Shown here: one piece after another, positions 1 to 64,000 of the stretch
Layout: each line of letters begins with the position of its first letter
Numbering within the stretch: position 1 is the first letter of the stretch
Source: Epithemia pelagica
Lineage: Eukaryota > Protista > Bacillariophyta
Direction: 5' to 3'
Length of the DNA: 64,000 nucleotides
Assembly: GCA_946965045.2 (NCBI GenBank)
Contig: OX337229.1
Location: 1,984,001-2,048,000 of the forward strand
Notes under the pieces: generated by a model
What the model was told of the DNA's origin: nothing
Databases searched by the model: none
The model's input: only the letters and a program-made list of their open reading frames with translations
Program-made: the position numbers and the translations under genes

Positions 1-987
1 GCGTCGTCATCGACCAGTTCATATCATGTAGTAGATGCAGTTTTGGACCAAGATGAGAGCTCGTCCATTCCAGGCAACAAACGGCGGCGGCTCACTTTGG
101 TTGCTTCCAAAACTCTGAAGGACCATAACTCGTTGGAACAGCTTCTTCAGACTGAGGAAAGCAAGGCAGCCACAAAAGCTAAAACTAGCAAAAAGAAGAA
201 ACCATTAAAAGTCCTGAATCCACTGGAACGAAAAGTCGACGAGTCGTTGAAGCAGGTATATCAAGGCGAGATTTCTCCTCGGCAACATTTTGATTATCTA
301 AGCCGCGATGAGTCTCTGGTGCCTCGACGTCTTCATTGGCTTGCATGGAGCAATGCTGAAATGGGAAACTTGCTACATGCATGTGCCTTGTGGAATGATA
401 GCGAGCTTGCAGCGGAGTTGCTGAATGGCAGAAATATTGGGAAAATGGGGACACAAATGGACGGCGACGGTCGCACTCCATACCAGATTGCCGAGCTCAT
501 GGGCCATGAGCTAGTGATTCAGGTATTGGAAGCATTTGGGGCTGATATTTCGAATTATGTCTACGATATATACTGTATAGATGGATCTTCGGAGGTAGAT
601 ATGACGGAAAATCAGTCGCTCCATCCTCTCGACGACAACGATTCGCCAGTTGGTCAAGACTTGTCTTGCCATTTGAAGGGTGGCTATGGGTATTGGGACG
701 AAGATGGTCAGCTCATGTTGGAGGCATTTGATCGCCACGAACTAGAAAACGACGGATACGAAAAGGATGAGGAGGAGGACGACGAAGACTCCAATGACGA
801 AGGTCATGTGGCCAATGACTATCCGGACGAGGAAGACGAAGAAAGGCAATGGGGCTCACAGGAGGATGGGGAGAGTGATGACGAAGACATTTTGGAACAG
901 GATAATACATTTCGTCACGCCCCCGTTGATTTGGGAGAAGAGGACTTTGATGCCGCTTATGGAATATATGGACAATCGGAACCCTAA
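1..987 (+). CDS. 5'-truncated protein with an ankyrin-like repeat and an acidic Iwr1/SLC7A6OS-like C-terminus
   Basis: Frame 1 is open from base 1. Ankyrin-like segment DGDGRTPYQIAELMGHELVIQVLEAFGAD, then YVYDIY and DEDSNDEGHVANDYPDEED, resembling the Iwr1 family motifs. Confidence 0.55.
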   Translation, partial: ASSSTSSYHVVDAVLDQDESSSIPGNKRRRLTLVASKTLKDHNSLEQLLQTEESKAATKAKTSKKKKPLKVLNPLERKVDESLKQVYQGEISPRQHFDYLSRDESLVPRRLHWLAWSNAEMGNLLHACALWNDSELAAELLNGRNIGKMGTQMDGDGRTPYQIAELMGHELVIQVLEAFGADISNYVYDIYCIDGSSEVDMTENQSLHPLDDNDSPVGQDLSCHLKGGYGYWDEDGQLMLEAFDRHELENDGYEKDEEEDDEDSNDEGHVANDYPDEEDEERQWGSQEDGESDDEDILEQDNTFRHAPVDLGEEDFDAAYGIYGQSEP

Positions 988-1354
988 TTGTCATTTCGAA
1001 CACAATCACGGAGACACCAACAGAAACTCATAGAAGTACCTCTAGTAGAAATAGAAACTCAAGGAAGGCATTCGGGTGTGATGTCCGATTGCTTTTGGCA
1101 ATCTCTTCTTTCTAGAAACTCAACCGAAAATATTTTCGAATGGCGAAATGTAGGCATTCCTTTAGCTATGTGTTACTGATTTTAGCACGTGAGCAAATAT
1201 GAAGTTTTCTATCAAACAAATCTATTTCTATCAAAGCCGACAGTTGTAGGGATGGTGGCCCCAAGAAAAACACAGATTGGAGCAAGGGTCCTTGTCCTTG
1301 CTCCTTGACGATTATATTCAGTCTTTCGCCGCTTGAGGTGGTGCAAAAACATGG

Positions 1355-2334
1355 CTAGTGTCCTTGCGCAACACGCGAACAAAAATAAATGTTCCAAAGA
1401 ATTGCTGCCAGGTTGGTATGCAGTACTCGCAGCGATTCGGGAACATAGCGGAAGGACACAAACTGGGAAAATGGCCAGAAGGAATAATTCGCCAGAATGG
1501 CGGCAAATATAGGGCCCAAGCCTTGAAGCGTAAATGGTAGAAACGAAGGGGCTGAAAAAGACAGGAAAGAAGAGCGTTTCGTGAGTGTCTGATAAACTGC
1601 AAACATGTCAATAACCCAAGCAACTCACCTCGCCCAGCGACGAGAGCCGAGAAAAATTCGTAGACATAAAAGTAGGCGGGGAGGAATGCCAAGACACCAA
1701 CAGATTGATCCAAGGCCAGTTCGGCAGCAATTCGTTGGCCGTCGTTCCATCTGTACAATCGCTGGAGTCGTTGCCCAAAGCCAGCTGTAATGCCATACCA
1801 GGAATGAAGAAAAGGTGCCTTGAAGAAAAATCCCACCAAGGCAAAACAAAGAGTTCGAGGATAATCGTACACAAACACGCGGCCTGCGGAATACGCTGAC
1901 AGGGGCTGGGAAGTGGCGTCCCCCAATACCTGCACTACAGCCGCTGTACTAGCTTTGGTGAGCAAGGGCCGTTGCTTCAACGCCTTCATGTACCATGAAA
2001 TCCATGATGAGATCAAGGGACTAGTTGACCTCTTGTCCGTTGGGAAAGGCACTCTGTTCTCTGGGTATATCACTCTTGTCCTTGCAGTAGCGGAACCGAA
2101 CCCATAGCTATTATCTTGTGTCGAATTTCGGAAGTAAGTCCATGTAGCAGCTGTTGTTGAGCCACCACGGCCGGTAACAACGACAGCAGGACGCGGTTCT
2201 ACCAGGGAAACTGGACTGTCACCAGTTCTGACGTTGAGAAACGGAGTGCGAATGGGTTGAGAATGAAATCCATGCAACGTAGACGCAAAAACAAATACAA
2301 TCAAAAAGAATGATCGGAGGCCGAAAAAGTCCAT
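1355..2334 (-). CDS. Mpv17/PMP22 family membrane protein (2 exons; intron ~1628-1553)
   Basis: LKQRPLLTKASTAAVVQVLGDATSQ, RTLCFALVG, LDQ; after splicing, WPFSQFVSFRYVP...WNIY; GT-AG intron keeps the frame. Confidence 0.85.
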
Positions 2335-3035
2335 TGCGCAGGGGAAACAAAGGGATCTAATTCAATAAACAGAAACGAAGCAAGCAAGCGAACTCTGGGG
2401 AAGATTATAAACTGGCGTTGTATCCGGATGTTATTTGCTTGCTTGCTTCAGCGCTATGTCTGGGATACACACAGCTTCTTGCTTGTTGAGGTTGCGTTGT
2501 GATTTTGCTCTCGTCGCCGACAGCGAGTTCTGTGCAACGATGCGGTGGAACGGGGGAATCCGCACAGCCAAATTTGCTGTGGCTTTGATTGTTTGATTTT
2601 TGGTCACGCATGGGGACAAATTGTGAGTGATTGACCGAGCCACAGACAATGGAACAGTCATGCAAGCCGACCAGGCAGAACTCGGACATGTAATAGTTAA
2701 CCCTCCAATCAAAGTGGAGCATTTATGACGTGTCATGGAATCTATGTCGCAGCCTTCCGATGGCAAATCATTCCGGTTGGGAATCTTCAAGGGAACTTAC
2801 ACTTTGTGATATAGTACAAATATCAATAGTGCCCTTCACTTAAGCCTCTTCGAATTGTTCGCCTTGTCCATGTTCCGCGACCGGGCCTTGCGAGCATCAG
2901 GCCGAGACCGAGACAGAGACACGCACGACGAGAGACGCCACAACCAATCACCGCGATTGTTCCAATTGTTGTCTCCAATAAATTCCAATCACCACAACCA
3001 TCGAGAATCATTCCTTGCAAGCCATGGTAGCTCCA

Positions 3036-4417
3036 ATGGACGAGGACGAACTACTGGGGAAGCTCGAGAAAGGCGATGCATTCGTCATCGCCGAACTCCG
3101 CAAATGCATCCTTCAAGAGTCCAATGACTCGTTGCCTAGATTGTTCGCGCATTGGTTCAAGACTTGTTTGAATCAGTTTTGCGTCGCCGTGTCCAAAGAC
3201 CATCCAGATCTTCCCCTCTTGTCCGAGACGAAACGCCTTGGTCAGCTCTTGGAGATTCATCTCAAGGTGTGCCAAGTGGACGAGATTTTTGCTCACGAAC
3301 TAGCATGTGAAGGTTCACACATGCAGTTGCTCAGAATCATTCAATCTCCCATGCTGGGTGAACCAATCTGTGAAAGAAATCAAGATATTGTTATGGAGTT
3401 GCAAGACATTGCATGCTCCATAGCAGCAACTTATGATACCTTTCCCATGCGAGTGACCCCTTTTACCTTGGAGGAGCCACAAGAACGTCTTCCTTTGACC
3501 TTTCTCATTGCACCCGTAACAGAAGATGACAACCCCTGTGACGACGTGGTGGAAAACGACAGGATAAACACGTCAAAGAACCAATTGCCCACAGAATCCA
3601 TCTTGATTCATCAAGTAGCGAAGCGGCAATCTGCACAAGAAGATGTTGGGTTTGGTATGTCTCAATATGCATGCGAGTGGTTTGGTTGAAGCTTTTTTTC
3701 TTATTTCGTCTTTTTTGTTTGCAATTCTTGTGAATTTGTATAGTCATGTGGCCCTCGGCGGTTGTTCTGTCTCGTTGGATTGCCACCAATCCTTCTATTT
3801 TGTACGATTCTCAACAAGTTTTGGAACTTGGAGCTGGCTGTGGTCTAGTGGGTCTCCTGGCCTCTCGAATACTTCACAACAGGACAAACTCAACAATAGA
3901 CACTGTCGTAAATGAGACTTCTTCTACGGTTCTTTTGAGCGATTTCAATCCGTGTGTGCTTGAAAATCTGAAACGAAATATCCTTTTGAACAGCGTCTCT
4001 AGTGTATGTTCGACCTGCGGTCTGGATTTCTATCAACAAGGTGAAGCAAGTGACGACACTGGTGAACACAACGACGGAGGATGGTTGGACATGAATGGCG
4101 TTCGACATACTCCAGTGGATGTTGTTTTGGGTGCCGATATTATCTGTCAGCCGTCCGACGCTGTGGCGGCATCTCGGACCATTTGGCATGCGCTCACTCC
4201 TGGAGGACGAGCCTACATTGTCTGTGCCACATCGGCGCATCGATTTGGCGTAGACGTGTTTCCCACTGCGTGTGCTCAAATGGGCCTGAAAATTGAGATG
4301 CAAAATGTGGCCAACCTGTACCAAGGAGCATTGCTCACCAACGGATTGGAACAGACCACCGGCTATGTTTCTGGGATGGAGTTGACCATGTTTACCATTG
4401 AAAAGCCACAGCAATGA
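3036..4417 (+). CDS. METTL21/Methyltransf_16-type protein lysine methyltransferase (intron 3655-3743)
   Basis: Spliced DVGFVMWPSAVVL, VLELGAGCGLVG (SAM motif I), LSDFN, VVLGADII. Confidence 0.85.
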
Positions 4418-4733
4418 GCAGAAATGGATACGGTGAAGGCGACTTTGGTGAAGACTTTTCCAGGAAAGGGATATGCTGTTAGATTCGTAGGTTCGTCGTT
4501 CCTCCTGTATCATGGTTTGTACATATTCCCGTTGGTTTGTACAAGTTGAGCACCCTGGTGGAATTTAGAGATACTTTGATCCATCGTTTGTCTAGCTCAA
4601 AGAATCCAAACTAGGAAGTCAACTTTCCCTGGCAGGGCATTGAACCGAGTCTATGTATATTAGAATAGAAATGACTCTCGAGAAGAGAAACATGCTACAA
4701 AATTTCTTTTCGATAGTGTAGTACACGGGGCCA

Positions 4734-6368
4734 CTATTCCCGCATCTGGTCAAAGAGGCAGTTCGAGTCTGCGCTCTTAAACCGAAGTGCAATTCCCTTC
4801 AGTTTAGTGGCAGAGGTTCGGTCGTCCAATAGTTTGCCACCATTGATGATTCCCTCTTGGTTGGACGTTGGTACAGCAATGACAGAGTCCGCCGATGTGG
4901 CAAAGTGACTGATCATGAGCATGGAGGTTTCTGTCACCACTGGGATGGTGAGAACATAATATGATTTGTCTCCCAAACTGTACGCCACCACCAACTCTCC
5001 ACCACTGCTAACAAAATCCCCGTCCATCGACTGGGCAGACACACCAAGATCCTCAACCAAGTTGGTCAGAAAGACAACCCTTCCACGGTATGTATACTCC
5101 GCAATTTTCTTGGTCATGTCAACGACATCTTTGCCACTGTTGTAAAGAGCCAAAGAAATGCGAATGGGTACAGGAAAGTTGAGCGCAGTCAAGAATCGAA
5201 CCGTCCATGGACAATAATCAACAAAATCCAATAGGAACATGTTCCAGGTGTCTGTCGAATGACTTCTCAAAAATTTGTTGAGAGTTTGTTGTTTGTAGAG
5301 CTGTTGCGACAAACTCATCGGGCGTAGGGGATTGGTTCCCGCCAGCGCTTTCATCACATCCATGGCACCACCGACTCCAGGGGTCAAGACAAACTGTGAA
5401 CAATGTAAATGATGCTGCTTTTTGTTTCCATGCCTTCGAATATCATCCAAAACCATACTGAACAAGTCATTGCAGTTCCGCGTATTGAACCATAGATTGC
5501 GCATCCAAACATCGGCATTGATCACATCAAATTCGGCTTCTAGTTCGCTTTCCGTCCACTCGCGAGAGTGTTTGGCATTGCCCTTGGATGCCGATACCTT
5601 TAAATCTTGACAGAACCGAGGATGAAACAACACAATAACTTGTTTCCCCTTTTGTTCCAAATCGTGAAGGGTCCACCGCGATAACAGGTGGGTCATTTCG
5701 GCCGATGTGATGAGGCGGCTGTTGAATGTTTCGTGAATTTGTTTCAAAAGGAAGAGCTTTTGTTCACTTGCAAATGCCACCCCATACTCAGGGACCAGAT
5801 TAAGGATGAGAACTTCCTTGGTATGAGCGTTTGCAAACATTTCAATTTGCCGCAAGATAGGTAAAAAGGGGCCGGCCTGCATGGATCCATGCCAAACTCC
5901 AATATCCGATGGTCTTTTGCTTCCCTTGAAACCACCAACTCGTAGATCCAACAAGCGAATTCCTGCCTCGAGTTGTTCCAACACGGATAAATTTTGGCAG
6001 CGAGCAATGGCACTGAATGGTCGACTGGGTTGAATGGTGGAGGATGCGGCATTGTGAGTACCAACCACCAGAAGGTCACGATATCGGAGTGTGGGTTCCA
6101 GATTGGCCAAATGTTCCATCCAACAACAAGCCGCACCACCCGGTGCGTGCAGGGCCGACCGTTCGGCTCCCTCTAGATTTCCCAAACTGACACCCGATGC
6201 TTCAAACAAGTTGGAACTTCCATCAGTGGCAGGTGAGGGCATACAGCATGACATTTGCATCCAATTCAAGGCCAAGGAATTGCAGGGGCAGTCTGTGAGC
6301 TCAAACAACCGACTCATCTTTTCAAATTCAGTGGATGTTGCGAGAGGATATCTGGATGGTGTTTTCAC
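4734..6368 (-). CDS. PI-PLC X-domain (PLCXD-like) phosphodiesterase with C-terminal extension; start uncertain
   Basis: GTHNAAS, CQNLSVLEQLEAGIRLLDLRV, WHG, EVLIL motifs in a 544-aa ORF. Confidence 0.8.
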   Translation of the reverse strand: MKTPSRYPLATSTEFEKMSRLFELTDCPCNSLALNWMQMSCCMPSPATDGSSNLFEASGVSLGNLEGAERSALHAPGGAACCWMEHLANLEPTLRYRDLLVVGTHNAASSTIQPSRPFSAIARCQNLSVLEQLEAGIRLLDLRVGGFKGSKRPSDIGVWHGSMQAGPFLPILRQIEMFANAHTKEVLILNLVPEYGVAFASEQKLFLLKQIHETFNSRLITSAEMTHLLSRWTLHDLEQKGKQVIVLFHPRFCQDLKVSASKGNAKHSREWTESELEAEFDVINADVWMRNLWFNTRNCNDLFSMVLDDIRRHGNKKQHHLHCSQFVLTPGVGGAMDVMKALAGTNPLRPMSLSQQLYKQQTLNKFLRSHSTDTWNMFLLDFVDYCPWTVRFLTALNFPVPIRISLALYNSGKDVVDMTKKIAEYTYRGRVVFLTNLVEDLGVSAQSMDGDFVSSGGELVVAYSLGDKSYYVLTIPVVTETSMLMISHFATSADSVIAVPTSNQEGIINGGKLLDDRTSATKLKGIALRFKSADSNCLFDQMRE

Positions 6369-6728
6369 AAAGAATGACGCCTATGTTTATCGATCGACTT
6401 TCTCCCAAGGGCAGACACAGACACACCCATGTAGTGATCGCCAATATGCCAATGGGTTCCCACTCCCACTCAAATTTTTTGAGATCATTGTTGCATCGTC
6501 ATGCATTCTTCGATGCGGCGAATGTGGCGAATAGCGAGCGAGCGTCTTCCACGTACTTTGGTCAGACTCCGCGTAATATTCAGTCGCGTTATCAACGACA
6601 GGAAAATATTATGCGCGACTTTTATGCGACCATAATAATGATTTCTGAAATCGGCTCATTTTTTTGGATACCCTTTTTGGAGTACCTTACATGTAGCAAA
6701 AGACAACCGAAGAACAAACACCACCACC

Positions 6729-7480
6729 ATGAAGTGTGCTCCGTCCAAGAATCTGAATGTGGCCTATCCACAGTTTGAAACTGCTAAAGAAATGTATGCC
6801 CATCTTCGTGAAATCACCAAACCAGTGAGTGCTTTGTCCAGTGTTTCTACTAGTGTATCCTCGCATGTCATTGTTACTGTTCTGAAGAACGTTTTCTGTC
6901 AACAAGCTGATCATGTGTCGGTTATTGCTTACAGGGTGGAGAGTTGGTGGTACGGAATTTTGTGGGTGTGATACAAGATATTTCCCCCGAGGCCTCATTG
7001 GTGGAAACAGAACTGTTTCCAGCCGGTGCCTTGCATTACTACACCAAGAAAAACATGGGCTGGGAGTACAGTCCAGAGGAGCAAGAAAAGTGGCAACTGC
7101 AGGAACGTGGCGGGGCTCAAGGAGATTACCGAGATGGCATGGCAGAAAAGATTGCCAATGTCATTGATTGCTTGTCGACTGAGCCACTCAGTAAACGAGC
7201 CGTCATACCTATCCCCTTCAGTCGAGATGGCAGTGCCTCGATTGATTGGCATGATGCCGGACAATCCAAATGTTGCCGGGAATTGCACTTTTATTTGGAA
7301 GACAGCAAGCTGAAATGTACCGGCATTGTACGAATGCAAAATGCCAACATTTTTGTCAAGAACATTCATTTCTTTGCCGTTCTGATTCATCATGTTGCTC
7401 AAAAACTAAATGTACCAGTCGGCGAGTATACTCATTGGATCACCAACTTATGTCATGATCGATCTGCTACAAGTTGCTAA
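6729..7480 (+). CDS. Stand-alone divergent thymidylate synthase / dCMP-hydroxymethylase-fold protein (~213 aa; intron 6825-6934)
   Basis: Phase-0 GT-AG intron joins MKCAP...ITKP to GGELVVRN. IANVIDCLSTEPLSKRAVI, KCCRELHF and VRMQNANIFVKNIHFFAVLIHHVAQKLNVPVGEYTHW align by eye with the TS core. Confidence 0.7.
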
Positions 7481-7621
7481 CAAAAGCTTGACAAGACATG
7501 AATTCCCTCTAGTCAAGGGTATTTTCTGTTTGTTAGTATGTGATATACCACAACTACATGAGTTTAGCTCCATCCATAACTTCCTTCATCCATAAACAAG
7601 CGTTTGCTATTGTCTGCTGAT

Positions 7622-8188
7622 TCAAATGCCGTACTTGATTTTCATGGTCAACAGACCTTGTTGACCCAGGAGGATTTCGTGAATAAAGGTGAAGATACCG
7701 AGCCAAAAAACTGGGGTAATATCAACGCCAAATGCAGGAGGGATGACACCTTTGACAGCTCGCAGCAACGGCTCAGTAAGAAAAGCCACCAAGGCCCAGG
7801 GCATGTCGGAAATTTTGGTTTCCGGATACCAACTCAGGACGACACGGGCCAACATGGCAAACGACAGGAAATTCAAAAATGGGTCCAAAAACGAGGCAGC
7901 GGGTTGCACCCATGCCTGTGTTTCCGACAATTGTAGAGAGGAGGAAAGAACGGCAGCCGAGGCTGTGACTGTGTCTGGGTCTACCGCGTATAGGGCGCTA
8001 CTCTGGGCCTTGTCGCCGTCGTCGTGACGGCCGCACGGTGGACCAAACTTGCGCGAGTATCTTGGACGACGACAGTCGCAATCAGTCGCTAGGGGCATAA
8101 AGCCTTGTGCCGCATGAAGCGTAGCAAATATAAGCAGGAGGAAGACCTCAATTCTGAACGAAGAAGAAAACAGACGATGCTGCGTCAT
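7622..8188 (-). CDS. YGGT/YlmG family plastid membrane protein with bipartite presequence
   Basis: Signal peptide ...HAAQG-FMP; LARVVLSWYP, LTEPLL, FGVDITPVFW. Confidence 0.85.
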   Translation of the reverse strand: MTQHRLFSSSFRIEVFLLLIFATLHAAQGFMPLATDCDCRRPRYSRKFGPPCGRHDDGDKAQSSALYAVDPDTVTASAAVLSSSLQLSETQAWVQPAASFLDPFLNFLSFAMLARVVLSWYPETKISDMPWALVAFLTEPLLRAVKGVIPPAFGVDITPVFWLGIFTFIHEILLGQQGLLTMKIKYGI

Positions 8189-8276
8189 GGTGAAAAATGA
8201 TTCGATGTGTGTATCGATGATGATGGATTGGATTTTCGATGATGTGGAGCGCATCTATTCCACTGACCACGCATGA

Positions 8277-11200
8277 TTGAAAATCCTCATCGCTCTCTCT
8301 GCGAAGACTCAACCCCAGCCCCCAAACGTTGTCCCGCCGCTCCCCATCATTTTGCCCCGTCCCCGATGCATGCTAATCTACACATCAAAATCACAATGCG
8401 CGATGGAGATGGAGATGGAGGGAGAAAATTTTACCGCCACTATCTTTCACGAATCCGCTCACTCGTTTTCCTTTTTGCCTTTGTTGGGCCTCAACTTTTC
8501 CAAAACGACTTCCTTCACCATAACAACCGATTCCAACCTTTTGCCTGCGGAGGTAGTTGGTGGCGGCGGCGACAACAACAACAACAACAGCAGCAGCAGT
8601 GGGCAAGAAGTGTCAACCACCGGCGAAGAAAATAACAGCCGCATCAACGAGAAGGACGAAAGCATTTGTGTTCCACAACAACAACAAGCATCACACTCCT
8701 TCGAGGACCAAAACAACCACGCGTCATTGCTGACCACAGCAACAACAACCACGTCACAAGAGTTATCGTCGGGAACGCAAGGCTCAGGGAGTAACAAGAC
8801 CGACGACCCAACAACGGACGAGTTGGCAACTGCATTGGAAAGTGTTGTGATAAGGGACGTCAAGAGTAATAGTACGACGGACGGACTTTCGAGTGATTTG
8901 GAAAACAACCAGGTCCAGACCGGGAAGGAAGATCTCGAACAAGAGAAGGACGTCTTGAGGTGGTCTCCATTGGATCCACAAGATTTGGAGGGGCCTGAGT
9001 CTTCCGAATATTTGTTTACGCAGGAGGAATTGGCCGAGGCACTTCGATTTCTTGGTGACGACGAAACCAAGGACGAGTCAGCGCCAGAAACTCAAAGGAA
9101 CGACGACGGGGACGGCAACAACAACGACCACATCGAGTCTTTGGGGCCCATTGAAACTTGGGAGGGAACGCGTATACCTTCCCCTACTCCCATTGCTGAA
9201 TCAGTCAACCCGAGTGAAGTCTTGGACGAAGCAGCCTTGTTGCAAAATCTTCTTCTTGGAGAAGACTTGAATTTTCGTTCTGTCAACGAAGAAGACGACG
9301 ACGAAGAAGAAGCGTTCTTGTTACCCACCTCGAAAGAAGAATTGGCTCAAATTTTTCTTGCGGAAGACCCGCAAGACTTGGCCAATACCAGTAGTGAAAC
9401 TGATCCGAACGAGACAAGTGCACCGAGCCTATCGTTTGAACAGGATTTTGTGGCACAAAGTATTCTGGAACAGTTACAAGGTCTCTCTTTGTCTGTACCA
9501 CCCGCCGAAGCCACACAGGAAGACGATTCGTCGTCCGATATTCCTCCCTTGCAAGAAATTGAACGAACTAGCCAGTCTGAAGCGATTGTAGCTAAAAATT
9601 CAACTCGATCCGCTTTTGGGCTACAATCCAATCCGAGACAGCAACTGGATCCAACTCTCCAGTTATTGGGTTCCCAACTGCCCTTTCTGCAGTGTGAACC
9701 TTGTCCTGTTTCCATTGAAGACGAAAAACAAGGACTGAACCTCGCCTTGCCACCCCCTGTGGAGCCAACAGACGACGAGGAGGACAGTGACAATAACCAA
9801 GACGGTTGGGGAGAAACTGCAGAAAAGGAAAGGGCATTGACAACATCCCAGAAGCCTGATCCAAGTTTTTTGTTGGGAGACGACGTTCTACCGTACTTAC
9901 AGTGCCAGCCGTGCGGTGATCCTACTGGCGAAGCTCCACCACCACCTCCATTTCCCAACAACCAATTCATCGAGGATACCTTAGATTTGGCGGAACTTGA
10001 TGCGATGATGGCAGAGTTCGGAATCACTACTGAGGTCCCTCCGCCAAATGATACAAGAATAATAAACTCCAACAATGATCATGAAGAGGAACCGGAAGCC
10101 GTATCGGACAACAGTTTCCCTCGTCCAGTGGCTTCACCATCCGTCCTTGCCGCTGCGAAACCATATTTGGATACATTTGGTGTCCAACCCACCGAGATAC
10201 AATCCCCAACGACATCGGAACCCGAACCACCAAAGCCTTCATCGAAAGTCTTCCACAACAAGGGTGAGCGAAGTTGTTTGGGACACCGCGAACGTATTCT
10301 TAGTGTGCGTTTTTCGGTTCATGGGACATTGATGGCAACTGCTTCCGCTGATTCAACTATACGGATATGGAGACCTACGACCAATACTTTGCTGAGCACC
10401 CTTTCACATCACGACCAAAACTATGAATGTTTGCGAGTTGCATGGGCGACCTCCGAATGGTTCAAGGATGCAGACTCGATGAAAGGAGATCAATACGAGG
10501 AAAACTCAGTAGACAAGGATGAGGAAGCTCTCCTGGCGACAGCCGGTGCTGATGGGCAAGTCTTTATATTGAAACGAAGAGCAAAGACGTCAACAAGTAG
10601 CAAACGGAAACAGTGGGACACCATGGCATGCATCAACCATGCCAAGGATATGCACCATTATACTCCCGCGGACGCCGAAGATCGACCACAGATTTATGCA
10701 TTACAATTTATTGACAACTTTCAAGTCAGTCCAAACATGGCATGCTCACATGTGAACAATAGAATTTTGTTGACTTCGTCCGAAAATCATTTGCATTTTT
10801 GGGAACTCATTCAAGAACCCAAACCTCAAGATAAGCTTGAAACAGTTATGGAAGAAAACGACGACGACGAAGATGATGACAAACAAGACTCTAAGGAAGA
10901 ACCGCCCGTTTATCCATGGCACTTTCGAGAAATGTTTAGCGTTGGTTTTGGTAATCTTCATACCATGGGAGGCGGCGTATCTGTGGGCCGTGTCACCGAT
11001 GATGCCAACCCGTATCTGCCCATCACGCAAGTCGCGGAAGGTGATACCAATGAGGCTTTTGGAGGAGAGCGGAACCCCAACGGACTTATCTACGTGTTTG
11101 ATGCAGCTTACTGTCCTGTCAACGGATTGATTGGTGTCGCTCTTTCTGATGGAAGTTTACGGTTGTTGAATGGTCGCGGTGTTTGTGTGTCTATTTTACA

Positions 11201-11765
11201 GCTACCAGGTGTATCGACCCATTTGACATCGTTTTGCTGGGATGCGAGTGGAACTCAGTTGGCTACAAGCGTGGCATCTACAGGTCATGTTGTAACATGG
11301 GAGATTATCATGAACAAGACAAGATCTGATGTTCAGCGGACATCTTGCCGTGCCGTACTGGGAGGAGGTCATGACCGCACCGTCTTTGGAATGCGATATT
11401 GTGGAAACCCCGATGAAGCGGGGACCGAACCATGGCTTGTATCTTGGGGCGCCGATGGTCGCCTTGCCTTATGGGAAGCTCTGGTAGATGGGGAAGTCGA
11501 TGCTCCCATTGCTACTTTGGTCAATCGCCCAGAATATCCCATCTTTGGACTCGATTTTGACGAGCGGACCCGACATATGGCCTTAGTCGGAGGTGACGGA
11601 GATGGAGGTTTTATCGGAATACCGGTAAAGCTCTTTGATGTCCACCCTGAAGCAAGAGAGAAAACGCCAAATGTTTTGGACGAATCCAAAGGGAAAAGCT
11701 ACACGCAAGATACTTCCAAGAAACCTAAACTGGTGGGCAGTAAAACTGGGAAGAACGTTTCATAG
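8277..11765 (+). CDS. WD40-repeat protein with long acidic disordered N-terminus; start uncertain
   Basis: 1162-aa ORF; GHRERILSVRFS...ATASADSTIRIW, LATAGADGQV, FCWDASGTQLATS, LVSWGADGRLALW. Confidence 0.75.
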   Translation: MKILIALSAKTQPQPPNVVPPLPIILPRPRCMLIYTSKSQCAMEMEMEGENFTATIFHESAHSFSFLPLLGLNFSKTTSFTITTDSNLLPAEVVGGGGDNNNNNSSSSGQEVSTTGEENNSRINEKDESICVPQQQQASHSFEDQNNHASLLTTATTTTSQELSSGTQGSGSNKTDDPTTDELATALESVVIRDVKSNSTTDGLSSDLENNQVQTGKEDLEQEKDVLRWSPLDPQDLEGPESSEYLFTQEELAEALRFLGDDETKDESAPETQRNDDGDGNNNDHIESLGPIETWEGTRIPSPTPIAESVNPSEVLDEAALLQNLLLGEDLNFRSVNEEDDDEEEAFLLPTSKEELAQIFLAEDPQDLANTSSETDPNETSAPSLSFEQDFVAQSILEQLQGLSLSVPPAEATQEDDSSSDIPPLQEIERTSQSEAIVAKNSTRSAFGLQSNPRQQLDPTLQLLGSQLPFLQCEPCPVSIEDEKQGLNLALPPPVEPTDDEEDSDNNQDGWGETAEKERALTTSQKPDPSFLLGDDVLPYLQCQPCGDPTGEAPPPPPFPNNQFIEDTLDLAELDAMMAEFGITTEVPPPNDTRIINSNNDHEEEPEAVSDNSFPRPVASPSVLAAAKPYLDTFGVQPTEIQSPTTSEPEPPKPSSKVFHNKGERSCLGHRERILSVRFSVHGTLMATASADSTIRIWRPTTNTLLSTLSHHDQNYECLRVAWATSEWFKDADSMKGDQYEENSVDKDEEALLATAGADGQVFILKRRAKTSTSSKRKQWDTMACINHAKDMHHYTPADAEDRPQIYALQFIDNFQVSPNMACSHVNNRILLTSSENHLHFWELIQEPKPQDKLETVMEENDDDEDDDKQDSKEEPPVYPWHFREMFSVGFGNLHTMGGGVSVGRVTDDANPYLPITQVAEGDTNEAFGGERNPNGLIYVFDAAYCPVNGLIGVALSDGSLRLLNGRGVCVSILQLPGVSTHLTSFCWDASGTQLATSVASTGHVVTWEIIMNKTRSDVQRTSCRAVLGGGHDRTVFGMRYCGNPDEAGTEPWLVSWGADGRLALWEALVDGEVDAPIATLVNRPEYPIFGLDFDERTRHMALVGGDGDGGFIGIPVKLFDVHPEAREKTPNVLDESKGKSYTQDTSKKPKLVGSKTGKNVS

Positions 11766-12215
11766 CATGGAGAGTCCACTATCACGTGTTTCACAACTCA
11801 CCTTAGGGGATAAGCTTTCCTGTGACAATCATCCCTGGTCGATATGCACCTTTTTGAAGGGGTAATGTTAATATAAGTTTTCAACTAAAGATAGATACTT
11901 CAAGGCGATTACCAGTCGAGCATAGCATAGGAGTACTCCTACTCTCTAGCTATGGCTGCGTGCCGTTGCACGAGAACGGACAACATACAGACTACAGACT
12001 GGGCTTGAGACTGAGACCCAAGCGCAACGTGTCAGTACGGGGGCCGGCCAGACGAGAAGCAGACTTGCGCTGTATTCTGTTGTGCCGACAATCGACAACC
12101 TCACACACTCGATCATAAAGACAGGGTATTCCATCAACGAGTGTGCCCAAGATATCATCGTTAAAAAGTCTTTTTGCTGTGTGGATCTCTTGAATTGAAT
12201 CAAATCCATTGAAAG

Positions 12216-13909
12216 ATGAGATTCCTTCATCTTATCCGCCCGGTGATGTGCATCCTCCCAGAGGTTGCTAGCCCTGACCGAAAGGTATGAAGAGGTGACC
12301 TGCGCGAAATCTCCAATGACTCTACGGCTATCGTATCATTTGTAGACAAGCTTCTTGATTTGTCACTTTTGGAACATTCTTGCATGAAGAGCTTTCTATT
12401 TTCCACAACTGGCTTACGTGATAAGAAGTTGAGGGTATCCACACACATTTCTAACTAGTGAATCCTTGTGTTTACCCCACTGCAGATCCCTTTGCGTGAA
12501 AAGCTTTTGTGGACAACTATCACTTTGTTCATCTACCTCGTATGTTGTCAAATTCCCATCTATGGTATTCAGAGCGCCAAATCTTCGGATCCCTTTTATT
12601 GGGTTCGTGTGGTTCTGGCTTCGAACCGTGGTACTATCATGGAGCTCGGAATTTCCCCCATTATTACATCAGGAATGGTTATGCAGATGCTCGCAGGAGC
12701 CCGTCTCATTGAAGGTGCGCTATTCAATAAGCCAATCATTTGGTCAGCTTGAAGAGTGATTTCAATCTCACTTATTGTTCTTATCTTGCAGTTGATCAGA
12801 ATGTGAAAGAAGACCGTGCTCTGTTCCAAGGTGCTCAGAAGCTGTTTGGTATTTTGATCACAATCGGTGAAGCCATTGCTTACGTTGTGTCTGGCATGTA
12901 TGGAGATTTGGGCTCTATTGGAGCTGGAAATGCCATTCTCATCATCACCCAGCTCTTCTGTGCGGGTCTTATTGTGTTGACATTGGATGAAATGCTTGCC
13001 AAGGGATATGGTCTTGGTGCCGGTATTTCCCTCTTCATTGCAACTGGTATTTGCGAAACTATTGTCTGGAAGTCGTTCTCACCCACCACTATCAACACTG
13101 GACGTGGTACCGAGTTCGAAGGAGCGGTCATTGCGCTCTTCCATTTGCTCATTACGCGCAACAACAAACTCCAAGCACTCCGTGAAGCCTTCACCCGTCA
13201 GAACTTGCCCAACCTGACCAATCTTTTGGCCACTGTTCTCATTTTCGTGGTTGTCATCTACTTCCAAGGATGGCGTGTGAACCTTCCTGTCAAATACCAG
13301 AAGTATCGAGGCCAAGAAGGAAACTACCCCATCAAGCTTTTCTACACCTCCAACATGCCCATTATTCTGCTCTCTTCCCTCGTTTCCAATCTCTACTTCA
13401 TTTCGCAACTACTGTACAACCGAGCTCCAACAAATGTTTTGGTGCGCTTGTTGGGTATGTGGCAGGAGCCCGAAGGAGGAGGCCAGAAAATTCCAGTCGG
13501 TGGTATCGCATACTACATTTCCCCTCCACGTTCTTTGGCGGAAATCATTTACGACCCATTCCATGCCGTATTTTATTTCGTTTTCATTTTGACATCCTGT
13601 GCCCTTTTCTCGAAGACATGGATTGAGGTTTCTGGTTCTTCGGCTCGGGATGTGGCTAAGCAATTGCGCGACCAGCAAATGGTTATGAAAGGTCATCGTG
13701 ACTCTGCTCTCATCAACGTTCTGAACCGCTACATTCCGACTGCAGCCGCCTTCGGAGGTATGTGCATTGGTGCACTCTCTATCCTGGCCGACTTGTCCGG
13801 GGCCATTGGAAGTGGAACTGGAATCCTTCTTGCAGTCACCATCATTTTCGGTTTCTACGAGTCTTTCGTGAAGGAACAGCGAGATGGTGTTGGAGCTTAT
13901 GGCTTCTAG
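12216..13909 (+). CDS. SEC61A: Sec61 translocon alpha subunit (introns 12285-12485, 12715-12791)
   Basis: [23 protein letters not shown]|[47 protein letters not shown]. Confidence 0.97.
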
Positions 13910-14575
13910 GCCGCTGTTCTTGGTTGGATATAAAATTCTACTCTTATCTATTGGTGTTTTGGTGTCTTGTTCATGGTGGAAAGATTCAAGGCAAGGAAAA
14001 GACACGGTCGCAATTGTTCTGTGAGAGCGTTGGAGGTGCATCCGCGGTCAGTTCCGTACGGGCTGGTTTTGTATCGTCGTAGTGTCGAATATAGGGCATT
14101 AACCGCGGCAAAACTTCTTGTCTTGGCGTCGAAAGACGCTGACAAGGAAATTGCGGGCACAACGCCGCCCCCGTCGTTTGGACTTTGTATTGAATTTTAC
14201 TAGCTATTGAAAGGACATGGAAATAACCAGTGATAGACCAAGAGTAAGGTGTTACGTTAAAAGGCTATGATTACTTTCGTCAAATGGTCAATATTCATTG
14301 TATTTATGTCAGAGTGAGCACATCCCACCTGTCATCAACATCCATCAATTGATCATGAGGACTCAGTTCATGAGAAATGAGTACAACAGTAGTTCTAACA
14401 GAGAGAGAGGGACATATATTCGTCATGTTTCCAATTTCTCCCACTTCGACAGACCTCTTAACGAGTTTCGCAAAGGAGGTAGTAGTGATGTCATATCCGT
14501 AGCCAAGAATGTTCAGTCTGACGTTTCTTATGCATGCTTTGTCTGGGCGAGTTCAAAACACCGGAGATGGAATCC

Positions 14576-15935
14576 TCACACGTACTTCTCGCGTACTTGT
14601 TGCAAAATATCTGCATTTGTCGGTGTTTGAATTCCAAATTCTTCCCCTTTCCTCACGACATATCCTGTTAGATGGTCGATTTCGGTCCGCTTGTTACTCA
14701 ACACATCCTGCAACATGGAAGATCGGTTGTTCTCAGTGTCAGCGATCACTTTTTTACAAAATTCAACCATTGCATCCGTAGACAACTCCTTGTTTTGCGT
14801 AGCTTGTTCCGCTGTGTACACGACCTTCTGGTCTTGTGAAAGGGATGACCGAAACCTGTGATCCTCTCGGGCCACTGCAGAGACTTCATCCAAAATTGAA
14901 CGTTGCAATGACGCAAAATCGGGAACTACGGAAATTAGCTCACCGTTTGTACATTGATAAAGTGCTGTAAGGGGATTGATGACACAGTTGGTGCCCAGTT
15001 TAAACCATAACAGCTTCTCCATTTGATCAGTCGAGACTGCAGGACGACATTCCAAACCAGAGGTATTCCATATCTCAGTCCAGTCAATGTTCTGGTCGTT
15101 CCCTAAAGTTAAAGGAAGCTGAATATGGCCAACACCACCTTGGATTATATGCTCGTGATCAAAATCATCGTCTTGGATGATGGACTTCTCCCGAATAACA
15201 CCATGAGTCGTATAGCCAAGGTGAATATTACAAGGTGTCAATCCATCCGACTTGGCCGCTAGGTCCAGCAGCTCATCTCTCACAGCTAGTGCACCATTAC
15301 AGAGCAACAATATGTTTGTTTTTACGCCAGACCCTTGAATGAACCGATTTTGAACGGACGAAATTGCTTCGATGGCGGAAAACGCCTTGGTTGTGACAAT
15401 AAGATTTCGAATGGAAGGATTACCTTTTATGGAGCATCTCTCAGAGGGAATAGGTATGGTTTGCATTCGGTGTTGTCCATCGATGGTGTGTTGAAAGCTT
15501 ACCATTGTCGTATCTGGATATGTCTGATGTTCGGAGCTGGAGTCATCATGGTCTCTGTCTCGACGCAAAGTACGTAAAGGAAAAGTAGGATACGCCAATC
15601 GAAGTTTGCACGCCAGGAATAAACCTTCAAGGGGATAGGCGATATAATTGCTCAGGGTGAGATCCTGGGGACTAGATTGATTATCATTGAGGCTGTAACA
15701 ATAAGGTGTACCATTACAAGAACTCACCGACAGCCCCAGATCCGAGAATATGAAGTTGATGCTCTCGTTTTGATAGAAACGGTTTCGTCTCTGGTTTTGG
15801 TCGCTCTTCCTTCGTCCCAGCAACTGTGATGCCGCTTCGACGAGATACGGCGCCGTTGCTTGATGTAACGATCGAGTCTGATAGTGAGGGAGATCTCGAG
15901 CGTGAATACTTGAGCGATTTGATCCAGAACGCCAT
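14576..15935 (-). CDS. panE: 2-dehydropantoate (ketopantoate) reductase (intron ~15727-15626)
   Basis: HILGSGAVG|LFLA Rossmann motif across the intron, TTKAF, LCNG, KLGTNCVINPLTA, SSMLQD...TEIDHLTG. Confidence 0.85.
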
Positions 15936-16321
15936 TGAATTGAAGGAGTGCTCCTACTCCTGTGAGTGAAGATGTGCCATTGTATGCCATAGCCGATCTA
16001 CCTACCGTAGCCGTTTTTGCCAACAATGTACTCCTCTAGTTACTCCTAGGAGTAGGAGATTAGAGTCATAGATAGATAAAGTAGGTCGACTATGTACTCT
16101 AACCTCTCGAAAGACTCCGCCGCCTTTCCAACTTAGATCCTTGTTGTTTCCCGCCATTCTGTATAAGAACTCCTACCTAGAAGCATACGATCATTCGCCT
16201 ATTAACGATAGAAAAACAACGATGTATTCTAAGATATAAGGGATTGTCAGAGTGGTTAACAGCAAACAGGAATCCAAACATAGACCAGGTTTCGTCATAA
16301 ATTGCAAACAACTCAGATTGA

Positions 16322-16914
16322 TTAAAACTCGTCTGTTGCCAAGTGTTCTGTTTCTTGAACTCGCTTCACAAAATCTTCCTTTTCGATGCACCCCATGCAC
16401 TCAATACCACGATCAGCCAAAATTTGTTTGAGTTGTTTCACTCTCAACTTTGAAATGTCCTGCTTCTCCATCTTCTCCGTTTTCACTGGGAATTTCACTG
16501 TGCAGATTTCAGGGTTACTCTTATTGATTCGTTGACATACTTTTAAGCTCGACATTCCGAGTGAGAACGGTTGAGCAACATCACGTTTAATCGGGTCCAG
16601 GTAGTAGCAGATTTTCCGCTCTCGTGCCGATAGCTTAGATGATTCATCTGCACAGTACTTGCCCAAAGCCGCCTCGATAGCTGGCTTTTTCCGGGATTCC
16701 TCTTTTGTCATGGACTCCTTTACATCATCCATTACTTTCACACACACTGTTCCAAAAAGAAAAACATGATCATTAGAATTCGCCCCAACGACGGTAACTC
16801 AACTCATGTCGTCGCAAGCTTTCAGGATCTGGCATACACACCTTCACATTCTGTTGACGCCAATGTGACAGAGGATCCAAGCAGGCACGCAAGTAACAAA
16901 ATGAAGGACTTCAT
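16322..16914 (-). CDS. MANF: MANF/ARMET-like ER protein (signal peptide, saposin-like + SAP-like domains; one intron)
   Basis: MKSFILLLACLLG signal peptide, CE|VC, KICYY, KVCQRI, ICTVK, KLRVKQLKQIL..RGIECMGCIEKEDFV, C-terminal TDEF. Confidence 0.85.
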
Positions 16915-17692
16915 GGTTGTTGCACTATGTTAATCAATAATATAGTGTAAATCCAGTCTTCGATTGTCGAAGTGGCCGTGAAGCAATGTTTGGTGTTTGA
17001 TGCCAACGGTTGACTGCCGACACGTACCTTACTTCAGACACCTCACCGTATATTAATCGTTTTCTTCATGGTGATGATTAGATCATATTTGTCTAAGATC
17101 GCTTAGGAGTGGTATATGACACGTGGCAAAATCGCAAGAGCTCCGGGTTGCCTGTACAAATTAGCTCATAGTGAAGTTGGTCGCTGTTTCTTTTGTTGTT
17201 GCTGTTAGGATCCCTGATAGTGATAGGGTTATCCGTAGAGAGATAGTTCTAGAGGAGTACTTTCGCTAGGGACTTTTGATGAGAATACTTGCGTTGACTT
17301 TGTCCTTCAATGAAGTTCCCACAGCCACAGTCCAAATGTAAATGGAATAGTTCTACTTGCTACATCGAGTGCAAACACAAAACTCTCTTTGATTCCACAG
17401 AAGTGTGACCTATTTACCTTGGTTGTAGAGGTTGAAACAATACACGACACTCTCAATCAATACACACAGAATGTAACCGAAAACTGTCTCATAAGCGTTT
17501 AGAGGTTCATGAGTTTAAAGTAGCGAATGGATGAATTTCGTTGTGGAAGCAGGGCTCCAACTGGATCTCATGTTCACACAAACGTTTGATGTTCGTTTGA
17601 TGTGCAGTACTGTACACCAATCGGGAGCCGACTGGATCTACGTACGTGACTTTCCACATGCAGCCACGGTCATGGTGCGTCTTTTACGGGAT

Positions 17693-19024
17693 TTAACTCC
17701 GCTGGTAGACATAGGCGCCACGAATTTTCCAGAAGGCCTCGGCCAGTGCGTCCGGGTTGGATTCAATGTATGCCGTGCATGTTTCCCATGGATCGGCTTT
17801 GTCTGTCAAGTTGAGCTTGGCAATTTCGGGACAATCTCGCAGGAATCGATTGCCGGCCACCGTTCCGCAAAAGGCCAAATTGATCACCAGACGCATATCC
17901 TGAAAGTGATCGGCCGAGCATCCAGTGTATTGTCCAATGGCAAAATGGGCATAGGGGAGTCCCCATTCGTCCGTATCGGGCATGATGCGTTCCGATGCAT
18001 GAGATGCCGATGCCGTGTCCACGGCTGCCTCCAAGTTTTCGGGAACACCCTCATTGCGCGGAAAGACCCACGATCGAATGCGTTTATTGGCAGGGTCCCA
18101 CTCTAACGCGTATAGTCCACCACCCGCTTTGTTGAGTGGTTCACCCAACGTATTGTTCCGTTGATCGACTGCCACGCACCCTTGATTGGCCCATTGGTGG
18201 GGCGCCATGGTCCAACAATTGTCGGCTTCCACGCGTGTAATGTAGTCGGGTTCTCCAGTCCACGTCTCTGGGATACCAGTGGCAGTGTCCCATTTACCAG
18301 TCCATGAATACGATGGGACATGCGCATACATGTCACATTTGTCGGATGTGTGCAAGGCAGTCTTGGCCATTGGTTGACGGTTGATCCCTTCGACAATATC
18401 AATTTCTCCATTCTTGGGCCAATGGGCTTCGTCGGTCAACCAAAAGGCTGGCCAAACACCACAACCGGCAGGCATGTGGTCGAGATCAAGAATAAACAAG
18501 CCATGCTGATAGCGGCGTCTCCCCTCCAGGCGGATTGATTCGCGAGGCTCTCCTTCTTGAGTTTTCATGGAATGCATAAAGACAAACTCCTTGCCAGTTA
18601 CAGGGTCTCGTGTCGTATTGGCAATACCAAGTTCGTGAGCACGCTTTTTGTTCACATAAATATTGTAGCCAGCAGATCCTAGAGAATCTGGACCCTCATA
18701 GAAATTATAAAAGTCAAAGAAGTGTTCTCCTTCTTGACGTTCCACGAGATGATAGGCTCCTGATGGAAAATTATCACTTTTGTGGTTCATGACGAGAGAC
18801 ACAATAACTGCAATAAAGACTGCCGAGGCAACCGTAACTGCCAACACCTTGATGCGAGAAGAACCTTGCTTGATCCAAGCGAACGCGTTCGAAACTTTGG
18901 TGAGCAAGGAAACATTTTCTTCGTAATCGTGAGGTGTCTTCTCGTTATCACCCAGGCTTGACGAGCTCTGCGGCAATAAGGACGTCGATTCTTTCGGAGC
19001 CATGACTCTTCTCTCTTGTAGCAA
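17693..19024 (-). CDS. Membrane-anchored GH16 beta-1,3-glucanase/transglycosylase (chrysolaminarin TGS-like)
   Basis: N-terminal TM helix; MPAGCGVWPAFW, WPKNGEIDIVEG (ExDxxE), INLAFCG. Confidence 0.88.
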   Translation of the reverse strand: MLQERRVMAPKESTSLLPQSSSSLGDNEKTPHDYEENVSLLTKVSNAFAWIKQGSSRIKVLAVTVASAVFIAVIVSLVMNHKSDNFPSGAYHLVERQEGEHFFDFYNFYEGPDSLGSAGYNIYVNKKRAHELGIANTTRDPVTGKEFVFMHSMKTQEGEPRESIRLEGRRRYQHGLFILDLDHMPAGCGVWPAFWLTDEAHWPKNGEIDIVEGINRQPMAKTALHTSDKCDMYAHVPSYSWTGKWDTATGIPETWTGEPDYITRVEADNCWTMAPHQWANQGCVAVDQRNNTLGEPLNKAGGGLYALEWDPANKRIRSWVFPRNEGVPENLEAAVDTASASHASERIMPDTDEWGLPYAHFAIGQYTGCSADHFQDMRLVINLAFCGTVAGNRFLRDCPEIAKLNLTDKADPWETCTAYIESNPDALAEAFWKIRGAYVYQRS

Positions 19025-19369
19025 CTAGAGATGTTCCCAAGATAGTGCTATGATAGGCAATCAACAATCAAAACGACGACTTTCCCACTTCTTTGTGATC
19101 TTTGACCACCCACGTCCACGTCGATTGTCGTCGTGGTCGTGGCCCGATTCGTTTTGTCATGTTGTGCGCCCCGTTGTGCGAGTGACGCGTTCTTAGTCGC
19201 GTTTGAATCAGACGCGTTTGGTTCGCTCATAGGCCGTAGGAAACAAATGAGAACAAAATCCTTCCAAAAAAGATACACCCTTCCAAAACAAAGAGGTGCC
19301 GGCAGAAGAGAGAAAGAGAGAAGCACATCAACAATTCGCATATCTGACAACATCTCTTTATCATCAATC

Positions 19370-20682
19370 ATGACGAGCGAATCCACGCAAATTGTCACTG
19401 GCCAAACCATAGTGTCGGACCATGTTGCTGCTGCAGCCGCTACCGTGAACAGCAGCAGTGGTGGCCGCCTCGGTCTCAAGGTGCTGTTGGCGGTCGGGAC
19501 GCTCCAATGGGGCACAACGTGGGTCGACGACAAGATTATTAACCGGACGGGATGCATTACCGAACAAGAATGCAAGGAAATCCTGGATGCAGTCCAAAAC
19601 TCGGGCGTGACCCTGATTGACACGGCCGAAGGATATGGCGGAGGGACAGCCGAAAAGCGACTCGGCCGATTGTTGGGGAACCGTCCGTCGACACTTGCTA
19701 CTGTTTCGAGCAGTAAGAAGGATACAAGCAAGGAACCCAAGTTTGTCCTCATGACCAAATTCCTTCCTGTACCATGGCGTGCGTTTCATTCCGATTTTGA
19801 ATGGGCCGTAAGACAGTCTTGTGATCGATTGCAAGTCCAGTGCATTGATATTTACTTGTTGCATTCTCCGGTCCACTGGCGTCCTATTGAGTGAGTTCTT
19901 TGATTGAGTTTTCTCGTGGTTAATCGCTGGCCAGTTTTTGCCAAGAGAAGAAGTTGAATGCATAGCATGACATACTGACTTGTCTTTGTGTTCGGTTCAT
20001 CTTCTTCTCCAGATACTGGGTAGAATCAGCAGCAATATGTAAACGAAAAGGTCTGATCAAGGCAATGGGTTTATCGAATGCTAACGCGGATCAAGTGCGT
20101 CGAGCAGTTGCAACAGGGAAACTGCATGGGGTAGAGATTGTGTGCAATCAAGTACACTATAGCTTGCTGGATTACAATTCCAAAGCCTTACAGGAAATGG
20201 AATCCACATGTCGTGAGCTCAATGTGGTGATTATTGGATTCTCGCCCATGGGACAGGGCTTGTTGACGGACAACTTGACGGCAGAGAAGTGGAAGTCCAA
20301 CAAATTGCCCAAAATGCTTCGATTGCAACGATCTGATATTGAACCTCTTCGCAGTGCCTTACAGGAATTGTCCAAATCCTATGACAAAACAATGGCTCAA
20401 GTTGCCATGAATTGGTGTATTCAGTATGACATTGTCCCTTTGGTAGGATGCCGAACATTGTCACAGGCTAAAGATTCTCTGGGATGTTTGGGATGGACGC
20501 TCAAGCCAGCCGACGTCAAACGTTTGGACCAATTGGCGCTGGATCGATCCGCTTTGCAAAGTCCTCCATGGAGGAGAGCCATATTTGTCACTCTCTTTGG
20601 AATTGTCAATCTCGTATGTCAAACCCTGAATTACTTTGGCTATGGCAGTATTCTCGGCACAAAGGACAAGAAACAGGAGTAG
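19370..20682 (+). CDS. Aldo-keto reductase (pyridoxal-reductase-like; intron 19891-20012)
   Basis: VGTLQWG, IDTAEGYG, TKF, IDIYLLHSP, GLSN, NQVHYSLL, FSPMGQGLLT, QVAMNW. Confidence 0.9.
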
Positions 20683-20867
20683 CAGACAGCAACATGTCAT
20701 TCATACGACGACTACAACGAAAGACACAAGAGAACGGACTGGTGTATTCCTTGACCTGCTGTTGATCTAGTTCAGAAACAATTGGGCATGCAAGATTGAT
20801 CTTTCATGACTATGGTGTTAACGATGAATGTAGAAGGGTACAGTACCACTCCAGATGTACGTTATTG

Positions 20868-21775
20868 TCAGAGAGGATACTGTTTGTAAAGCCAAGCCCA
20901 GAGCGTCGGGGTCAACAGTCCATGGCACCACATGCAGAGCTCTCGGAATCTCTCCGGATCAAGCACAGTTGCCAAAGTTCGTCTGCCAGTAACAAGATCT
21001 CCTTCATAGTCCCTCAGATCCTGCATGGAACAAAGAGTCCCGTGGGAGAAGGCAAATGGCACCACTAGTTTCCACCAACCATCGTCAAGACAGTATCCTG
21101 CAACTGAAGCTCCACTTGACATCATAGCCAGTACCCCAACAGAAATGAAGACATGATTCTTGTACCAATGGCTGTGGTCCAACCCGATCAAGTAACCTCC
21201 CGCACCCACAACGACCCAAAGGAGGGACAACCAGCCAACGTTGAAGGCAAACCCAAAAGCTACATAGGCAATCTGGGCAAGAATGGATCTTACAATCATG
21301 CCCCGTTTTGATACCAAGCCTGCAGCATAGGGACGGTGGGGCTTATCAACCTTGTCCTGTTCCACTCCCACCAAATTGTTCACTGTATCAAAAGAAGCAA
21401 TGTAGAGAATGCCCAATGTCATCGCAGATAAGGCCTTACCCCAGTCCCAGGCTCCAACGTTGACTGATCCTGCGAGAAAGGAAAGGAAAAATAGACCAAT
21501 TCCGGAAAACGCATTGTCTCTAATCATTTGGAACCAGATGTTAGTTTCAGCTTTGACAAAGTTCAAAAGCTGCGGGGATTTGGGGACTTCCTGGAAGCTG
21601 CTGCCTACCACGGCTCTCTCAGCGTTTGATATGACCTCCGTGCACTCCGAGTTCAGGGAGGAGCCCAAGTCCAGACGACGAACTGACGGAGTCGAAAGGT
21701 GCGCGAAACGCCAGCAATTTGGAATCCAAAGGCGCTCTGCCAGCCCATAACGAAGACAATAAAATGAAGCAGCAT
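20868..21775 (-). pseudogene. UbiA-superfamily protein with terpene-cyclase-type motifs; N-terminal signal peptide out of frame and C-terminus possibly truncated
   Basis: NNLVGVEQDKVDKPHRP and QDLRDYEGD..GRRT with multiple TM helices. The only nearby ATG (21775, MLLHFIVFVMGWQSAFGF) is in a different frame from the UbiA body. Confidence 0.7.
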
Positions 21776-21856
21776 GTTCAGTTCAGCTGAGACTTTGTGC
21801 AAGATTATGAGCTCCTCCAGTCCCTTCAAGAAATGCTCCGTATCCGCTCTACTCGT

Positions 21857-22715
21857 CATCTTGGTGCTTCAGTTCCGACGAGGCTTGAATAACCCCAGCA
21901 CAGCAGAGCCAATAATCGCTCTTCGACATCTTGGTGCTTCAGTGCACTGAAGGCGTGAATAATCTTAGCCCAGTAGAGACAGCAATCGCTCTTCGACGTC
22001 TCGGTGCGTCACCACTGCCAACGAGGCTTGAATAACCCCAGCACAGCAGAGCCAGCAATCGTTCTTCGGCGTCTTGGTGCTTCAGTGCCAACAAGTCGTG
22101 AATAATCCTCAAACAGTAGACACAGCAATCGCTCAGTGCGTCAACGCCGAGAAGTTGTGACTATCCAAAGCACAGAAGACACAGCAATCGCTCTTCGACA
22201 TCTCGGTGCGTCACCACTGCCAACGAGGCTTGAATAACCCCAGCACAGCAGAGCCAGCAATCGTTCTTCGGCGTCTTGGTGCTTCAGTGCACTGAAGGCG
22301 TGAATAATCCTAGCACAGTAGAGACAGCAATCGCTCTTCGACATCTTGGTGCGTCACCACTGCCAACGAGGCTTGAATAACCCCAGCACAGCAGAGCCAG
22401 CAATCGTTCTTCGGCGTCTTGGTGCTTCAGTGCCAACAAGTCGTGAATAATCCTCGAACAGTAGACACAGCAATCGCTCTTCGACATCTCGGTGCGTCAC
22501 CAATGCTGATGAGGCGTGAATAACCCCATCACAGTAGACACAGCAATCGCTCTTCGGTATCTCGGATCTCGATGCGTCAACGCCGAGAAGTCGTGACTAA
22601 CCAAAGCACTGTAGACTGTAGACACACCAATCGCTCTTCAACATCTGGTGCTTGTACCGGAAAGCCAATAACACCAGCACAGCAGAGCCAGCAATCGTTC
22701 TTCGACATCTTGTTG
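21857..22715. repeat. Minisatellite, ~12 units of 70/73 bp forming a 143-bp higher-order dimer
   Basis: Anchor (C/T)AATCG recurs at ~21913, 21983, 22056, 22126, 22185, 22258, 22328, 22401, 22471, 22544, 22628, 22692. Confidence 0.92.
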
Positions 22716-25700
22716 CTTGTTGATTTGCCATTATTTCCCCTCCAAATAGGTGTGGCGGCCAGACGAAAATTGGTCGCGTGTCCTGGACACGTGCTTGGGA
22801 GAGCTTGCTCTCAAATAGGGTGGCTTTGCCAGCCCTCCAACTGCCAGGAAGCGGCCCTGCGTGGATGACGGTTGAATTGTTTCATAATATGCCGGACAAG
22901 CACACAACGCTTTTCTCTTGCCAAACGAATGGCATTCCAGGTGAGTTTGATCCGTTGCCGATTGCCATGACAATTACATTGCTCATGCTCACTGATCACT
23001 GACACTTGTCACTTTTGTTTGCTCTGCTCATGGGAAGAGAGGCCATTATCTGTTGAGTCTCTGGGCAGCTCATTACGTGCCATTGTACATGTCGAAATGA
23101 CGGATTTTTGATAACTTTCATTGCATTCATAAACAGACTACAGACAATCTTTTCTTTCTATACTAGGAGTAGGAATAGAACTCAAGTGCTAGTGACTCTT
23201 AGAGATCAGTGCATTCTGAATTCGTTGCAGATCTCTTTTCTGTTTTGAGCGTGGCAATGACCCTCAAATTCACCATGAACACACAACATAGTAGCAGCTC
23301 TCACACGCTTTTACAGCTACAACTTTTGACTCTAGGATCTGGTAGACATGGAAAGTAGGGTGTGGCATGAGCAAGAGGGCTTCCCATCTTTTTGAAGCAA
23401 AACCAACAAAGTGTTCGGTCCTTGAGAAATGAGATGATGTAATGACCTATGACGATAGTGAATCATCTATCCTACAGAAGATATGAAAGCAACCAACCAA
23501 CAATCCAACAACAAAACAATTACTCCTACAACAACAAGTGAAAAGGGTAAGATACTCCAGTTGACATCAAGCGGCTTGTTCATAGTCTACTCGTTCAACA
23601 TGAGACAAAGCCAGAGGATCATGCATGAACAAGAGGAAAGATTGCAGCAGTGATGAATGAGAAGAAAACACAGGAAACAACATGATTAGAAATGAGCTAC
23701 AGTAGTGAGAAGTTAGAAGCAATTCAGCCCAGCATGATCCGTCCATTGTTCGTACCTCACGTCATGGTCAAGCATTTGCTCGGTTTTGGGTTTTGTGACA
23801 GACGAGAACGAGAAGGTTGCCCAAATTTATCAAAAAAGAAACCAAATCCGAGGAAACTGGACGCAAGCCGACCTTGATGTAACGGTGTTGGCAATTAGAG
23901 ATACTTAGAGCTACCTGGAGCAGTGGCGGGCGATATTGAAAAAGGATAGGGTTGGGGATTTGTCTGGCCGCCTCACCTATTTGGAGGGGAAAAAATGGCG
24001 AATGCCGACAAGCGACAAGACGTGAATAACCCCAGACCCCAGTCCAGCTCGTTCAACAAGTAGAATATTGAGCATTCAGCATTCAGCATCTGTTGCCTTG
24101 CATTTTGTTCGTGGGGAGCTCGGTTCTCGATCATTGTACGATTTACAGTCTACAGTGCCGAGTAGTTTCTTGATTGGGGAAAGAAAGTGGAATCTGATTC
24201 CTTATGGGTGACTACAGCAATCCGTTAAATCACTTCAGTCTGAAACTCTGAAGCGAAGATCACACGTGGACATTGTTGTCGGCTTTTAAAAAAAGAATAA
24301 AGAATGTCTTCATGCTTCATTCGGAAGATGAAGCTAAAACCCTCCGACTAGGTAGATGTCCGCTTCTTAGCTCGTCTGTTGTTCGGGCAAGACAAACCCA
24401 ATCTCACAGACAAAAAAATGAATGGAAATTTCACATCCATCGGTGGAAAGGCTGGCGTGATGTGACAGTTGGAAGATGGCAGGCGTTCTGCTCAACAAGA
24501 CTCAAAATAGTGTTCTCGGTGAGTTCACAGGCCACAAAATCGATGCAGGCAACAAAACGAGGCAATGACCAAACAGCGGCCTCATGCTTCGTCCCTGGGC
24601 ATCTCATCTCATCTTTGTCACTGCACATCCATCATGGTAAGTTCTGGAATGACTAATGTAACATCCATTTTGGTCGATGTCATGGGGGGCTGCTGGCATC
24701 ATTTGTAGGATTCTTATAGGACAAAATAGAGCTATAGACCTCAATTAGGAGTAGGTAGGATAAGTGGAGGAAGCCATCCATCTTTCCTCTGTCGCTCAGT
24801 TTGGGTCTTTAGTGGATTGTGATGTCGACCTGCTCCTGTTGTTCTTTTTTTGTTGTCATGAGCATGACTTGTCTTTCCCAGCAGTGCAGGAAACTCTACA
24901 CTCTACATGCTCCATAATGCAAGTAGAAAGAGACGTATTCTAAAATAGGACTGTAAGTGGTTGCAAAGAGACAAGCCTACGGCAACGGCACGGTGTTGTG
25001 GAGGAGGGTTCACTTTTAAACAAACACTAGAAACAACCACACTTCTCCGAGAAAAAACAAAGAAAGGATGGGGGTAGAGCAAAACACTATCTATGGTCTA
25101 TATGTCAAATGTCCATGGTGTGCAGATGATGGAGGATGGAGAATGCATTGAGATGGTGCATGTCCATTGTCCATGTCAAAAGGTGCATGGTGAAAATAAT
25201 GTGGGTCGCAACTCGCAACTTGGGACGACAATCAAGAATGTGGAAGACCAACGGTCAAAGTGCGCACGCCTGCTCACAAAATTTCAAAAGGGTGATGCAG
25301 AAGGCCGGCGTGATCATTTTCATTTTGACCAGGAATTTTCTTCTAAAACGCAAAAAAACCAAAATTAAAATGGTTGGTCGCGGAGAGCGGCTGGGGGGCT
25401 AAGAAGTCGGAGGGAATATTATGTTGTATCATGCGCGTACCTACTACCTACGTCTACCGTCTACCGTCTACCTCTACCTAGACTGTAGAGAACTCTACAG
25501 GTACTACTCCTACTAGCTCCTCTAGCTAGGAACAACTCCTTCTGTTCTGGGGGAGTCGTGTTCGTAGTTCGTAGTTCGTAGGTCTACCGTTCCCATACTA
25601 CGAGTAGAGGTCGGTCCTGCGGCAAGCGGTCACGCCTCACTAGCGCTGGATCTCCAGCGCTGGAGAATCTCCAGCAGATACACGCTGAATATTGGTGCTA

Positions 25701-26017
25701 TGGTGCTTTGGATTGCACGCATTCTCATTAACGTATGTTGTCATAAATACATTAACCCGTTATTGTAAACGAAAGCATTATGGGTTTAACGAGGAGGGTG
25801 AGCTCCGATGTGGTCCTCTATTAGAGTGAACGGTACTACCCGATGACATGTCCTGTCAGACGAACAGTCATAGCATGCCTTGATCCTCCTTTCTACGTCA
25901 TACTTTGCCACGCCCCTCCATTCTCCTCGACAGTACCTCGAGAAAAAGGCAATATCATCCAAAGGGACTCTGCTCGAATGAGAAAACGTGCATCTTCAAC
26001 CCACAGAATCTGTCTCT

Positions 26018-27547
26018 TCACACTTTTCGAAGCAAAGCGGTTACGCCATTCTTCAGCAAGACAACGGCGGAGACACTTCCAATAATGGCGGAAAGGCGTA
26101 TTGCCCATGTACTAAAAGCGGAATTCGATGCTGCACTTTCGTCAAGGGAAAATTCATTGGGATCTTGCCACAGAACACCTGGACCACCGACCAGGGATCG
26201 AATGATTGTAAATCCCAATGGCTTGAGATCCGCTTCAATTTGTTTCAACACATTGCCGTCCTTCTTGCTCGACTCTTTGTCGTTGGGGATATCCGTCTCG
26301 AAGGACGGATGTAGGAGCACCAAGGCACACCCTCCTCCTCCAGCACCCGTCAATTTGGCAGCCGCAACAGATGCATATTTGGTTCGAATCAATTGGTCAA
26401 TCTCATCGAGTCGAGGATGAGAGACACTTAAGGCCCGCAGACAATCTTGATTCAATCGCACCAATTCCAAAAAGGCCGTCCCAGTACTCTCGGACGATGA
26501 CGACGCCAAACTGGTGAGCAAGTCTCGAACTTCAGTCACCAGAGCACCCATGGCATCGAGCAAAGGTTCCATGACAGACGTATGACGATTGTAGAGTGTC
26601 CGTACACCGGCAACCAAGGCTTTGGTGGAACGAGGAACGTGAGTATGAACTAAAAGCAATTGCAGTGTTGGAAAGGATGACAAACTTGTCATGTTGCTGT
26701 CCGAGACTTGTTTTCGCTCCTGTTCCGTGAGATCTTTAGCAGAATTGTTGGTGATCTTTGTCTTTGAATGTATATCTTTGGTGTACCACAAGGCTCCTCC
26801 ATGTGTTGACACCGCATTGTCGAGACCCGACGGTGTTCCATGCAACAAGATTTCTGACGCATAGGCGAACTTGTTGATTTCCTGGAGATCGGAAGCAGCT
26901 GGTTGGGTAGTTTTGGAGGACTCTGTGTTCTCGGTATTCAGGGAACGTTGTTTCCATCGAATCAGAGTTGCTACGAGGGCGACACTAAAGGCAGCCGATG
27001 ATCCGAGGCCAGCACCAACCGGTAAATCTTTCGATCGAACCCATAGTTTCAAGTCAATTGGCATTCGTGGTGTCCCTGGTTCATCCACTGTTTTCCAGTA
27101 CCACGCTGGAGCTAGCTGGACCAGCAAAAACAACACAGGTACTATAGGAAGCAAGGACAGATCCAACGGGGACGACATAACTTCCATTTCTCCGCTTCTA
27201 AGCGCTTTTTGCATGAAAGATTCGATTTGAGTGACCATGTCAGGAGAGGGAGGCATAGGCAATTGTTGCAAAAGCGATGAAGAAATACAGGTCTTGGTGA
27301 TTTTAACAAAAAGGCCCAAGTCAGCCATTATGATATGAATCGTTTGTGATTCATTGGTGATTGAAGAGTCGGCATAAGGCGTCAGGAGAACCGAAATACG
27401 TAGATCTGATAGGGCTGCCGCAATGGCAGGTTTTCCATACACAACTGAATGTTCTCCAAACAAAATCACTTTTCCAGGGGCCGACGCTGCCACTGAGAAC
27501 TCATTTACCTCCACTGGTGGTGTACTTTTGAAAAACGAGTTCGCCAT
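26018..27547 (-). CDS. MVK: Mevalonate kinase (GHMP kinase) with hydrophobic C-terminal tail
   Basis: SAPGKVILFGEHSVVYG, LPVGAGLGSSAA, HGTPSGLDN, KLTGAGGGGC. Confidence 0.95.
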   Translation of the reverse strand: MANSFFKSTPPVEVNEFSVAASAPGKVILFGEHSVVYGKPAIAAALSDLRISVLLTPYADSSITNESQTIHIIMADLGLFVKITKTCISSSLLQQLPMPPSPDMVTQIESFMQKALRSGEMEVMSSPLDLSLLPIVPVLFLLVQLAPAWYWKTVDEPGTPRMPIDLKLWVRSKDLPVGAGLGSSAAFSVALVATLIRWKQRSLNTENTESSKTTQPAASDLQEINKFAYASEILLHGTPSGLDNAVSTHGGALWYTKDIHSKTKITNNSAKDLTEQERKQVSDSNMTSLSSFPTLQLLLVHTHVPRSTKALVAGVRTLYNRHTSVMEPLLDAMGALVTEVRDLLTSLASSSSESTGTAFLELVRLNQDCLRALSVSHPRLDEIDQLIRTKYASVAAAKLTGAGGGGCALVLLHPSFETDIPNDKESSKKDGNVLKQIEADLKPLGFTIIRSLVGGPGVLWQDPNEFSLDESAASNSAFSTWAIRLSAIIGSVSAVVLLKNGVTALLRKV

Positions 27548-27895
27548 GTCGATCTATCTTGCACGAGACCACCACCGACATTCGATTATCGATAACAGAG
27601 CAGCGTTGGAAGTATCTGTGAATGGTCAAACAAGTCGAGATACCGATACAAGATACAACACGACAAAGCGTCCTCGCAATTCGCAATGCCCAAGACAAAC
27701 AATGACGGCAAAAAATACAGACAACAGACAACTGACAACGACTCTATACTATATTATACTATCCGACACCGACAATAAGACTACACTACTGACGAAAGCA
27801 CGGTACAAGCTGGCTTCACGAGCGACCTGCCTAGTGTATTACAGTACAAATACTGTACTGACAATTTTATACATAAACAATTATAGTAATCATCT

Positions 27896-28597
27896 ATGCC
27901 CCTTTGCTTATCGACCATGACGACAGCAAATTTGGGGAAACGATGCCGTTCAAACCAGGAAGACCATGAGTCACCACGCTTGGCGCTCACGTCGATTGTC
28001 GAGTGCGGACCCGACCGATACACAAGCGGCCCCTGTTCCCCAAACTCCACCGACGCAGCTGATTCAGCCATTGTTGCGGACACCGACGGCACCCAATCAA
28101 ATGCATCCCACCACGTCGATTGGAGGCATGATCATGATGGGTCTTGCCCCCACCATCAAGTGACACCCGATATCCCCAAGACCATTGACAACTCGGACCT
28201 GGAACCACATCGCGACAGTGATGATAATCACACTCTCATGAAGCCATTTCCCAATACAAGACAAACGCCCGTGGTGGATAATGATCAAGTGGATGTCACC
28301 TTTGGATGTGGAACCAACTTGTTGTCGACCGGATTCATATCGCAAAGCACGGATCCTGTGGTGCGAGACTTGTTTCTTCCCTTTCCCCGAACCAGCAATG
28401 GTACCAATCACCAAACAATCAGTGGTATTCTTCTTCCCAACCAGCCGAACAATCGACGAACGCAGTCTCATCCACAATCCACAACTCCCATCCAAACCAT
28501 CCACTCCTTGAACGACCATTTCGGGACGAGTCAATACGAAACCAGGAAGTACGACCAGCACACTGGCGTCGGTCCTGCAGCCCATTTCGTCCTTTGA
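27896..28597 (+). CDS. Possible hypothetical low-complexity protein
   Basis: 233-aa ORF with no recognisable motif. Confidence 0.2.
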   Translation: MPLCLSTMTTANLGKRCRSNQEDHESPRLALTSIVECGPDRYTSGPCSPNSTDAADSAIVADTDGTQSNASHHVDWRHDHDGSCPHHQVTPDIPKTIDNSDLEPHRDSDDNHTLMKPFPNTRQTPVVDNDQVDVTFGCGTNLLSTGFISQSTDPVVRDLFLPFPRTSNGTNHQTISGILLPNQPNNRRTQSHPQSTTPIQTIHSLNDHFGTSQYETRKYDQHTGVGPAAHFVL

Positions 28598-29039
28598 TTC
28601 CACCATCAACTTTCGTACCGGCCTGTCTGGACACAGTGGGTTGGCAGTCTCCTCTTTGAAAAAGAACAAGCCCCCTCCTCAAGCATCCAATCACCACCAT
28701 GCAACCAACAGCAACAACCTACCGAGTACTACTCCTAGAGTTTGGGGTTTTGATTGCGGTAGTTCGTGTTCCTGGTTGGTAGCAGATAATCATTCGTATA
28801 TATAGTACTGTTAATTTATGATTCCTTCCAAACTGCCTGCGTATCCTAGGCAGACTGTTTCATCTCCAATCTCCAGGCCAGGCATGTGTGCGAATCTCTA
28901 CCAGGGATGTAAACGTAAGAGCTGATGTTACTAATCGTTCTAATAGGTATTAGGTGGACTACATTGTGAAGAAGAGATCCTGGTTTGGGAAATTGGTTGT
29001 CATACACTCAAGTGCTGCATTGAGGACGAGGCTACAGTC

Positions 29040-29130
29040 TCTCACACAGCCGGGGGGACAAACGAGGTAGCGGACGAGGCGAGAGCTTCTCACACAGCCG
29101 GGGAGACAAACGAGGCAGCGGACGAGGCGA
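29040..29130. repeat. Tandem duplication, 2 x 43 bp at 48-bp period
   Basis: TCTCACACAGCCGGGG(G/A)GACAAACGAGG(T/C)AGCGGACGAGGCGA occurs twice. Confidence 0.85.
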
Positions 29131-29882
29131 CCACAGAACAGTGCACAACGTGAAGCACTGCTATTTCCCGAGATACAGGCACCGCGTACGTGATGTTTTT
29201 GGATATTCTGTTAATGTTATACCTAGGCTATCGATCTGGCGCTTTACATCACGTACCAGCGGCATGTGACGGCTATGGTGACCGGAAGCGGTTGCATTTG
29301 TTTTTGCTTTCGTATATCATCACGAAATTATGTGAGGAACAGGAAAACCTCAACGCGTCCGCACCGCTAGATTACTATGAAATGATATGTACCAAAGAAA
29401 AGGGAGTAATTACAAAATTTGTACACAATTTTTGTACTGTAATAGACTAGGTATGTGAGGCGCGAAGCCAGCTTGTACGGTGGGGACGCCCGCATCGCCA
29501 AATTCAGTAGCCGTTAGAAACGAAAACTCATCGCTCTAAGCCTTTCTTTCTTTATAATTCATTTCATAAAATAATGCATTTTGACTTCTGGAGATTGTTA
29601 CGGGGGATGGAGGTCCCCAAGCCCTTCACTAAATAGGAGTAGTTAGTACAGTCTGAGGCCAGAGTCTGTCGCAAGGCGACAATGGATATCAAGGCGCAAT
29701 CCTGCGTGAGAATACAGATATGAGGTTATGGAGACACAGGGCTGTGTCATATTCAATTTTTAATCTATTCCCAAATTCAGTAGTGGAATAGATAGATAGA
29801 TATATTCCTAGGAGTAGATAGATTGTCAAATTGGATAAACAGCAAAGAGTGTGGAGGCTAGTTTAGGTTTTTCTATCCAAAG

Positions 29883-32515
29883 CGGACTCTATACACCCTT
29901 TTTGACTGAATTCAGTCTGGATTTGAAACCTCATCACTCCACGAATATTACGAATCAAGAGAAATGGTTGATTCCATCGTGTAGACCTCGAAAAGAGCTT
30001 TCTAAGTAGTAATAATGTTATACACAAATTCCTGTAACAAAAAAAGATACGAGCTTCTGGAATGGGTAGTCGATGGGGGTGATTTTTCCGGCTGATTTCA
30101 GCTCGGCGTTGAAAGATTGTTTTCTCTTGATGAAAGATGACACCCAAAACATTCACTGCATCTATACACTCCTGGAGTGCATGAGCAGTAGGTACGCACC
30201 CTCTTGTCGCAGCCAGAGCATTTGTGTTGTGGATAATCTGATGCTGCTTTCACAATTCTCACCCCAGAAAATTTTTTTCCCTTCGGCAACGTGGTGAGAG
30301 TGTGGCCTTGTTCTCGTGATCTTCTCCTCTTCAAATCAGGTGTCATGTCCTCCTCTTCTTGAAAATAATCATTGAAGATGAGTTGCCCTGCAAGCTGCTT
30401 CCTGAATTCAATCTGTCCAAGTTTTTCATGGTCAGAAAAGTACTGGAGGCCCAGGTTTACGTTCACTTCTGTCACGGCCAAAAGGAATGCAAACACACGG
30501 TTTGGCCACCACTTTGTTCCCCATGTTTCTTCTATGCTGATAGGGGAGTGTCTCTTATTGTTGTGGTCATCTACTGAGTGTCTGTAGAGGAAGTGGTTTC
30601 CAACAACTTCCGGATACTGAAAAGACTTTTGCTGCTTAGTACCACTCTCAACCCAGTCTCGACGAGTTGTCTTCCCTGTCCGCTGATTAGTGCCATATGT
30701 AGACATTAATGACATCACATAATCAGGTTCCTTCATAGAATACACATGGAAATCAACTTCATCCATGCATCCTTTCCAAGCATCACAATCTCCAACAGAC
30801 TTGTCGTTGAAATGGTCCTTGATGTCGTCTCCACGAATGAATTTTGGCCAGTAGCGACGCTTCTTGATAAGGGCTGATGCAAAAACACCCCTTTTCTTCA
30901 GCTCAACAATCCCTTTGAGAACACAAAAGCCACTGTCCAGAATTACAACACAGGCATAGCCAAAAATTGGAGCAAGTATTCGCAACAATAAGCCAACGGT
31001 ATTGCCCAGATTTTGGTGCAGAGGTTGTGGCCGTTGTCGTGGTGCATCCTTCCCTTTGACCAATTCTAATCCCCACAGAATACCAGAGAGAGAACAACAC
31101 ACTGTGTGATATTCATTTCCAAATGGATGTGGCTTCCGTGGGACAAACATCCATCCCGGACATGTGTACTTGTTTGTCCACACTGACATCGATTCATCAA
31201 GACAATTTACCCAGCTTGGAGTAAATTGTTGCTCCATGTTTTTATTCCACATTTCAAGCATTTGCCGAACCTCCCAGAAGCGGTCACTATAGGGGGGTGG
31301 TGCATTGTTTGTGTAGTAGATGGCGCGCAATATTGCATCAAATCGCTTTCTGGACATGATGTCGTTCAAACGCCATGGAGCACCCTTGAATCTATTGATC
31401 TCCCCCAATGACCAGAATGAGTTACGATCAGGGCCATGGATTGTTGACATGAGAAGCCAAACACCTATCCATCGCAAGAACTCTCCGTACAACATGCTCC
31501 TCTGACCCAGATTTGCAAGACGCTTGTTGGTCTCAACAATTATGACTTCCTTGACGAAGGATGTAAAAAAACATTTCCCACACGACAAATAATGTTGGAG
31601 TTGCAGAACTGGGAAAATTGAGTCGAGCTGGGAGCTTTCTTCCTCCCTCCATGGAGCGGTAGCAGCTACCTGAATGCTCCCAAGCTGAGAAGATGCCATC
31701 CGTGTTCTCGTTCGGAAGTGGAACATTTTCAGGTGCCGGTTGATTGTCGTCGTCAATCATATCAGGCACCATATTCCATACAACAGCTGTATCATCAACA
31801 GAAAGATTTCTTCCACCAGAGGCATCAATGAGATCCTGAATCTCATTGGGAATTTCGTGGCCATTGTCTTCCCTTTCGCCATTCGATTGACCGGTGTTGC
31901 TCGTCTGCTGCTGTGTGGTGGCGGCTGTGTTTGCAGTACTTGAAGAGGTGGCCGTGCTACCACTTTGATGTATTCCTGCTTCTTGTTCATTAGCAAAAAC
32001 ACCTTCTGGATTGCCTTCTTCTGTCACATGAACAAAGCGATGGATCGCCCAACATTCAAACGGTTCGGCAAAATCACCGCGTGCTGGGTGCTGGAACACA
32101 ACAACTCTCTTCTCTTCTCTACGGATTTTCCTCACTGCCTCTTCCACCACAATCAACCCACTTGCCCTGTCATCTTTTGTGGAATTAGGATAGGCCTTGG
32201 CAATTTGATCCTTTGGATGCAGCCTTGAAACAAGGACAGCTCCTTTTGCACCACTGCCGAGACGAAGTCTCATTTTTCTGTGTTTGGGCGCACAATACAC
32301 ACACCAAAAATTTTGGAGCAACCAATGTGGATCGAATGCTCAACAACCAACGATCAAACAACTTTCTCCTTTTGCACTAGTCCTCTCAAGTAAGTAAACA
32401 ACAAGTATCTAAAATGCCATTGCCATTGAGTTTGATTGTCGTGCTCTAACAACTTTCTACGATTGACTGAATTCAGCCCATGCGGCTGAATTCAGCCAGG
32501 GGTGGAGAATATCCG
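29883..32515 (-). mobile_element. piggyBac-superfamily-like DNA transposon, 2633 bp, AAAG target-site duplication
   Basis: TSD AAAG at 29879-29882 and 32516-32519 (empty site visible at 35909-35912). Imperfect termini CGGA-N7-CACCC. Subterminal G(A/G)CTGAATTCAG(T/C)C palindromes. Confidence 0.88.
30098..32273 (-). pseudogene. piggyBac-like DDD transposase (DDE_Tnp_1_7) with one frameshift in a 7-nt homopolymer at 31565-31571
   Basis: CLDESM, VILDSGF, SVDDHN catalytic triad; C-terminal Cys-rich CSGC..CSC..CSEC. Removing one T joins the two ORFs into ~724 aa (EMFF-TSFVKEV). Confidence 0.88.
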
Positions 32516-32580
32516 AAAGATTTTGGAGTGTTCTACTTCCCACTCGCTAACTCGCGCGCCAGCAAGCCACTTCGGATGGA

Positions 32581-35500
32581 CTAATCTACATCCACTCGCA
32601 CCCGGTCGCCGTTATCAACTACATCGGTGGTCAGGGCATCAACGATAGGGAGCTCCTCTAGGTTGCCGTCATCCACAATGAGCACTGGTGGAGTGTCTTT
32701 GGGAGTGCTGAATGCAAATCTAGCTTGGAGCCCCCGTCTACGTCGTTCTTGGTAAGACATGGGCGGGATCGCATCAATGATGCTTTCACTCCTCATGTCT
32801 GTGCCCTGGTCCATATCGTCATTTGCAGTTGATAGGTTGGTGGGGGAGATTGATGAGGAGGTTGTCCATGAGAAAACCGAGGACCTTGAGCTTGCCAAGG
32901 TAGTCGAAATCGGGCGGCAAAGGAGGACCCTTTCGTCGTCGTCCGACTCATCAGTGCTGGTTGTTTTGTTGTTCTTGAACCGGTGAAATCTCGGCTTATG
33001 GCGACAGGCGCCGTAAACCTCGTTGCACTTGTTGATTGCCAATTTCGGGTTCTTTCGTGTGAATTTCAGTATCTCTAGCCTCTCTTTCGCGCAGAGTTTA
33101 CAGTTCCGTGTACCAAACGTCTTGACTGTGGACAGTGGCTTGCCCTGCCATAGGATATCAACTTTGAGTTTGATGTGTTGTTTGATTTCTTTTTTCTCGA
33201 TACCTCGTGGGACAAAACACGCAAAGTGACTCGCGAAAGAGTCTGATTGTTTGTTTTGGAGTACAAGAGCCTTGACGTCTTGTGCGTGTTGCTGCAAACG
33301 TTTCTTTACGTGTTGTTGCGTGTTTCCAATGTACTGTTTACCTGTTTGGAGGTAGGTAGCTCTGTAGACAACTATCGATCTCCTGCAGCGGCCACTGTGC
33401 GGGCATGCCTCTCTATTCCTGCAGTTGCAGTCGAGGTCTTCGAAGTCCAGTGAATTGAGGCCGTCTGCTAGTTTTGAGTTCAAGTCCCCTTGAAAAAGTT
33501 TGCGGATGTTGTTGAAGCGATGGTAGGACATAGATATGCGTAGCCACGAAAGGGAGGGGAATTTGGACTTGATCTCCTTTATCACTTTGTGAATCGGTTT
33601 TCTCCAAAAGTCGGTGAATCCGATCTTGAAATAGATCGCCCGTTTACGGTCTCGCTCTCGTCTCTTCTTCAGCGCTTGTGATGCCGTGTCTTCCTTTTCC
33701 TTTGCCATTTTTTCTTTAGACTCGCCCAGAGTTGGAACTTGTTCGGGTTTGATGAGTTTGGCATTGTTTAGGGCTTCGAAGTGGGTAGGATAGAGTTCCG
33801 AAAGCTTGCAGTTGGTGTTGTCGTCGTCAAGGGAGGTAAGTCTCGTGAGTCGCTTGAAAACGCCGCTCGGGATTGCTTTGAAACACCCAGGGGTGTGAGC
33901 GCTCCCCTTGTTAAGGTATTTTAACTGCTGGTTTTCTTTCAGGTGGACCTTGAAGGAGAGTTTGGAGTTGGAGTTCCAAAACATCTCCATGTCTAGGAAA
34001 GGGAAGGATTCGGACTTGGCAATCGTCGTACTGGGGGATTCGATTGTTTCTGGATCGTGGAGGTTGGTTGGATCCCAAATCACAGCTGTGAATTTGAGAA
34101 ATTCATTTCCCGCTACATCGTTAATGTTGGTTTGAAAGGCTTTGAGCCAGTCTTGGATTTGCTTCGTTGAGAGTTGGCCCTTGAATACTGCTAGGCCGTC
34201 ATCTCGGTACATGCCGAAATAGTGCATGGGGTCGTGGATAGAATCGTAGGTTGCTTCTAGTAGGAAGGACATCACTAGATCTGCCAACCAAGCTGACTCG
34301 TATCCACCAATCGTGAGACCCCTCTCCTCAGGTTTGAGATCACCGTCGTAAAGGTAATACTCATCCTTGAAGGCAATCAACGTGTTTGTCATGCCGAAGT
34401 AGATTAAATTGAGGCAGAGGTTGATTGTACGGTGTGTCTCGGGGGGTAGCGCTTCCGCGTAGTAGATGACCGCGTCGTAGATAAGTTGGAACTTAATCGA
34501 CGGGTACATGGCTTCAGCGTCTACCGACACGATTGTTGAGTTGGAGAAGTCGAAGGGCAGTTGTTTGAGTTTTTCCTTGAGGTCTGAGGCTTGGACGATG
34601 TTACGTTGTCCGTACTCAATGTTGTGTTCCTTGAACAAGTTTTTAATGCCAAGGTAGCCGATTTTAGGGAAGCCCGCTGTGAAGTTCGTTAGGGGCACGA
34701 CTAGACGTGTTGGGTAGTTGCCGTCGGGTCCTGCTTTCTTGTGATCCTTGACCAGAATTTTCGGGTATGGGATGGCCTTGGATTGAATTTTCTCTTTCAA
34801 GAAGTTTCTCTCATTCGTTGAAAGGAACGGGTCCAGTTCTTGAATGAAGGAGAAGCAGTTGTCTACGATCTCTGTGAGTCTGGAGCGATCGATCTTGACA
34901 GCGCTCTTCGCGAGGTGTTTGTTGATTTCCTTTGAGTATTCGCCAGTCGACATGATCGTAAAGGAGTTCGTCTTATCCGTGGGGATAACGACTAGATCAT
35001 GTTCTTTCAGTTGTTTGAGTAGGTCTTTGATTTCCAGCGATAGTTTGCTTACGTTTCTTGTCTTCTTATTGGAGAGTGATTCTGCAATGATTGCTTCTTC
35101 TACTTGTTTCAGAAAACATTCTAACTCGTTGGAACCGACTGGGGCACTCTTCTTCTTGTTCTCCGGTTTGGCACCACTGTTGAGGCCTGACTTGAATAGG
35201 TCCTTCGCATCATCCTCTAGTTCTTCTTCGTAGTTCTTGCCGGAGAACGGGTCGGGCCACTGCCACTCGGGGTCCATGAGTGACCTGTCCCATTGGCTAT
35301 TGGAGAGCAGCGTGGGGCTGTTGTGGTAATAACTCGCCCATACTGCTTGCTCCGTTTCGACGCGGTCTTTGTGTTCATTCCGCCAGTATTCGGCCCAGCG
35401 GCACCTCGTCTTGAAATCACCGATTCCATTAATGGCGTCGATTGTGCGTTCGTCCTCCGAGGGGGCCGGGACGAAGCGTTCAGAAACTTCAACAGCTAGC

Positions 35501-35784
35501 ATTTGCACCAGCAATCGGAGTTTTTCCTCTCTCCGATTAAGGTCTTTTTCATCCGTCTCCTGGCTGTATCCGGTCGTACCCGCTTGGGCTTTCTCTCCTT
35601 CGGAGGTCTGAATGTTCAAGCAAGAAAGTTTCATTGTCGGCGATGGCGCTGGCGGCGAAGATGGTTGCGATGTTGGCACCTGGGGAGTTTCTTGGTTCGC
35701 GGGTTGGCGGCTCAAAGAAACTGAGCACAGGGCTTGTTCAACTGCTTCCGTATCGATCGACACGCTTTTGTGGAGCATTGTCAT
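32581..35784 (-). CDS. Penelope-like reverse transcriptase + GIY-YIG endonuclease, intact 1067 aa
   Basis: VSVDAEAMYPSI, GLTIGGYES, YRDDGL; CNCR..CP..GRC linker; VVYRA..KQYIGNTQQ..KRLQQH; CKLCAKERLEI. Confidence 0.95.
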   Translation of the reverse strand: MTMLHKSVSIDTEAVEQALCSVSLSRQPANQETPQVPTSQPSSPPAPSPTMKLSCLNIQTSEGEKAQAGTTGYSQETDEKDLNRREEKLRLLVQMLAVEVSERFVPAPSEDERTIDAINGIGDFKTRCRWAEYWRNEHKDRVETEQAVWASYYHNSPTLLSNSQWDRSLMDPEWQWPDPFSGKNYEEELEDDAKDLFKSGLNSGAKPENKKKSAPVGSNELECFLKQVEEAIIAESLSNKKTRNVSKLSLEIKDLLKQLKEHDLVVIPTDKTNSFTIMSTGEYSKEINKHLAKSAVKIDRSRLTEIVDNCFSFIQELDPFLSTNERNFLKEKIQSKAIPYPKILVKDHKKAGPDGNYPTRLVVPLTNFTAGFPKIGYLGIKNLFKEHNIEYGQRNIVQASDLKEKLKQLPFDFSNSTIVSVDAEAMYPSIKFQLIYDAVIYYAEALPPETHRTINLCLNLIYFGMTNTLIAFKDEYYLYDGDLKPEERGLTIGGYESAWLADLVMSFLLEATYDSIHDPMHYFGMYRDDGLAVFKGQLSTKQIQDWLKAFQTNINDVAGNEFLKFTAVIWDPTNLHDPETIESPSTTIAKSESFPFLDMEMFWNSNSKLSFKVHLKENQQLKYLNKGSAHTPGCFKAIPSGVFKRLTRLTSLDDDNTNCKLSELYPTHFEALNNAKLIKPEQVPTLGESKEKMAKEKEDTASQALKKRRERDRKRAIYFKIGFTDFWRKPIHKVIKEIKSKFPSLSWLRISMSYHRFNNIRKLFQGDLNSKLADGLNSLDFEDLDCNCRNREACPHSGRCRRSIVVYRATYLQTGKQYIGNTQQHVKKRLQQHAQDVKALVLQNKQSDSFASHFACFVPRGIEKKEIKQHIKLKVDILWQGKPLSTVKTFGTRNCKLCAKERLEILKFTRKNPKLAINKCNEVYGACRHKPRFHRFKNNKTTSTDESDDDERVLLCRPISTTLASSRSSVFSWTTSSSISPTNLSTANDDMDQGTDMRSESIIDAIPPMSYQERRRRGLQARFAFSTPKDTPPVLIVDDGNLEELPIVDALTTDVVDNGDRVRVDVD

Positions 35785-35855
35785 TGTCGGCAGGATCCTT
35801 TCTTGGATTGGAATTCGGAACCACGGTGGGGCGAGTCAGCTTCCTTAGGTGTATA

Positions 35856-36039
35856 TCAAATTGGATAAACAGCAAAGAGTGTGGAGGCTAGTTTAGGTTT
35901 TTCTATCCAAAGATTTTGGAGTGGTCTACTTCCCACTCGCTAACTCGCACGCCAGCAAGCCACTTCGGATGGACTAATCTACATCCACTCGCACCCGGTC
36001 GCCGTTATCAACTACATCGGTGGTCAGGGCATCAACGAT
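35856..36039 (-). repeat. Intact 5' pseudo-LTR of the Penelope-like element
   Basis: Direct repeat of the ORF 3' end and downstream sequence; all three copies end at the same TCAAATTGG boundary. Confidence 0.9.
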
Positions 36040-36968
36040 TGTCACTGAACTAGAAACCCTCCGATTGCGGGGGTACCTCCCGTCTGCTGTCCATACGGTT
36101 ATTCCCAAATTTTCCTAAAAAATGTAAAAATTATTTCATTCAAATTTCTTTTGATTTAGCACGTTATAGAAGTAGAACACTCCAAAATCTTTGGATAGAA
36201 AAACCTAAACTAGCCTCCACACTCTTTGCTGTTTATCCAATTTGATTATTATAACGTCCAAGCCAACTGTAATAACTGGCTTCGCCCTATTGTGTAGCCG
36301 CTTGCGCTCATGAATGGGAAACAGGAACCGTGAGCCGTGAGACTTGACGAGACATGCACAGAGAAATCTACAAGCCCATTTTGTACTCTAAAGTCTATAC
36401 TGTTTCAGAAGCGAGTACTCTTTACGTAGTAGTGGATCAAGCTTCACGGAATCATCACACGCACACCATGAAATACACACACATGGTGCAATGCACCTCT
36501 AGGAGTATCAACACAAGCTCCTGGCACTTTGTCTATGGGAAAGATAAAAGCATAGTCCACTACTAGTTTAGGCTTCCTGCTTCCTGGGCTTACATACCCC
36601 ATGATGACGCTGTCAAACCTTCGCTTCATCATTGCAGTGGTTGATTGTCATGTTTTATGTTGTCATCCGTCCTTTGATGTATTCCGCCTTCACTTGTGAT
36701 CTAGGTGGATGGTTTTGGCCATAAAGTTGTCGCTGTGTTCGTTCGTACGGCTGGATGGTTTTCTTTTGGTTTTTGGTGTGCTCATGGTCGTCTTTTGTGG
36801 TGTTGCTGGAAAAGTGAGACGATTCTTGGCCCTTGTGCCAGCAATACAAGGCGTGACCGGCGCGTCTATTTCGAACGATCGAAGGGAGGCTGGCGATATC
36901 ACCCGGCTGGCGCTTTGGGAAAAAATACGAGACAATTTTTTTCCTTTCGGATGACGGACGAACAAAGG

Positions 36969-37127
36969 TCCCCCCAATCGCACCCTAAAAATAGATATAC
37001 TTTACTTAATATTCGAATATATAGGAAGAGATTGGGGGTTAGGGGTTAAGGTTAGGGCACAGCTCTTTCAGATTCTCCCGTGCCTACATTGCTACCCCAC
37101 GAAATTAGGGATAACCCTAACCCTAAA
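36969..37127. repeat. Interstitial telomere-like repeats in inverted arrangement
   Basis: GGGGGTTAGGGGTTAAGGTTAGGG (37034-37057) faces TAACCCTAACCCTAAA (37112-37127); CCCCCAATC/GATTGGGGG inverted pair upstream. Confidence 0.75.
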
Positions 37128-38195
37128 TATATTTCAGATAAATTTTTAATTTTTGTCAAGCAAAAATAAATAAATTTATTCAATTTAATAGAAAATATAT
37201 ATGCAGACGGAGAGGAAGAACGAGACGAAGCGAAACAACGAAGTGAACTACAAAGAGGACTACAGCACCGACGACGAAGCCAACGGCGGCATCCTCGGCA
37301 TTCCTGAGCATCCGTGTCACATGGTCACGCCGATGGGGCGCGACGCGGACCCACCATGGGCAATACTGGCTGAAAACAGAAACGCCATGGTTCAACCACG
37401 ACCGAAATGCCGATCCGGCGCAACCGCACCCCCACCAATCGGGCAAAACCACATGGATTGCATGGCGACCCACCCTTGGACCATGGAAACACTGCATGGT
37501 CTGCGAAAAACCAAACGAAACAAACACGCCGCAAAGCACCACCATGGTGCCCCCAACAAACCGCCGCTGGCCAAAAACCCCAACCCCAACGGACAGCCAG
37601 ACCCGCACCCAGCCACGACACACTGCAGAACCAACTCTCACACAAGACCGAGTACCACCAAACCAACAGGGACACCTTTCCTGCCACACCACCAACCAAC
37701 AGACTCCCAGCCGAGGATCCAGCAGATCCAAACCTCAACCAAGCCAGAGCACCATCCAACTTCAACGAGACAGAGCAACAAGATCCACCCCTCAACCACA
37801 ACAAACAGACCGGGCCACCACGCCAGCGAAGAACCTGGATCCAACCACCGCCTACTCCTTCAAGACATGCCCAACCCGAACAACCGTATCAACCTCCACC
37901 GTACAATGCGATCCACCGCTACGCAGACGGAATTCGACACCACGGGGACGACAGCCAGCTTCCAACACAGCTGTCCCATGCCAAACCACAACAACGAGGC
38001 AGATGATCACCCGGCCCTCAAAGCAACACGTCACCACCAATCGACGAAAACTAGTCAAAGAGAAATGACCAATCAACGCTCATTCCGTGAAAACCCCAGT
38101 TTTCAACAAGAGTCCCGAGCAGAAGCAAGAACCCAGCAGCCAGCCCCTCCATCTCAACGATGCAACTCCACTCAAAACCGACCGCCGGCCGTCAT

Positions 38196-38395
38196 NNNNN
38201 NNNNNNNNNNNNNNNNNNNNNNNNNNNNNNNNNNNNNNNNNNNNNNNNNNNNNNNNNNNNNNNNNNNNNNNNNNNNNNNNNNNNNNNNNNNNNNNNNNNN
38301 NNNNNNNNNNNNNNNNNNNNNNNNNNNNNNNNNNNNNNNNNNNNNNNNNNNNNNNNNNNNNNNNNNNNNNNNNNNNNNNNNNNNNNNNNNNNNNN
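38196..38395. other. Assembly gap (200 N)
   Basis: Run of N inside the retrotransposon 5' region. Confidence 1.
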
Positions 38396-38990
38396 CCCCC
38401 ACTGACACGAACAGCAGCCCAACCAGTTACTACAACAACCACGAGAACGACCAGAACCACCAGCCAACAAACAACCACAACGAAACCAACGAACCGGTTA
38501 ACGACAACGACGACCCCAGGGGCAACCCCAACGAAGAACCCGAGTACAACAACAACACCAACGGAGGAACAACCACATCGACTCCCTCTCCAACCCATAC
38601 CGAAAGAAAAACCCAACCAAACGAGAGCCCCCTCTCCTGAACCGGCCATCCTCTTCCACATCCACGTGGCAGTTAACCACCACCAGAACCATCAGGTTGA
38701 GTCCAGCCTCCCGCGACTCACCGAACAATCGTTAAAATACCACCTCAACGAAGTCTTCGCTCACCACCGGAAGCGTGAAGAACCCATGTGGCTCCAAGTC
38801 CACACCGTCGATTTCATCGAAACAAAGCAGTCGGGCAGGTACAGCCCACGCCAAAACCAAGGAGAAAACAACCGAAACAAAACAACGGCCACACCTCGAC
38901 GTTCCACGTCACACTGTCGCCCGCACCCGAAAACGACGCCTTTGATTCCGACGTCTTCTACGAACAAGGCCTTCGTTTCGTTCTTCAGAT

Positions 38991-40553
38991 GTGGCACCGT
39001 CATCACGTCGACGATTTCATCTTCGACGATACGGCGACCAGAACATCCTCCGTCCCGGCACACGGCAATCCAACCCAACCATCAATCCCCGATATGACCA
39101 GATAAATGCGTACCAACCCGCGTGCAACAACCGCACCAGTGACACATTCGGAATCATCGTGGGCGTCCCCGCCCAAACCGTGAAACATCGCCGCGCAGCA
39201 CTGGATCTGACGGACGGAATCCAGAGGTCCCTGACGGCACACCTCCCACGCAAACTCAACGACATGTCGTTCTACGACCACATCGGCATCCGAGCGGGTA
39301 CGTTCAGTGGAGAACTCAAATCGAAACAAAGAGGTCAGGTGCCAGTCATCTACGTCACCGCCTCATCAAGGATTAACTTCGAGACATTACTCAGGAGCTA
39401 CAACGCATTCCAACAGGCGAATCGCAACACGGAAATCACATGGAACGACAACAAAGTGCAACTCATTCCAATGCCGAAGACTCAGGCAAACCGAACAACA
39501 ACGCTGGAAGCCCTCAAAGATATAGACCAGTTCTATGGGGCCTGTGTAAAAATCCGCCTCAGGCCGATCAACCATGAAGCAACCGACGGAGAATGGGCCC
39601 AACTCAGGCACATCCGAGAATACGTGGCGGTGTTCCCCGAATACGACAACCTTGACCCATCCGCCCAATATTACACCCTGTATCTAAGGGCCACCCCAGA
39701 TACTCACCACCTGACAACAAACACGATCAGGCAGCACCCCCAGTTTCCAACAAACATTCTCCTACCAACATTGGCGGCAGTCGCGGCGACTCCCCCCCGC
39801 CAACAAAATAACAACCAAGAAGCGTCCACACCATCCTCCTCCTCCCACACCAACCGACTCCTCGCCTTTACCAACCGACTCTTGCGGCGAAAACATAGCT
39901 CCCTGGCCGACGACCACGACAACCACGACAACGTACCGAACACACCAACCACTCATCCACAAAACAACTCCTTGGAAACCCCTCCGCCAAACAAACGAAG
40001 TGCCTCCTCCATGCAGGACACGGACGAAAACGAAGTCGACGACCCATATGACGACAAGGCAGACTGGACGACCATAGCCGCCCATGCCTTCCACCACAAC
40101 GACCCAGCAGAACAACCAGAAGAGGACTCAAAACCACCGGCACAACAAAACCAATTCGCCCCACTGGCAGAGCAACTCTTCGACTACGATGACCACAACC
40201 ATGATGACAAAATGGAAACAGAAGAAGACGACGATCGCTCCCGGTCCCTCATCCCTGACGACCAAGAAGACGAAGCCACCGACGTGGACAACAACAACGA
40301 ACAACAACATTCGGCCGCAACCGGACACGAAATCGAACTCATCGTTCAATACGTTCGACACAACAGACCGTCGCGACTACCAGAACTCACAGAGTACCTG
40401 GCACAAACAAAATCATTTTCGAATGATAAAGATGCGAAAGACGCATGGCGATACGCACAGTCTCTGGTACAGACTGACGATCGCCACGTCGCTGGCCCCC
40501 GCACCAGCCATGACGTCCCACATGGAAAATGGGCCAAAGGGCCAAATGAGTAA
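38991..40553 (+). CDS. Retrotransposon ORF1 (3' part; the 5' part is probably frameshifted and extends upstream toward ~37201)
   Basis: Globular-looking segment (FGIIVGVP...VPVIYVTAS...CVKIRLRP...YTLYL) followed by an acidic tail; the stop overlaps the ORF2 start (ATGAGTAA). Confidence 0.55.
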   Translation: MAPSSRRRFHLRRYGDQNILRPGTRQSNPTINPRYDQINAYQPACNNRTSDTFGIIVGVPAQTVKHRRAALDLTDGIQRSLTAHLPRKLNDMSFYDHIGIRAGTFSGELKSKQRGQVPVIYVTASSRINFETLLRSYNAFQQANRNTEITWNDNKVQLIPMPKTQANRTTTLEALKDIDQFYGACVKIRLRPINHEATDGEWAQLRHIREYVAVFPEYDNLDPSAQYYTLYLRATPDTHHLTTNTIRQHPQFPTNILLPTLAAVAATPPRQQNNNQEASTPSSSSHTNRLLAFTNRLLRRKHSSLADDHDNHDNVPNTPTTHPQNNSLETPPPNKRSASSMQDTDENEVDDPYDDKADWTTIAAHAFHHNDPAEQPEEDSKPPAQQNQFAPLAEQLFDYDDHNHDDKMETEEDDDRSRSLIPDDQEDEATDVDNNNEQQHSAATGHEIELIVQYVRHNRPSRLPELTEYLAQTKSFSNDKDAKDAWRYAQSLVQTDDRHVAGPRTSHDVPHGKWAKGPNE

Positions 40554-43500
40554 GACGAGGAATCCCGTCCACTGCCCAGTACCTGACTGCCACTGGACAG
40601 TGCCTCCCAATACACACAAACCACATGCTGCTATGAAGCAACATATCATTACCGAACACAACGACACCCACCCGTCGGATTACATGACACCAAAATACTG
40701 CCATCAACACGGCTTCCATCTATGCCGGAAATGCGATACACCCACGGCCATATTCAACACACAGGGCCACCTAAGACAACACATAACAAAGAAACATAGT
40801 AGGTCCCAAACGAACATTCAACTAGTTCTTAACACCTACAGACATTTAACCACTGAAACCGAAAACAATTGGAAACAGAGCTTGGCCTTCCTCCATCGAC
40901 TGGACCCAACACCACCACCATTCCGACGAACCATCTGGCACAAAGTCAAACCACCTCTACGAGCAGAGTACTACACAGTATACAACAATGTCGCAAACTG
41001 GGTCATTGAGGCAACACCACCGTTGGCGCCAGCAATACTCAAAGACGACCAACCAGCACAACACGACACCGACTCAACACCATTCTGGAAACTGCTAACC
41101 ATTTTGGAGGCCCTCCTCCTAGCACCAACGAAGAACACGGTCCATCTGACACACTCCAACGCCTTCCGAGCACGACTGGCAATGCTCAAACAAGGCCGGT
41201 TACAAGAGCTTTACGATGTGGTCTGGAATCCACCTCCACTGCCAAAACTGAAAGGCCGAAAAAAAGAACATAAAAAGAAACAACAACAACGTCAACAACG
41301 ACACCCAAACCCACCAACGGACAACTCCCTGCAACCATGGCAACTCAAGGCAGCCCAAGAGACAGCCAACTTGGGAAACTACAGAGCGGCCCTCAAAAAA
41401 CTCACCACCAACACCCCCACAGCCACGCTCACCCCTCCAAGAATCCAAAGATGTAAAACAGAACTGTTCCCAAACCGACGACAACCACCCCCAACAACGA
41501 GATCCCAAGGACAAGAACCCAACATGCCGCCACCAGCAGCACAATTCCTACAACTCGAAGACGGCCCATTCGAGCTCGCCCTGCGACAAATGAAACCCGG
41601 CACCGCCTCCGGTCCATTCGCAAACTGCACAGACACGATTGTGTCAATGGCCCTGCACCGGACAACCCGAGCGCCAGATTCCACAAGACCATACTTCGGT
41701 ACAATCAAGGCACTCATGCAACTAGTGGTAACGGCACAAGTTCCACCTCCCATCCAAACCATCCTCGCGAGCAATTATTTCCTTGCTCTCCACAAGGATC
41801 TAAACAACCTCGAAAAACTGCGGCCCATCGGCATCGGTACAGCCATCCGGAGAGTGGCGGCCAAAACAGCACTGGTCCATCTAACAGAGGACATCAAACC
41901 CATCCTTTTGAAGGGCGGCCAGTACAGAATCCAGATCCCAGGGGGAGTGGACTTCGTAGCACAAACAACAGCAATGGCGGTGAGACGATTCATCGACAGG
42001 AACCAAAACACAGACAACAACAACCAAACAATAGAACAAGACCAAAACCCACCGTCAAGAGCACTACTCTTACTCGATCTGACAAACATGTTCAACAATG
42101 TCAGCCGAACGGAGGCGAGAAAGATACTGCTGTCGGACGAAGCAACGACACCATTAGTCCCACTCTTTGACCTGTTAACCAACCACCCATGCAACTCTTG
42201 GTACTTCGACGAAAACAAACAAGCTCGGTACTTACTGCAAGAGGAAGGATTCCCACAGGGGTGTCCACTGAGTCCACTCTTCTCCTGCATCGTTTTACTA
42301 GCATTAACCACCCGCCTGAACAAAGAACAGGCCCAAAGAGCGTCAGAGCGAAAGCAAAACGGAGACCCCCACGATGACGGTAAAGGAGGAATCGCCCATA
42401 CCGCTTCGATCATGGACGATACGTCCATCTGCCTTCCACACTGTGACCTACCATGGTTCCTAACAAGGTTCAAAGAACTGGGAGAACCGCTGGGAATCAT
42501 CCTTAACCACGAGAAAACCAAAATTCTCTCATCCACAAGCCATTCTTCACCCATGGAAAACCTCAGCCCTGACAACCAAGCATACCTCCAAGAAGCACTA
42601 TCATTCCTCTCGGCCTCAAACCCGCCAAGCGCAGAAATCACCAGTGGCGTCCGATTCCTCGGACAACCAATCGGATCAAGCACATTCGCCAAAAAATACA
42701 TTGAGGGAAAACTTCACAAGTTAGAAAACAACCTCAACAAACTGCACCAACTTGACAACTTACAAACGCGAAACGCTTTGTTTAAATTCTCCATGGTAGC
42801 ATCGCTGCTCCATCTCCTGCCTTCGGATATCACTTTGGCCCACCCCAAGACCAATCCAAGAAGCACACTGTGGAAAAGTCCCACCACCGACAAAACGGAA
42901 GAACTCATTAGACATTTCCTGGCAAAAATCTCTGGAATCCCGGAAGACAACCTACCAACACCATCGGCTCTCATCTCGTCCCTCCCACAACGACTCGGTG
43001 GTTTGGGGTACCAACATGCCGCAGCGGCAGCATACCCAAGACTTATGACGCAAACCGCAAGAGCCATCTCAATGGCCGGCTCAACCGAAACCCCCATCCC
43101 AGAAGTCCATCGCCAACCATTCCAAAACTGGGAGGAAAACCCGAGCCCAGAGCTCACCAACTTCCGAAAGGCACTGTCCTTGTTTGCCAACGAACTCGCC
43201 GAAGAGGCACTCTACGTGCCCAGTAGATACGACACCGAGACACACAACAGATTGATGAACCACACGCTCAGAGAACACGTGGTACCGAGAATCTTCACCG
43301 ACACTCCACCGGAGCAACGGATCTTCCTTCCATCGGTATTGTCACCCCTAACCAGCATGGCATTCACGTTGCCACTCACCGCCAGCCAATTTCGCATCGA
43401 AAACAGCGTTTTCAAAACCGCTCTGAAACGTAAATTGCGTCTGCCACTCTTTATCCCACAACAGCACCAACATATACCACTCCGATGCCGTTGCTCTTCC

Positions 43501-44391
43501 AACAAACGGCTCGACCCAACAGGAGATCACCTGTACTCGTGCAGCGCGGCATCGAAAACACCGCTCTCGAATGCAATTCGGGACACGCTCTTCGATGTGT
43601 TAAAACAAGTAGCTCCAGCAGCAAGAACAGTCGAATCGGTCCACGATGTCCATGTAGAACCACCTGGACTGGCTCCCGGCCACCATCGCAACATCAGACC
43701 CGCAGACGTTGGATTGCTACTTCGTCAGCCACACAAGAACAGACATTTCCAATACCTTGCCTTGGACATAACCATCCCACCTCCTCAACAGCCTCAGGCC
43801 ATCCTTGACCCGTCCGACCATGAAAAAATTGCCGCATCGGCTTCCAGGACGCATCAAGAAGCCGCCAGAGACAAGTTTTGTCGAGACCCAACGACCGCCC
43901 AACACCTTTTGCAGAACGGTGTCTACCTGCTTCCGTTTACGGTCGATCACTTAGGCTCCCTTGGATCCTTCGCGGACAACTTCCTGTTTCCATCAAGTCA
44001 CCACCCATACAATTTCTCCACCGCCCAACCACCAGCATGGGACAACCCAAACTTCGGTAAAGACACAAGACGAAGCCATCCACACCCACAGGCCTACGCC
44101 CTCTACCAAGAAGCAACGCATGCCCAATCCAACCTTCTGACGGCAGCAAACAGAGAAACCAAGCGCTTCAGTTACCCAGAAGCACAAATTCACTCCCTCG
44201 GCCACTATGCAAAGGCTTCCTTAAGCCACGCCATAGTGTCCAGCCTCGCCATTCATGCAAACAACAGCATGGCAGCCATCCGAGCAACGAACACGAAAAT
44301 TCGATTGAGAACCACACAATTACAAAATCTTGCAACCCCCAATTACGCACCTATTACTCCTATCTACTCCCCTGCCCCGGCGGCACACTAA
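40546..44391 (+). CDS. Retrotransposon ORF2: 2 C2H2 zinc fingers + reverse transcriptase + zinc knuckle + restriction-like endonuclease
   Basis: CPVPDC...HIITEH, CRKC...HITKKH; LRPIGIG, LLLDLTNMFN, GFPQGCPLSP, IMDDT; CRC...GDHLYSC; RPADV, ALDIT. Confidence 0.93.
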   Translation: MSKTRNPVHCPVPDCHWTVPPNTHKPHAAMKQHIITEHNDTHPSDYMTPKYCHQHGFHLCRKCDTPTAIFNTQGHLRQHITKKHSRSQTNIQLVLNTYRHLTTETENNWKQSLAFLHRLDPTPPPFRRTIWHKVKPPLRAEYYTVYNNVANWVIEATPPLAPAILKDDQPAQHDTDSTPFWKLLTILEALLLAPTKNTVHLTHSNAFRARLAMLKQGRLQELYDVVWNPPPLPKLKGRKKEHKKKQQQRQQRHPNPPTDNSLQPWQLKAAQETANLGNYRAALKKLTTNTPTATLTPPRIQRCKTELFPNRRQPPPTTRSQGQEPNMPPPAAQFLQLEDGPFELALRQMKPGTASGPFANCTDTIVSMALHRTTRAPDSTRPYFGTIKALMQLVVTAQVPPPIQTILASNYFLALHKDLNNLEKLRPIGIGTAIRRVAAKTALVHLTEDIKPILLKGGQYRIQIPGGVDFVAQTTAMAVRRFIDRNQNTDNNNQTIEQDQNPPSRALLLLDLTNMFNNVSRTEARKILLSDEATTPLVPLFDLLTNHPCNSWYFDENKQARYLLQEEGFPQGCPLSPLFSCIVLLALTTRLNKEQAQRASERKQNGDPHDDGKGGIAHTASIMDDTSICLPHCDLPWFLTRFKELGEPLGIILNHEKTKILSSTSHSSPMENLSPDNQAYLQEALSFLSASNPPSAEITSGVRFLGQPIGSSTFAKKYIEGKLHKLENNLNKLHQLDNLQTRNALFKFSMVASLLHLLPSDITLAHPKTNPRSTLWKSPTTDKTEELIRHFLAKISGIPEDNLPTPSALISSLPQRLGGLGYQHAAAAAYPRLMTQTARAISMAGSTETPIPEVHRQPFQNWEENPSPELTNFRKALSLFANELAEEALYVPSRYDTETHNRLMNHTLREHVVPRIFTDTPPEQRIFLPSVLSPLTSMAFTLPLTASQFRIENSVFKTALKRKLRLPLFIPQQHQHIPLRCRCSSNKRLDPTGDHLYSCSAASKTPLSNAIRDTLFDVLKQVAPAARTVESVHDVHVEPPGLAPGHHRNIRPADVGLLLRQPHKNRHFQYLALDITIPPPQQPQAILDPSDHEKIAASASRTHQEAARDKFCRDPTTAQHLLQNGVYLLPFTVDHLGSLGSFADNFLFPSSHHPYNFSTAQPPAWDNPNFGKDTRRSHPHPQAYALYQEATHAQSNLLTAANRETKRFSYPEAQIHSLGHYAKASLSHAIVSSLAIHANNSMAAIRATNTKIRLRTTQLQNLATPNYAPITPIYSPAPAAH

Positions 44392-45405
44392 CACAGACGG
44401 CGCCCCTCTCCTCTGCGAACTAGCCGCTTAGGAGTTCCATATACACGCATAGAATTGTAAAATAAAAGAAAAATATGCATAAATTGAATATTGCACAGCC
44501 CTGTGGAGACATGTGGATGATGTGATGAAAGAGTACGCTCGTAATGGATGCGAGACGTCTGGTTTTCGTTCTGCTTCCCATTTCCCATCACAGTTCATTC
44601 CGTGGAAGATACAGGAACTTACTTTGACACGACAGACTGAAAATCACGCCGAAGTTTATTGGAGAGGAGTTTTCGATCAAACCGTTGCACCTACATGGTC
44701 CATATCGTTAAACTGAAACCGAAAGTCCTTTCAACAAGAACTAAAACGCATCCCATGTACGATCCAAACAAGAAATAAAACGCAACCATCCAACTTCATC
44801 ACACATACGTTCCCAGTCGACACTTGTCGTCGTGAAACTCATCTTCCATGCTTTGCGCTGATAAAAAGGATCCTTGTATTCAAAACAAGCATCCATATCT
44901 TGATTTAACGCACACAAAATCAGAAATCGTCCCATTTCTCATACACGTAAGGTTGCTTATCAGGTTCCTATCCTTGTCAAGATCATGTTGTTTCGCCGAA
45001 GCTACAGTTGCTGGAGACGCCAAGGCAATGGCGCAGAGAGGAAGCATGAAATCAGCAAGCATGGTACTACACGATACAGATCATCCTCCACAACCAACTC
45101 CTTTCAAACGCAAAGTTGGGTTGAATTTCACGAACGCAATCATTCGGCCGCCTACGAATATTCTTGTGAAAATGAAAAACTCCTGCAACGCCTGCGACGT
45201 GGGTTCTGGAAGATTCAACGAAGGTACTAGTTCCAGATCATGTGGCATTTGGATGGCCACATTGTGTTTGAGAAAGAAGCCTTTAATACCCAAGAAAACG
45301 GAAACCCAAGGAAAGATGGCTGTATTGTGAAAAGTGATGAGAGAAAAGTCCATAGGACTGTCAGAGTTGATGCTTCTCGCCTGTTCATGTCATGATGTCT
45401 GTAAC

Positions 45406-45507
45406 GTTCGTTGTCTTTGAAGGACGCGCTAGCTGTCCTTTGTTTGAGTCTGGTTGGTTCGTTGTCTTTGAAGGACTCGCGAGCTGTCCTATGTTTGAGT
45501 CTGGTTG
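45406..45507. repeat. Tandem duplication, 2 x 51 bp
   Basis: GTTCGTTGTCTTTGAAGGAC...GCTGTCCT(T/A)TGTTTGAGTCTGGTTG at 45406 and 45457. Confidence 0.85.
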
Positions 45508-45710
45508 GTCGTGTTCGACATTTGACAGCATGCATATTGCATATCCAAGCCCTCGATCTCCGTGATTGTCCATTTATGTTTATGTGTTTTGCAGCTGTCT
45601 TAAATCCTATCAAACTGGATAAAGGTAATATCGTTTATCGTTTTGTTAAACTGTATGTACTGGAGTAACTATAAACACGTGTAGCTTGAGAAGCAAAGCA
45701 CTGAGCATGT

Positions 45711-46283
45711 TTAGAAGGAAAACATGGGCTTCTTGGCAGGCTTCATGTCAGCAAGGGTCTTTTCGGCAAAATCGGCATGACCGGCAGCGTCGGCAAGATC
45801 CTGGTAGACGGCCTGACAGGTACCCTTGGCATCCAAAACGTAGGTGACGCGTCCAGGGAGCAATCCAAAAGCGGCACGAGGGACATCAAAGGCAGTTCGG
45901 GTGGCATCACCTTCGTCGGCCAAGACAGAAAAGTTGAGACCCAAATCAGAGGCAAACTTGGACTTGGAGTCAACATCCTGTCCCGAGATACCAACGACTT
46001 CGGCGCCGTACGAGGAACGGATGGAGGCGACGCGTTCATTGAACTTTTCGGCCTGCACCGTGCAACCAGGGGACGAGTCGGCAGGGTAAAAGAACACAAC
46101 CAAAGGCTTCTTGATTTGGGATCGCTTGATAGTCTTTCCGTTTTGGTCCGTAAGGGCAAAGTCAGGAGCCACTTCACCGACGGCCAAATTCAATGCCGAC
46201 GAGGAGGCGGATCGTGGAGCGATGGGCGCAAAGGCGTCAGCCACGGAAGCGAGAAGAGCGACGAATGTAACAGCAAACTTCAT
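45711..46283 (-). CDS. PRXQ: Plastid peroxiredoxin Q / BCP
   Basis: [20 protein letters not shown] bipartite presequence; [26 protein letters not shown]. Confidence 0.93.
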
Positions 46284-46664
46284 GATGATATCAGTTCTTC
46301 GTTGAGTGGAAGAGTGTATTTTTTATGATTGAATTGAGAAAGAGATCGTTGCTTGCAATGGCGTGTGAAGGAGGTGGCCAATGGCCAAGCTCATCAGCAA
46401 CAACATTGATGACGAAACTGAATTTGTGAGGAATGAGTCAGTGAGTCCAGGATCCATCACGAATCACGAATATCTTTGCTCGAGAAAGAAATCCATCGAT
46501 TGTGTCGCTTTTGGAGCGTGGCTAAGTCGCTCTTATTCTCGTACGTTTCTTTGGGCGTCCGTGGAGCATTTCTTGCATCCTCAACTTCGTCTTGGCACTT
46601 CGGTTCTCTTTTCTTTCGACGTGCATGGACCCTTGTCACACGGGGTCCTCTTTGATGGTGTGTC

Positions 46665-48475
46665 ATGTTTACGAGAGTCCTATCAATGCTGTATCTAGCT
46701 ACAAGATCGACTTGTTTCTTATTCCAAAAGAGAGCAGTTCATTTCCCAAGAAAATCACAACACTGTCGGTATTGGACCATGCCTACTCAATGCGCCTTGT
46801 CATCGTCGGCGACACAGAACGCAGTCGGAGACAGTGCTTATGGGACCAATATGAATCAGGAAGATATGATGGAGAGTGACCAGCTCGTTGCGGTGGATGA
46901 AAATGATGTTCTGGTTCCAAATGTTGAGCTGTCGAAGCGAGCTGGACACACTTTTGATATGAAGAATCCTAGAGCAACACTGCATCGTGCCTTTTCCTTC
47001 TTTTTGTTCGATCGAAACAACAAAATGCTTCTCACGCAGCGAGCTAGCTCGAAGATCACCTTTCCTAGCGTCTGGACCAACACATGCTGCAGTCACCCAC
47101 TATATGGAATGAAGCCGAATGAAGTCGACGTGGTACCAGATGCCTATCCCCGATTTCCAGGAATCAAACAAGCGTCGTTACGCAAACTTCGACACGAACT
47201 TGGTCTGAATCTCCTTGACTACATTGACGGAAACAATCTAGATGAGGAAATAAAGTTCCTTACCAGATTCCATTATTGGGCTTCCGACACAATTACCTAT
47301 GGTGCCGAAACTCCTTGGGGAGAGCATGAGGTGGATTACATTTTGTTCTGCAAAATTCTGCAGGATGGCAGTGATATCTCCATTACTCCAAATCCAGATG
47401 AAGTGTCGGTGCACATGTTTGTTTCTATCGACGAACTCAAGACAATGATGACCGATCCAGATTTGCTGTGGTCTCCTTGGTTCCGTGGCATTATGGACCG
47501 CGGAGCCTTTGATTGGTGGGACGATATGGAGGGAAGTTTGGCGGGAAAATACACCAATGAACATGTCGCATTCTTCGATCCACCTCCAGCACATTATGCA
47601 TCCTACAATTTGCCTGCACATGGACGATTGACAGGGGTCTTGTCGGCAAAGCATAGCACACCTCCAGCGGTTGATACTGGATTCTTGGATGCGAAATCAG
47701 CAGCCGCATTGGACGAAGAACTCATGTCCACACCAGGCTTTTCGTTGGAGCAATTGATGGAACTGGCAGGTTTGTCCGTCGCTGAAGCAGTCTATACGGT
47801 CATCCAAGACGACCAAAAATCGTCAAAGGCATCGGACGACGACTCCAAGCCACAGATTTTGTGCGTTTGTGGCCCTGGAAACAACGGGGGAGATGGTTTG
47901 GTGGCAGCTCGTCACTTGAAGCTCTTTGGGTATGATTCAGCCGTAGTGTATCCCAAGCGAAGCGGACGGCAACCACATTACACCAATCTCGTTCAACAAT
48001 GTCTTGATTTGGATATACCCGTCCTTGATGAAATGCCGTCCAATTTCAGCAACTACCGCGTAATTGTGGATGCTATTTTTGGTTTTTCCTTCCAAGGGGA
48101 ACCAAGAGAACCCTTTGCGACGATTCTAAAGCAAATTCAAACAGCACAAGAAGATGGTTCATCATTGGTCGTGGCGGTAGATGTTCCGTCAGGTGAGTGG
48201 AATGAAGCGCCTCGGATGTACTTTATGGATTTCTGCAACTCTTACTTTTTTCTGACTGACTACGCAAAGGCTGGCATGTAAATGAGGGCGACGTCCTGGG
48301 CACAGGGTACCTTCCAGAGGTTTTGGTAAGTTTGACAGCTCCGAAACTTTCGGCCCAAAACTATCCCAAACGACACTTTGTAGGAGGTCGATTCTTGCCA
48401 CCTTCGTTGGCAAAGAAATACAATGTACGAATGCCACCGTATCCCGGTGTGGCACAAGTTATGGAAGTGAATTGA
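46665..48475 (+). CDS. IDI: Fusion: type-I isopentenyl-diphosphate isomerase + NAD(P)HX epimerase (YjeF_N/NAXE); intron 48193-48269
   Basis: LHRAFS, LTQRA..KITFP..WTNTCCSHP, HELG, WGEHEVDY, SPWF; in the same frame LMELAGLSVA, GPGNNGGDGLVAARH, VDAIFGFSF, DVPSG|W, SLTAPK, GGRFLP. Confidence 0.92.
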
Positions 48476-48980
48476 ACCGAGAGACACATGTAGTCAAGGC
48501 CAGCAGTAGGAACTTGCTTCTAAACCTCTGGAGTTTGAGAATTCTCGAACTCAATATCACGACGAGTAACAACTCATTCAGAAAACCAATCACCGTAACA
48601 TGCATCTCTGGAAAGAAAAAAGCAGTGTGTGTCTGGAAGGCCATCTTCTTGACTTTTTCAATTCATAAAGTCATTGTAAGTTACGTGGATAGAGAGACAA
48701 TTTGTTGCATCGATGATTGAAAACTCTAGGTAGGTGTTCTTGTACTCATTCGCTGACTTGAGGAGAATGAATCGACTAGGTAGCTACCTACTCTTAGCGT
48801 TGAAATGAAAGATTATGCACCCCTAGCATTTTATTAGTCATGTGGGGACGCTGGAGTGTAGGTTCGCGTGACAGATTCCGAATTCCGATGAGATATCTTG
48901 AGATCTTGACACGACAAAGGGAGGATCTTTCTCATATCCGTACTCCCATCTGAAATCTGAAAGGCAGATAGCACGCAACG

Positions 48981-50537
48981 ATGAGGACTGAACGATGGAA
49001 AGGAGCTCTTCTGTTTGCTTGTCATGTCCTGCTCGCGAAGCATGTTTCGTGTTTAGCGGTTCCACTCGATCCTGGTAGCATTCGTGTCATTTCGACCAAC
49101 AAAAACAGTGGAAGTGGTAAGATATTCACTTTCCAGCAAAACGACAGTGCCGACGACGTCCATGCAAGCGTTGGTGGACCTATGACCGGAACATCCCGTT
49201 TCGACAAATCTCTCGGCAGTATTCTTCCTGCTATGGCCTCTGGTTTGCGATCGACCTTTCTTCCCTCGGGATACCCGTCGAAAATCCCCCATGGATATTT
49301 GCGCTATGCCGTATGGAGTTGGATCCAAGATTTATCGACGCAATTGCGGGGCGTCCTTGCGACTCAAAAAGTACTGGAAGGAGTGGGAGTGGGTCGTCCA
49401 GGGGCTACCGCCCTTTCAGCCATGCTCAACTTTTTGGTCCGTGATGGCTGTGGCATGGCGGCTACCTTGTTGTTCACGGCTTCTGCAGCCAGTCGGTTTC
49501 AAAGTGACGTCAAGAGATGGAGGCTGTTTGCCGACATTATGGTGGACATTGGAATCACCTTGGAAGTTGCGGCAGCGCAAGTGCCACAGCGATTTTTCCT
49601 TCCAGTAAGACATTTTGTCTCGATTTGATCTGTAGACGTTATTGCTGAACTCAAATAATGTTCTGGATGTTTTGCTGTTGCTTTGGGACAGATGATTTGT
49701 GTTGGTAACATGTGCAAAGCCATGTGTGGTGTTGCGGCAGGATCAGTTGGTGGTGCCATTAATCTCTACTGGGCTGCACAAGGTACAGACATATCGGACA
49801 TTAGTGCCAAGTTTGGGGCACAGCAAACAGTCACGGCCAGTTTGGGTCTCATCGCTGCTGCTCTCCTGGCAAAATCTGTCTCCAATGTTCCGGCAACTAC
49901 TGTCTGGATGCTGTACTCTGGACTGACAGTGTTACATATTTTTGCCAATGTTCAATGTATGAGAATACTCGAGTTTCATACCTTCAATGCGGCTCGACTA
50001 AGGATGATATTCCACGAATTCTGGAATCAACATTCCATGGACGAAAGCAACCCCACCAATGCTACGGTTACTGTTGCTTCTCCATCCAAGATTGCATCAC
50101 GAGAGCCATTGATCTTCCTTCCTGGATTTGTTTCACAACTTGGAAAAGGCCCCAGCATCTCGTTCGGAGTTCCGTTTAACGATGTGGTGGATGCAATGAA
50201 AACCCAACCTAATGTGGAACTTCTCAGTCGACCATACTGGCTTTCCGTGTCGGAACGAAAGAGCCCGTGGATGGGCTCGAAACACGTCATCAAGGTGGCG
50301 TTGAACGCGCGCACCACACCCCGCCAACAGATTCAAGCATACTTTGATGCTCTTGTCCTTCGGGAGAAGATAAAGCACCAAGGAAATGAACTTTCTCTTG
50401 CACGAGAGGAACTGGACGGAGGCCAAAGCCCACCTTGGTATTCGTTTTCTAAATCATGTCAAGAAGCTGGATGGAATCTAGACATTAGCAGTCTGGCTAG
50501 CGAAGGTTATGAAGTTACTGTTGACTTGGGAACTTGA
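48981..50537 (+). CDS. RUS1/DUF647 (root UV-B sensitive-like) protein (intron 49605-49691)
   Basis: FLPSGYP, YLRY..W, GVLAT..VLEGVGVG, DVKRWRLFAD, GNMCKAMCGVA. Confidence 0.88.
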
Positions 50538-50596
50538 TGGTCATCTTTTGGACTGCACAACAGGCATTAATCTTTCGCAGACACCAAGACCTACCG

Positions 50597-52165
50597 TCAC
50601 GCCACCGAGGTCTCTTGTGACGGCATCAACTTGGTTTGTAGCACCTTTGTACGATTGCGACCCATGATGGACTCTTTCGTGAATGTCTCTACTCTTTGAA
50701 CGAAACCATCCACTGTATAGGTCGTACTATTTATCTGCCGATCAGGTCCTTCTTCCAGTATCTTGGAGTCGTATGGATGAACGAAGTACACAAAGTGCTT
50801 TTCAAGCTCAGTTGTAAGCAGCAAGGATGGACCAGGCATTTGACAGGCATTTGCCAACAATTTGGATGCATTGCGAGAAGAGGAATACATGACTGGTATT
50901 GCATCGCGAAAAGACGGGAAAAGGCATTCCATCAGTCCGTGATCTGCCAGCTGAGAACGAGATATGATAAACCCAGTTCTAGGATGCAACTTGTTTGTTG
51001 GAACAAGTAACGTTGGTGATGAACGAAGAATTGCCTCCCTTGTTTTATTCTGTTGGATTGGAAACTGTATGGATGGTCCCAAAGTCATTTGGTTCGGAGA
51101 CCAACTAAGTCTTGATTGTGGCGACCATAAGTGGACATTGTCGTGTTCGGTTCGATGGAGACTTTCTGGTGACGAGTGCTCGGTTCGATTGGGCGTGGGG
51201 ATGTGGGCATGCGGAAAGACTGGAACAAAGGCAGGTATGTATTTTTGTGGAGGGTTCTTTCCAAGGTTACCATGGCCATCAGTGTATGAGGAATGGTTCT
51301 CCAGTTGTTGAGAGAGTGTCCAGAAATGAGACACATGCGACCCCAGAATCCGGGCTGTATCTGGCCAGACCATGAAGAAATGATAAAAGGGGAACTTGTC
51401 TCGTATGGCCCACCACGCCTGATGTTGTTGTGAATTCTGAGGGGCAAGGCGACCTGTATGTGGATCAGGGATGAGAGGACTAGCATTTGGCCAAATCGAT
51501 ATGCCCACTTGTGAGGGAAGAGCCTTTCGGATAAAGGGCAAGAACGGTGTGATATCCACTTGATCAGAAACACTGGCACCGGTCTGAGTTTCAATGATCC
51601 ACACAATATCGACATGAAATCCAGTTTGATCCAAGATGGTGGCTACACTGTGACGCATCAGAGGCACTGCATTGTAGACCGCTGAGCTAGCTTCATGGGC
51701 CGAAGATACGGTAGACGTGACAATGTACAGTACTCGAACTGGACTGGAAGTGTGCTGGTCCTTTTGCAGAATTGAGCGGCCATCTACCATTTCTGGTCGT
51801 CCTTGATGAGGGAGGGTCAACGGAATCCATTGGATAGTTGTCGATGGTGTAACTGCAGGGCCAATCAAGTAGTACACCAGGTAAACTGCCACAAACTTCC
51901 AGGCCACCCATAGAAATAAACAAAGCCATTTATACTTTGGAGGAACTTTGGCAATGGTAGATTGGTAATGATGTCGTATTTTGCGAACCAGCCAGAAGTT
52001 CCGACTTTGTTTGGACTGTGAGGACGAGAGCAATGGATCCTGTATAGAAGACTCGATATCATCTTGCCTGGCGGATTCTCCGTCCATTATTCCACTGGCG
52101 CTTCGGGTGAAGCCCTTCCATATTCTCTCGATAGAGGGTGATAACATGGTGTTTGGTTTGCCCAA
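50597..52165 (-). CDS. Hypothetical type II membrane protein
   Basis: 522-aa ORF with a single N-terminal TM helix (WLCLFLWVAWKFVAVYLVYYLIG) and a lumenal domain of unknown family. Confidence 0.6.
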   Translation of the reverse strand: MGKPNTMLSPSIERIWKGFTRSASGIMDGESARQDDIESSIQDPLLSSSQSKQSRNFWLVRKIRHHYQSTIAKVPPKYKWLCLFLWVAWKFVAVYLVYYLIGPAVTPSTTIQWIPLTLPHQGRPEMVDGRSILQKDQHTSSPVRVLYIVTSTVSSAHEASSAVYNAVPLMRHSVATILDQTGFHVDIVWIIETQTGASVSDQVDITPFLPFIRKALPSQVGISIWPNASPLIPDPHTGRLAPQNSQQHQAWWAIRDKFPFYHFFMVWPDTARILGSHVSHFWTLSQQLENHSSYTDGHGNLGKNPPQKYIPAFVPVFPHAHIPTPNRTEHSSPESLHRTEHDNVHLWSPQSRLSWSPNQMTLGPSIQFPIQQNKTREAILRSSPTLLVPTNKLHPRTGFIISRSQLADHGLMECLFPSFRDAIPVMYSSSRNASKLLANACQMPGPSLLLTTELEKHFVYFVHPYDSKILEEGPDRQINSTTYTVDGFVQRVETFTKESIMGRNRTKVLQTKLMPSQETSVA

Positions 52166-52465
52166 AGTGCTTGGGAAAGAGTGTCCTTGTTACGAATGTC
52201 AAACCTCATGTTTGCGTTTTGAGACACGCGACCCGTTTTTTGGGTCATTTGTTTGTGGGGGGAAGTCACTTTTTGCCCCCTACCTCGTGGTCTGTCTGGC
52301 GCAACGCCCCCTATTCAGTCGCGGCATGGTCACGTCAATAATAGCCACCAACGAATTATCTCCATCGGTGAAGGAGGTTGAAGGGCGAGAAACAACAAAC
52401 AAACAACACGTTCAATGAATTGACCTCACCACATCCCGTGTAGCAATAGCCGCTTCTATACAACC

Positions 52466-53434
52466 ATGCAATCGGATGATATGATATGGCAGGTGATAAA
52501 TCACCAGTTTTGCTCCTTCAAGACCACAATCGGAAAAGCCTTGTCGGACAAGCAGCACTTTTGTCGACATCCATATTCTGTCACAGGGTTTTGCAACCGC
52601 ACATCGTGTCCCTTGGCCAACAGCAAGTATGCAACTCTGCGGGAAGACAATGGTCGCGTCAGTCTCTACATCAAGACGGTAGAGCGCGCTCATTCACCGA
52701 AAAACATGTGGGAAAAAATATACCTGTCTCGAAACTACTCCAAGGCCCTGGCTCAGATTGACGAGCACCTGCAGTACTTTCCAAAAGTATTAATTCATCG
52801 AAACAAGCAACGATTGACCAAAATCCACCAATATCTGATCCGTATGCGAAAAATTGAGCTCAAAGTTCGATCAGGCCGCAAGGCAAAAATGGTCTCCATA
52901 CACAGGAAGGTTGAACAAAGAGAAGAACGACGAGAACGAAAGGCGTTGGTGGCAGCTAAGATTGAAACCGCGCTCGAGAAAGAACTAACTGAGCGATTGG
53001 CAAAGGGTGCATATGGTGATATTTATAACTTTCCGGAGAGTCCATACCAGAAAGCGTTGCAAACAGCTGAAGAGAAAGAGGAAGAAACGGAAGCCTTGTC
53101 AGAAGAGGAGGAACAGGATGAGGATGAAATGGAAAGTATGGTTGAGTACGTGGAAGACTTAGATTCGGAGGAGGAACTAGAGGAAGACGACGATATTGAA
53201 GACATGGCAGACTACTTAGGCGATGGACAATGGGGTTCTCGGGGCGACGACAGCGATGATGATGACGATGACGAGAGAGCCGATGGAGACGACAAAAAAT
53301 ATGACGACGACATGAATAGAAAACCATCCAAAAGGGATAAACGTAGTCCAAAGAAGCGGGGGCCGCGGATTGAAATTGAATACGAGGAAGAGAGGGAAGA
53401 TCAAGGCCAACAAATGGTTTCAACCGCGACCTAG
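52466..53434 (+). CDS. MAK16: Ribosome biogenesis protein MAK16
   Basis: DDMIWQVINHQFCSFK, FCRHPYSVTGFCNRTSCPLANSKYAT, KTVERAH, acidic tail. Confidence 0.97.
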   Translation: MQSDDMIWQVINHQFCSFKTTIGKALSDKQHFCRHPYSVTGFCNRTSCPLANSKYATLREDNGRVSLYIKTVERAHSPKNMWEKIYLSRNYSKALAQIDEHLQYFPKVLIHRNKQRLTKIHQYLIRMRKIELKVRSGRKAKMVSIHRKVEQREERRERKALVAAKIETALEKELTERLAKGAYGDIYNFPESPYQKALQTAEEKEEETEALSEEEEQDEDEMESMVEYVEDLDSEEELEEDDDIEDMADYLGDGQWGSRGDDSDDDDDDERADGDDKKYDDDMNRKPSKRDKRSPKKRGPRIEIEYEEEREDQGQQMVSTAT

Positions 53435-53571
53435 AGGAGTCCAGGTAGCCCATGATGATGATAGCCCCTCTGGCTTGGGGTTAGCTTAAGGTAGCTCCTT
53501 CAAACCCTAACGTAGACCGAAACCCTGAACCCTGAACACCAACCCCCAAGAAGCACAAAGATCCTGAAGAC

Positions 53572-54234
53572 ATGACGGTCATGTCTTTGGAGCATCGCCT
53601 TACACTTTTGGAAAAAGAGAGGCATACTTGTCCTCACAATTACGAAGTAGATGATTCTATGAGAAAAGCGCGGCAGGCTGTTGAAGATGCCTGCATATTC
53701 TCGGCGGTTTGGAAGTGGGTGCCTTCTAAATATTATAATTGGCCATTGGATCAAAGGGCGGACTTCTTGACTGGTAGCTCCAAGAACCTGGACTTCTTAT
53801 GTAAATCTTTGGTTATGGAAAACAAGAAAGTATTGGATAATGATCCCGACACCAAAACGAACCCGCGGTTCGTCGTCGTGATTATCCAGTATGCCGCATC
53901 TTTTTCTAACAAAAAGTTGGGAACGGCCATACGCTCACTACGCCCTCTTCATGACCGCATTGACATAAGCCGCTTCGATTTTCGTATCGCATCGAGTGAG
54001 GATAATGATCGATTGACGGGATACAGACACAATAGTGTCACTCCGTTTGGTTTGCTATCAGATATCCCTATCATTCTGACAAAAGAAGTGGTGGATTTAA
54101 AATATTTTTGGATGGGAGGCGGACATGTTGATCTCAAACTCAGAGTATCATCATCAGAGTTCATCGACAAAATGAAACCCTTGGTTGCCGATATCAGTGA
54201 TCCTCGTGACGGCATGGACGAGTTAGACGCATAG
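53572..54234 (+). CDS. YbaK/aminoacyl-tRNA editing domain protein
   Basis: LCKSLVMEN, LTGYRHNSVTPFG, FWMGGGHVDLKL. Confidence 0.85.
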   Translation: MTVMSLEHRLTLLEKERHTCPHNYEVDDSMRKARQAVEDACIFSAVWKWVPSKYYNWPLDQRADFLTGSSKNLDFLCKSLVMENKKVLDNDPDTKTNPRFVVVIIQYAASFSNKKLGTAIRSLRPLHDRIDISRFDFRIASSEDNDRLTGYRHNSVTPFGLLSDIPIILTKEVVDLKYFWMGGGHVDLKLRVSSSEFIDKMKPLVADISDPRDGMDELDA

Positions 54235-54424
54235 GTAGTAGGTAGGCCCTTTCATCGCTTCACAACAATCTACGTATGCAATGAAACAAATTGAATGCCT
54301 TAAAGACATGGTTAAGTTTAAATTCATACTGCTAACTTTAATCAGTTGTTTGACCTTGTGCGGTATGCAATGAAATGGCTCAGTGAAACTGAAAACATCG
54401 GTCCTACTCACTAGTCCAATGAAT

Positions 54425-54902
54425 TTAGCCCATCACACTCTTAAGTTGTTCTTCGCTGTCCAACAATTTCACAAAGGCTTCGGAATCAAGGAACTTTTCG
54501 AAATCTGGTGATTCTATATCGGGGATTGCACCGCTTGGTGTCGATGGCGCGGCGGCAGCCGGTGCTTCCTCAACAACCTTCTTGGACGAGAAAAGCGTGC
54601 TGATCTTGTACATCAAATAAAGACCAAAGTAGCCCCCGAACACAGCCATACAAACTGGAAAATAGAAATAAAAGAATAAGAATACATCTAAAGGGAGTTC
54701 CAAACAGGTTGCGGTGGTCGACGGATGACAAACCTTGGTGGTCTTCTGGGAAGTACGTTCGCACCACTTTATCGAGTCCTTCCCACTTCGGAGGAGGAGC
54801 ATGTGATCCGCCAAGACCCATGTGGCGCTTTTGGCTGTGGCCAATCAATTGTCGAGCCAAGGCACGACGAGAAGTCGCGGCGACAGAAGAAAGAGGAATC
54901 AT
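54425..54902 (-). CDS. Small single-TM mitochondrial-type protein, possible ATP synthase subunit k/DAPIT-like (intron 54733-54655)
   Basis: Arg/Ser/Ala presequence; spliced WEGLDKVVRTYFPEDHQ|VCMAVFGGYFGLYLMYKIS. Confidence 0.55.
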
Positions 54903-55198
54903 GGTAACAACAATGGAGCCTTGTCGATGGTCCGTCTCGTGTGACGCAGAGCGTAAGTCCCTCGTCCTTGGCTTCAATGTGAGCTAGGTAGTGATATTTT
55001 TTATTTCAACATTGTGCTATTTATCAAATTTCCAGCGTTTTTGTTCTCTACAGGAGAACCAAACCCAGACCGGCAGCACCGACATCGCTCAAAAGGACAT
55101 CATACATCATCGAAAGCAAGAGAAGCCCAGTGCAGTCAGTTCATCGGTAGAGCAAGAACAAATACTCGTAGCATGCCCAGCAATAATCCCATAACGAG

Positions 55199-55603
55199 AT
55201 GGATTTTATCTGTAACACAGTCGCATTCGCAACATCTCGACGATCAATGGTACCATCTCAACGCGGTGTAAGTACTTTGAGCTATGTAGTGTCACTTTCG
55301 GTCGACGAGTTTGGTACAGGCATAGATCCTTCTGTTGTAGACTCTTCTCATCGATCTCATTTATTGTATGACAGGCATAATATTCTGGCGGTCCGCCTAT
55401 GCGACAAGTGGCTCCACAACAAAAATGGAGAAGGTATAGTGACCTTCGACGAATGGGGCCCAGATACGATATCCTGGGCGAAGAGGCCTTGCGATGAACT
55501 CAGCATCAACTCAAAGAAACCAGATGTTGTGTGCGAAACGTATGCCCTTGCAGCGATCAAGCGTCGAGAGCGTCTTCTACGTGAAGTGAACGAAGAAGCT
55601 TAG
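55199..55603 (+). CDS. Possible hypothetical protein
   Basis: 134-aa ORF with no recognised motif. Confidence 0.3.
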   Translation: MDFICNTVAFATSRRSMVPSQRGVSTLSYVVSLSVDEFGTGIDPSVVDSSHRSHLLYDRHNILAVRLCDKWLHNKNGEGIVTFDEWGPDTISWAKRPCDELSINSKKPDVVCETYALAAIKRRERLLREVNEEA

Positions 55604-55760
55604 AGTTCCTAGAGACTCCGTCCGAGATCTTTACTTTCAGATTTGACAGACCATTTGTCATATCGGTAATCTTGGCTTTCTCCTTTCTAAGAAAGAACTG
55701 CTCGCGTGTGTGATTTATTTTAATAGGGCTTGAACATACTTTTAATTACAAAAATATGCG

Positions 55761-56894
55761 TCATGACCAATCCGCAATCATACCTGCGGAAGGAGTCTCA
55801 TCATTTCCTGTTAATTTCCAAACAATCCGGCGGTCCCGATCAATTGAATGATGTTCTGCTTGGATAAGAAGTGGCTCGGCCGTTGCGCCGGATTCACCGT
55901 TGTACCCAAAGGACAAGGTTAGGTTGCCAGATAGATGGAGAGTATCGAGCCCAGAACTATTGGGTGTAGAGTTTACCCGCCTCGAGGTGGCAAAAGCAGA
56001 AGAATGCTTCTGAATGGAAGAACCCATCCATCGGCCTACACTTTGACCATCAAGTCCTCCACCATCAGCTACCGTACCTGACGACGAGGAACTGTCGTAC
56101 TGGCGCTCCCACGATATTGTGACGGAGGGGGAAGAAAATTTATTTGATGAGAGAAATTGCCATGCAAATTCCCCTTCCGACAGATTCTCTACCCTCGAAA
56201 CAAGAACACTCAGACGGACGCGATGAAGAGGCGCGTCATGGGTACTGCAATCGAAGACAGTTTCGAGTCGCCATGTATTTGGGACGTTTGGGGCTTTTTT
56301 GTCAAGAACAGCCGAAGCAAAGCACTCCGCTCTGTTGATAGGGAACGATGTGATGAGTTGAGGACTTTCAATCGCTTTGACAACGTCCATATTGTCGACA
56401 GAGCAACCCGTTTCTGGTAGAATTGTCAAGACATGACGTGTCCATGGCTTCATGTCCTCACTGGCCAAGTCTTCCGAAACTAACGTTTCCACATAGTCGG
56501 GCACCTGTCCCCATTCCAACATACTTTCAGGAACCCACAGTTCAGGAAGAGGCAGGACATTGCCCTCTTTGTCCAGTTTCACCGTAATGCCAGCGAAATC
56601 ACCGCCCATCACAGCGCTCTCAGCATGGTGCTCGACTTCGATCGCAGCATTGGAAAAGGAGTTGATTTTGGTATGTTCGGCGCCTGGCAAATCAAGAGTT
56701 TTTCTCATGATCCAGGTGCTATATCTTGGAAAGAGAGAAAATGAGGAACATCCTCTTTGAAAGAGTGCAAATGTGCAGGCACAGCTCAAGGCAAAAGTTC
56801 GTTGATCATTGTTGAAAACTGTGTTTAGAATCGTTCCAATATAACCACCAACACTGTAGGTTCTCTTCCATTTGCTTCCACATCTGTATGACAT
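55761..56894 (-). CDS. Hypothetical protein
   Basis: 377-aa ORF with protein-like composition (GGDFAG...VPESMLEWG...ILPETGC); family not recognised. Confidence 0.6.
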   Translation of the reverse strand: MSYRCGSKWKRTYSVGGYIGTILNTVFNNDQRTFALSCACTFALFQRGCSSFSLFPRYSTWIMRKTLDLPGAEHTKINSFSNAAIEVEHHAESAVMGGDFAGITVKLDKEGNVLPLPELWVPESMLEWGQVPDYVETLVSEDLASEDMKPWTRHVLTILPETGCSVDNMDVVKAIESPQLITSFPINRAECFASAVLDKKAPNVPNTWRLETVFDCSTHDAPLHRVRLSVLVSRVENLSEGEFAWQFLSSNKFSSPSVTISWERQYDSSSSSGTVADGGGLDGQSVGRWMGSSIQKHSSAFATSRRVNSTPNSSGLDTLHLSGNLTLSFGYNGESGATAEPLLIQAEHHSIDRDRRIVWKLTGNDETPSAGMIADWS

Positions 56895-57355
56895 TTCAAC
56901 GAGGTAAACTCAGACCTTTTTACACAGCGTTTTTCGTTTTCGGGGTTCTACGATTCCACTTATATGTCCTCTCGCTGGTCGAATTGACAAAGTTGCTGGT
57001 GCGCCACGGATGCAAAAAGGAGAAAAGTGAGAAAGAGAGGAATGATGAAGCACTGACCACAGAATGTAGTAGTGGTCATCCGGAAGGGGTCACGCGCGTG
57101 ACATTCTCAAAACGCAATCCATCCACCCATACGGGGTCCGGGGGACGAAAAATTCCACCACGATAGATAATACTACGCTGTCACGGTGGAATTTTTCGTC
57201 CCCCGGAGCCCATAATGGTGAATGGAGGACGACGAACCCACCCCAATGCATGAATGCCTGGAAGACCTCCATTTCGTACCTTTGGAAGCCTTCATCAGAG
57301 TACGAAACTCCGCTGTGGTCCATCATAAGAATCTTTCTCCGAATTAGCAGAACTC

Positions 57356-59381
57356 ATGTCGCAATCCAAAGACCCATTCCCCATGTCTTCCCCCGAGGCG
57401 GAACGCTTAGCTGCCTCTGTGGAAGGTGGATCGGGTGATGCAACCAACCAATGGAGTAGCATGGCCACCACAACAAAGTCCTCAGGCCCTGAGGCGATCA
57501 TCACTACGAATGAAGGATCGACTGAGGCAGGCCAGACTTTGGTGGAAGGAAAAAGTCGTCAGCGAGAAAGCAACGAAGACGATATTTACGGAAACATAGA
57601 TGACGAAAAGGATGAGGACGATGACGAGGATAACTTCCTGGATCGACCATTATGGGAATCGCGGGGTTCGATAATTGATCGTGCATTGGCTGGCACTCAG
57701 CGGATTCTGTACAAGATATACCGACGATTATATGGAGACGATTTACCAGTTTCAGAGATGTTACGAACATTGTGTATGGCTTCCACTTTACTTTTCATGA
57801 TTGGTGGCTACTGGACGTTGCGTTCATTGAAAGATGCTGTTGTCATGGCTTTGAACGGAGTCGAATATATTCCGATTGCAAAGATGGCATCTGTTGGGGT
57901 TATTCTGTGTGTGGTTCCCATATACAACAGTTTGCTGGACTCGGGAATGCCACGACACCACCTTTTTTATCTCTTCGGATCGGTCTATTTTGGGCTCTTC
58001 TCTTGTATTGGCGTACTGCTCATGCATCCCACTATAGGACTAGCGAACCAGCAATTGAGCCCGTATCGTATCTTGGGTTGGATTTCATACTGTGGCATTG
58101 AGTCCTTCGGATCAGTCATGGTTAGTCTCTATTGGGCATTTGCGAACTCCAACTTCTCTTTGAAAACTGCAAAGGCGTCCTATGGGGTGATGGTTGCCAC
58201 GGGACAAATTGGCAGTATTCTGGGGCCCACCCTAGTAAATGCGCTGTCCGACACATGGGGACCTGCAAAACTGTATGTCTTATAAGAATGAGACTCTTCG
58301 ATTTCCTTGATTGTGATGATCGTGTCTCACCTTTGTATGGTATCACTTAATGTTCAGGTATTTGCTCGGATCTCTCTGTATGCTTCTATTGCAGGTGACA
58401 ATCTATATGTACGTATCAATCTATGGCAGTGCTGAGAGGAATGCGTCAGGTAGTGACGCTCCGAAAAAGAAAGAGAGCGCCGGAATCTTGGAAGGAGTCT
58501 TCCTTTTCATCAAGCACCATTACGTCAAAGGTATATTTGCAATCAGTTGTCTTTTCATGGTGGAAGTAACTATTGTCGATTACACAATGAAAGTGTTGGC
58601 CCAGAATCATTTTGCTCAGGAACATCCTTGTGAGATAGGCATGTCGTGCTACGATCCCGAAGAAGGTAACCATGGAATGTCAGAGGCCGCGACCGCCGCA
58701 GTGACGCGCTTTCTGGGCTTATTTGGACAAGCCACCAATGGGCTTTCGTTTGTCATGAGTCTACTTGGTACTAGCGCTGTCATCCGAATCCTTGGATTGC
58801 GCTTGACCTTGCTTCTCTTTCCCTCGATTTGTTTGTGTGTCATCATAATGGTGCGACTGAACCCAACTCTAAATGTTGTCTTTCTCGCCATGATCTTGCT
58901 GAAAGGCTTCTCATACAGCCTCAACAATCCTACTAAAGAAATGTTGTACCAGCCCACCAGCCAGGCGGTTCGCTACAAGGCAAAAAGTTGGATTGATACG
59001 TTTGGGGCACGGGGTTCAAAAGCAATGGGAAGCGTCGTAACACATTCGTTTTCTAACAGTGCAGCAAACTTGGTCAACAATGGATCTTTGGTAGGAATTG
59101 CCGTTGCTGCCATTTTGATTATCAATGCAACTTTCATGGGAAGAAAGTTTGATGAATACATGGAGTCAGGCTACATTGTTGGTGAAGAATCCACGGGAAT
59201 ATCCGAGGATGGCGGAAGCAATGTTGAGCTTGGGACGGTGCAGAATGATGTAGACGACACAAGCTGTGCTATCGAAGACGATGATGGAGTAGGTCCCGAG
59301 GAAGAGGGACAAGTCGAAGGTGACGAAGGTTCCGGGAGTCCCGCTGAAGAAGGGAATAGTCCGGAGGTGTCACGGGTGTGA
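57356..59381 (+). CDS. TLC/NTT-family nucleotide transporter (intron 58273-58357)
   Basis: [49 protein letters not shown]. Confidence 0.88.
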
Positions 59382-59660
59382 GACATGACAAGAATCGAGC
59401 TCTTGCTGGTTTCGTCTATCGGCATACTCTTTCCTTTCTTCCAAGGTCGGAACCTAGATCACACGGCCTGTCGTCTCTACCGATACCGGCGACGTGACTT
59501 CACGAGATAAAATAGACGACACAAAAGGCGGGGCCTTCGGATTCTCCCTGAAACATCTCCTTTGACGTGAGTCCAGAGTCCACACCACCTTTCGTAGAGA
59601 AGTAATCTAGATGTTTCCTCCGCAGCCACTGTGTCCAGGATGACATGACGCAACGATTCT

Positions 59661-60791
59661 CTACCTCTGTTTAAACACTGCATTGAAAGAGATACCATTC
59701 ATGTCGTCAATGACCGACCGAACCTCTGGAATTGAGGGAATCATGTAGTTGGACGAAATATTCCCTCTTCGAGCATTTGTTGGACGTATTCGGCACGTGA
59801 TCATTCCAATTTCCTTGGCTGCTTTCAGATAGTCATCTCGATCTGACACGAGCAAAATGAGATTGGGATGCAAATTCAATTTTTCCAACGCCTGTTTGAC
59901 TAGAAATTTGGCACCATCACTGCCATCCTTTAACAGAACATCAAAAACGACATCCTTGAGTTGGCGCGTAAAATCCACCATAAGAGCCCCTTCATCTTCT
60001 GTATCCTCCACATATGCTGAACCATTGGACGGTTTGGGAAGTAGGCATATTTTGATGGATCTCTGCGTCATATATTGCAGCAAGCTGCCAGTTCCAGTTT
60101 GCGCTATCCATCGCTTCCCCAAAGTGGACGGTTCGTTGATTGCAATCTTCCGCGCAGCCAAATGGCCACCCGCATCGCCCCGTTTCAGCGTTTCCTCTAC
60201 TTGCTTCTTGGCTAGGTCTACTCCAGAGACTCCACCAAGACCACGTTGGGCCAGTTTATCGGCGTATTTCGACCGTATATCACTCATTATGGAGTGATTC
60301 TTATCTGGAGTAGGTTTCTTTTTTTCAGTCAGAGGTTTCTTTTCGCCAGTGAGTATGGAAAGGTCATCCATCTCATAGGTTTTGTCGCGTTCGGAAGAAG
60401 AATCTCCTCCTAGATTGACCCTCAATAAGCTTGCCACTTGTTGTACTGCATTTGTGTCAGGTAAGACGTTGCCGAGAACGCTACTGGATGCAGATTTTTC
60501 ATCTAACGAGGTCTTTCGAGAGGGGGTGTCGTCTTGCTGTTGCTTTGAAGGATCCGCAACCGCGGAAGTAAGGACATGGAAATCAAAGGCGACTGCCTGT
60601 ACCCGACAATTCTTGCTGGCGTTGATTCGAGCACTCGACTTATCGTTCAGGGCCGATGGTGCCCCACCCATATCAAGCATTCGACCAATGCTGAGACAGC
60701 GAATCGCCGTCGTCGCGTTCCTCCTTCGAAATCCATCGCTTATACTTTGACATGAAAGACTGCTTCTCCAAACCAAACAAGGCAGCGCCAT
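59661..60791 (-). CDS. HAD-like superfamily protein
   Basis: AVAFDF near the N-terminus; ILLVSDRDDYLKAAKEIGMITC at the C-terminus. Confidence 0.55.
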   Translation of the reverse strand: MALPCLVWRSSLSCQSISDGFRRRNATTAIRCLSIGRMLDMGGAPSALNDKSSARINASKNCRVQAVAFDFHVLTSAVADPSKQQQDDTPSRKTSLDEKSASSSVLGNVLPDTNAVQQVASLLRVNLGGDSSSERDKTYEMDDLSILTGEKKPLTEKKKPTPDKNHSIMSDIRSKYADKLAQRGLGGVSGVDLAKKQVEETLKRGDAGGHLAARKIAINEPSTLGKRWIAQTGTGSLLQYMTQRSIKICLLPKPSNGSAYVEDTEDEGALMVDFTRQLKDVVFDVLLKDGSDGAKFLVKQALEKLNLHPNLILLVSDRDDYLKAAKEIGMITCRIRPTNARRGNISSNYMIPSIPEVRSVIDDMNGISFNAVFKQR

Positions 60792-61120
60792 TTGATTCCT
60801 TGTGTCAATCAATCAAAGATCGATGGATGTTGTGCTGCATCATCGTGCAATCCACATCTATCTCCGGGTTATACCGTGGAAAAATCAGCAACGTTGCATA
60901 GGTAGTAGCAGTAGCAGGAGTATGTTAAAAACGCATCAAGAAGGACCCCTCCTCTAGCCGACAGAGAAAGAGACTCAATATGTGATTTCTTACTATGTTG
61001 TCATCCATTTCTACAACGTGAACGTGAAATAGCACAGAAAAAGAAGTGAATTGAATGCAACACCAGCATCAGATCGCCTGCCCCATATCCCTGTTAACAC
61101 GATGACCTGCGTAGCGATTG

Positions 61121-62098
61121 CTACGATTCTTTTGAAGCAGAATCCCCGTCCGCTAGTTTCTTCCACTCCTCCGGAGCGGTGGTGGGTGTCAGCTTCTCGA
61201 AATCTGCAACGGCATCCTCCGATACAACAGCACCAGTTTTTGCTGAAAATATCTTCAGGGTAGGGATGCCACCCTTCACTTCATCCACACCGACGTCCTT
61301 CATTTCTTTCTTCGCACAAGTCTTGAAATGAAGCTTTAACTGCTTGATCTCATCAGTATTTCCAAAAGGAATTGTTGAGAAGACATCTTTACCACCAGAA
61401 GACTCTATGAATTTCTCCATTTCGTCTGCTGTCTCATCACTACTAACGTACACAACACGAATCATCGATGATGAATCATCCACTTTCGTCAAAAGAGAAG
61501 CGATCTTCGGCACCACCGGTTTACAGTCGGGGCACCACCCGGCGGAGAACAGAAGTCCCACTAGCGGAACTTTTGAATCAGTTCCGAAATGGGGGACAAG
61601 TGAAGGGAAATCATCCGGAAAAGACTTTGATCCTGTATCCTTCTCTTCCTGCTTCTTAGAGTCCTTCTCAGCTTCTGCCTTAGATTCTTTTTCTTTGGAT
61701 TCTTCCTTTTCTATATCTTCTCCTTTTTCCTTTTCTGCAGCATCTGTGGACTCCTTCTCTGCTTCTTTGGTCGAACTCTCTTCTTTCATCTCATCCCCTT
61801 TCTCTGCCTCTTTCTCTGGCTTTTCCTCAGTTGCTGTCTTTTTATCTTCTTTCTTTGAGCCCTTTTTCCCTTTCTTAGTAGTCTCCTTTGTCTCCTTCTC
61901 CGGAGCCTCTTCAGGCTCAGGCTCTTTTGAAGGTTTCTTGGGAGATTTACCTTTACCACTCTTTTTAGTCTTTACTTCTTTCTCAGCCTTCTCCTCATCC
62001 TTTTCTGCTTTGGATTTCTTTTTCTTGGGTTCGCTCTCAACGGTTTCTCCACTTTTCAAAGATTGCTCAGCGCGCTTCCGTAAGCGTTCGCTTCTCAT
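61121..62098 (-). CDS. Nucleoredoxin/tryparedoxin-like thioredoxin with K/E-rich N-terminus
   Basis: VGLLFSAGWCPDCK, VVYVSSD, GIPTLKI. Confidence 0.85.
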   Translation of the reverse strand: MRSERLRKRAEQSLKSGETVESEPKKKKSKAEKDEEKAEKEVKTKKSGKGKSPKKPSKEPEPEEAPEKETKETTKKGKKGSKKEDKKTATEEKPEKEAEKGDEMKEESSTKEAEKESTDAAEKEKGEDIEKEESKEKESKAEAEKDSKKQEEKDTGSKSFPDDFPSLVPHFGTDSKVPLVGLLFSAGWCPDCKPVVPKIASLLTKVDDSSSMIRVVYVSSDETADEMEKFIESSGGKDVFSTIPFGNTDEIKQLKLHFKTCAKKEMKDVGVDEVKGGIPTLKIFSAKTGAVVSEDAVADFEKLTPTTAPEEWKKLADGDSASKES

Positions 62099-62969
62099 GG
62101 TGAACAGAAGAGCCTGGACGAGGACAAAAGGAAACAGCTACTACAACTGCCAAGATCTCTCGACAAACTCGAAAGGGATCAACACCAGAGTTCTCTGCGG
62201 GAAAAGTAGCGAATGGAGTCAAAGCATCAACGACGATCTCCTTACTTCTCGCGGATTAGCCCCCGAACCCGAATGATTTTTGAAATGGCGATACTCTTTG
62301 CTCGACAGTGCGACAACTCAAGAAGCACTGCATATCATGTGAGAGACAAACCAAGTCGATCAAAGAGAGAGGACGAAATCTTCCCTCCGATCGCTCATGT
62401 CGCGCCGGCCCTGTCGAAGCTGGCCTATGTGACGTTAAATAGCACTTATAGTAAAGTATTGGGTGTGCAGAGAATGCGAAGATTTTTGGCGTTGTGGTGC
62501 GCGAAAAACTTTAACGTATTTTGTAGGAGATTCAATTCAGGTAAATGAACGTTAACTTATTTAGGAAGGGTGATCGCAGATAAGACCATGTGTACAAGCC
62601 TTCGTACGTAGTACGTCTATTTCGTTTTTGGTTTTTGGCCTAAAGCTACATTATTTAAAACAATGGCCTTACAGTAGCAAGAATAAATACCAAGACAATA
62701 GTCTAACGAGCTGGGACACCCAGGATTTTTGTGGTGATCCACAGTTTTCTGTCTTGTCCGACATCCTACCAATAGTAACTTAACGGTATGATGAACGCCG
62801 TCCGATACGAAATATTTCGTAACACGATTTGAATCATCCGTTGGATGTTGCCAATCGACTTTAACCGCTACTTACACGTTAAATCAAGATATCCTACAGT
62901 TTTTACATATTTATAGTGTATGGATTAGTGTAGAATAATTTTGATTATAGAGTAGAAGTACACTAATAG

Positions 62970-63298
62970 GGTGTGTGGATGTTTGTGGACGTTTGTGGAT
63001 CCACACACATCCACACACATCCACACGCATCCACACACATCCACACACATCCACACACATCCACTGACATCCACTGTGGATTTTTGTGGATATTTGTGGA
63101 TCCACATTTATCCACAAATATCCACATTTATCCACGTGGACGTTTGTGGATCCACATTCATCCACGTGGACGTTTGTGGATCCACAAACGTCCACGTGGA
63201 TCCACATGTGGATTTTTGTGGATTTATGTGGATTTTTGTGGATATTTGTGGTCCACAAATATCCACAAAAATCCACATTCATCCACAATCATCCACAC
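62970..63298. repeat. Array of GTGGA/TCCAC pentamers at ~10-bp period with repeated orientation flips
   Basis: (ATCCACACAC)n, (GTGGATTTTT)n and several GTGGATCCAC / TCCACGTGGA palindromic junctions. Confidence 0.92.
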
Positions 63299-64000
63299 AA
63301 GGCCCGCTGGACCGAAGAGCGACAAGGAACGCACCAGGGGTATTATCCGCAGTATCATCCGGGACAGGCGTCGTATCGTCCCAATCCATTTCGACGCCGG
63401 GGAAGCACCGAAAGTGGAATCCATCGAACCCAATTCTTTGAGGGTCATTTCGAGCCCGTGGACGACACGTCACTGGAATTGTTTGAGTCCGACATTCATT
63501 ACGTCTAAGAAACGGGGGCGCTATTATTGGTGTTTTTATTATTTGTGTGTCTGTTCCTGTGTACCCCGTGCTTTGGTACGGTGGGAATCCATTCCAGTCG
63601 ACGGATTCCGGGGAATATTATTTCTGGACGAGACTCGCTTTGCAACAGTTGCGATGCTCTGTTTCCTTCGCTTTATTTTAGTTTGGACGGTGCATGGCAT
63701 TGGCTCGGCACCCATCACTGTCTACCATGTGTGGTATGTCATCCTTCCTTTGTGGTTGTACAGCTGTCATACCTGTGTAATAATGGTACCAGTGGGTCCA
63801 GGGGATATAATAGGCCATATTGTCTCTGTAGAATCTTAATACTTTTTCATCCTCATGCGTCAAGTGCTTAGTGTTTAAATGATTGGGATGAAGAGTACGT
63901 ATGTCTCTATGAACGAACAGCCCTTTGTCCCACGGTACAAACTGGCATCCTTTCGTCACCTCCGAGTTGGAGCTCACCGCCAACGACAAGTATTCAATCA

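Follow-up and report, generated by a model that had tools for sequence, protein, structure and literature searches.

The plus strand of the window (the whole stretch of 64,000 nt of Epithemia pelagica DNA that was analyzed) carries a gene of two exons between positions 6729 and 7480, which when joined translate into a protein of 213 amino acids. Its parts are:

6729 to 6824, plus strand: exon 1, 32 codons from the ATG, encoding an N-terminal segment with the conserved pattern NLN..FP.F.TA.E.Y.H.R
6825 to 6934, plus strand: intron of 110 nt with GT..AG ends, read from the sequence
6935 to 7480, plus strand: exon 2, 181 codons and a TAA stop, encoding the core of the thymidylate synthase (TS) fold

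The initial annotation had proposed this spliced 213-aa gene, and the model is borne out by an RNA contig and by transcript-derived orthologues. The metatranscriptome contig covers positions 6720-6824 and then resumes at 6935, so that the intron is skipped exactly; DNA-type contigs of runs X2-X4 retain it. The orthologues are full-length, align over exon 1 and cross the splice junction, between REITKP and GGE, uninterrupted. Exon 2 gave the sole match to the family profile in the genome, making the gene single-copy, and variants among related DNA contigs comprise 16 synonymous and 3 non-synonymous changes. The gene is thus expressed, single-copy and under purifying selection. Its neighbors in the window encode a PI-PLC-X protein, a YGGT protein, a WD40 protein and a lysine methyltransferase, none of which is nucleotide-related. 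Searches were run with exon 2, and an 89%-identical orthologue, P0002, served as full-length stand-in.

Similarity to TS is found in both sequence and structure. Pfam PF00303 was matched with an E-value of 3.3e-5 and 23.6 bits, slightly below its cut-off of 24.3, while E-values reached down to 4e-7 for the NCBIfam TS models (22-30 bits for the TS equivalogs, against cut-offs of 108-405) and were as low as 5e-7 for sequence matches in the PDB. The structural model of P0002 (pLDDT 90, last residues of low confidence) matched TS-fold structures with a Foldseek probability of 1.0 and VIA Z-scores of 14-19.5, the highest being found for AfhB (19.5), followed by MilA (about 17.5) and ThyA (about 14.6); structures of ThyA were matched at Z 14-15 over ThyA residues 1-213. 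Foldseek, VIA and the NCBIfam and PDB sequence matches therefore bear out the TS fold proposed before. For P0002 a TS-like homodimer is predicted as well, with a score of 0.91 compared to 0.00 for the best of three controls, at least 97% contact agreement between runs and a partner pLDDT of at least 92. In calibration the mark for dimers was passed by 20 of 30 solved pairs of one chain and by 1 of 23 solved single chains; among eukaryotes 17 of 29 solved pairs passed, and just one of the seven that lacked an older solved relative, so that a pass may reflect memory. In the dimer model the residues of exon 1 pack against the first strand of the partner.

The gene does not stand alone: it represents the algal branch of a broad family with further members in bacteria and phages. 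We collected 331 sequences, 150 of type A (the algal branch) and 181 of type B (marine bacteria, phages and some other eukaryotes); lineages carrying the family include diatoms, coccolithophores, Symbiodiniaceae, Actinomarina, marine Acidimicrobiales and Cellvibrionales. Type A sequences share 65-89% identity across diatoms, the haptophyte Coccolithus and the dinoflagellate Durusdinium, with 72% between diatom and dinoflagellate. One eukaryotic relative has a long Lys/Glu-rich tail resembling a nuclear signal. The motifs R-G-G-x-Q-G-D-Y, S-K-R, K-C-x-R-E and R-x-Q-x(3)-I-F-x-K-N of the family all lie in exon 2, and its members end 6-15 residues after the GxYTH motif, to which the window protein conforms. 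In the tree the family is split from the outgroups (ThyA, AfhB and the homologue of phage nattely) with 97% SH-aLRT support; the outgroup branches are very long, and no donor or direction of transfer was inferred. Genomes of isolated phages yielded only distant TS homologues, with at most 33% identity over about 60% of the query. We found no characterized member and no published function of the short TS-like family in the literature.

Motif equivalences were taken from alignment with E. coli ThyA and with the TS of the same genome, and the residue roles given are putative, being read from sequence:

7190 to 7198, plus strand: Ser-Lys-Arg loop, equivalent to S-R126-R127 of ThyA, the putative phosphate-binding loop given to the partner subunit
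7268 to 7279, plus strand: Lys-Cys-Cys-Arg, the first Cys (7271-7273) corresponding to the nucleophile Cys146 of ThyA by HMMER and hhalign against TS and AfhB
7331 to 7342, plus strand: Arg-Met-Gln-Asn, with Arg corresponding to Arg166 of ThyA and Asn at the position of the folate-binding Asp169, by alignments
7358 to 7363, plus strand: Lys-Asn, with Asn corresponding to Asn177 of ThyA, which reads uracil rather than cytosine, by alignments
7442 to 7477, plus strand: Thr-Asn-Leu-Cys-His-Asp-Arg-Ser-Ala-Thr-Ser-Cys, replacing the D205/H207/Y209 region of ThyA and ending the protein, by alignments and position counts

The substitutions listed in the initial annotation, RMQN for R166-S-x-D169, VKN for P-F-N177 and TNLCHDR for D205-x-H207-x-Y209, are upheld by the alignment, as is the placement of the catalytic Cys in KCC, where it is residue 145 of the 213-aa protein. 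Conservation across the family is high. K-C-x-R-E is invariant, the equivalents of the catalytic Cys, Arg166 and Tyr94 are invariant across all 331 members, the K/R of the Ser-Lys-Arg loop is kept in 326 and the equivalent of Asn177 is present in 316. The loop Lys touches the active-site strand of the partner in the dimer model. At position 177 an Asp is found in the AfhB-like protein of phage HX01 and in the TS homologue of Enterococcus phage nattely. Asp169, on the other hand, is never kept, being Asn in type A and Ala in type B. The ThyA Leu143 position, three residues before the Cys, is taken by Gln in 138 of 150 type A and by Glu or Asp in 133 of 181 type B sequences; a polar residue there has been tied to non-methyl products (PMC13326640). 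The ligands of the 3'-OH in ThyA, His207 and Tyr209, are replaced by Cys and Asp in N-L-C-H-D-R, with a local register uncertain by one residue. From the GxYTH histidine to the C-terminus there are only 14 residues compared to 57 in E. coli ThyA, and ThyA residues 214-264 have no counterpart; in the family the C-terminal tail measures 10-14 residues.

The two types differ at five active-site positions. Type A is marked by Asn at position 169 and by three extra, near-invariant Cys, one beside the nucleophile, one at the position of His207 and one at the C-terminal end. The first of these, the second Cys of KCC at the ThyA His147 position, is present in 150 of 150 type A sequences and replaced by Leu or Met in type B. 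The other two are likewise type A-specific and belong to the C-terminal segment 7442-7477, which lies at the predicted dimer interface. Because of the extra Cys and Asn169 the chemistry of the algal branch may not match that of the bacterial one in every detail.

The 213-aa protein is not the dTMP synthase of the cell. A complete gene for a bifunctional DHFR-TS, covering DHFR_1 and Thymidylat_synt profile positions 1-266, was located on the same contig (G000:C2:5876331-5877309), confirming that a separate DHFR-TS exists in the genome as had been anticipated; together with the loss of Asp169, His207/Tyr209 and the C-terminal folate lid in the window protein this upholds the view that it has no housekeeping role. 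Its description as shorter than ThyA and devoid of a DHFR domain also proved correct.

Hints on function come from the gene neighborhoods of type B. The bacterial loci were collected with type B sequences only, a procedure that any bacterial type A genes would escape. An aldehyde dehydrogenase gene lies directly upstream of the type B gene in 18 of the 39 bacterial loci; ahead of it comes the gene for a class-III-like Zn-alcohol dehydrogenase at 12 loci, or for a 275-aa protein at 8. The latter protein has a 2-oxoglutarate (2OG)-oxygenase fold with an HxD...H motif, and hhalign (E 3.5e-45) shows it to be homologous to a protein encoded just upstream of the TS-like gene in three phage contigs. 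One metagenomic protein even consists of TS-like domains fused to a 2OG oxygenase, and there too an aldehyde dehydrogenase is encoded upstream. In different phyla type B genes adjoin genes for a 5'-nucleotidase, a CNT nucleoside transporter and three uridine phosphorylase paralogues, and the phage module includes a dTMP-kinase-like gene. Searching the diatom genome for the 2OG-oxygenase partner, with a single protein and with a profile but without a positive control, returned no homologue. The prokaryotic neighborhoods suggest that nucleosides are salvaged or broken down along an oxidation ladder, rather than that modified bases are made. The initial annotation had suggested a pyrimidine- or nucleic-acid-modifying enzyme of unknown function: a pyrimidine C5 enzyme is supported by the invariant active site and by AfhB and MilA as closest solved relatives, whereas synthesis of modified bases is disfavored by the salvage-type or catabolic neighborhoods.

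TS-fold and C5-methyltransferase enzymes can dehalogenate, dehydroxymethylate or decarboxylate C5 after attack of a Cys at C6. We tentatively favor, at somewhat less than an even chance, a folate-independent enzyme that takes oxidized one-carbon groups off C5 of uracil nucleotides. As Asn177, Arg166, the Ser-Lys-Arg loop and an N-terminal Arg are kept, their equivalents would bind a uracil mononucleotide; methylene-tetrahydrofolate would not be used, since Asp169 is changed to Asn, His207/Tyr209 are gone and the C-terminal lid is missing. Cys145 would attack the base at C6, as happens in all TS-fold enzymes, the C5 group would leave from the resulting enolate and the Cys would finally be eliminated, amounting to C-C cleavage of 5-carboxy-, 5-hydroxymethyl- or 5-formyl-(d)UMP to (d)UMP. 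Such a reaction could conclude a nucleotide-level route from thymine to uracil that serves salvage or clean-up and is comparable to fungal thymine-7-hydroxylase and iso-orotate decarboxylase. The more specific proposal, namely a C-C lyase that depends on its Cys but on no cofactor, acts as decarboxylase or dehydroxymethylase to turn 5-carboxy- or 5-hydroxymethyl-(d)UMP into (d)UMP and closes a thymine-to-uracil "demethylation" pathway of marine bacteria, phages and the main marine algal groups, is possible but doubtful. Several observations weigh against removal of C5 groups. The role is read from the neighborhoods of relatives that are just 35-50% identical, the diatom gene itself has neither such neighbors nor a detected oxygenase partner, and the differences at five active-site positions mean that the reaction may differ between the algal and bacterial branches. 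The operon would equally allow the TS-like enzyme to act first, making the hydroxymethyl group, instead of last. Moreover, the dTMP-kinase-like gene of the phage module looks biosynthetic, and the closest solved relative is a hydroxylase and no lyase.

This relative is the basis of the strongest competing explanation, a flavin-dependent C5 hydroxylase like AfhB or RB69 gp48, which would however turn (d)UMP, not dCMP, into its 5-hydroxy derivative. AfhB ranks at the top by sequence profile (E 5.5e-13) as well as by Foldseek and VIA, hhalign gives an E-value of 4.8e-13 against the AfhB-like protein of HX01 compared to 1.1e-7 against ThyA, and both AfhB and the window protein are short and lack the C-terminus of ThyA. 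The algal branch further has R-x-Q-N in common with AfhB, and the change of Asp169 to Asn is regarded as diagnostic of 5-hydroxy-dCMP synthases (PMC13326640). Yet identity to AfhB is just 17-28%, Asn169 is limited to the algal branch (Ala in type B), position 177 is Asp in every proven hydroxylase but Asn in this family, and no linked flavin reductase, dNMP kinase or glycosyltransferase gene was seen in the diatom. We also know of no 5-hydroxyuracil product in algae. Taken together, we consider a hydroxylase unlikely.

A biosynthetic (d)UMP C5 hydroxymethylase or methylase, which would serve DNA, RNA or a small molecule and draw on oddly bound methylene-tetrahydrofolate or free formaldehyde, appears decidedly unlikely. 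Divergent TS homologues, T4 gp42 and MilA among them, classically fill this role, the polar residue at the Leu143 position suits hydroxymethyl rather than methyl products, the phage relatives adjoin the dTMP-kinase-like gene, and the alcohol and aldehyde dehydrogenases of the operon could act downstream of the TS-like step. It is opposed by the family-wide loss of Asp169, by the missing folate lid, and by the bacterial 5'-nucleotidase, nucleoside transporter and uridine phosphorylases, which look catabolic. The 5-hydroxymethyluracil of dinoflagellates provides no support either, as it arises after replication through TET/JBP homologues (PMC11572971), and we rejected the gene as a candidate for its maker on the same ground.

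The extra Cys of the algal branch can be accommodated by yet another function. ThyA dehalogenates 5-bromo- and 5-iodo-dUMP in the presence of thiol, and reactive halogen species are made by marine algae, so type A might be a thiol-dependent dehalogenase that clears 5-bromo- or 5-iodo-uracil nucleotides with the extra Cys as internal reductant. In the alignment two of the three near-invariant Cys fall on the His147 and His207 positions of ThyA, and in the predicted dimer the one at the His207 position and the C-terminal one sit at the interface where the phosphate loop of the partner would enter. This idea, inferred purely from the residue pattern, leaves the type B operons unexplained and has no published link that we found, and we judge it improbable. 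A further reading is a non-catalytic protein that binds nucleotides or nucleic acids and has retained the TS fold. No activity is known for any family member and one eukaryotic relative has the tail resembling a nuclear signal; nevertheless, the catalytic Cys, the Tyr94 equivalent and the substrate-binding residues are kept over bacteria, phages and algae and the prokaryotic gene sits in an operon with enzymes, which renders loss of catalysis very improbable. A back-up dTMP synthase can be virtually dismissed: the TS fold with nucleophilic Cys, Arg166 and Asn177 is kept and relatives are labelled thymidylate synthase in several databases, but the protein scores under every curated TS cut-off, Asp169, His207/Tyr209 and the lid are gone, and the genome has a canonical DHFR-TS gene.

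Enzymes with a TS fold are familiar as textbook cases of folate enzymes and as drug targets. The gene appears to mark another branch of the superfamily, apparently folate-independent and unusually conserved, in abundant marine lineages. A flavin-dependent hydroxylating branch was reported only in work of 2025-2026 (PDB 9IQU, 9IQC; PMC13326640). In the literature on 5-carboxyuracil or 5-formyluracil and TS we found no paper on the short family, and searches on diatom "thymidylate synthase-like" or "dCMP hydroxymethylase" proteins returned nothing relevant. The prokaryotic operons yield a hypothesis that can be tested at the bench, namely that nucleotides of the thymine or 5-hydroxymethyluracil type are turned into uracil nucleotides through C-C cleavage by a TS-fold enzyme. 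If true, this would constitute a new reaction type for the TS superfamily and a new marine pyrimidine salvage route, which would exploit the 5-hydroxymethyluracil-rich DNA of dinoflagellates and phages as a marine resource, and it would offer a natural enzymatic precedent for direct Cys-driven C5 decarboxylation, long sought for DNA demethylation. Should the protein instead hydroxylate uracil nucleotides, it would hint at a modified pyrimidine in algae that has so far gone unrecognized.

Among known systems the best structural and profile match is the flavin-dependent dCMP 5-hydroxylase AfhB of phage HY126, or RB69 gp48 (PDB 9IQU, 9IQC). AfhB shares the nucleophilic Cys, Arg166, the S-(K/R)-R loop and Asn at the Asp169 position (R-S-Q-N in AfhB, R-M-Q-N here). 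It differs in having Asp177, for cytosine, where the window protein has Asn, for uracil, in lacking RGGxQGDY and K-C-x-R-E, and in belonging to a phage arabinosylation cluster. Second comes MilA, the CMP 5-hydroxymethylase of mildiomycin biosynthesis (PDB 5B6D, 5JNH; profile E 5.6e-10), likewise a non-housekeeping TS-fold enzyme acting on a mononucleotide, but about 100 residues longer than the 213-aa protein and with CMP as reported substrate. The hydroxymethylases T4 gp42 and MilA have the polar Leu143 position in common with it, whereas the folate-binding Asp169 and the C-terminal extension are absent here; the hydroxymethylase-like homologue of phage nattely, unlike the 213-aa protein, retains both Asp169 and a long tail. 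With ThyA and the TS domain of DHFR-TS (EC 2.1.1.45) the protein shares the fold, the predicted dimer and the equivalents of Cys146, Arg166, Arg127, Tyr94 and Asn177, but Asp169 is changed to Asn, Leu143 to Gln and His147 to Cys, and His207/Tyr209 are lost. The short TS of methanogen type (NCBIfam TIGR03283) resembles it in its length of about 200 residues and is matched at profile positions 91-187 of 201, yet at 23 bits against a cut-off of 174, so that the protein is not a member; this comparison is one of profile scores.

The closest parallel to the proposed removal of C5 groups is fungal thymidine salvage. The fungal iso-orotate decarboxylase has an amidohydrolase fold and takes the free base as substrate. 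Thymine-7-hydroxylase and iso-orotate decarboxylase belong to the fungal thymidine salvage pathway (PMC4787775, PMC6305744), and the decarboxylase is described as metal-dependent (PMC6305744). The logic would be the same, with stepwise oxidation of the 5-methyl group to a carboxyl by a 2OG oxygenase (or dehydrogenases) and its subsequent removal to leave uracil. The resemblance would be functional only, as the proposed cleaving enzyme here would employ a TS fold, a Cys nucleophile and a nucleotide substrate.

The short thymidylate synthase (TS)-like gene had been described in the initial annotation as a spliced gene with a product of 213 aa, and translation of its two exons gives these 213 aa:

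6729-6824, plus strand: exon 1, 32 codons
6825-6934, plus strand: intron, 110 nt, GT..AG
6935-7480, plus strand: exon 2, 181 codons and the stop codon

An environmental metatranscriptome contig with about 98% identity to the window spans 6720-6824, then resumes at 6935, and transcript-derived proteins of other diatoms are continuous through the exon junction (..REITKP-GGE..). Because the contig lacks exactly the intron 6825-6934 and the orthologues are unbroken, the splice junction is confirmed; the intron is retained in three DNA-type sequencing runs. DNA contigs from runs X2-X4 show 19 single-base differences within the CDS, 16 of them synonymous, and over 6551-7700, spanning gene and flanks, they fall into two sequence variants, consistent with alleles or close strains. 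The orthologues P0046 and P0062, predicted proteins of other diatoms, carry a 44-residue insert directly after ..FVKN that resembles an unspliced intron and thus points to a second intron position in other diatoms, absent from the gene in the window. The gene is single-copy, being the sole match of the family profile in the 60.5-Mb genome. A separate bifunctional DHFR-TS gene is present on the same contig (DHFR_1 and TS profile positions 1-64 in one exon, 85-266 in the next, 267 bits), which bears out the view that the short gene is not the housekeeping TS. The neighbouring ORFs are:

4734-6368, minus strand: PI-PLC-X-domain protein
7622-8254, minus strand: YGGT-family protein
8277-11765, plus strand: WD40 protein
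3746-4417, plus strand: Methyltransf_16 lysine methyltransferase

No nucleotide-linked gene is evident among these neighbours.

A word search yielded 364 relatives, the best 120 of which are 65-89% identical to exon 2 and stem from diatoms (Epithemia, Ditylum, Pseudo-nitzschia, Thalassiosira, Attheya, Minutocellus and others), the haptophyte Coccolithus braarudii and the dinoflagellate Durusdinium trenchii; an exhaustive search added further relatives of about 200 aa with 35-50% identity. The algal branch, type A, is marked by K-C-C, R-M-Q-N and a C-terminal ..N-L-C-H-D-R-S-A-T-S-C. Type B, the remaining family, is marked by K-C-L and R-A-Q-A and is found in 39 bacterial species genomes (marine Acidimicrobiales, Ca. 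Actinomarina, Anaerolineales, Cellvibrionales, Woeseiaceae and Archangium), in phage contigs and in some eukaryotes, e.g. Diacronema lutheri. In a maximum-likelihood tree the family is set apart from ThyA, the flavin-dependent phage HY126 dCMP 5-hydroxylase AfhB and a phage hydroxymethylase-like homologue with 97% SH-aLRT support, and type A is separated from type B with 94%; the length of the outgroup branches precludes a safe rooting of the family. The very short branches of type A indicate strong constraint. Family proteins are labelled 'hypothetical' or 'thymidylate synthase' in the databases, and a literature search found no paper on the family, which is a new, widely distributed variant inside a known superfamily. 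The N-termini of the algal type A proteins P0120, P0082, P0094 and P0125 are Arg/Leu-rich and resemble organelle-targeting presequences; in diatom type A proteins, that of the window included, the conserved domain begins right at the N-terminus. P0182, a eukaryote-like type B protein of 468 aa, contains an insert of low complexity and ends in a long tail, rich in Lys and Glu, that resembles nuclear localisation signals.

The TS fold proposed earlier was recovered by profiles and by structure. Exon 2 matches Pfam Thymidylat_synt with E 3.3e-5, 0.7 bits below the gathering score, and NCBIfam TS models with up to E 4e-7, far below their cut-offs. For a full-length view the 89% identical Epithemia orthologue P0002 was modelled with a 35-sequence family alignment (pLDDT 90.3, pTM 0.89). 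Foldseek and VIA-align ranked AfhB before the CMP hydroxymethylase MilA and ThyA, with VIA-align Z-scores of 19.5 for AfhB (9IQU, 9IQC; rmsd 3.1 over 188 residues), about 17.5 for MilA and about 14.6 for ThyA enzymes, the last alignment being limited to ThyA residues 1-213. Profile searches gave the same order (AfhB E 5.5e-13, MilA 5.6e-10, ThyA about 6e-4), and hhalign favoured the AfhB-like gene of phage HX01 (4.8e-13) over E. coli ThyA (1.1e-7). The homodimer prediction for P0002 scored 0.91, whereas the best of three controls scored 0.00; contacts agreed by at least 97% between runs and partner pLDDT was at least 92. The pass mark of the prediction tool is attained by 20 of 30 proteins whose structures are one-chain pairs and by 1 of 23 with single-chain structures, and among eukaryotes by 17 of 29 solved pairs, yet by only 1 of 7 lacking an older solved relative, so that a pass may reflect memory. 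The predicted interface is formed, as it is in TS, by the central sheet together with the Ser-Lys-Arg loop; since TS dimers have already been solved, this is a likeness and no proof.

All motifs listed in the initial annotation are present in the protein and align as claimed. Compared by alignment (E. coli ThyA numbering), the equivalents of Cys146, Arg166, Asn177, Tyr94 (within R-G-G-x-Q-G-D-Y) and the S-K-R loop (Arg126'/Arg127') are invariant in 331 family sequences, as is a first-strand Arg that is probably the Arg21 equivalent. Position 169 (Asp in ThyA) is Asn in the protein encoded here and in type B Ala; Gln takes the place of Leu143 (type B: Glu or Asp), Cys that of His147, and N-L-C-H-D-R that of the D205/H207/Y209 segment. 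Anything past ThyA residue ~213 is without counterpart, the C-terminal tail measuring 14 residues where ThyA has 57 and the AfhB-like protein 20. Types A and B differ at five active-site positions, among them three added type A cysteines, which hint at an internal role as thiols or in redox chemistry. According to PMC13326640, uracil substrates go with Asn177 and cytosine substrates with Asp at that position, methyl products are correlated with Leu143, and Asp169-to-Asn is the mark of 5-hydroxy-dCMP synthases. From these residues we infer that the substrate is a uracil mononucleotide, that Cys attacks C6, that the outcome is something other than methylation and that a conventional folate site is absent. 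We hold with good confidence that the enzyme works on C5 of a uracil nucleotide independently of folate and is not a dTMP synthase; like all functional statements here, this reading draws on residues, fold and neighbourhood. A flavin-dependent (d)UMP 5-hydroxylase would fit the likeness to AfhB and Asn169, but is weakened by Asn177, by the Ala169 of type B and by the lack of a known product, and we give it a low probability.

We clustered and annotated the neighbourhoods of the 39 bacterial type B loci. In 18 of the 39, the gene immediately upstream of the TS-like one encodes an SSADH-like aldehyde dehydrogenase; in 12 loci this is preceded by a Zn-alcohol dehydrogenase, similar to S-(hydroxymethyl)glutathione or -mycothiol dehydrogenases but scoring below the cut-offs for these. 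In eight Cellvibrionales-type loci the alcohol-dehydrogenase slot is taken by a protein of 275 aa that has no match in Pfam, with H-x-D...H...R motifs and a modelled prolyl-hydroxylase-like 2OG-oxygenase fold. It is homologous (hhalign E 3.5e-45) to the product, ~292 aa long, of a gene that in three phage contigs stands between an upstream dTMP-kinase-like gene and the TS-like gene. In different phyla the module is bordered by nucleoside and nucleotide genes: a UshA-type 5'-nucleotidase (L035, with the neighbour cluster seen again in L043), a transporter of the CNT nucleoside type (L050, the cluster again in L042), and, in two Anaerolineales MAGs, three uridine-phosphorylase paralogues (one above the TIGR01718 cut-off) with ECF transporter T-component and MFS transporter genes nearby.

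L004:6430-8603, L007:4344-6522, L009:4228-6579: conserved phage module of three genes, dTMP-kinase-like, ~292-aa 2OG-oxygenase-like and short TS-like genes (contigs of 27-168 kb)
L052:1274-3508: P0243, metagenomic, 744 aa, two degenerate TS-like domains fused to a DIOX_N/2OG-FeII_Oxy oxygenase
L052:3-1238: aldehyde dehydrogenase gene directly upstream of P0243
L012:1318-4343, L014:60-2920: three uridine-phosphorylase paralogues flanking the TS-like gene (Anaerolineales MAGs)

The phage module may represent an undescribed pathway for thymidine/uridine DNA modification or for conversion of dTMP to dUMP. A biosynthetic hydroxymethylase has precedent and would suit the kinase gene of the phage modules, but the folate site is missing, the neighbours look catabolic and, for dinoflagellates, 5-hydroxymethyluracil has been shown to arise on DNA via TET/JBP homologues (PMC11572971); we rate it slightly lower still than the 5-hydroxylase. 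Dehalogenation of 5-halo-uracil nucleotides would account for the extra cysteines, has no support besides them and appears improbable. Unlikely too are a non-catalytic protein, for which we see very little chance, and a back-up TS, for which we see next to none.

Module-bearing bacterial loci and the fusion protein share a recurring set, namely a methyl/hydroxymethyl oxidiser (2OG oxygenase or alcohol dehydrogenase), an aldehyde-to-acid oxidiser and the TS-like protein, surrounded by genes for pyrimidine nucleoside uptake and cleavage. The simplest pathway employing all of these, and the most likely, would be an oxidation ladder in which a 5-methyl- or 5-hydroxymethyl-uracil nucleotide is converted to the 5-formyl, the 5-carboxy and finally the uracil nucleotide, the TS-like enzyme performing the C-C cleavage following addition of Cys at C6. 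TS and C5-methyltransferases are known for such chemistry in the form of side reactions. Removal of a C5 substituent is put forward tentatively as the specific role of a folate-independent enzyme at C5; for the diatom protein it is an extrapolation, as the gene is without module neighbours, no homologue of the 2OG-oxygenase partner was found in this diatom genome and the five active-site differences separate types A and B. In its working the proposed route is like fungal thymidine salvage as outlined for thymine-7-hydroxylase and iso-orotate decarboxylase (PMC4787775, PMC6305744), whereas the last enzyme of the fungal pathway is unrelated to the TS-like enzyme that would complete the route proposed here.

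Follow-up and report, generated by a model that had tools for sequence, protein, structure and literature searches.

Does a UbiA-like open reading frame (ORF) in the genome of the diatom Epithemia pelagica belong to a terpene synthase gene, and is the copy that was sequenced still a working one? Fungi and bacteria are known sources of UbiA-type terpene synthases. The characterised fungal, bacterial and red-algal enzymes are membrane proteins with the UbiA fold, which ionise and cyclise FPP or GGPP with no need of an aromatic acceptor. Fma-TC is a beta-trans-bergamotene synthase, EriG is a cyathadiene synthase, and Tps1A and Tps2A are alpha-bisabolene synthases. We analyzed a stretch of 64,000 nucleotides (hereafter, the window), in which the original prediction had placed a UbiA protein with both signature motifs of such cyclases. 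Judged from its sequence, the locus holds a nuclear gene that belongs to the UbiA-type terpene synthase (UTS/UTC) family and has a putative cyclase function, and the copy in the window is most likely a null allele of this gene.

The UbiA-like ORF, its relatives and its neighbourhood

The ORF and its two motifs are as follows.

20868..21668, minus strand: UbiA-type terpene-synthase-like ORF of 266 codons from a TTG; stop at 20868-20870; encodes the transmembrane helices TM1-TM7 only
21354..21380, minus strand: motif I, NNLVGVEQD (N97, G101, D105), residues 97-105, followed by KVDKPHRP
20997..21023, minus strand: motif II, QDLRDYEGD (Q216, D217, D220, D224), residues 216-224, followed by LVTGRRT

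[quoted passage not shown] Motif I of the ORF reads N97-x3-G101-x3-D105, and all four residues Q216, D217, D220 and D224 are kept in motif II; both motifs therefore have the UTS form. The motif pair claimed in the original prediction is thus present. The ORF matched the Pfam UbiA profile (PF01040) with 67.5 bits and an E of 1.4e-18 (cutoff 34.2). An exhaustive HMMER search of 1.84 billion cluster representatives (E <= 1e-3) gave 423 relatives, and the best non-self match by phmmer was P0002, a protein of 328 aa with 32% identity and an E of 2.9e-32.

The patterns NQxxG(V/I)EED(R/K)xNKPxRP and QDxRDxxGDxxxGRxT were common to 150 of the 150 matches listed (of the 423). When 135 full-length family members were aligned, D105, R112, D220 and G223 were invariant, and D224, R229, K109, Q98, E104 and D217 were conserved at 98-99%; the motif II residues Q216, D217 and D224 were conserved at 91-99%. 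The ORF retains every family-invariant residue within the part that it covers. It differs from the family in motif I at Q98N (Q in 133 of the 135 members) and E104Q (E in 132 of the 135), and further at N108D, P233A and G237D. In Tps1A, activity was lost in the alanine mutants of D100, D215, D218, D222 and Y155 (PMC9835599). Y159 of the ORF, a possible counterpart of Y155 of Tps1A (the equivalent of AfUbiA Y139), lies 54 residues past D105, and Y155 of Tps1A lies 55 residues past D100; Y159 is invariant in the protist clade described below and stands in a family column that is mostly N. The language-model look-alikes of the ORF protein were Basidiomycota UbiA clusters. According to the HEx paper, UbiA-type cyclases form a class found generally in ascomycetes and basidiomycetes.

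Close homologs were sought in several ways. Identity to the query was at most 37% among the matches listed from 15 billion proteins, and the highest value, 37%, belongs to P0003, a fragment of 184 aa that was omitted from the trees. A word-index search with the ORF returned no protein besides the ORF's own. Scanning of the JGI metagenome contigs with a clade profile gave 46 loci, none of which exceeded 36% identity over the enzyme core, and no close ortholog was among them.

A maximum-likelihood (ML) tree of 67 rows was calculated with IQ-TREE (LG+C20 PMSF), leaving out near-identical cluster members and fragments below 200 aa. The outgroups were three canonical UbiA sequences; EriG, Fma-TC and Tps1A are not among the rows. 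The query falls in a clade of seven rows (UFBoot 98 / SH-aLRT 93), whose other rows are from Symbiodinium necroappetens/microadriaticum, S. natans, an Effrenium voratum transcript and two environmental proteins. The environmental proteins of this clade are encoded on eukaryotic-looking contigs of low coding density and 42-45% GC, and their genes are single-exon. The next relatives beyond the clade are unlabelled, and one of them lies on a contig of 57% GC with closely spaced called genes. With dinoflagellate and eukaryote-like sequences as the nearest kin, the tree gives no polarity for the horizontal acquisition that the original prediction considered possible. The long terminal branch of the query (1.9) was considered as a sign of decay and dropped, since the root-to-tip distances within the clade are 1.10-1.73 and the excess is mild.

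The basal branch of the family in the ML tree is an ascomycete clade. One of its members is P0206, named fumagillin beta-trans-bergamotene synthase in NCBI and UniRef by annotation transfer. A profile search with the fungal members yielded only a Colletotrichum protein named after Fma-TC, and none of EriG, Fma-TC and Tps1A. In this Fma-TC-named clade (P0172-P0179, P0206), motif I is two residues longer, NQKxPESIxED, as against N-x3-G-x3-D elsewhere. Thus, the published motif does not cover all members of the family.

Four neighbouring features bear on the setting of the ORF.

19133..20682, plus strand: aldo-keto reductase gene, the convergent neighbour; GT..AG intron at 19891-20012 (122 nt), confirmed by a spliced RNA contig
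21853..22556, no strand: tandem repeat array adjoining the ORF on its upstream side; periods of about 70, 143 and 202 nt, nested within one another
26018-27547, minus strand: mevalonate kinase gene (eukaryotic-type GHMP kinase, 509 aa), 4.3 kb upstream of the UbiA-like ORF
about 30100-31260: DDE_Tnp_1_7 (piggyBac-type) transposase gene, about 9 kb from the UbiA-like locus

Since the flanking genes are eukaryotic, the reductase intron is confirmed by RNA and the contig is 1.24 Mb long, the ORF belongs to a nuclear gene and not to contamination. The mevalonate kinase gene was considered as a cluster partner and rejected, being a gene of primary metabolism that is separated from the ORF by repeats. 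With an IPP-isomerase fusion at 46665-48475, three isoprenoid-related genes are found within 28 kb, which may be chance.

For analysis of the locus in other data, contigs from four public runs of this organism (X1-X4) were compared with positions 19000-23500. X3 derives from the same sample as X1, and X4 is an RNA run, as its contig splices out the reductase intron. At 22624-23500, the word depth rises from about 150 to 2,000-22,000 in the DNA runs, and a very high-copy repeat thus lies between the UbiA-like gene and the mevalonate kinase gene. The copy number of the tandem array varies between contigs, with a joint that goes back 356 in X1 and X2, and a 114-nt two-allele bubble was observed at 21766-21879. 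The reductase alleles also differ, including one non-synonymous change at 20425 (Tyr to His). The reductase has a hydrophobic, TM-like C-terminal tail, AIFVTLFGIVNLVCQTLNYFGYGSIL, an unusual feature in a soluble family.

The 3′ end of the ORF and the allelic breakpoint

The original prediction had hinted that the ORF would need repair, and this is borne out at both ends. At the 5′ side, the stop-to-stop frame opens near 21770 and stays open for about 300 codons. It contains no in-frame ATG before residue 48. A conserved N-terminal Glu, E41 (87%), lies upstream of Met48, and translation may start at Met48. As for a 5′ intron that would bring in an ATG, the frame would stay open with 107 GT..AG combinations, of which not one is compelling.

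At the 3′ side, the Pfam UbiA match ends at profile position 205 of 250, and P0002 was aligned to the ORF over its residues 15-240 of 328. The relatives possess about 70 further residues past the end of the ORF, comprising TM8-TM9 and the conserved R, DH and TY. The clade C-terminal block YRLA...HRLTY is absent from the ORF, as are the family-conserved C-terminal R (86%), D (84%) and Y (92%). No C-terminal remnant was detected in the 64-kb window by tblastn with 184 relatives. Weak matches at 12.9-13.5 kb were examined as the lost C-terminus and ruled out, because they fall in a hydrophobic Sec61-alpha/SecY gene (12466-13909, plus strand, two exons), the source of spurious tblastn matches from hydrophobic UbiA queries. 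Between the stop of the ORF and the convergent stop of the reductase there are 186 nt, and no part of them has a hydrophobic frame. As to the proposal of a candidate UbiA-type terpene cyclase, its motif pair and family placement hold; the window copy itself is truncated after TM7 and looks null.

The contigs of the four runs place the following features at and near this end.

20886..20890, no strand: structural-polymorphism breakpoint with the 5-nt overlap GTAAA; every contig listed from X1-X4 ends or diverges here
20868..20885, minus strand: post-breakpoint tail, KQYPL plus stop; no counterpart in relatives
21458..21465, no strand: 8-nt deletion in one X3 contig only; predicted frameshift at about codon 70

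The breakpoint lies at codon 260-261 of the ORF and coincides with the end of the family homology (residue ~260). X1 and X2 each have a contig with its end at 20890 and a following one with its start at 20886. A 704-nt contig of X3 agrees with the window as far as 20890 and then carries 117 unlike letters. In X4, a 398-nt contig spans 20886-21127 and carries 156 unlike letters; its depth is 5.6, as compared with 45.6 for the reductase. The X4 reductase transcript continues 44 nt beyond 20890 into unlike sequence. Both loose ends are absent from the whole window. These contig breaks and unlike loose ends indicate that a second allele exists in the organism, in which extra DNA, flanked by GTAAA, stands between 20890 and 20886. 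In X1, the depth of the bin 20812-20962 is 212 against about 150, which by arithmetic corresponds to an approximately 1:1 heterozygous bubble. A 30-mer of the other allele had no match in the JGI metagenome contigs. Exact look-ups of the mevalonate kinase, GH16, ARMET-like and SecY proteins, made for a sister haplotype, returned the window's own 1.24-Mb contig only.

The start of the extra DNA can be read in frame. Thirty of the 156 unlike letters, read after Y260, give GPLFATQPLT, which is open for 10 codons. Its Gly-Pro lies nine residues past the proline of TM7. Three of four clade members have Ala-Pro there, with the same nine-residue spacing in P0018 and P0005 and a spacing of ten in P0151.

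We consider it fairly likely that the locus is a UTS-family gene whose window allele is a null allele with a 3′ deletion, and whose other allele reads on in frame. A microhomology-type deletion with its edge at 20886-20890 would have taken the last ~70 codons, namely TM8-TM9 with the conserved R, DH and TY. In their place, six foreign codons with a stop would now follow codon 260, and the KQYPL tail is probably the antisense of the neighbour's 3′ UTR joined on in this way. The other allele would continue in frame at the breakpoint and would be the one seen at low depth in the RNA run. The inactivation would be recent, as the frame remains open over about 300 codons with its invariant residues retained. 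If the sample has two haplotypes and the 8-nt lesion lies on the non-window allele, as one unphased contig suggests, both copies would be null. The UTS gene as a whole may be decaying.

By analogy with the family, N97 and D105 of an intact member would hold Mg2+ and the diphosphate together with D217, D220 and D224, and the diphosphate would have K109, R112 and R229 as further ligands. The carbocation would take its shape from the helix bundle, and the substrate would be ionised and cyclised in the membrane cavity, as in Fma-TC, EriG and Tps1A. A protein that lacks TM8-TM9 and their conserved residues would presumably have no closed cavity and would be inactive.

Several observations count against the deletion. 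The contigs do not show the strand, and the X4 contig could be a read-through of the reductase. Among the contigs listed from X1-X4, none bridges the window's own junction. Furthermore, the 5-nt GTAAA overlap also fits a target-site duplication produced by an insertion in the other allele. In that case, a mobile element or other DNA would have entered the other allele, and the window would carry the native seven-helix gene, either as an old relic or in a shortened form. The overlap at 20886-20890 has the form expected of a 5-bp target-site duplication, the window is transposon-rich with the DDE_Tnp_1_7 gene nearby, and RNA contigs can read into an insert. We nevertheless regard an insertion as unlikely. 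It would have landed by coincidence exactly at the end of the family homology, six codons before a stop. The two visible ends of the extra segment possess neither a terminal inverted repeat nor TG..CA, and its visible 10 codons are open and carry the small-residue-Pro motif of the clade at the right spacing. In addition, the conservation of R, D and Y in TM8-TM9 (given above) argues that a native seven-helix form would not work. Thus, a 3′ deletion in the window allele is our preferred reading of the breakpoint.

Prenyltransferases and other forms of the protein

The AF2 model of the ORF protein has a pLDDT of 88.4 and seven transmembrane helices, as against nine. Its top matches by Foldseek were AfUbiA (4TQ3/4TQ4; TMq 0.62-0.66) and DGGGPS (6M31). 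The model accordingly has the UbiA helical-bundle fold, whereas the complete nine-helix architecture was not found in it. In comparison with canonical UbiA prenyltransferases (DGGGPS 6M31, AfUbiA 4TQ3, ChlG, UbiA/COQ2, MenA, HPT), the ORF protein shares the fold (TM-score 0.58-0.66), the placement of the two Asp-rich loops and PF01040.

The likeness does not extend to motif I, to the family scores or to the tree. N and G replace two of the Asp residues of the canonical NDxxDxxxD. The NCBIfam models of DGGGPS, ChlG/BchG, HPT, MenA and EboC gave 14-38 bits against cutoffs of 212-494; the best scores, with the cutoffs in brackets, were 38.5 (269), 27.8 (212), 22.6 (226) and 20 (264) bits. Thus, neither the family score nor the motif of a canonical prenyltransferase was found. 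Nesting within a known prenyltransferase clade had been set beforehand as the outcome that would speak against the original prediction. It was not seen: the NCBIfam scores lie far below the cutoffs, and the family of the ORF is split 100/100 from the three canonical UbiA outgroups in the ML tree.

These results bear on the possibility that the intact protein is an acceptor-dependent prenyltransferase of a divergent lipid or quinone type, with no cyclase activity. Public sources label clade members "Digeranylgeranylglyceryl phosphate synthase" (DGGGP synthase) or 4-hydroxybenzoate polyprenyltransferase, and archaeal-type prenyltransferases come first among the NCBIfam and PDB sequence matches. 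The protist clade has no assayed member, and the Laurencia UTSs keep NxxxDxxxD, so the motif is not related one-to-one to activity. The source labels are automatic, however, and on the protist clade they are probably mis-annotations. All NCBIfam equivalog scores are 7- to 30-fold under their cutoffs, only one of the three canonical Asp residues is left in motif I, the Fma-TC-named clade belongs to the family, and the motif pair fits cyclases that have been tested by mutation. We therefore consider a prenyltransferase of this type improbable.

A functional window allele, made either by splicing, with an ATG supplied by an upstream exon and the 3′ end by a distant one, or as an active short form from Met48, would agree with the long open frame, with the retention of all invariant catalytic residues, with ATGs at 21859, 21775 and 21748 that many GT..AG pairs can join to the frame, and with one Symbiodinium gene model that likewise begins past the N-terminal helix, but it is highly improbable, because the C-terminal homology is nowhere in the 64-kb window, the 186 nt to the convergent stop have no hydrophobic frame, the close relatives are single-exon, no candidate donor looks strong, and the single RNA run leaves the first two thirds of the ORF (from the 5′ end) uncovered.

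Comparison with known terpene synthases

With the window allele read as a deleted null allele, the locus itself matters less than the family to which it belongs, since it most likely represents gene decay and not a working pathway. The UTS signature in a diatom-like nuclear genome, in a clade with coral-symbiont dinoflagellates, points to a wider range of the family among marine protists. No mention of a UbiA-type terpene synthase from diatoms was found in the literature searched. What is new is the UTS/UTC family in a lineage that has no described member in that literature; the extension to red algae is already in a preprint of October 2026 (bioRxiv 10.64898/2026.10.28.762581). It is conceivable, though doubtful, that diatoms and Symbiodiniaceae share a distinct protist UTS clade, and that the other allele or other strains still encode a full-length enzyme for a cyclic sesqui- or diterpene. 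If this is true, the clade would represent a non-canonical terpene route in diatoms. The intact relatives (the Symbiodinium and Effrenium proteins and P0002), at least one of which is transcribed, are candidates for expression in a search for new terpene scaffolds.

Fungal Fma-TC, EriG and Tps1A/Tps2A: The ORF protein shares with these cyclases the UbiA fold, motif I of the form N-x3-G-x3-D, motif II of the form QD-x2-D-x3-D, and the KPxRP and GRxT boxes. It also falls in the same HMMER-defined family and ML clade as the Fma-TC-named ascomycete group. In contrast to the fungal cyclases, it lies in a separate protist clade at no more than 37% identity, carries Q98N and E104Q, and lacks TM8-TM9 in the window allele. 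Moreover, it is not in a biosynthetic cluster with P450s.

Laurencia UTSs: The red-algal LsUTS-2 and LpUTS-2 are bisabolene synthases (bioRxiv 10.64898/2026.10.28.762581). Like the ORF, they are encoded by algal nuclear genes of the UbiA family, and the LsUTS-2 model matches the same structures, 6M31 and 4TQ4. For these genes, the authors propose that they arose outside the host lineage. Unlike the ORF with its G-containing motif I, the Laurencia UTSs, by description, keep NxxxDxxxD and DxxxD, and their genes adjoin IDS/VHPO genes (bioRxiv 10.64898/2026.10.28.762581).

Symbiodiniaceae and environmental proteins: The nearest kin of the ORF are P0004/P0154, P0018/P0296 and P0156 (Effrenium), together with P0002/P0151 and P0005, with 28-33% identity over most of the ORF. 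They possess the same motifs, and the blocks FDxxNQxxGVEED, GY and HRLTY characterise the clade. Unlike the window copy, these proteins are full length (285-353 aa), with TM8-TM9 and a starting ATG.

Follow-up and report, generated by a model that had tools for sequence, protein, structure and literature searches.

Does a single diatom gene encode both IPP isomerase (IDI) and NAD(P)HX epimerase (NAXE), and what would the joining of these enzymes change? The question is raised by one locus on the + strand of the window (the whole 64,000-nt stretch of DNA that was analyzed), whose host would be a raphid pennate species near Epithemia (Rhopalodiales). We consider it likely that the locus carries a fusion of single origin between a plastid-type IDI and the organism's own NAXE, that one mRNA encodes the two as independent modules, and that what the modules share is their expression and their cellular address.

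Gene structure and transcript

The gene encoded a 577-aa protein in two exons (46665-48192 and 48270-48475, + strand) separated by a 77-nt GT..AG intron in phase 1 (48193..48269, + strand). The sequence-only reading had described one open frame leading from IDI into NAXE and completed by a spliced last exon. The frame was present as described (ORF 46665..48281, + strand; 538 aa, uninterrupted, before splicing is considered). Splicing was confirmed both by the alignment with mouse NAXE (AIBP), which resumed in exon 2 exactly where exon 1 ended (chain residues 194-253, E = 6e-13), and by an assembled contig of run X4, from which the 77 nt were absent; the intron was retained in genomic runs X1-X3. 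An intron of identical position and phase, 85 nt long, was found in L001, an ENA diatom contig carrying the same fusion. Exon 2 (48270..48475, + strand) encoded the last 68 NAXE residues, with the catalytic Lys codon at 48344-48346 in SLTAPK and a TGA stop at 48473-48475.

The transcript evidence came from one run behaving as RNA (X4); no run is registered as RNA, and X4 was read in this way because its contigs were gene-sized and the intron was removed. A single 2027-nt contig of this run crossed both domains in two pieces (46608-48190 and 48268-48711) with 77 nt skipped, corresponding to a spliced transcript at 46608..48711 (+ strand) with a 5′ UTR of approximately 57 nt and a 3′ UTR of approximately 236 nt (ends approximate). 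The contig spanned the joint at uniform assembled depth. The fusion is transcribed as one mRNA; extra shorter transcripts starting inside the gene are compatible with this contig.

An artificial joint, produced by mis-assembly or by a sequencing error that deleted the stop codon between two adjacent genes, was scarcely credible. Nothing specific pointed to it, although the runs containing the window all came from one study. The same fusion was found in three independent assemblies from three species, and both 10-kb genomic contigs and the RNA contig matched the window across the joint with zero insertions or deletions; taken together, this agreement effectively refuted mis-assembly. In addition, IDI reached its natural end and NAXE began at its natural start, leaving no surplus intergenic DNA in between. 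It is confirmed that a diatom nuclear gene genuinely fuses type-I IDI and NAXE in frame. Its expected product would be a single polypeptide of approximately 64 kDa, composed of a presequence, IDI, a linker of approximately nine residues, and NAXE.

Enzyme modules and their joint

Both enzymes had been read as complete, and the family models TIGR02150 and TIGR00197 agreed, each scoring above its cutoff with the key motifs intact. The type-I IDI domain (46836..47645, + strand) covered aa 58-327, including a diatom-specific C-terminal tail at aa 291-327. The equivalog model IPP_isom_1 (NCBIfam TIGR02150) gave 141.8 bits (cutoff 105.8) over residues 75-276, and Pfam placed NUDIX at residues 106-272 (38.5 bits). 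Against human IDI1 (2dho_A, E = 6e-36), the motifs HRAFS, TNTCCSHP (47076-47099), and WGEHEVDY (47316-47339) aligned identically, which upheld the catalytic Cys (TNTCCSHP) and Glu (GEHEVDY) named earlier. The roles of the catalytic Cys, Glu, and His (HRAFS) are established from E. coli and human IDI. Judged by these motifs, the IDI center is intact and the fusion protein most likely isomerizes IPP to DMAPP.

The exon 1 part of NAXE (YjeF_N; 47673..48192, + strand) comprised aa 337-509 and the first base of a Gly codon. This part alone scored 117 bits with NCBIfam yjeF_nterm (TIGR00197; cutoff 88.6; residues 344-509) and 100.5 bits with Pfam YjeF_N (PF03853; cutoff 24.9; residues 362-509), and its alignment with mouse AIBP/NAXE (2dg2_A, E = 3e-40) showed conservation of GPGNNGGDG and DAIFGFSF. 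The SLTAPK Lys of exon 2, 42 residues before the end, aligned with SLTAPK of mouse AIBP. The role of an invariant Lys in the epimerase has been described (PMC5938422), and from the sequence of a mutagenic primer in that paper we infer that the Lys found here is the counterpart of E. coli K192. On this evidence the NAXE center is intact, and the fusion protein most likely epimerizes R- to S-NAD(P)HX as well. The two exons were searched separately. The fused NAXE had neither the N-terminal extension nor the C-terminal repeat extension of its stand-alone relatives.

The two domains had been said to be separated by a linker of approximately 45 aa. A linker was present, but its length was overstated, and most of it belonged to the C-terminal tail conserved among diatom IDIs. 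Residues 291-327 (...FFDPPPAHYASYNLPAHGRLTGVLS) matched the conserved tail of stand-alone diatom IDIs, which stop 1-38 residues (typically approximately 9) past the TGVL motif. When the bounds were set from the last residue in common with stand-alone IDIs to the first in common with stand-alone NAXEs, the true linker was AKHSTPPAV (47646..47672, + strand; aa 328-336), which belongs to neither parent. Linker sequence and length differed among the three fusions, and all insertions and deletions were in frame. A structure model was built on the natural full-length protein of E. clementina (P0003), standing in for the window protein; it had a pLDDT of 90.6 and a pTM of 0.61, and residues 280-290 (linker) were the sole internal stretch below 50 pLDDT. 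Because the modeled linker appears flexible and the two reactions have no metabolite in common, IDI and NAXE are probably catalytically independent modules. The protein would run two unrelated reactions side by side.

The joint also bears on whether the two modules stay together. If transcription or translation also started internally, or if the linker were cleaved, two separate proteins would result and the fusion would be a shared transcription unit only. The linker was exposed in the structure model, in E. clementina a Met precedes the NAXE domain by four residues (DMYDVGFLD), resembling the starts of short stand-alone NAXEs, and assembled contigs are blind to transcript starts and rare isoforms. 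However, neither the window nor L001 had a Met in or near the linker, the insertions and deletions left the frame through the joint open in each of the three species, and one RNA contig ran across the joint at uniform assembled depth. We regard separate proteins as improbable; one polypeptide is presumably the gene product.

Origin, address, and possible function of the fusion

Distribution was assessed by word searches with the whole query and with the NAXE region, together with an exhaustive phmmer search of 1.84 billion representatives. Both PF00293 and PF03853 were found only in P0001 (the window), P0002 (L001), and P0003 (Epithemia clementina). In the phmmer search only the query's own 50%-identity cluster spanned both domains, and the longer matches were IDI-SQS, Steroid_dh-IDI, NAXE-5FCL, and NAXE-2HADH. 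With one such cluster among 1.84 billion representatives, this is not a standard stramenopile architecture, and no account of an IDI-NAXE fusion was found in the literature searched, as the sequence-only reading had supposed. All carriers identified belong to a small group of Epithemia-type diatoms. The E. clementina fusion is annotated as "hypothetical protein."

The fusions were monophyletic in trees of both domains. In the IDI tree (support 100/98) they were sister to the stand-alone P0011 (97/90) and nested in a clade of stand-alone, plastid-type diatom IDIs, with the IDI-SQS clade separate from them (100/99). In the NAXE tree (98/92) they were sister to the stand-alone NAXE of Entomoneis (95/84), and their inner branching order was the same. 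The window and L001 also shared peroxiredoxin synteny and the intron position. Synonymous sites were saturated among the fusions (pS 0.63-0.78). The pN was 0.127 in the IDI domain and 0.125 in the exon 1 part of NAXE (0.09-0.13 across both domains), with higher values for the fast-evolving presequence (0.38) and for the linker (0.47). These values indicate strong purifying selection on both domains.

These data point to the following origin. A plastid-type stand-alone IDI gene would have been linked, at the end encoding its natural C-terminus, with the NAXE gene of the same organism. The joint lies where the mature epimerase begins or slightly ahead of it, and the epimerase would have lost its N-terminal extension and its C-terminal repeat extension. 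The fusion arose a single time, in an ancestor shared by all three carriers, and selection has maintained it since then. Read-through between ancestrally adjacent IDI and NAXE genes was considered as the source and was unsupported, as the genes were apart in L002-L006: no YjeF_N gene adjoined IDI in Mayamaea (L002), Nitzschia inconspicua (L004), the metagenomic loci L003 and L005, or the P0011 locus (L006), and tblastn detected no NAXE-like DNA in these IDI loci (downstream DNA in L006 was only 740 bp).

It is possible that the fusion is the sole NAXE of E. clementina, having replaced the stand-alone copy. No stand-alone NAXE of this species appeared among the best 120 matches of two NAXE searches (280-890 aa and 94-299 aa); a stand-alone NAXE did appear there for other named diatom genomes.

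What the NAXE module may have gained from its partner is indicated by the N-terminus. The presequence (46665..46835, + strand; aa 1-57) began with MFTRVLSMLYLATRSTCFLF, as quoted earlier, and consisted of a short hydrophobic stretch, the site STC↓FLF, and a basic, S/T-rich, acid-poor region. Its proposed likeness to a presequence was borne out by its similarity to the bipartite plastid presequence of stand-alone orthologues, which had a hydrophobic N-terminus followed by a small residue and Phe, with an A↓F (ASAFAP-like) site at the corresponding place. The presequence frame and the C↓FL site were kept in L001. The hydrophobic stretch of the window presequence was weak, its highest Kyte-Doolittle mean over 9 residues (1.83) falling at the lower end of the family range. 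The N-terminus is probably a bipartite plastid-targeting signal. The E. clementina protein model begins without a presequence.

A second ATG had been placed at 46779 and was indeed in frame (46779..46781, + strand; codon 39); it is a candidate start for a form lacking the signal peptide. In both the window and L001 an in-frame Met preceded the mature IDI domain by 19-20 residues, and 14 of 20 stand-alone IDIs had an internal Met at most 30 residues from the mature domain. Dual targeting through alternative starts is plausible from these positions, and the short form might remain outside the plastid. The RNA contig also contained two out-of-frame upstream ATGs (46625 and 46655), which might reduce initiation at the first ATG.

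Upstream, a peroxiredoxin gene (AhpC/TSA; 45711..46283, - strand) with a diatom plastid signal (ASVADA↓FAP) lay head-to-head with the fusion, an arrangement also found in L001, and a promoter region of approximately 325 bp was common to the two genes. The peroxiredoxin had a separate RNA contig (45677-46284), and the intergenic segment 46302-46535 was empty of contigs. A mevalonate kinase gene was located near the fusion in the window and L001 genomes. A downstream vitamin-B6-homeostasis (RUS) gene was considered as a functional neighbor of NAXE and set aside as coincidence, as it was not conserved in L001.

The sequence-only reading had offered two consequences of the fusion: coupling of isoprenoid balancing to NAD(P)H repair, or the sharing of one targeting signal. 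The second was the better supported, as the NAXE extension was lost and NAXE now lies behind the IDI presequence, whereas coupling was not upheld, as there is no metabolite in common and NAXE joins unrelated partners elsewhere; the analysis gave no indication that the activities act jointly. Shared expression and shared targeting are the most likely consequence. The change would be one of regulation and address, with NAXE expressed from the IDI promoter and following the IDI signal, most likely into the plastid.

A real metabolic link could exist if NAXE cleaned the plastid NADPH pool for the MEP pathway, which depends on NADPH and feeds IDI, or if the debated moonlighting function of NAXE acted on isoprenoid or sterol metabolism, echoing vertebrate NAXE (apolipoprotein A-I binding protein), with physical coupling being selected. 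We consider this rather unlikely. IDI works without a nicotinamide cofactor and shares no metabolite with the epimerase; the linker is short, variable, and predicted to be disordered and the pTM was 0.61, so that nothing indicates a fixed interface; glyoxalase/VOC, 5-formyl-THF cyclo-ligase, and 2-hydroxyacid dehydrogenase are further fusion partners of diatom-like NAXEs; and the other diatoms sampled all have IDI and NAXE genes that are apart and non-adjacent. In its favor, the fusion was retained across lineages with saturated synonymous sites, it is seemingly the sole NAXE of E. clementina, mevalonate kinase is encoded nearby in both genomes, and, among solved structures, the NAXE part matched best to one named apolipoprotein A-I binding protein. 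Fusions have also been cited as evidence of functional ties of NAXE, for which a second function has been proposed (PMC5938422). There is a low probability that the fusion, rather than being a neutral accident of co-targeting, marks a functional tie of NAXE to isoprenoid/sterol precursor metabolism, with the epimerase modulating or protecting plastid isoprenoid synthesis in diatoms that bear nitrogen-fixing symbionts. If so, it would be an independent "Rosetta stone" next to the tie between vertebrate NAXE (AIBP) and apolipoprotein A-I. Under the preferred reading of shared expression and address, if the fusion is the only NAXE in these diatoms, it would represent a natural experiment in which a repair enzyme was re-addressed through a swapped targeting signal.

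Comparison with known systems

The closest relatives of the IDI part were stand-alone plastid-type diatom IDIs (the predicted plastid IDI of Phaeodactylum tricornutum, Phatr3_J12533; Amphora P0005; Mayamaea P0051; Nitzschia inconspicua P0075; metagenomic P0011), which were 59-68% identical over this part. They had the same catalytic motifs and the same tail (FFDPPxEHxAxYNLPxHxRxTGVL) as the fusion and a presequence of similar type, but they stop a few residues past TGVL, whereas the fusion has approximately 250 further NAXE residues.

IDI-SQS (PtIDISQS, Phatr3_EG02290; P0253, P0263) likewise has an N-terminal IDI joined in frame to a second enzyme and is likewise a diatom/stramenopile invention. 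However, its IDI belongs to a different clade (100/99 split) and was 45-49% identical to the fusion IDI. The IDI-SQS partner, SQS_PSY, acts later in the same isoprenoid/sterol route, whereas IDI-NAXE joins unrelated pathways; a Pfam scan detected no SQS_PSY domain in the window fusion. IDI-SQS is without a predicted transit peptide, unlike IDI-NAXE with its presequence-like N-terminus, and P. tricornutum is reported to have a predicted plastid IDI in addition to its cytosolic IDI-SQS (bioRxiv 10.64898/2025.12.05.692597). IDI-SQS is reported to be fused in most other diatoms (PMC6723447), and IDI-NAXE was found in one small lineage.

Plant NAXE-PPOX (Arabidopsis At5g49970) and prokaryotic YjeF (NAXE-NAXD) also place YjeF_N and its invariant Lys in a two-enzyme polypeptide (PMC5938422). 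In these proteins an N-terminal NAXE is paired with an enzyme of vitamin B6 salvage or with the NAD(P)HX dehydratase, whereas in the window protein NAXE is C-terminal and its partner is IDI. Pfam gave NUDIX and YjeF_N only, with no PNPOx or carbohydrate-kinase domain in the fusion, and the bifunctional YjeF model NF007856 scored 37.6 bits, far below its cutoff of 703. Mouse and human NAXE (AIBP; PDB 2dg2, 2o8n, 3rno) aligned end-to-end over the two exons; the animal protein is single-domain. Stand-alone diatom NAXEs (Entomoneis P0121, Amphora P0135, Pseudo-nitzschia P0184) were 61-74% identical to the fused NAXE, and, unlike it, many carry an N-terminal extension and many have C-terminal WExxYAAYxAEKE repeats.

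Fusion partners have served as an argument for a second NAXE function in vitamin B6 metabolism. Because the partners of diatom NAXE include IDI here and, in other lineages, glyoxalase/VOC, 5-formyl-THF cyclo-ligase, or a 2-hydroxyacid dehydrogenase, NAXE is a promiscuous fusion partner, and single fusions need cautious reading. Both activities of the window protein are ordinary, and new chemistry is not implied. IDI-NAXE represents a clean shared derived character of the Epithemia-type lineage and a new domain architecture of two well-studied enzymes, for each of which informative fusions are known (IDI-SQS, NAXE-PPOX, and NAXE-NAXD).

Gene structure and transcript of the fusion

The fusion lies in a plus-strand ORF at 46665-48281 (538 aa), in which type-I IPP isomerase (IDI) runs without interruption into NAD(P)HX epimerase (NAXE), as the sequence-only reading had it. 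Both NCBIfam models scored above cut-off, TIGR02150 (isopentenyl-diphosphate isomerase equivalog) with 141.8 bits (cut-off 105.8) over residues 75-276 and TIGR00197 (NAD(P)H-hydrate epimerase) with 117 bits (cut-off 88.6) over residues 344-509; Pfam placed a NUDIX domain at residues 106-272 and a YjeF_N domain at residues 362-509 (translated part up to 48191). Among solved structures, human IDI1 (2dho_A) matched residues 66-289 (E 6e-36) and shared HRAFS, TNTCCSHP and WGEHE(V/I)DY, the last two being the catalytic motifs already recognized from the sequence; mouse NAXE (apoA-I binding protein, AIBP; 2dg2_A) matched residues 338-492 (E 3e-40) and shared CGPGNNGGDGLV, ARHLKLFGY and VDAIFGFSF. 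The ORF lost the NAXE alignment past VDVPSG, at GTGAGT; after a 77-nt phase 1 GT..AG intron (48193-48269, +), exon 2 (48270-48475, +, 67 full codons) matched AIBP residues 194-253 (E 6e-13), resuming exactly where exon 1 stopped. The complete spliced model has 577 aa. SLTAPK, which holds the invariant catalytic Lys of NAXE (PMC5938422), is encoded by exon 2, this Lys lying 42 residues from the protein end; thus, an active epimerase requires splicing.

Contigs of four sequencing runs (X1-X4) matched the fusion stretch. Those of X1-X3 were 3.5-10 kb long and retained the intron, so these runs are genomic. X4 contigs were gene-sized, left intergenic 46302-46535 uncovered and gave the neighboring peroxiredoxin its own 608-nt contig; we take X4 as a transcriptome, judging from its contigs and not from records. 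A single 2027-nt X4 contig consisted of 46608-48190 and 48268-48711 and omitted exactly 77 nt (GT..AG), confirming the spliced last exon proposed earlier. It shows that spliced RNA spans presequence, IDI, linker and NAXE as one piece rather than as the two separate mRNAs that had been considered, and is compatible with further shorter transcripts.

Window position 47416 is T, but A in all four runs (4/4); A turns Met251 into Lys, as in L001 (an ENA diatom contig), Epithemia clementina and stand-alone IDIs, so the T represents either a consensus error or an allele in the minority. Across 45600-49100, window and runs differ at seven more single bases.

Joint, selection and origin

Stand-alone diatom IDIs (Amphora P0005, P0004, P0006-P0020, Mayamaea P0051 and others) have in common the tail WSPWFRGIMDRGxxDWWxDLxGSLxGKYTNxxVxFFDPPxEHxAxYNLPxHxRxTGVL and stop 1-38 residues past it, typically about 9, and the conserved part of stand-alone diatom NAXEs opens with DTG(Y/F)LDAKSAAALDEELMSTPGF. 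Only AKHSTPPAV (residues 328-336) separates both blocks in the window; therefore, the 45-aa linker of the sequence-only reading is mostly IDI tail. P0003, the E. clementina protein in its natural full length, was modeled with AlphaFold2 (alignment of 38 relatives; mean pLDDT 90.6, pTM 0.61); the IDI tail had high confidence, and residues 280-290 (linker) were the sole internal stretch with pLDDT <50. Both domains are predicted to be well formed and joined by a short flexible tether, their mutual orientation carrying no confidence.

Window and L001 were compared by segment. Synonymous sites were saturated (pS 0.63-0.78). Non-synonymous differences were few in the catalytic parts (pN 0.127 in IDI core, 0.134 in IDI tail, 0.125 in NAXE exon 1 and 0.091 in NAXE exon 2) and many in the presequence (0.38) and linker (0.47), where every indel was in frame. 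Thus, both enzymes appear to be maintained in working order, and the reading frame stays open through the joint.

The whole exon-1 protein served as query in a word-based search; among the best 120 of 2256 matches, PF00293 and PF03853 occurred together in only three proteins: the window ORF (P0001), P0002 (encoded by L001; 73% identity) and P0003 ("hypothetical protein ACA910_013505", E. clementina; 75% identity). The NAXE region scored alone gave the same three among the matches listed. When 1.84 billion representatives clustered at 50% identity were searched exhaustively with HMMER, only the cluster containing the query spanned both domains; this does not fit a standard stramenopile architecture. 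Remaining matches were limited to residues ~55-335 or ~330-509; long or two-stretch matches were IDI-squalene synthase (IDI-SQS), Steroid_dh-IDI, NAXE-5-formyl-THF cyclo-ligase, NAXE-2-hydroxyacid dehydrogenase or single-domain proteins. Because a fusion ~40% identical per half would rank near the top, this absence is meaningful within sequenced material. A literature search for NAXE/YjeF together with isopentenyl gave no match, the NAXE comparative-genomics paper has dehydratase and PPOX fusions only (PMC5938422), and IDI and NAXE are both absent from the E. clementina genome paper. The fusion is real, phylogenetically sharp and, as first supposed, apparently undescribed.

The three fusions clustered in the IDI tree (100/98; sister, stand-alone metagenomic IDI P0011, 97/90), nested in the stand-alone diatom clade, and in the NAXE tree (98/92; sister, stand-alone Entomoneis NAXE, 95/84), with equal inner branching: window, then (P0002, P0003). 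L001 has the same head-to-head peroxiredoxin and an intron of identical codon position and phase. Monophyly, synteny and intron thus point to one fusion event in the ancestor common to the three. Five other diatom IDI loci had no NAXE in the vicinity of IDI, so a rearrangement in this lineage probably united the two genes. E. clementina has a Met 4 residues ahead of the NAXE block (DMYDVGFLD), which recalls how short stand-alone NAXEs begin (MDTGYLD) and suggests a joint just upstream of a former short-form start codon. Two NAXE searches (candidate lengths 280-890 aa and 94-299 aa) listed no second E. clementina NAXE among the best 120 matches of either, and stand-alone NAXE was seen in Fistulifera, Seminavis, Nitzschia inconspicua, Skeletonema, Thalassiosira and Mayamaea; this suggests that E. 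clementina has no NAXE besides the fusion.

Targeting, start codons and neighborhood

Presequences of stand-alone IDI orthologues (43-144 residues) had a hydrophobic start, few acidic and many basic residues, and small-residue|Phe sites (e.g., TAA|FSQ, ITA|FSH, LRA|FAP). A hydrophobic start, such a site and a basic region form the diatom bipartite plastid signal pattern. For P. tricornutum a predicted plastid IDI, Phatr3_J12533, is described alongside cytosolic IDI-SQS (bioRxiv 10.64898/2025.12.05.692597). The window N-terminus, MFTRVLSMLYLATRSTC|FLF, has a weak hydrophobic stretch and leads into a basic region in which just one residue is acidic; that of L001 reads MFHTFRILLLMLVHAQRSIRC|FLL. 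This bipartite-like presequence may give the fusion a plastid address. In many stand-alone NAXEs the domain is preceded by its own N-terminal extension, whose place is taken by IDI in the fusion.

Window and L001 both have a further in-frame Met 19-20 residues ahead of the mature domain, and 14 of 20 stand-alone IDIs have an internal Met <=30 residues from it; a shorter form without signal peptide is possible. A Met just ahead of the mature domain is common in stand-alone NAXEs and IDIs (e.g., P0131, P0133), and near-identical database entries of both families begin at one Met or the other, which fits a single gene giving both a long (organellar) and a short (cytosolic) form. Two out-of-frame upstream ATGs (46625-46627 and 46655-46657, +) lie inside the X4 contig starting at 46608; their uORF extends to 46879, beyond both candidate start codons, and could damp or redistribute initiation.

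The peroxiredoxin (AhpC/TSA; 45711-46283, -), with a textbook diatom plastid signal ending |FAP, is head-to-head with the fusion (~325 bp between transcript contigs); this pairing being conserved in L001, both may use one bidirectional promoter. In L001 a mevalonate kinase (MVK) homologue (1125-2909, -; best solved-structure matches MVK, E 1.6e-35) adjoins the pair. Its window counterpart (26024-27514, -; 52% identical) lies ~19 kb upstream, apparently separated by transposon insertions. Thus, an isoprenoid-pathway gene is loosely linked to IDI in this lineage; MVK was not found near IDI in five other diatom loci. Directly downstream is a RUS/UVB_sens gene (PF04884, "vitamin B6 photo-protection and homoeostasis", and PF24160), seen as two ORFs parted by a probable short intron (48981-49628 and 49683-50537, +). 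A vitamin B6 moonlighting role has been proposed for NAXE (PMC5938422). Within ~6 kb of L001 downstream of the fusion, RUS/UVB_sens was not found, so the adjacency is probably coincidence.

Function and comparison with other fusions

The best reading is one bifunctional protein whose two independent catalytic modules would have a common promoter and a common N-terminal address. The coupling of isoprenoid balancing to NAD(P)H repair proposed from the sequence fared poorly: IDI needs no nicotinamide cofactor and has no metabolite in common with NAXE, the tether is short and variable, and NAXE joins several unrelated partners elsewhere. True metabolic coupling is therefore quite improbable. Other fusions listed were glyoxalase/VOC-NAXE (P0209, 520 aa), NAXE-5-formyltetrahydrofolate cyclo-ligase (P0274, 633 aa) and NAXE-D-2-hydroxyacid dehydrogenase (P0369, 813 aa), all three taken into the NAXE tree, and steroid-5-alpha-reductase-like-IDI (P0262, 643 aa).

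Many stand-alone diatom NAXEs (P0121, P0122, P0131, P0135, P0184, P0216) have 1-2 C-terminal acidic repeats, W-E-x-x-Y-A-A-Y-x-A-E-K-E, whereas the fusion proteins, like Mayamaea NAXE, have none. Diatoms are known for two-enzyme fusions, and IDI-NAXE is one further example, its IDI belonging to another clade than that of diatom IDI-SQS (split 100/99).
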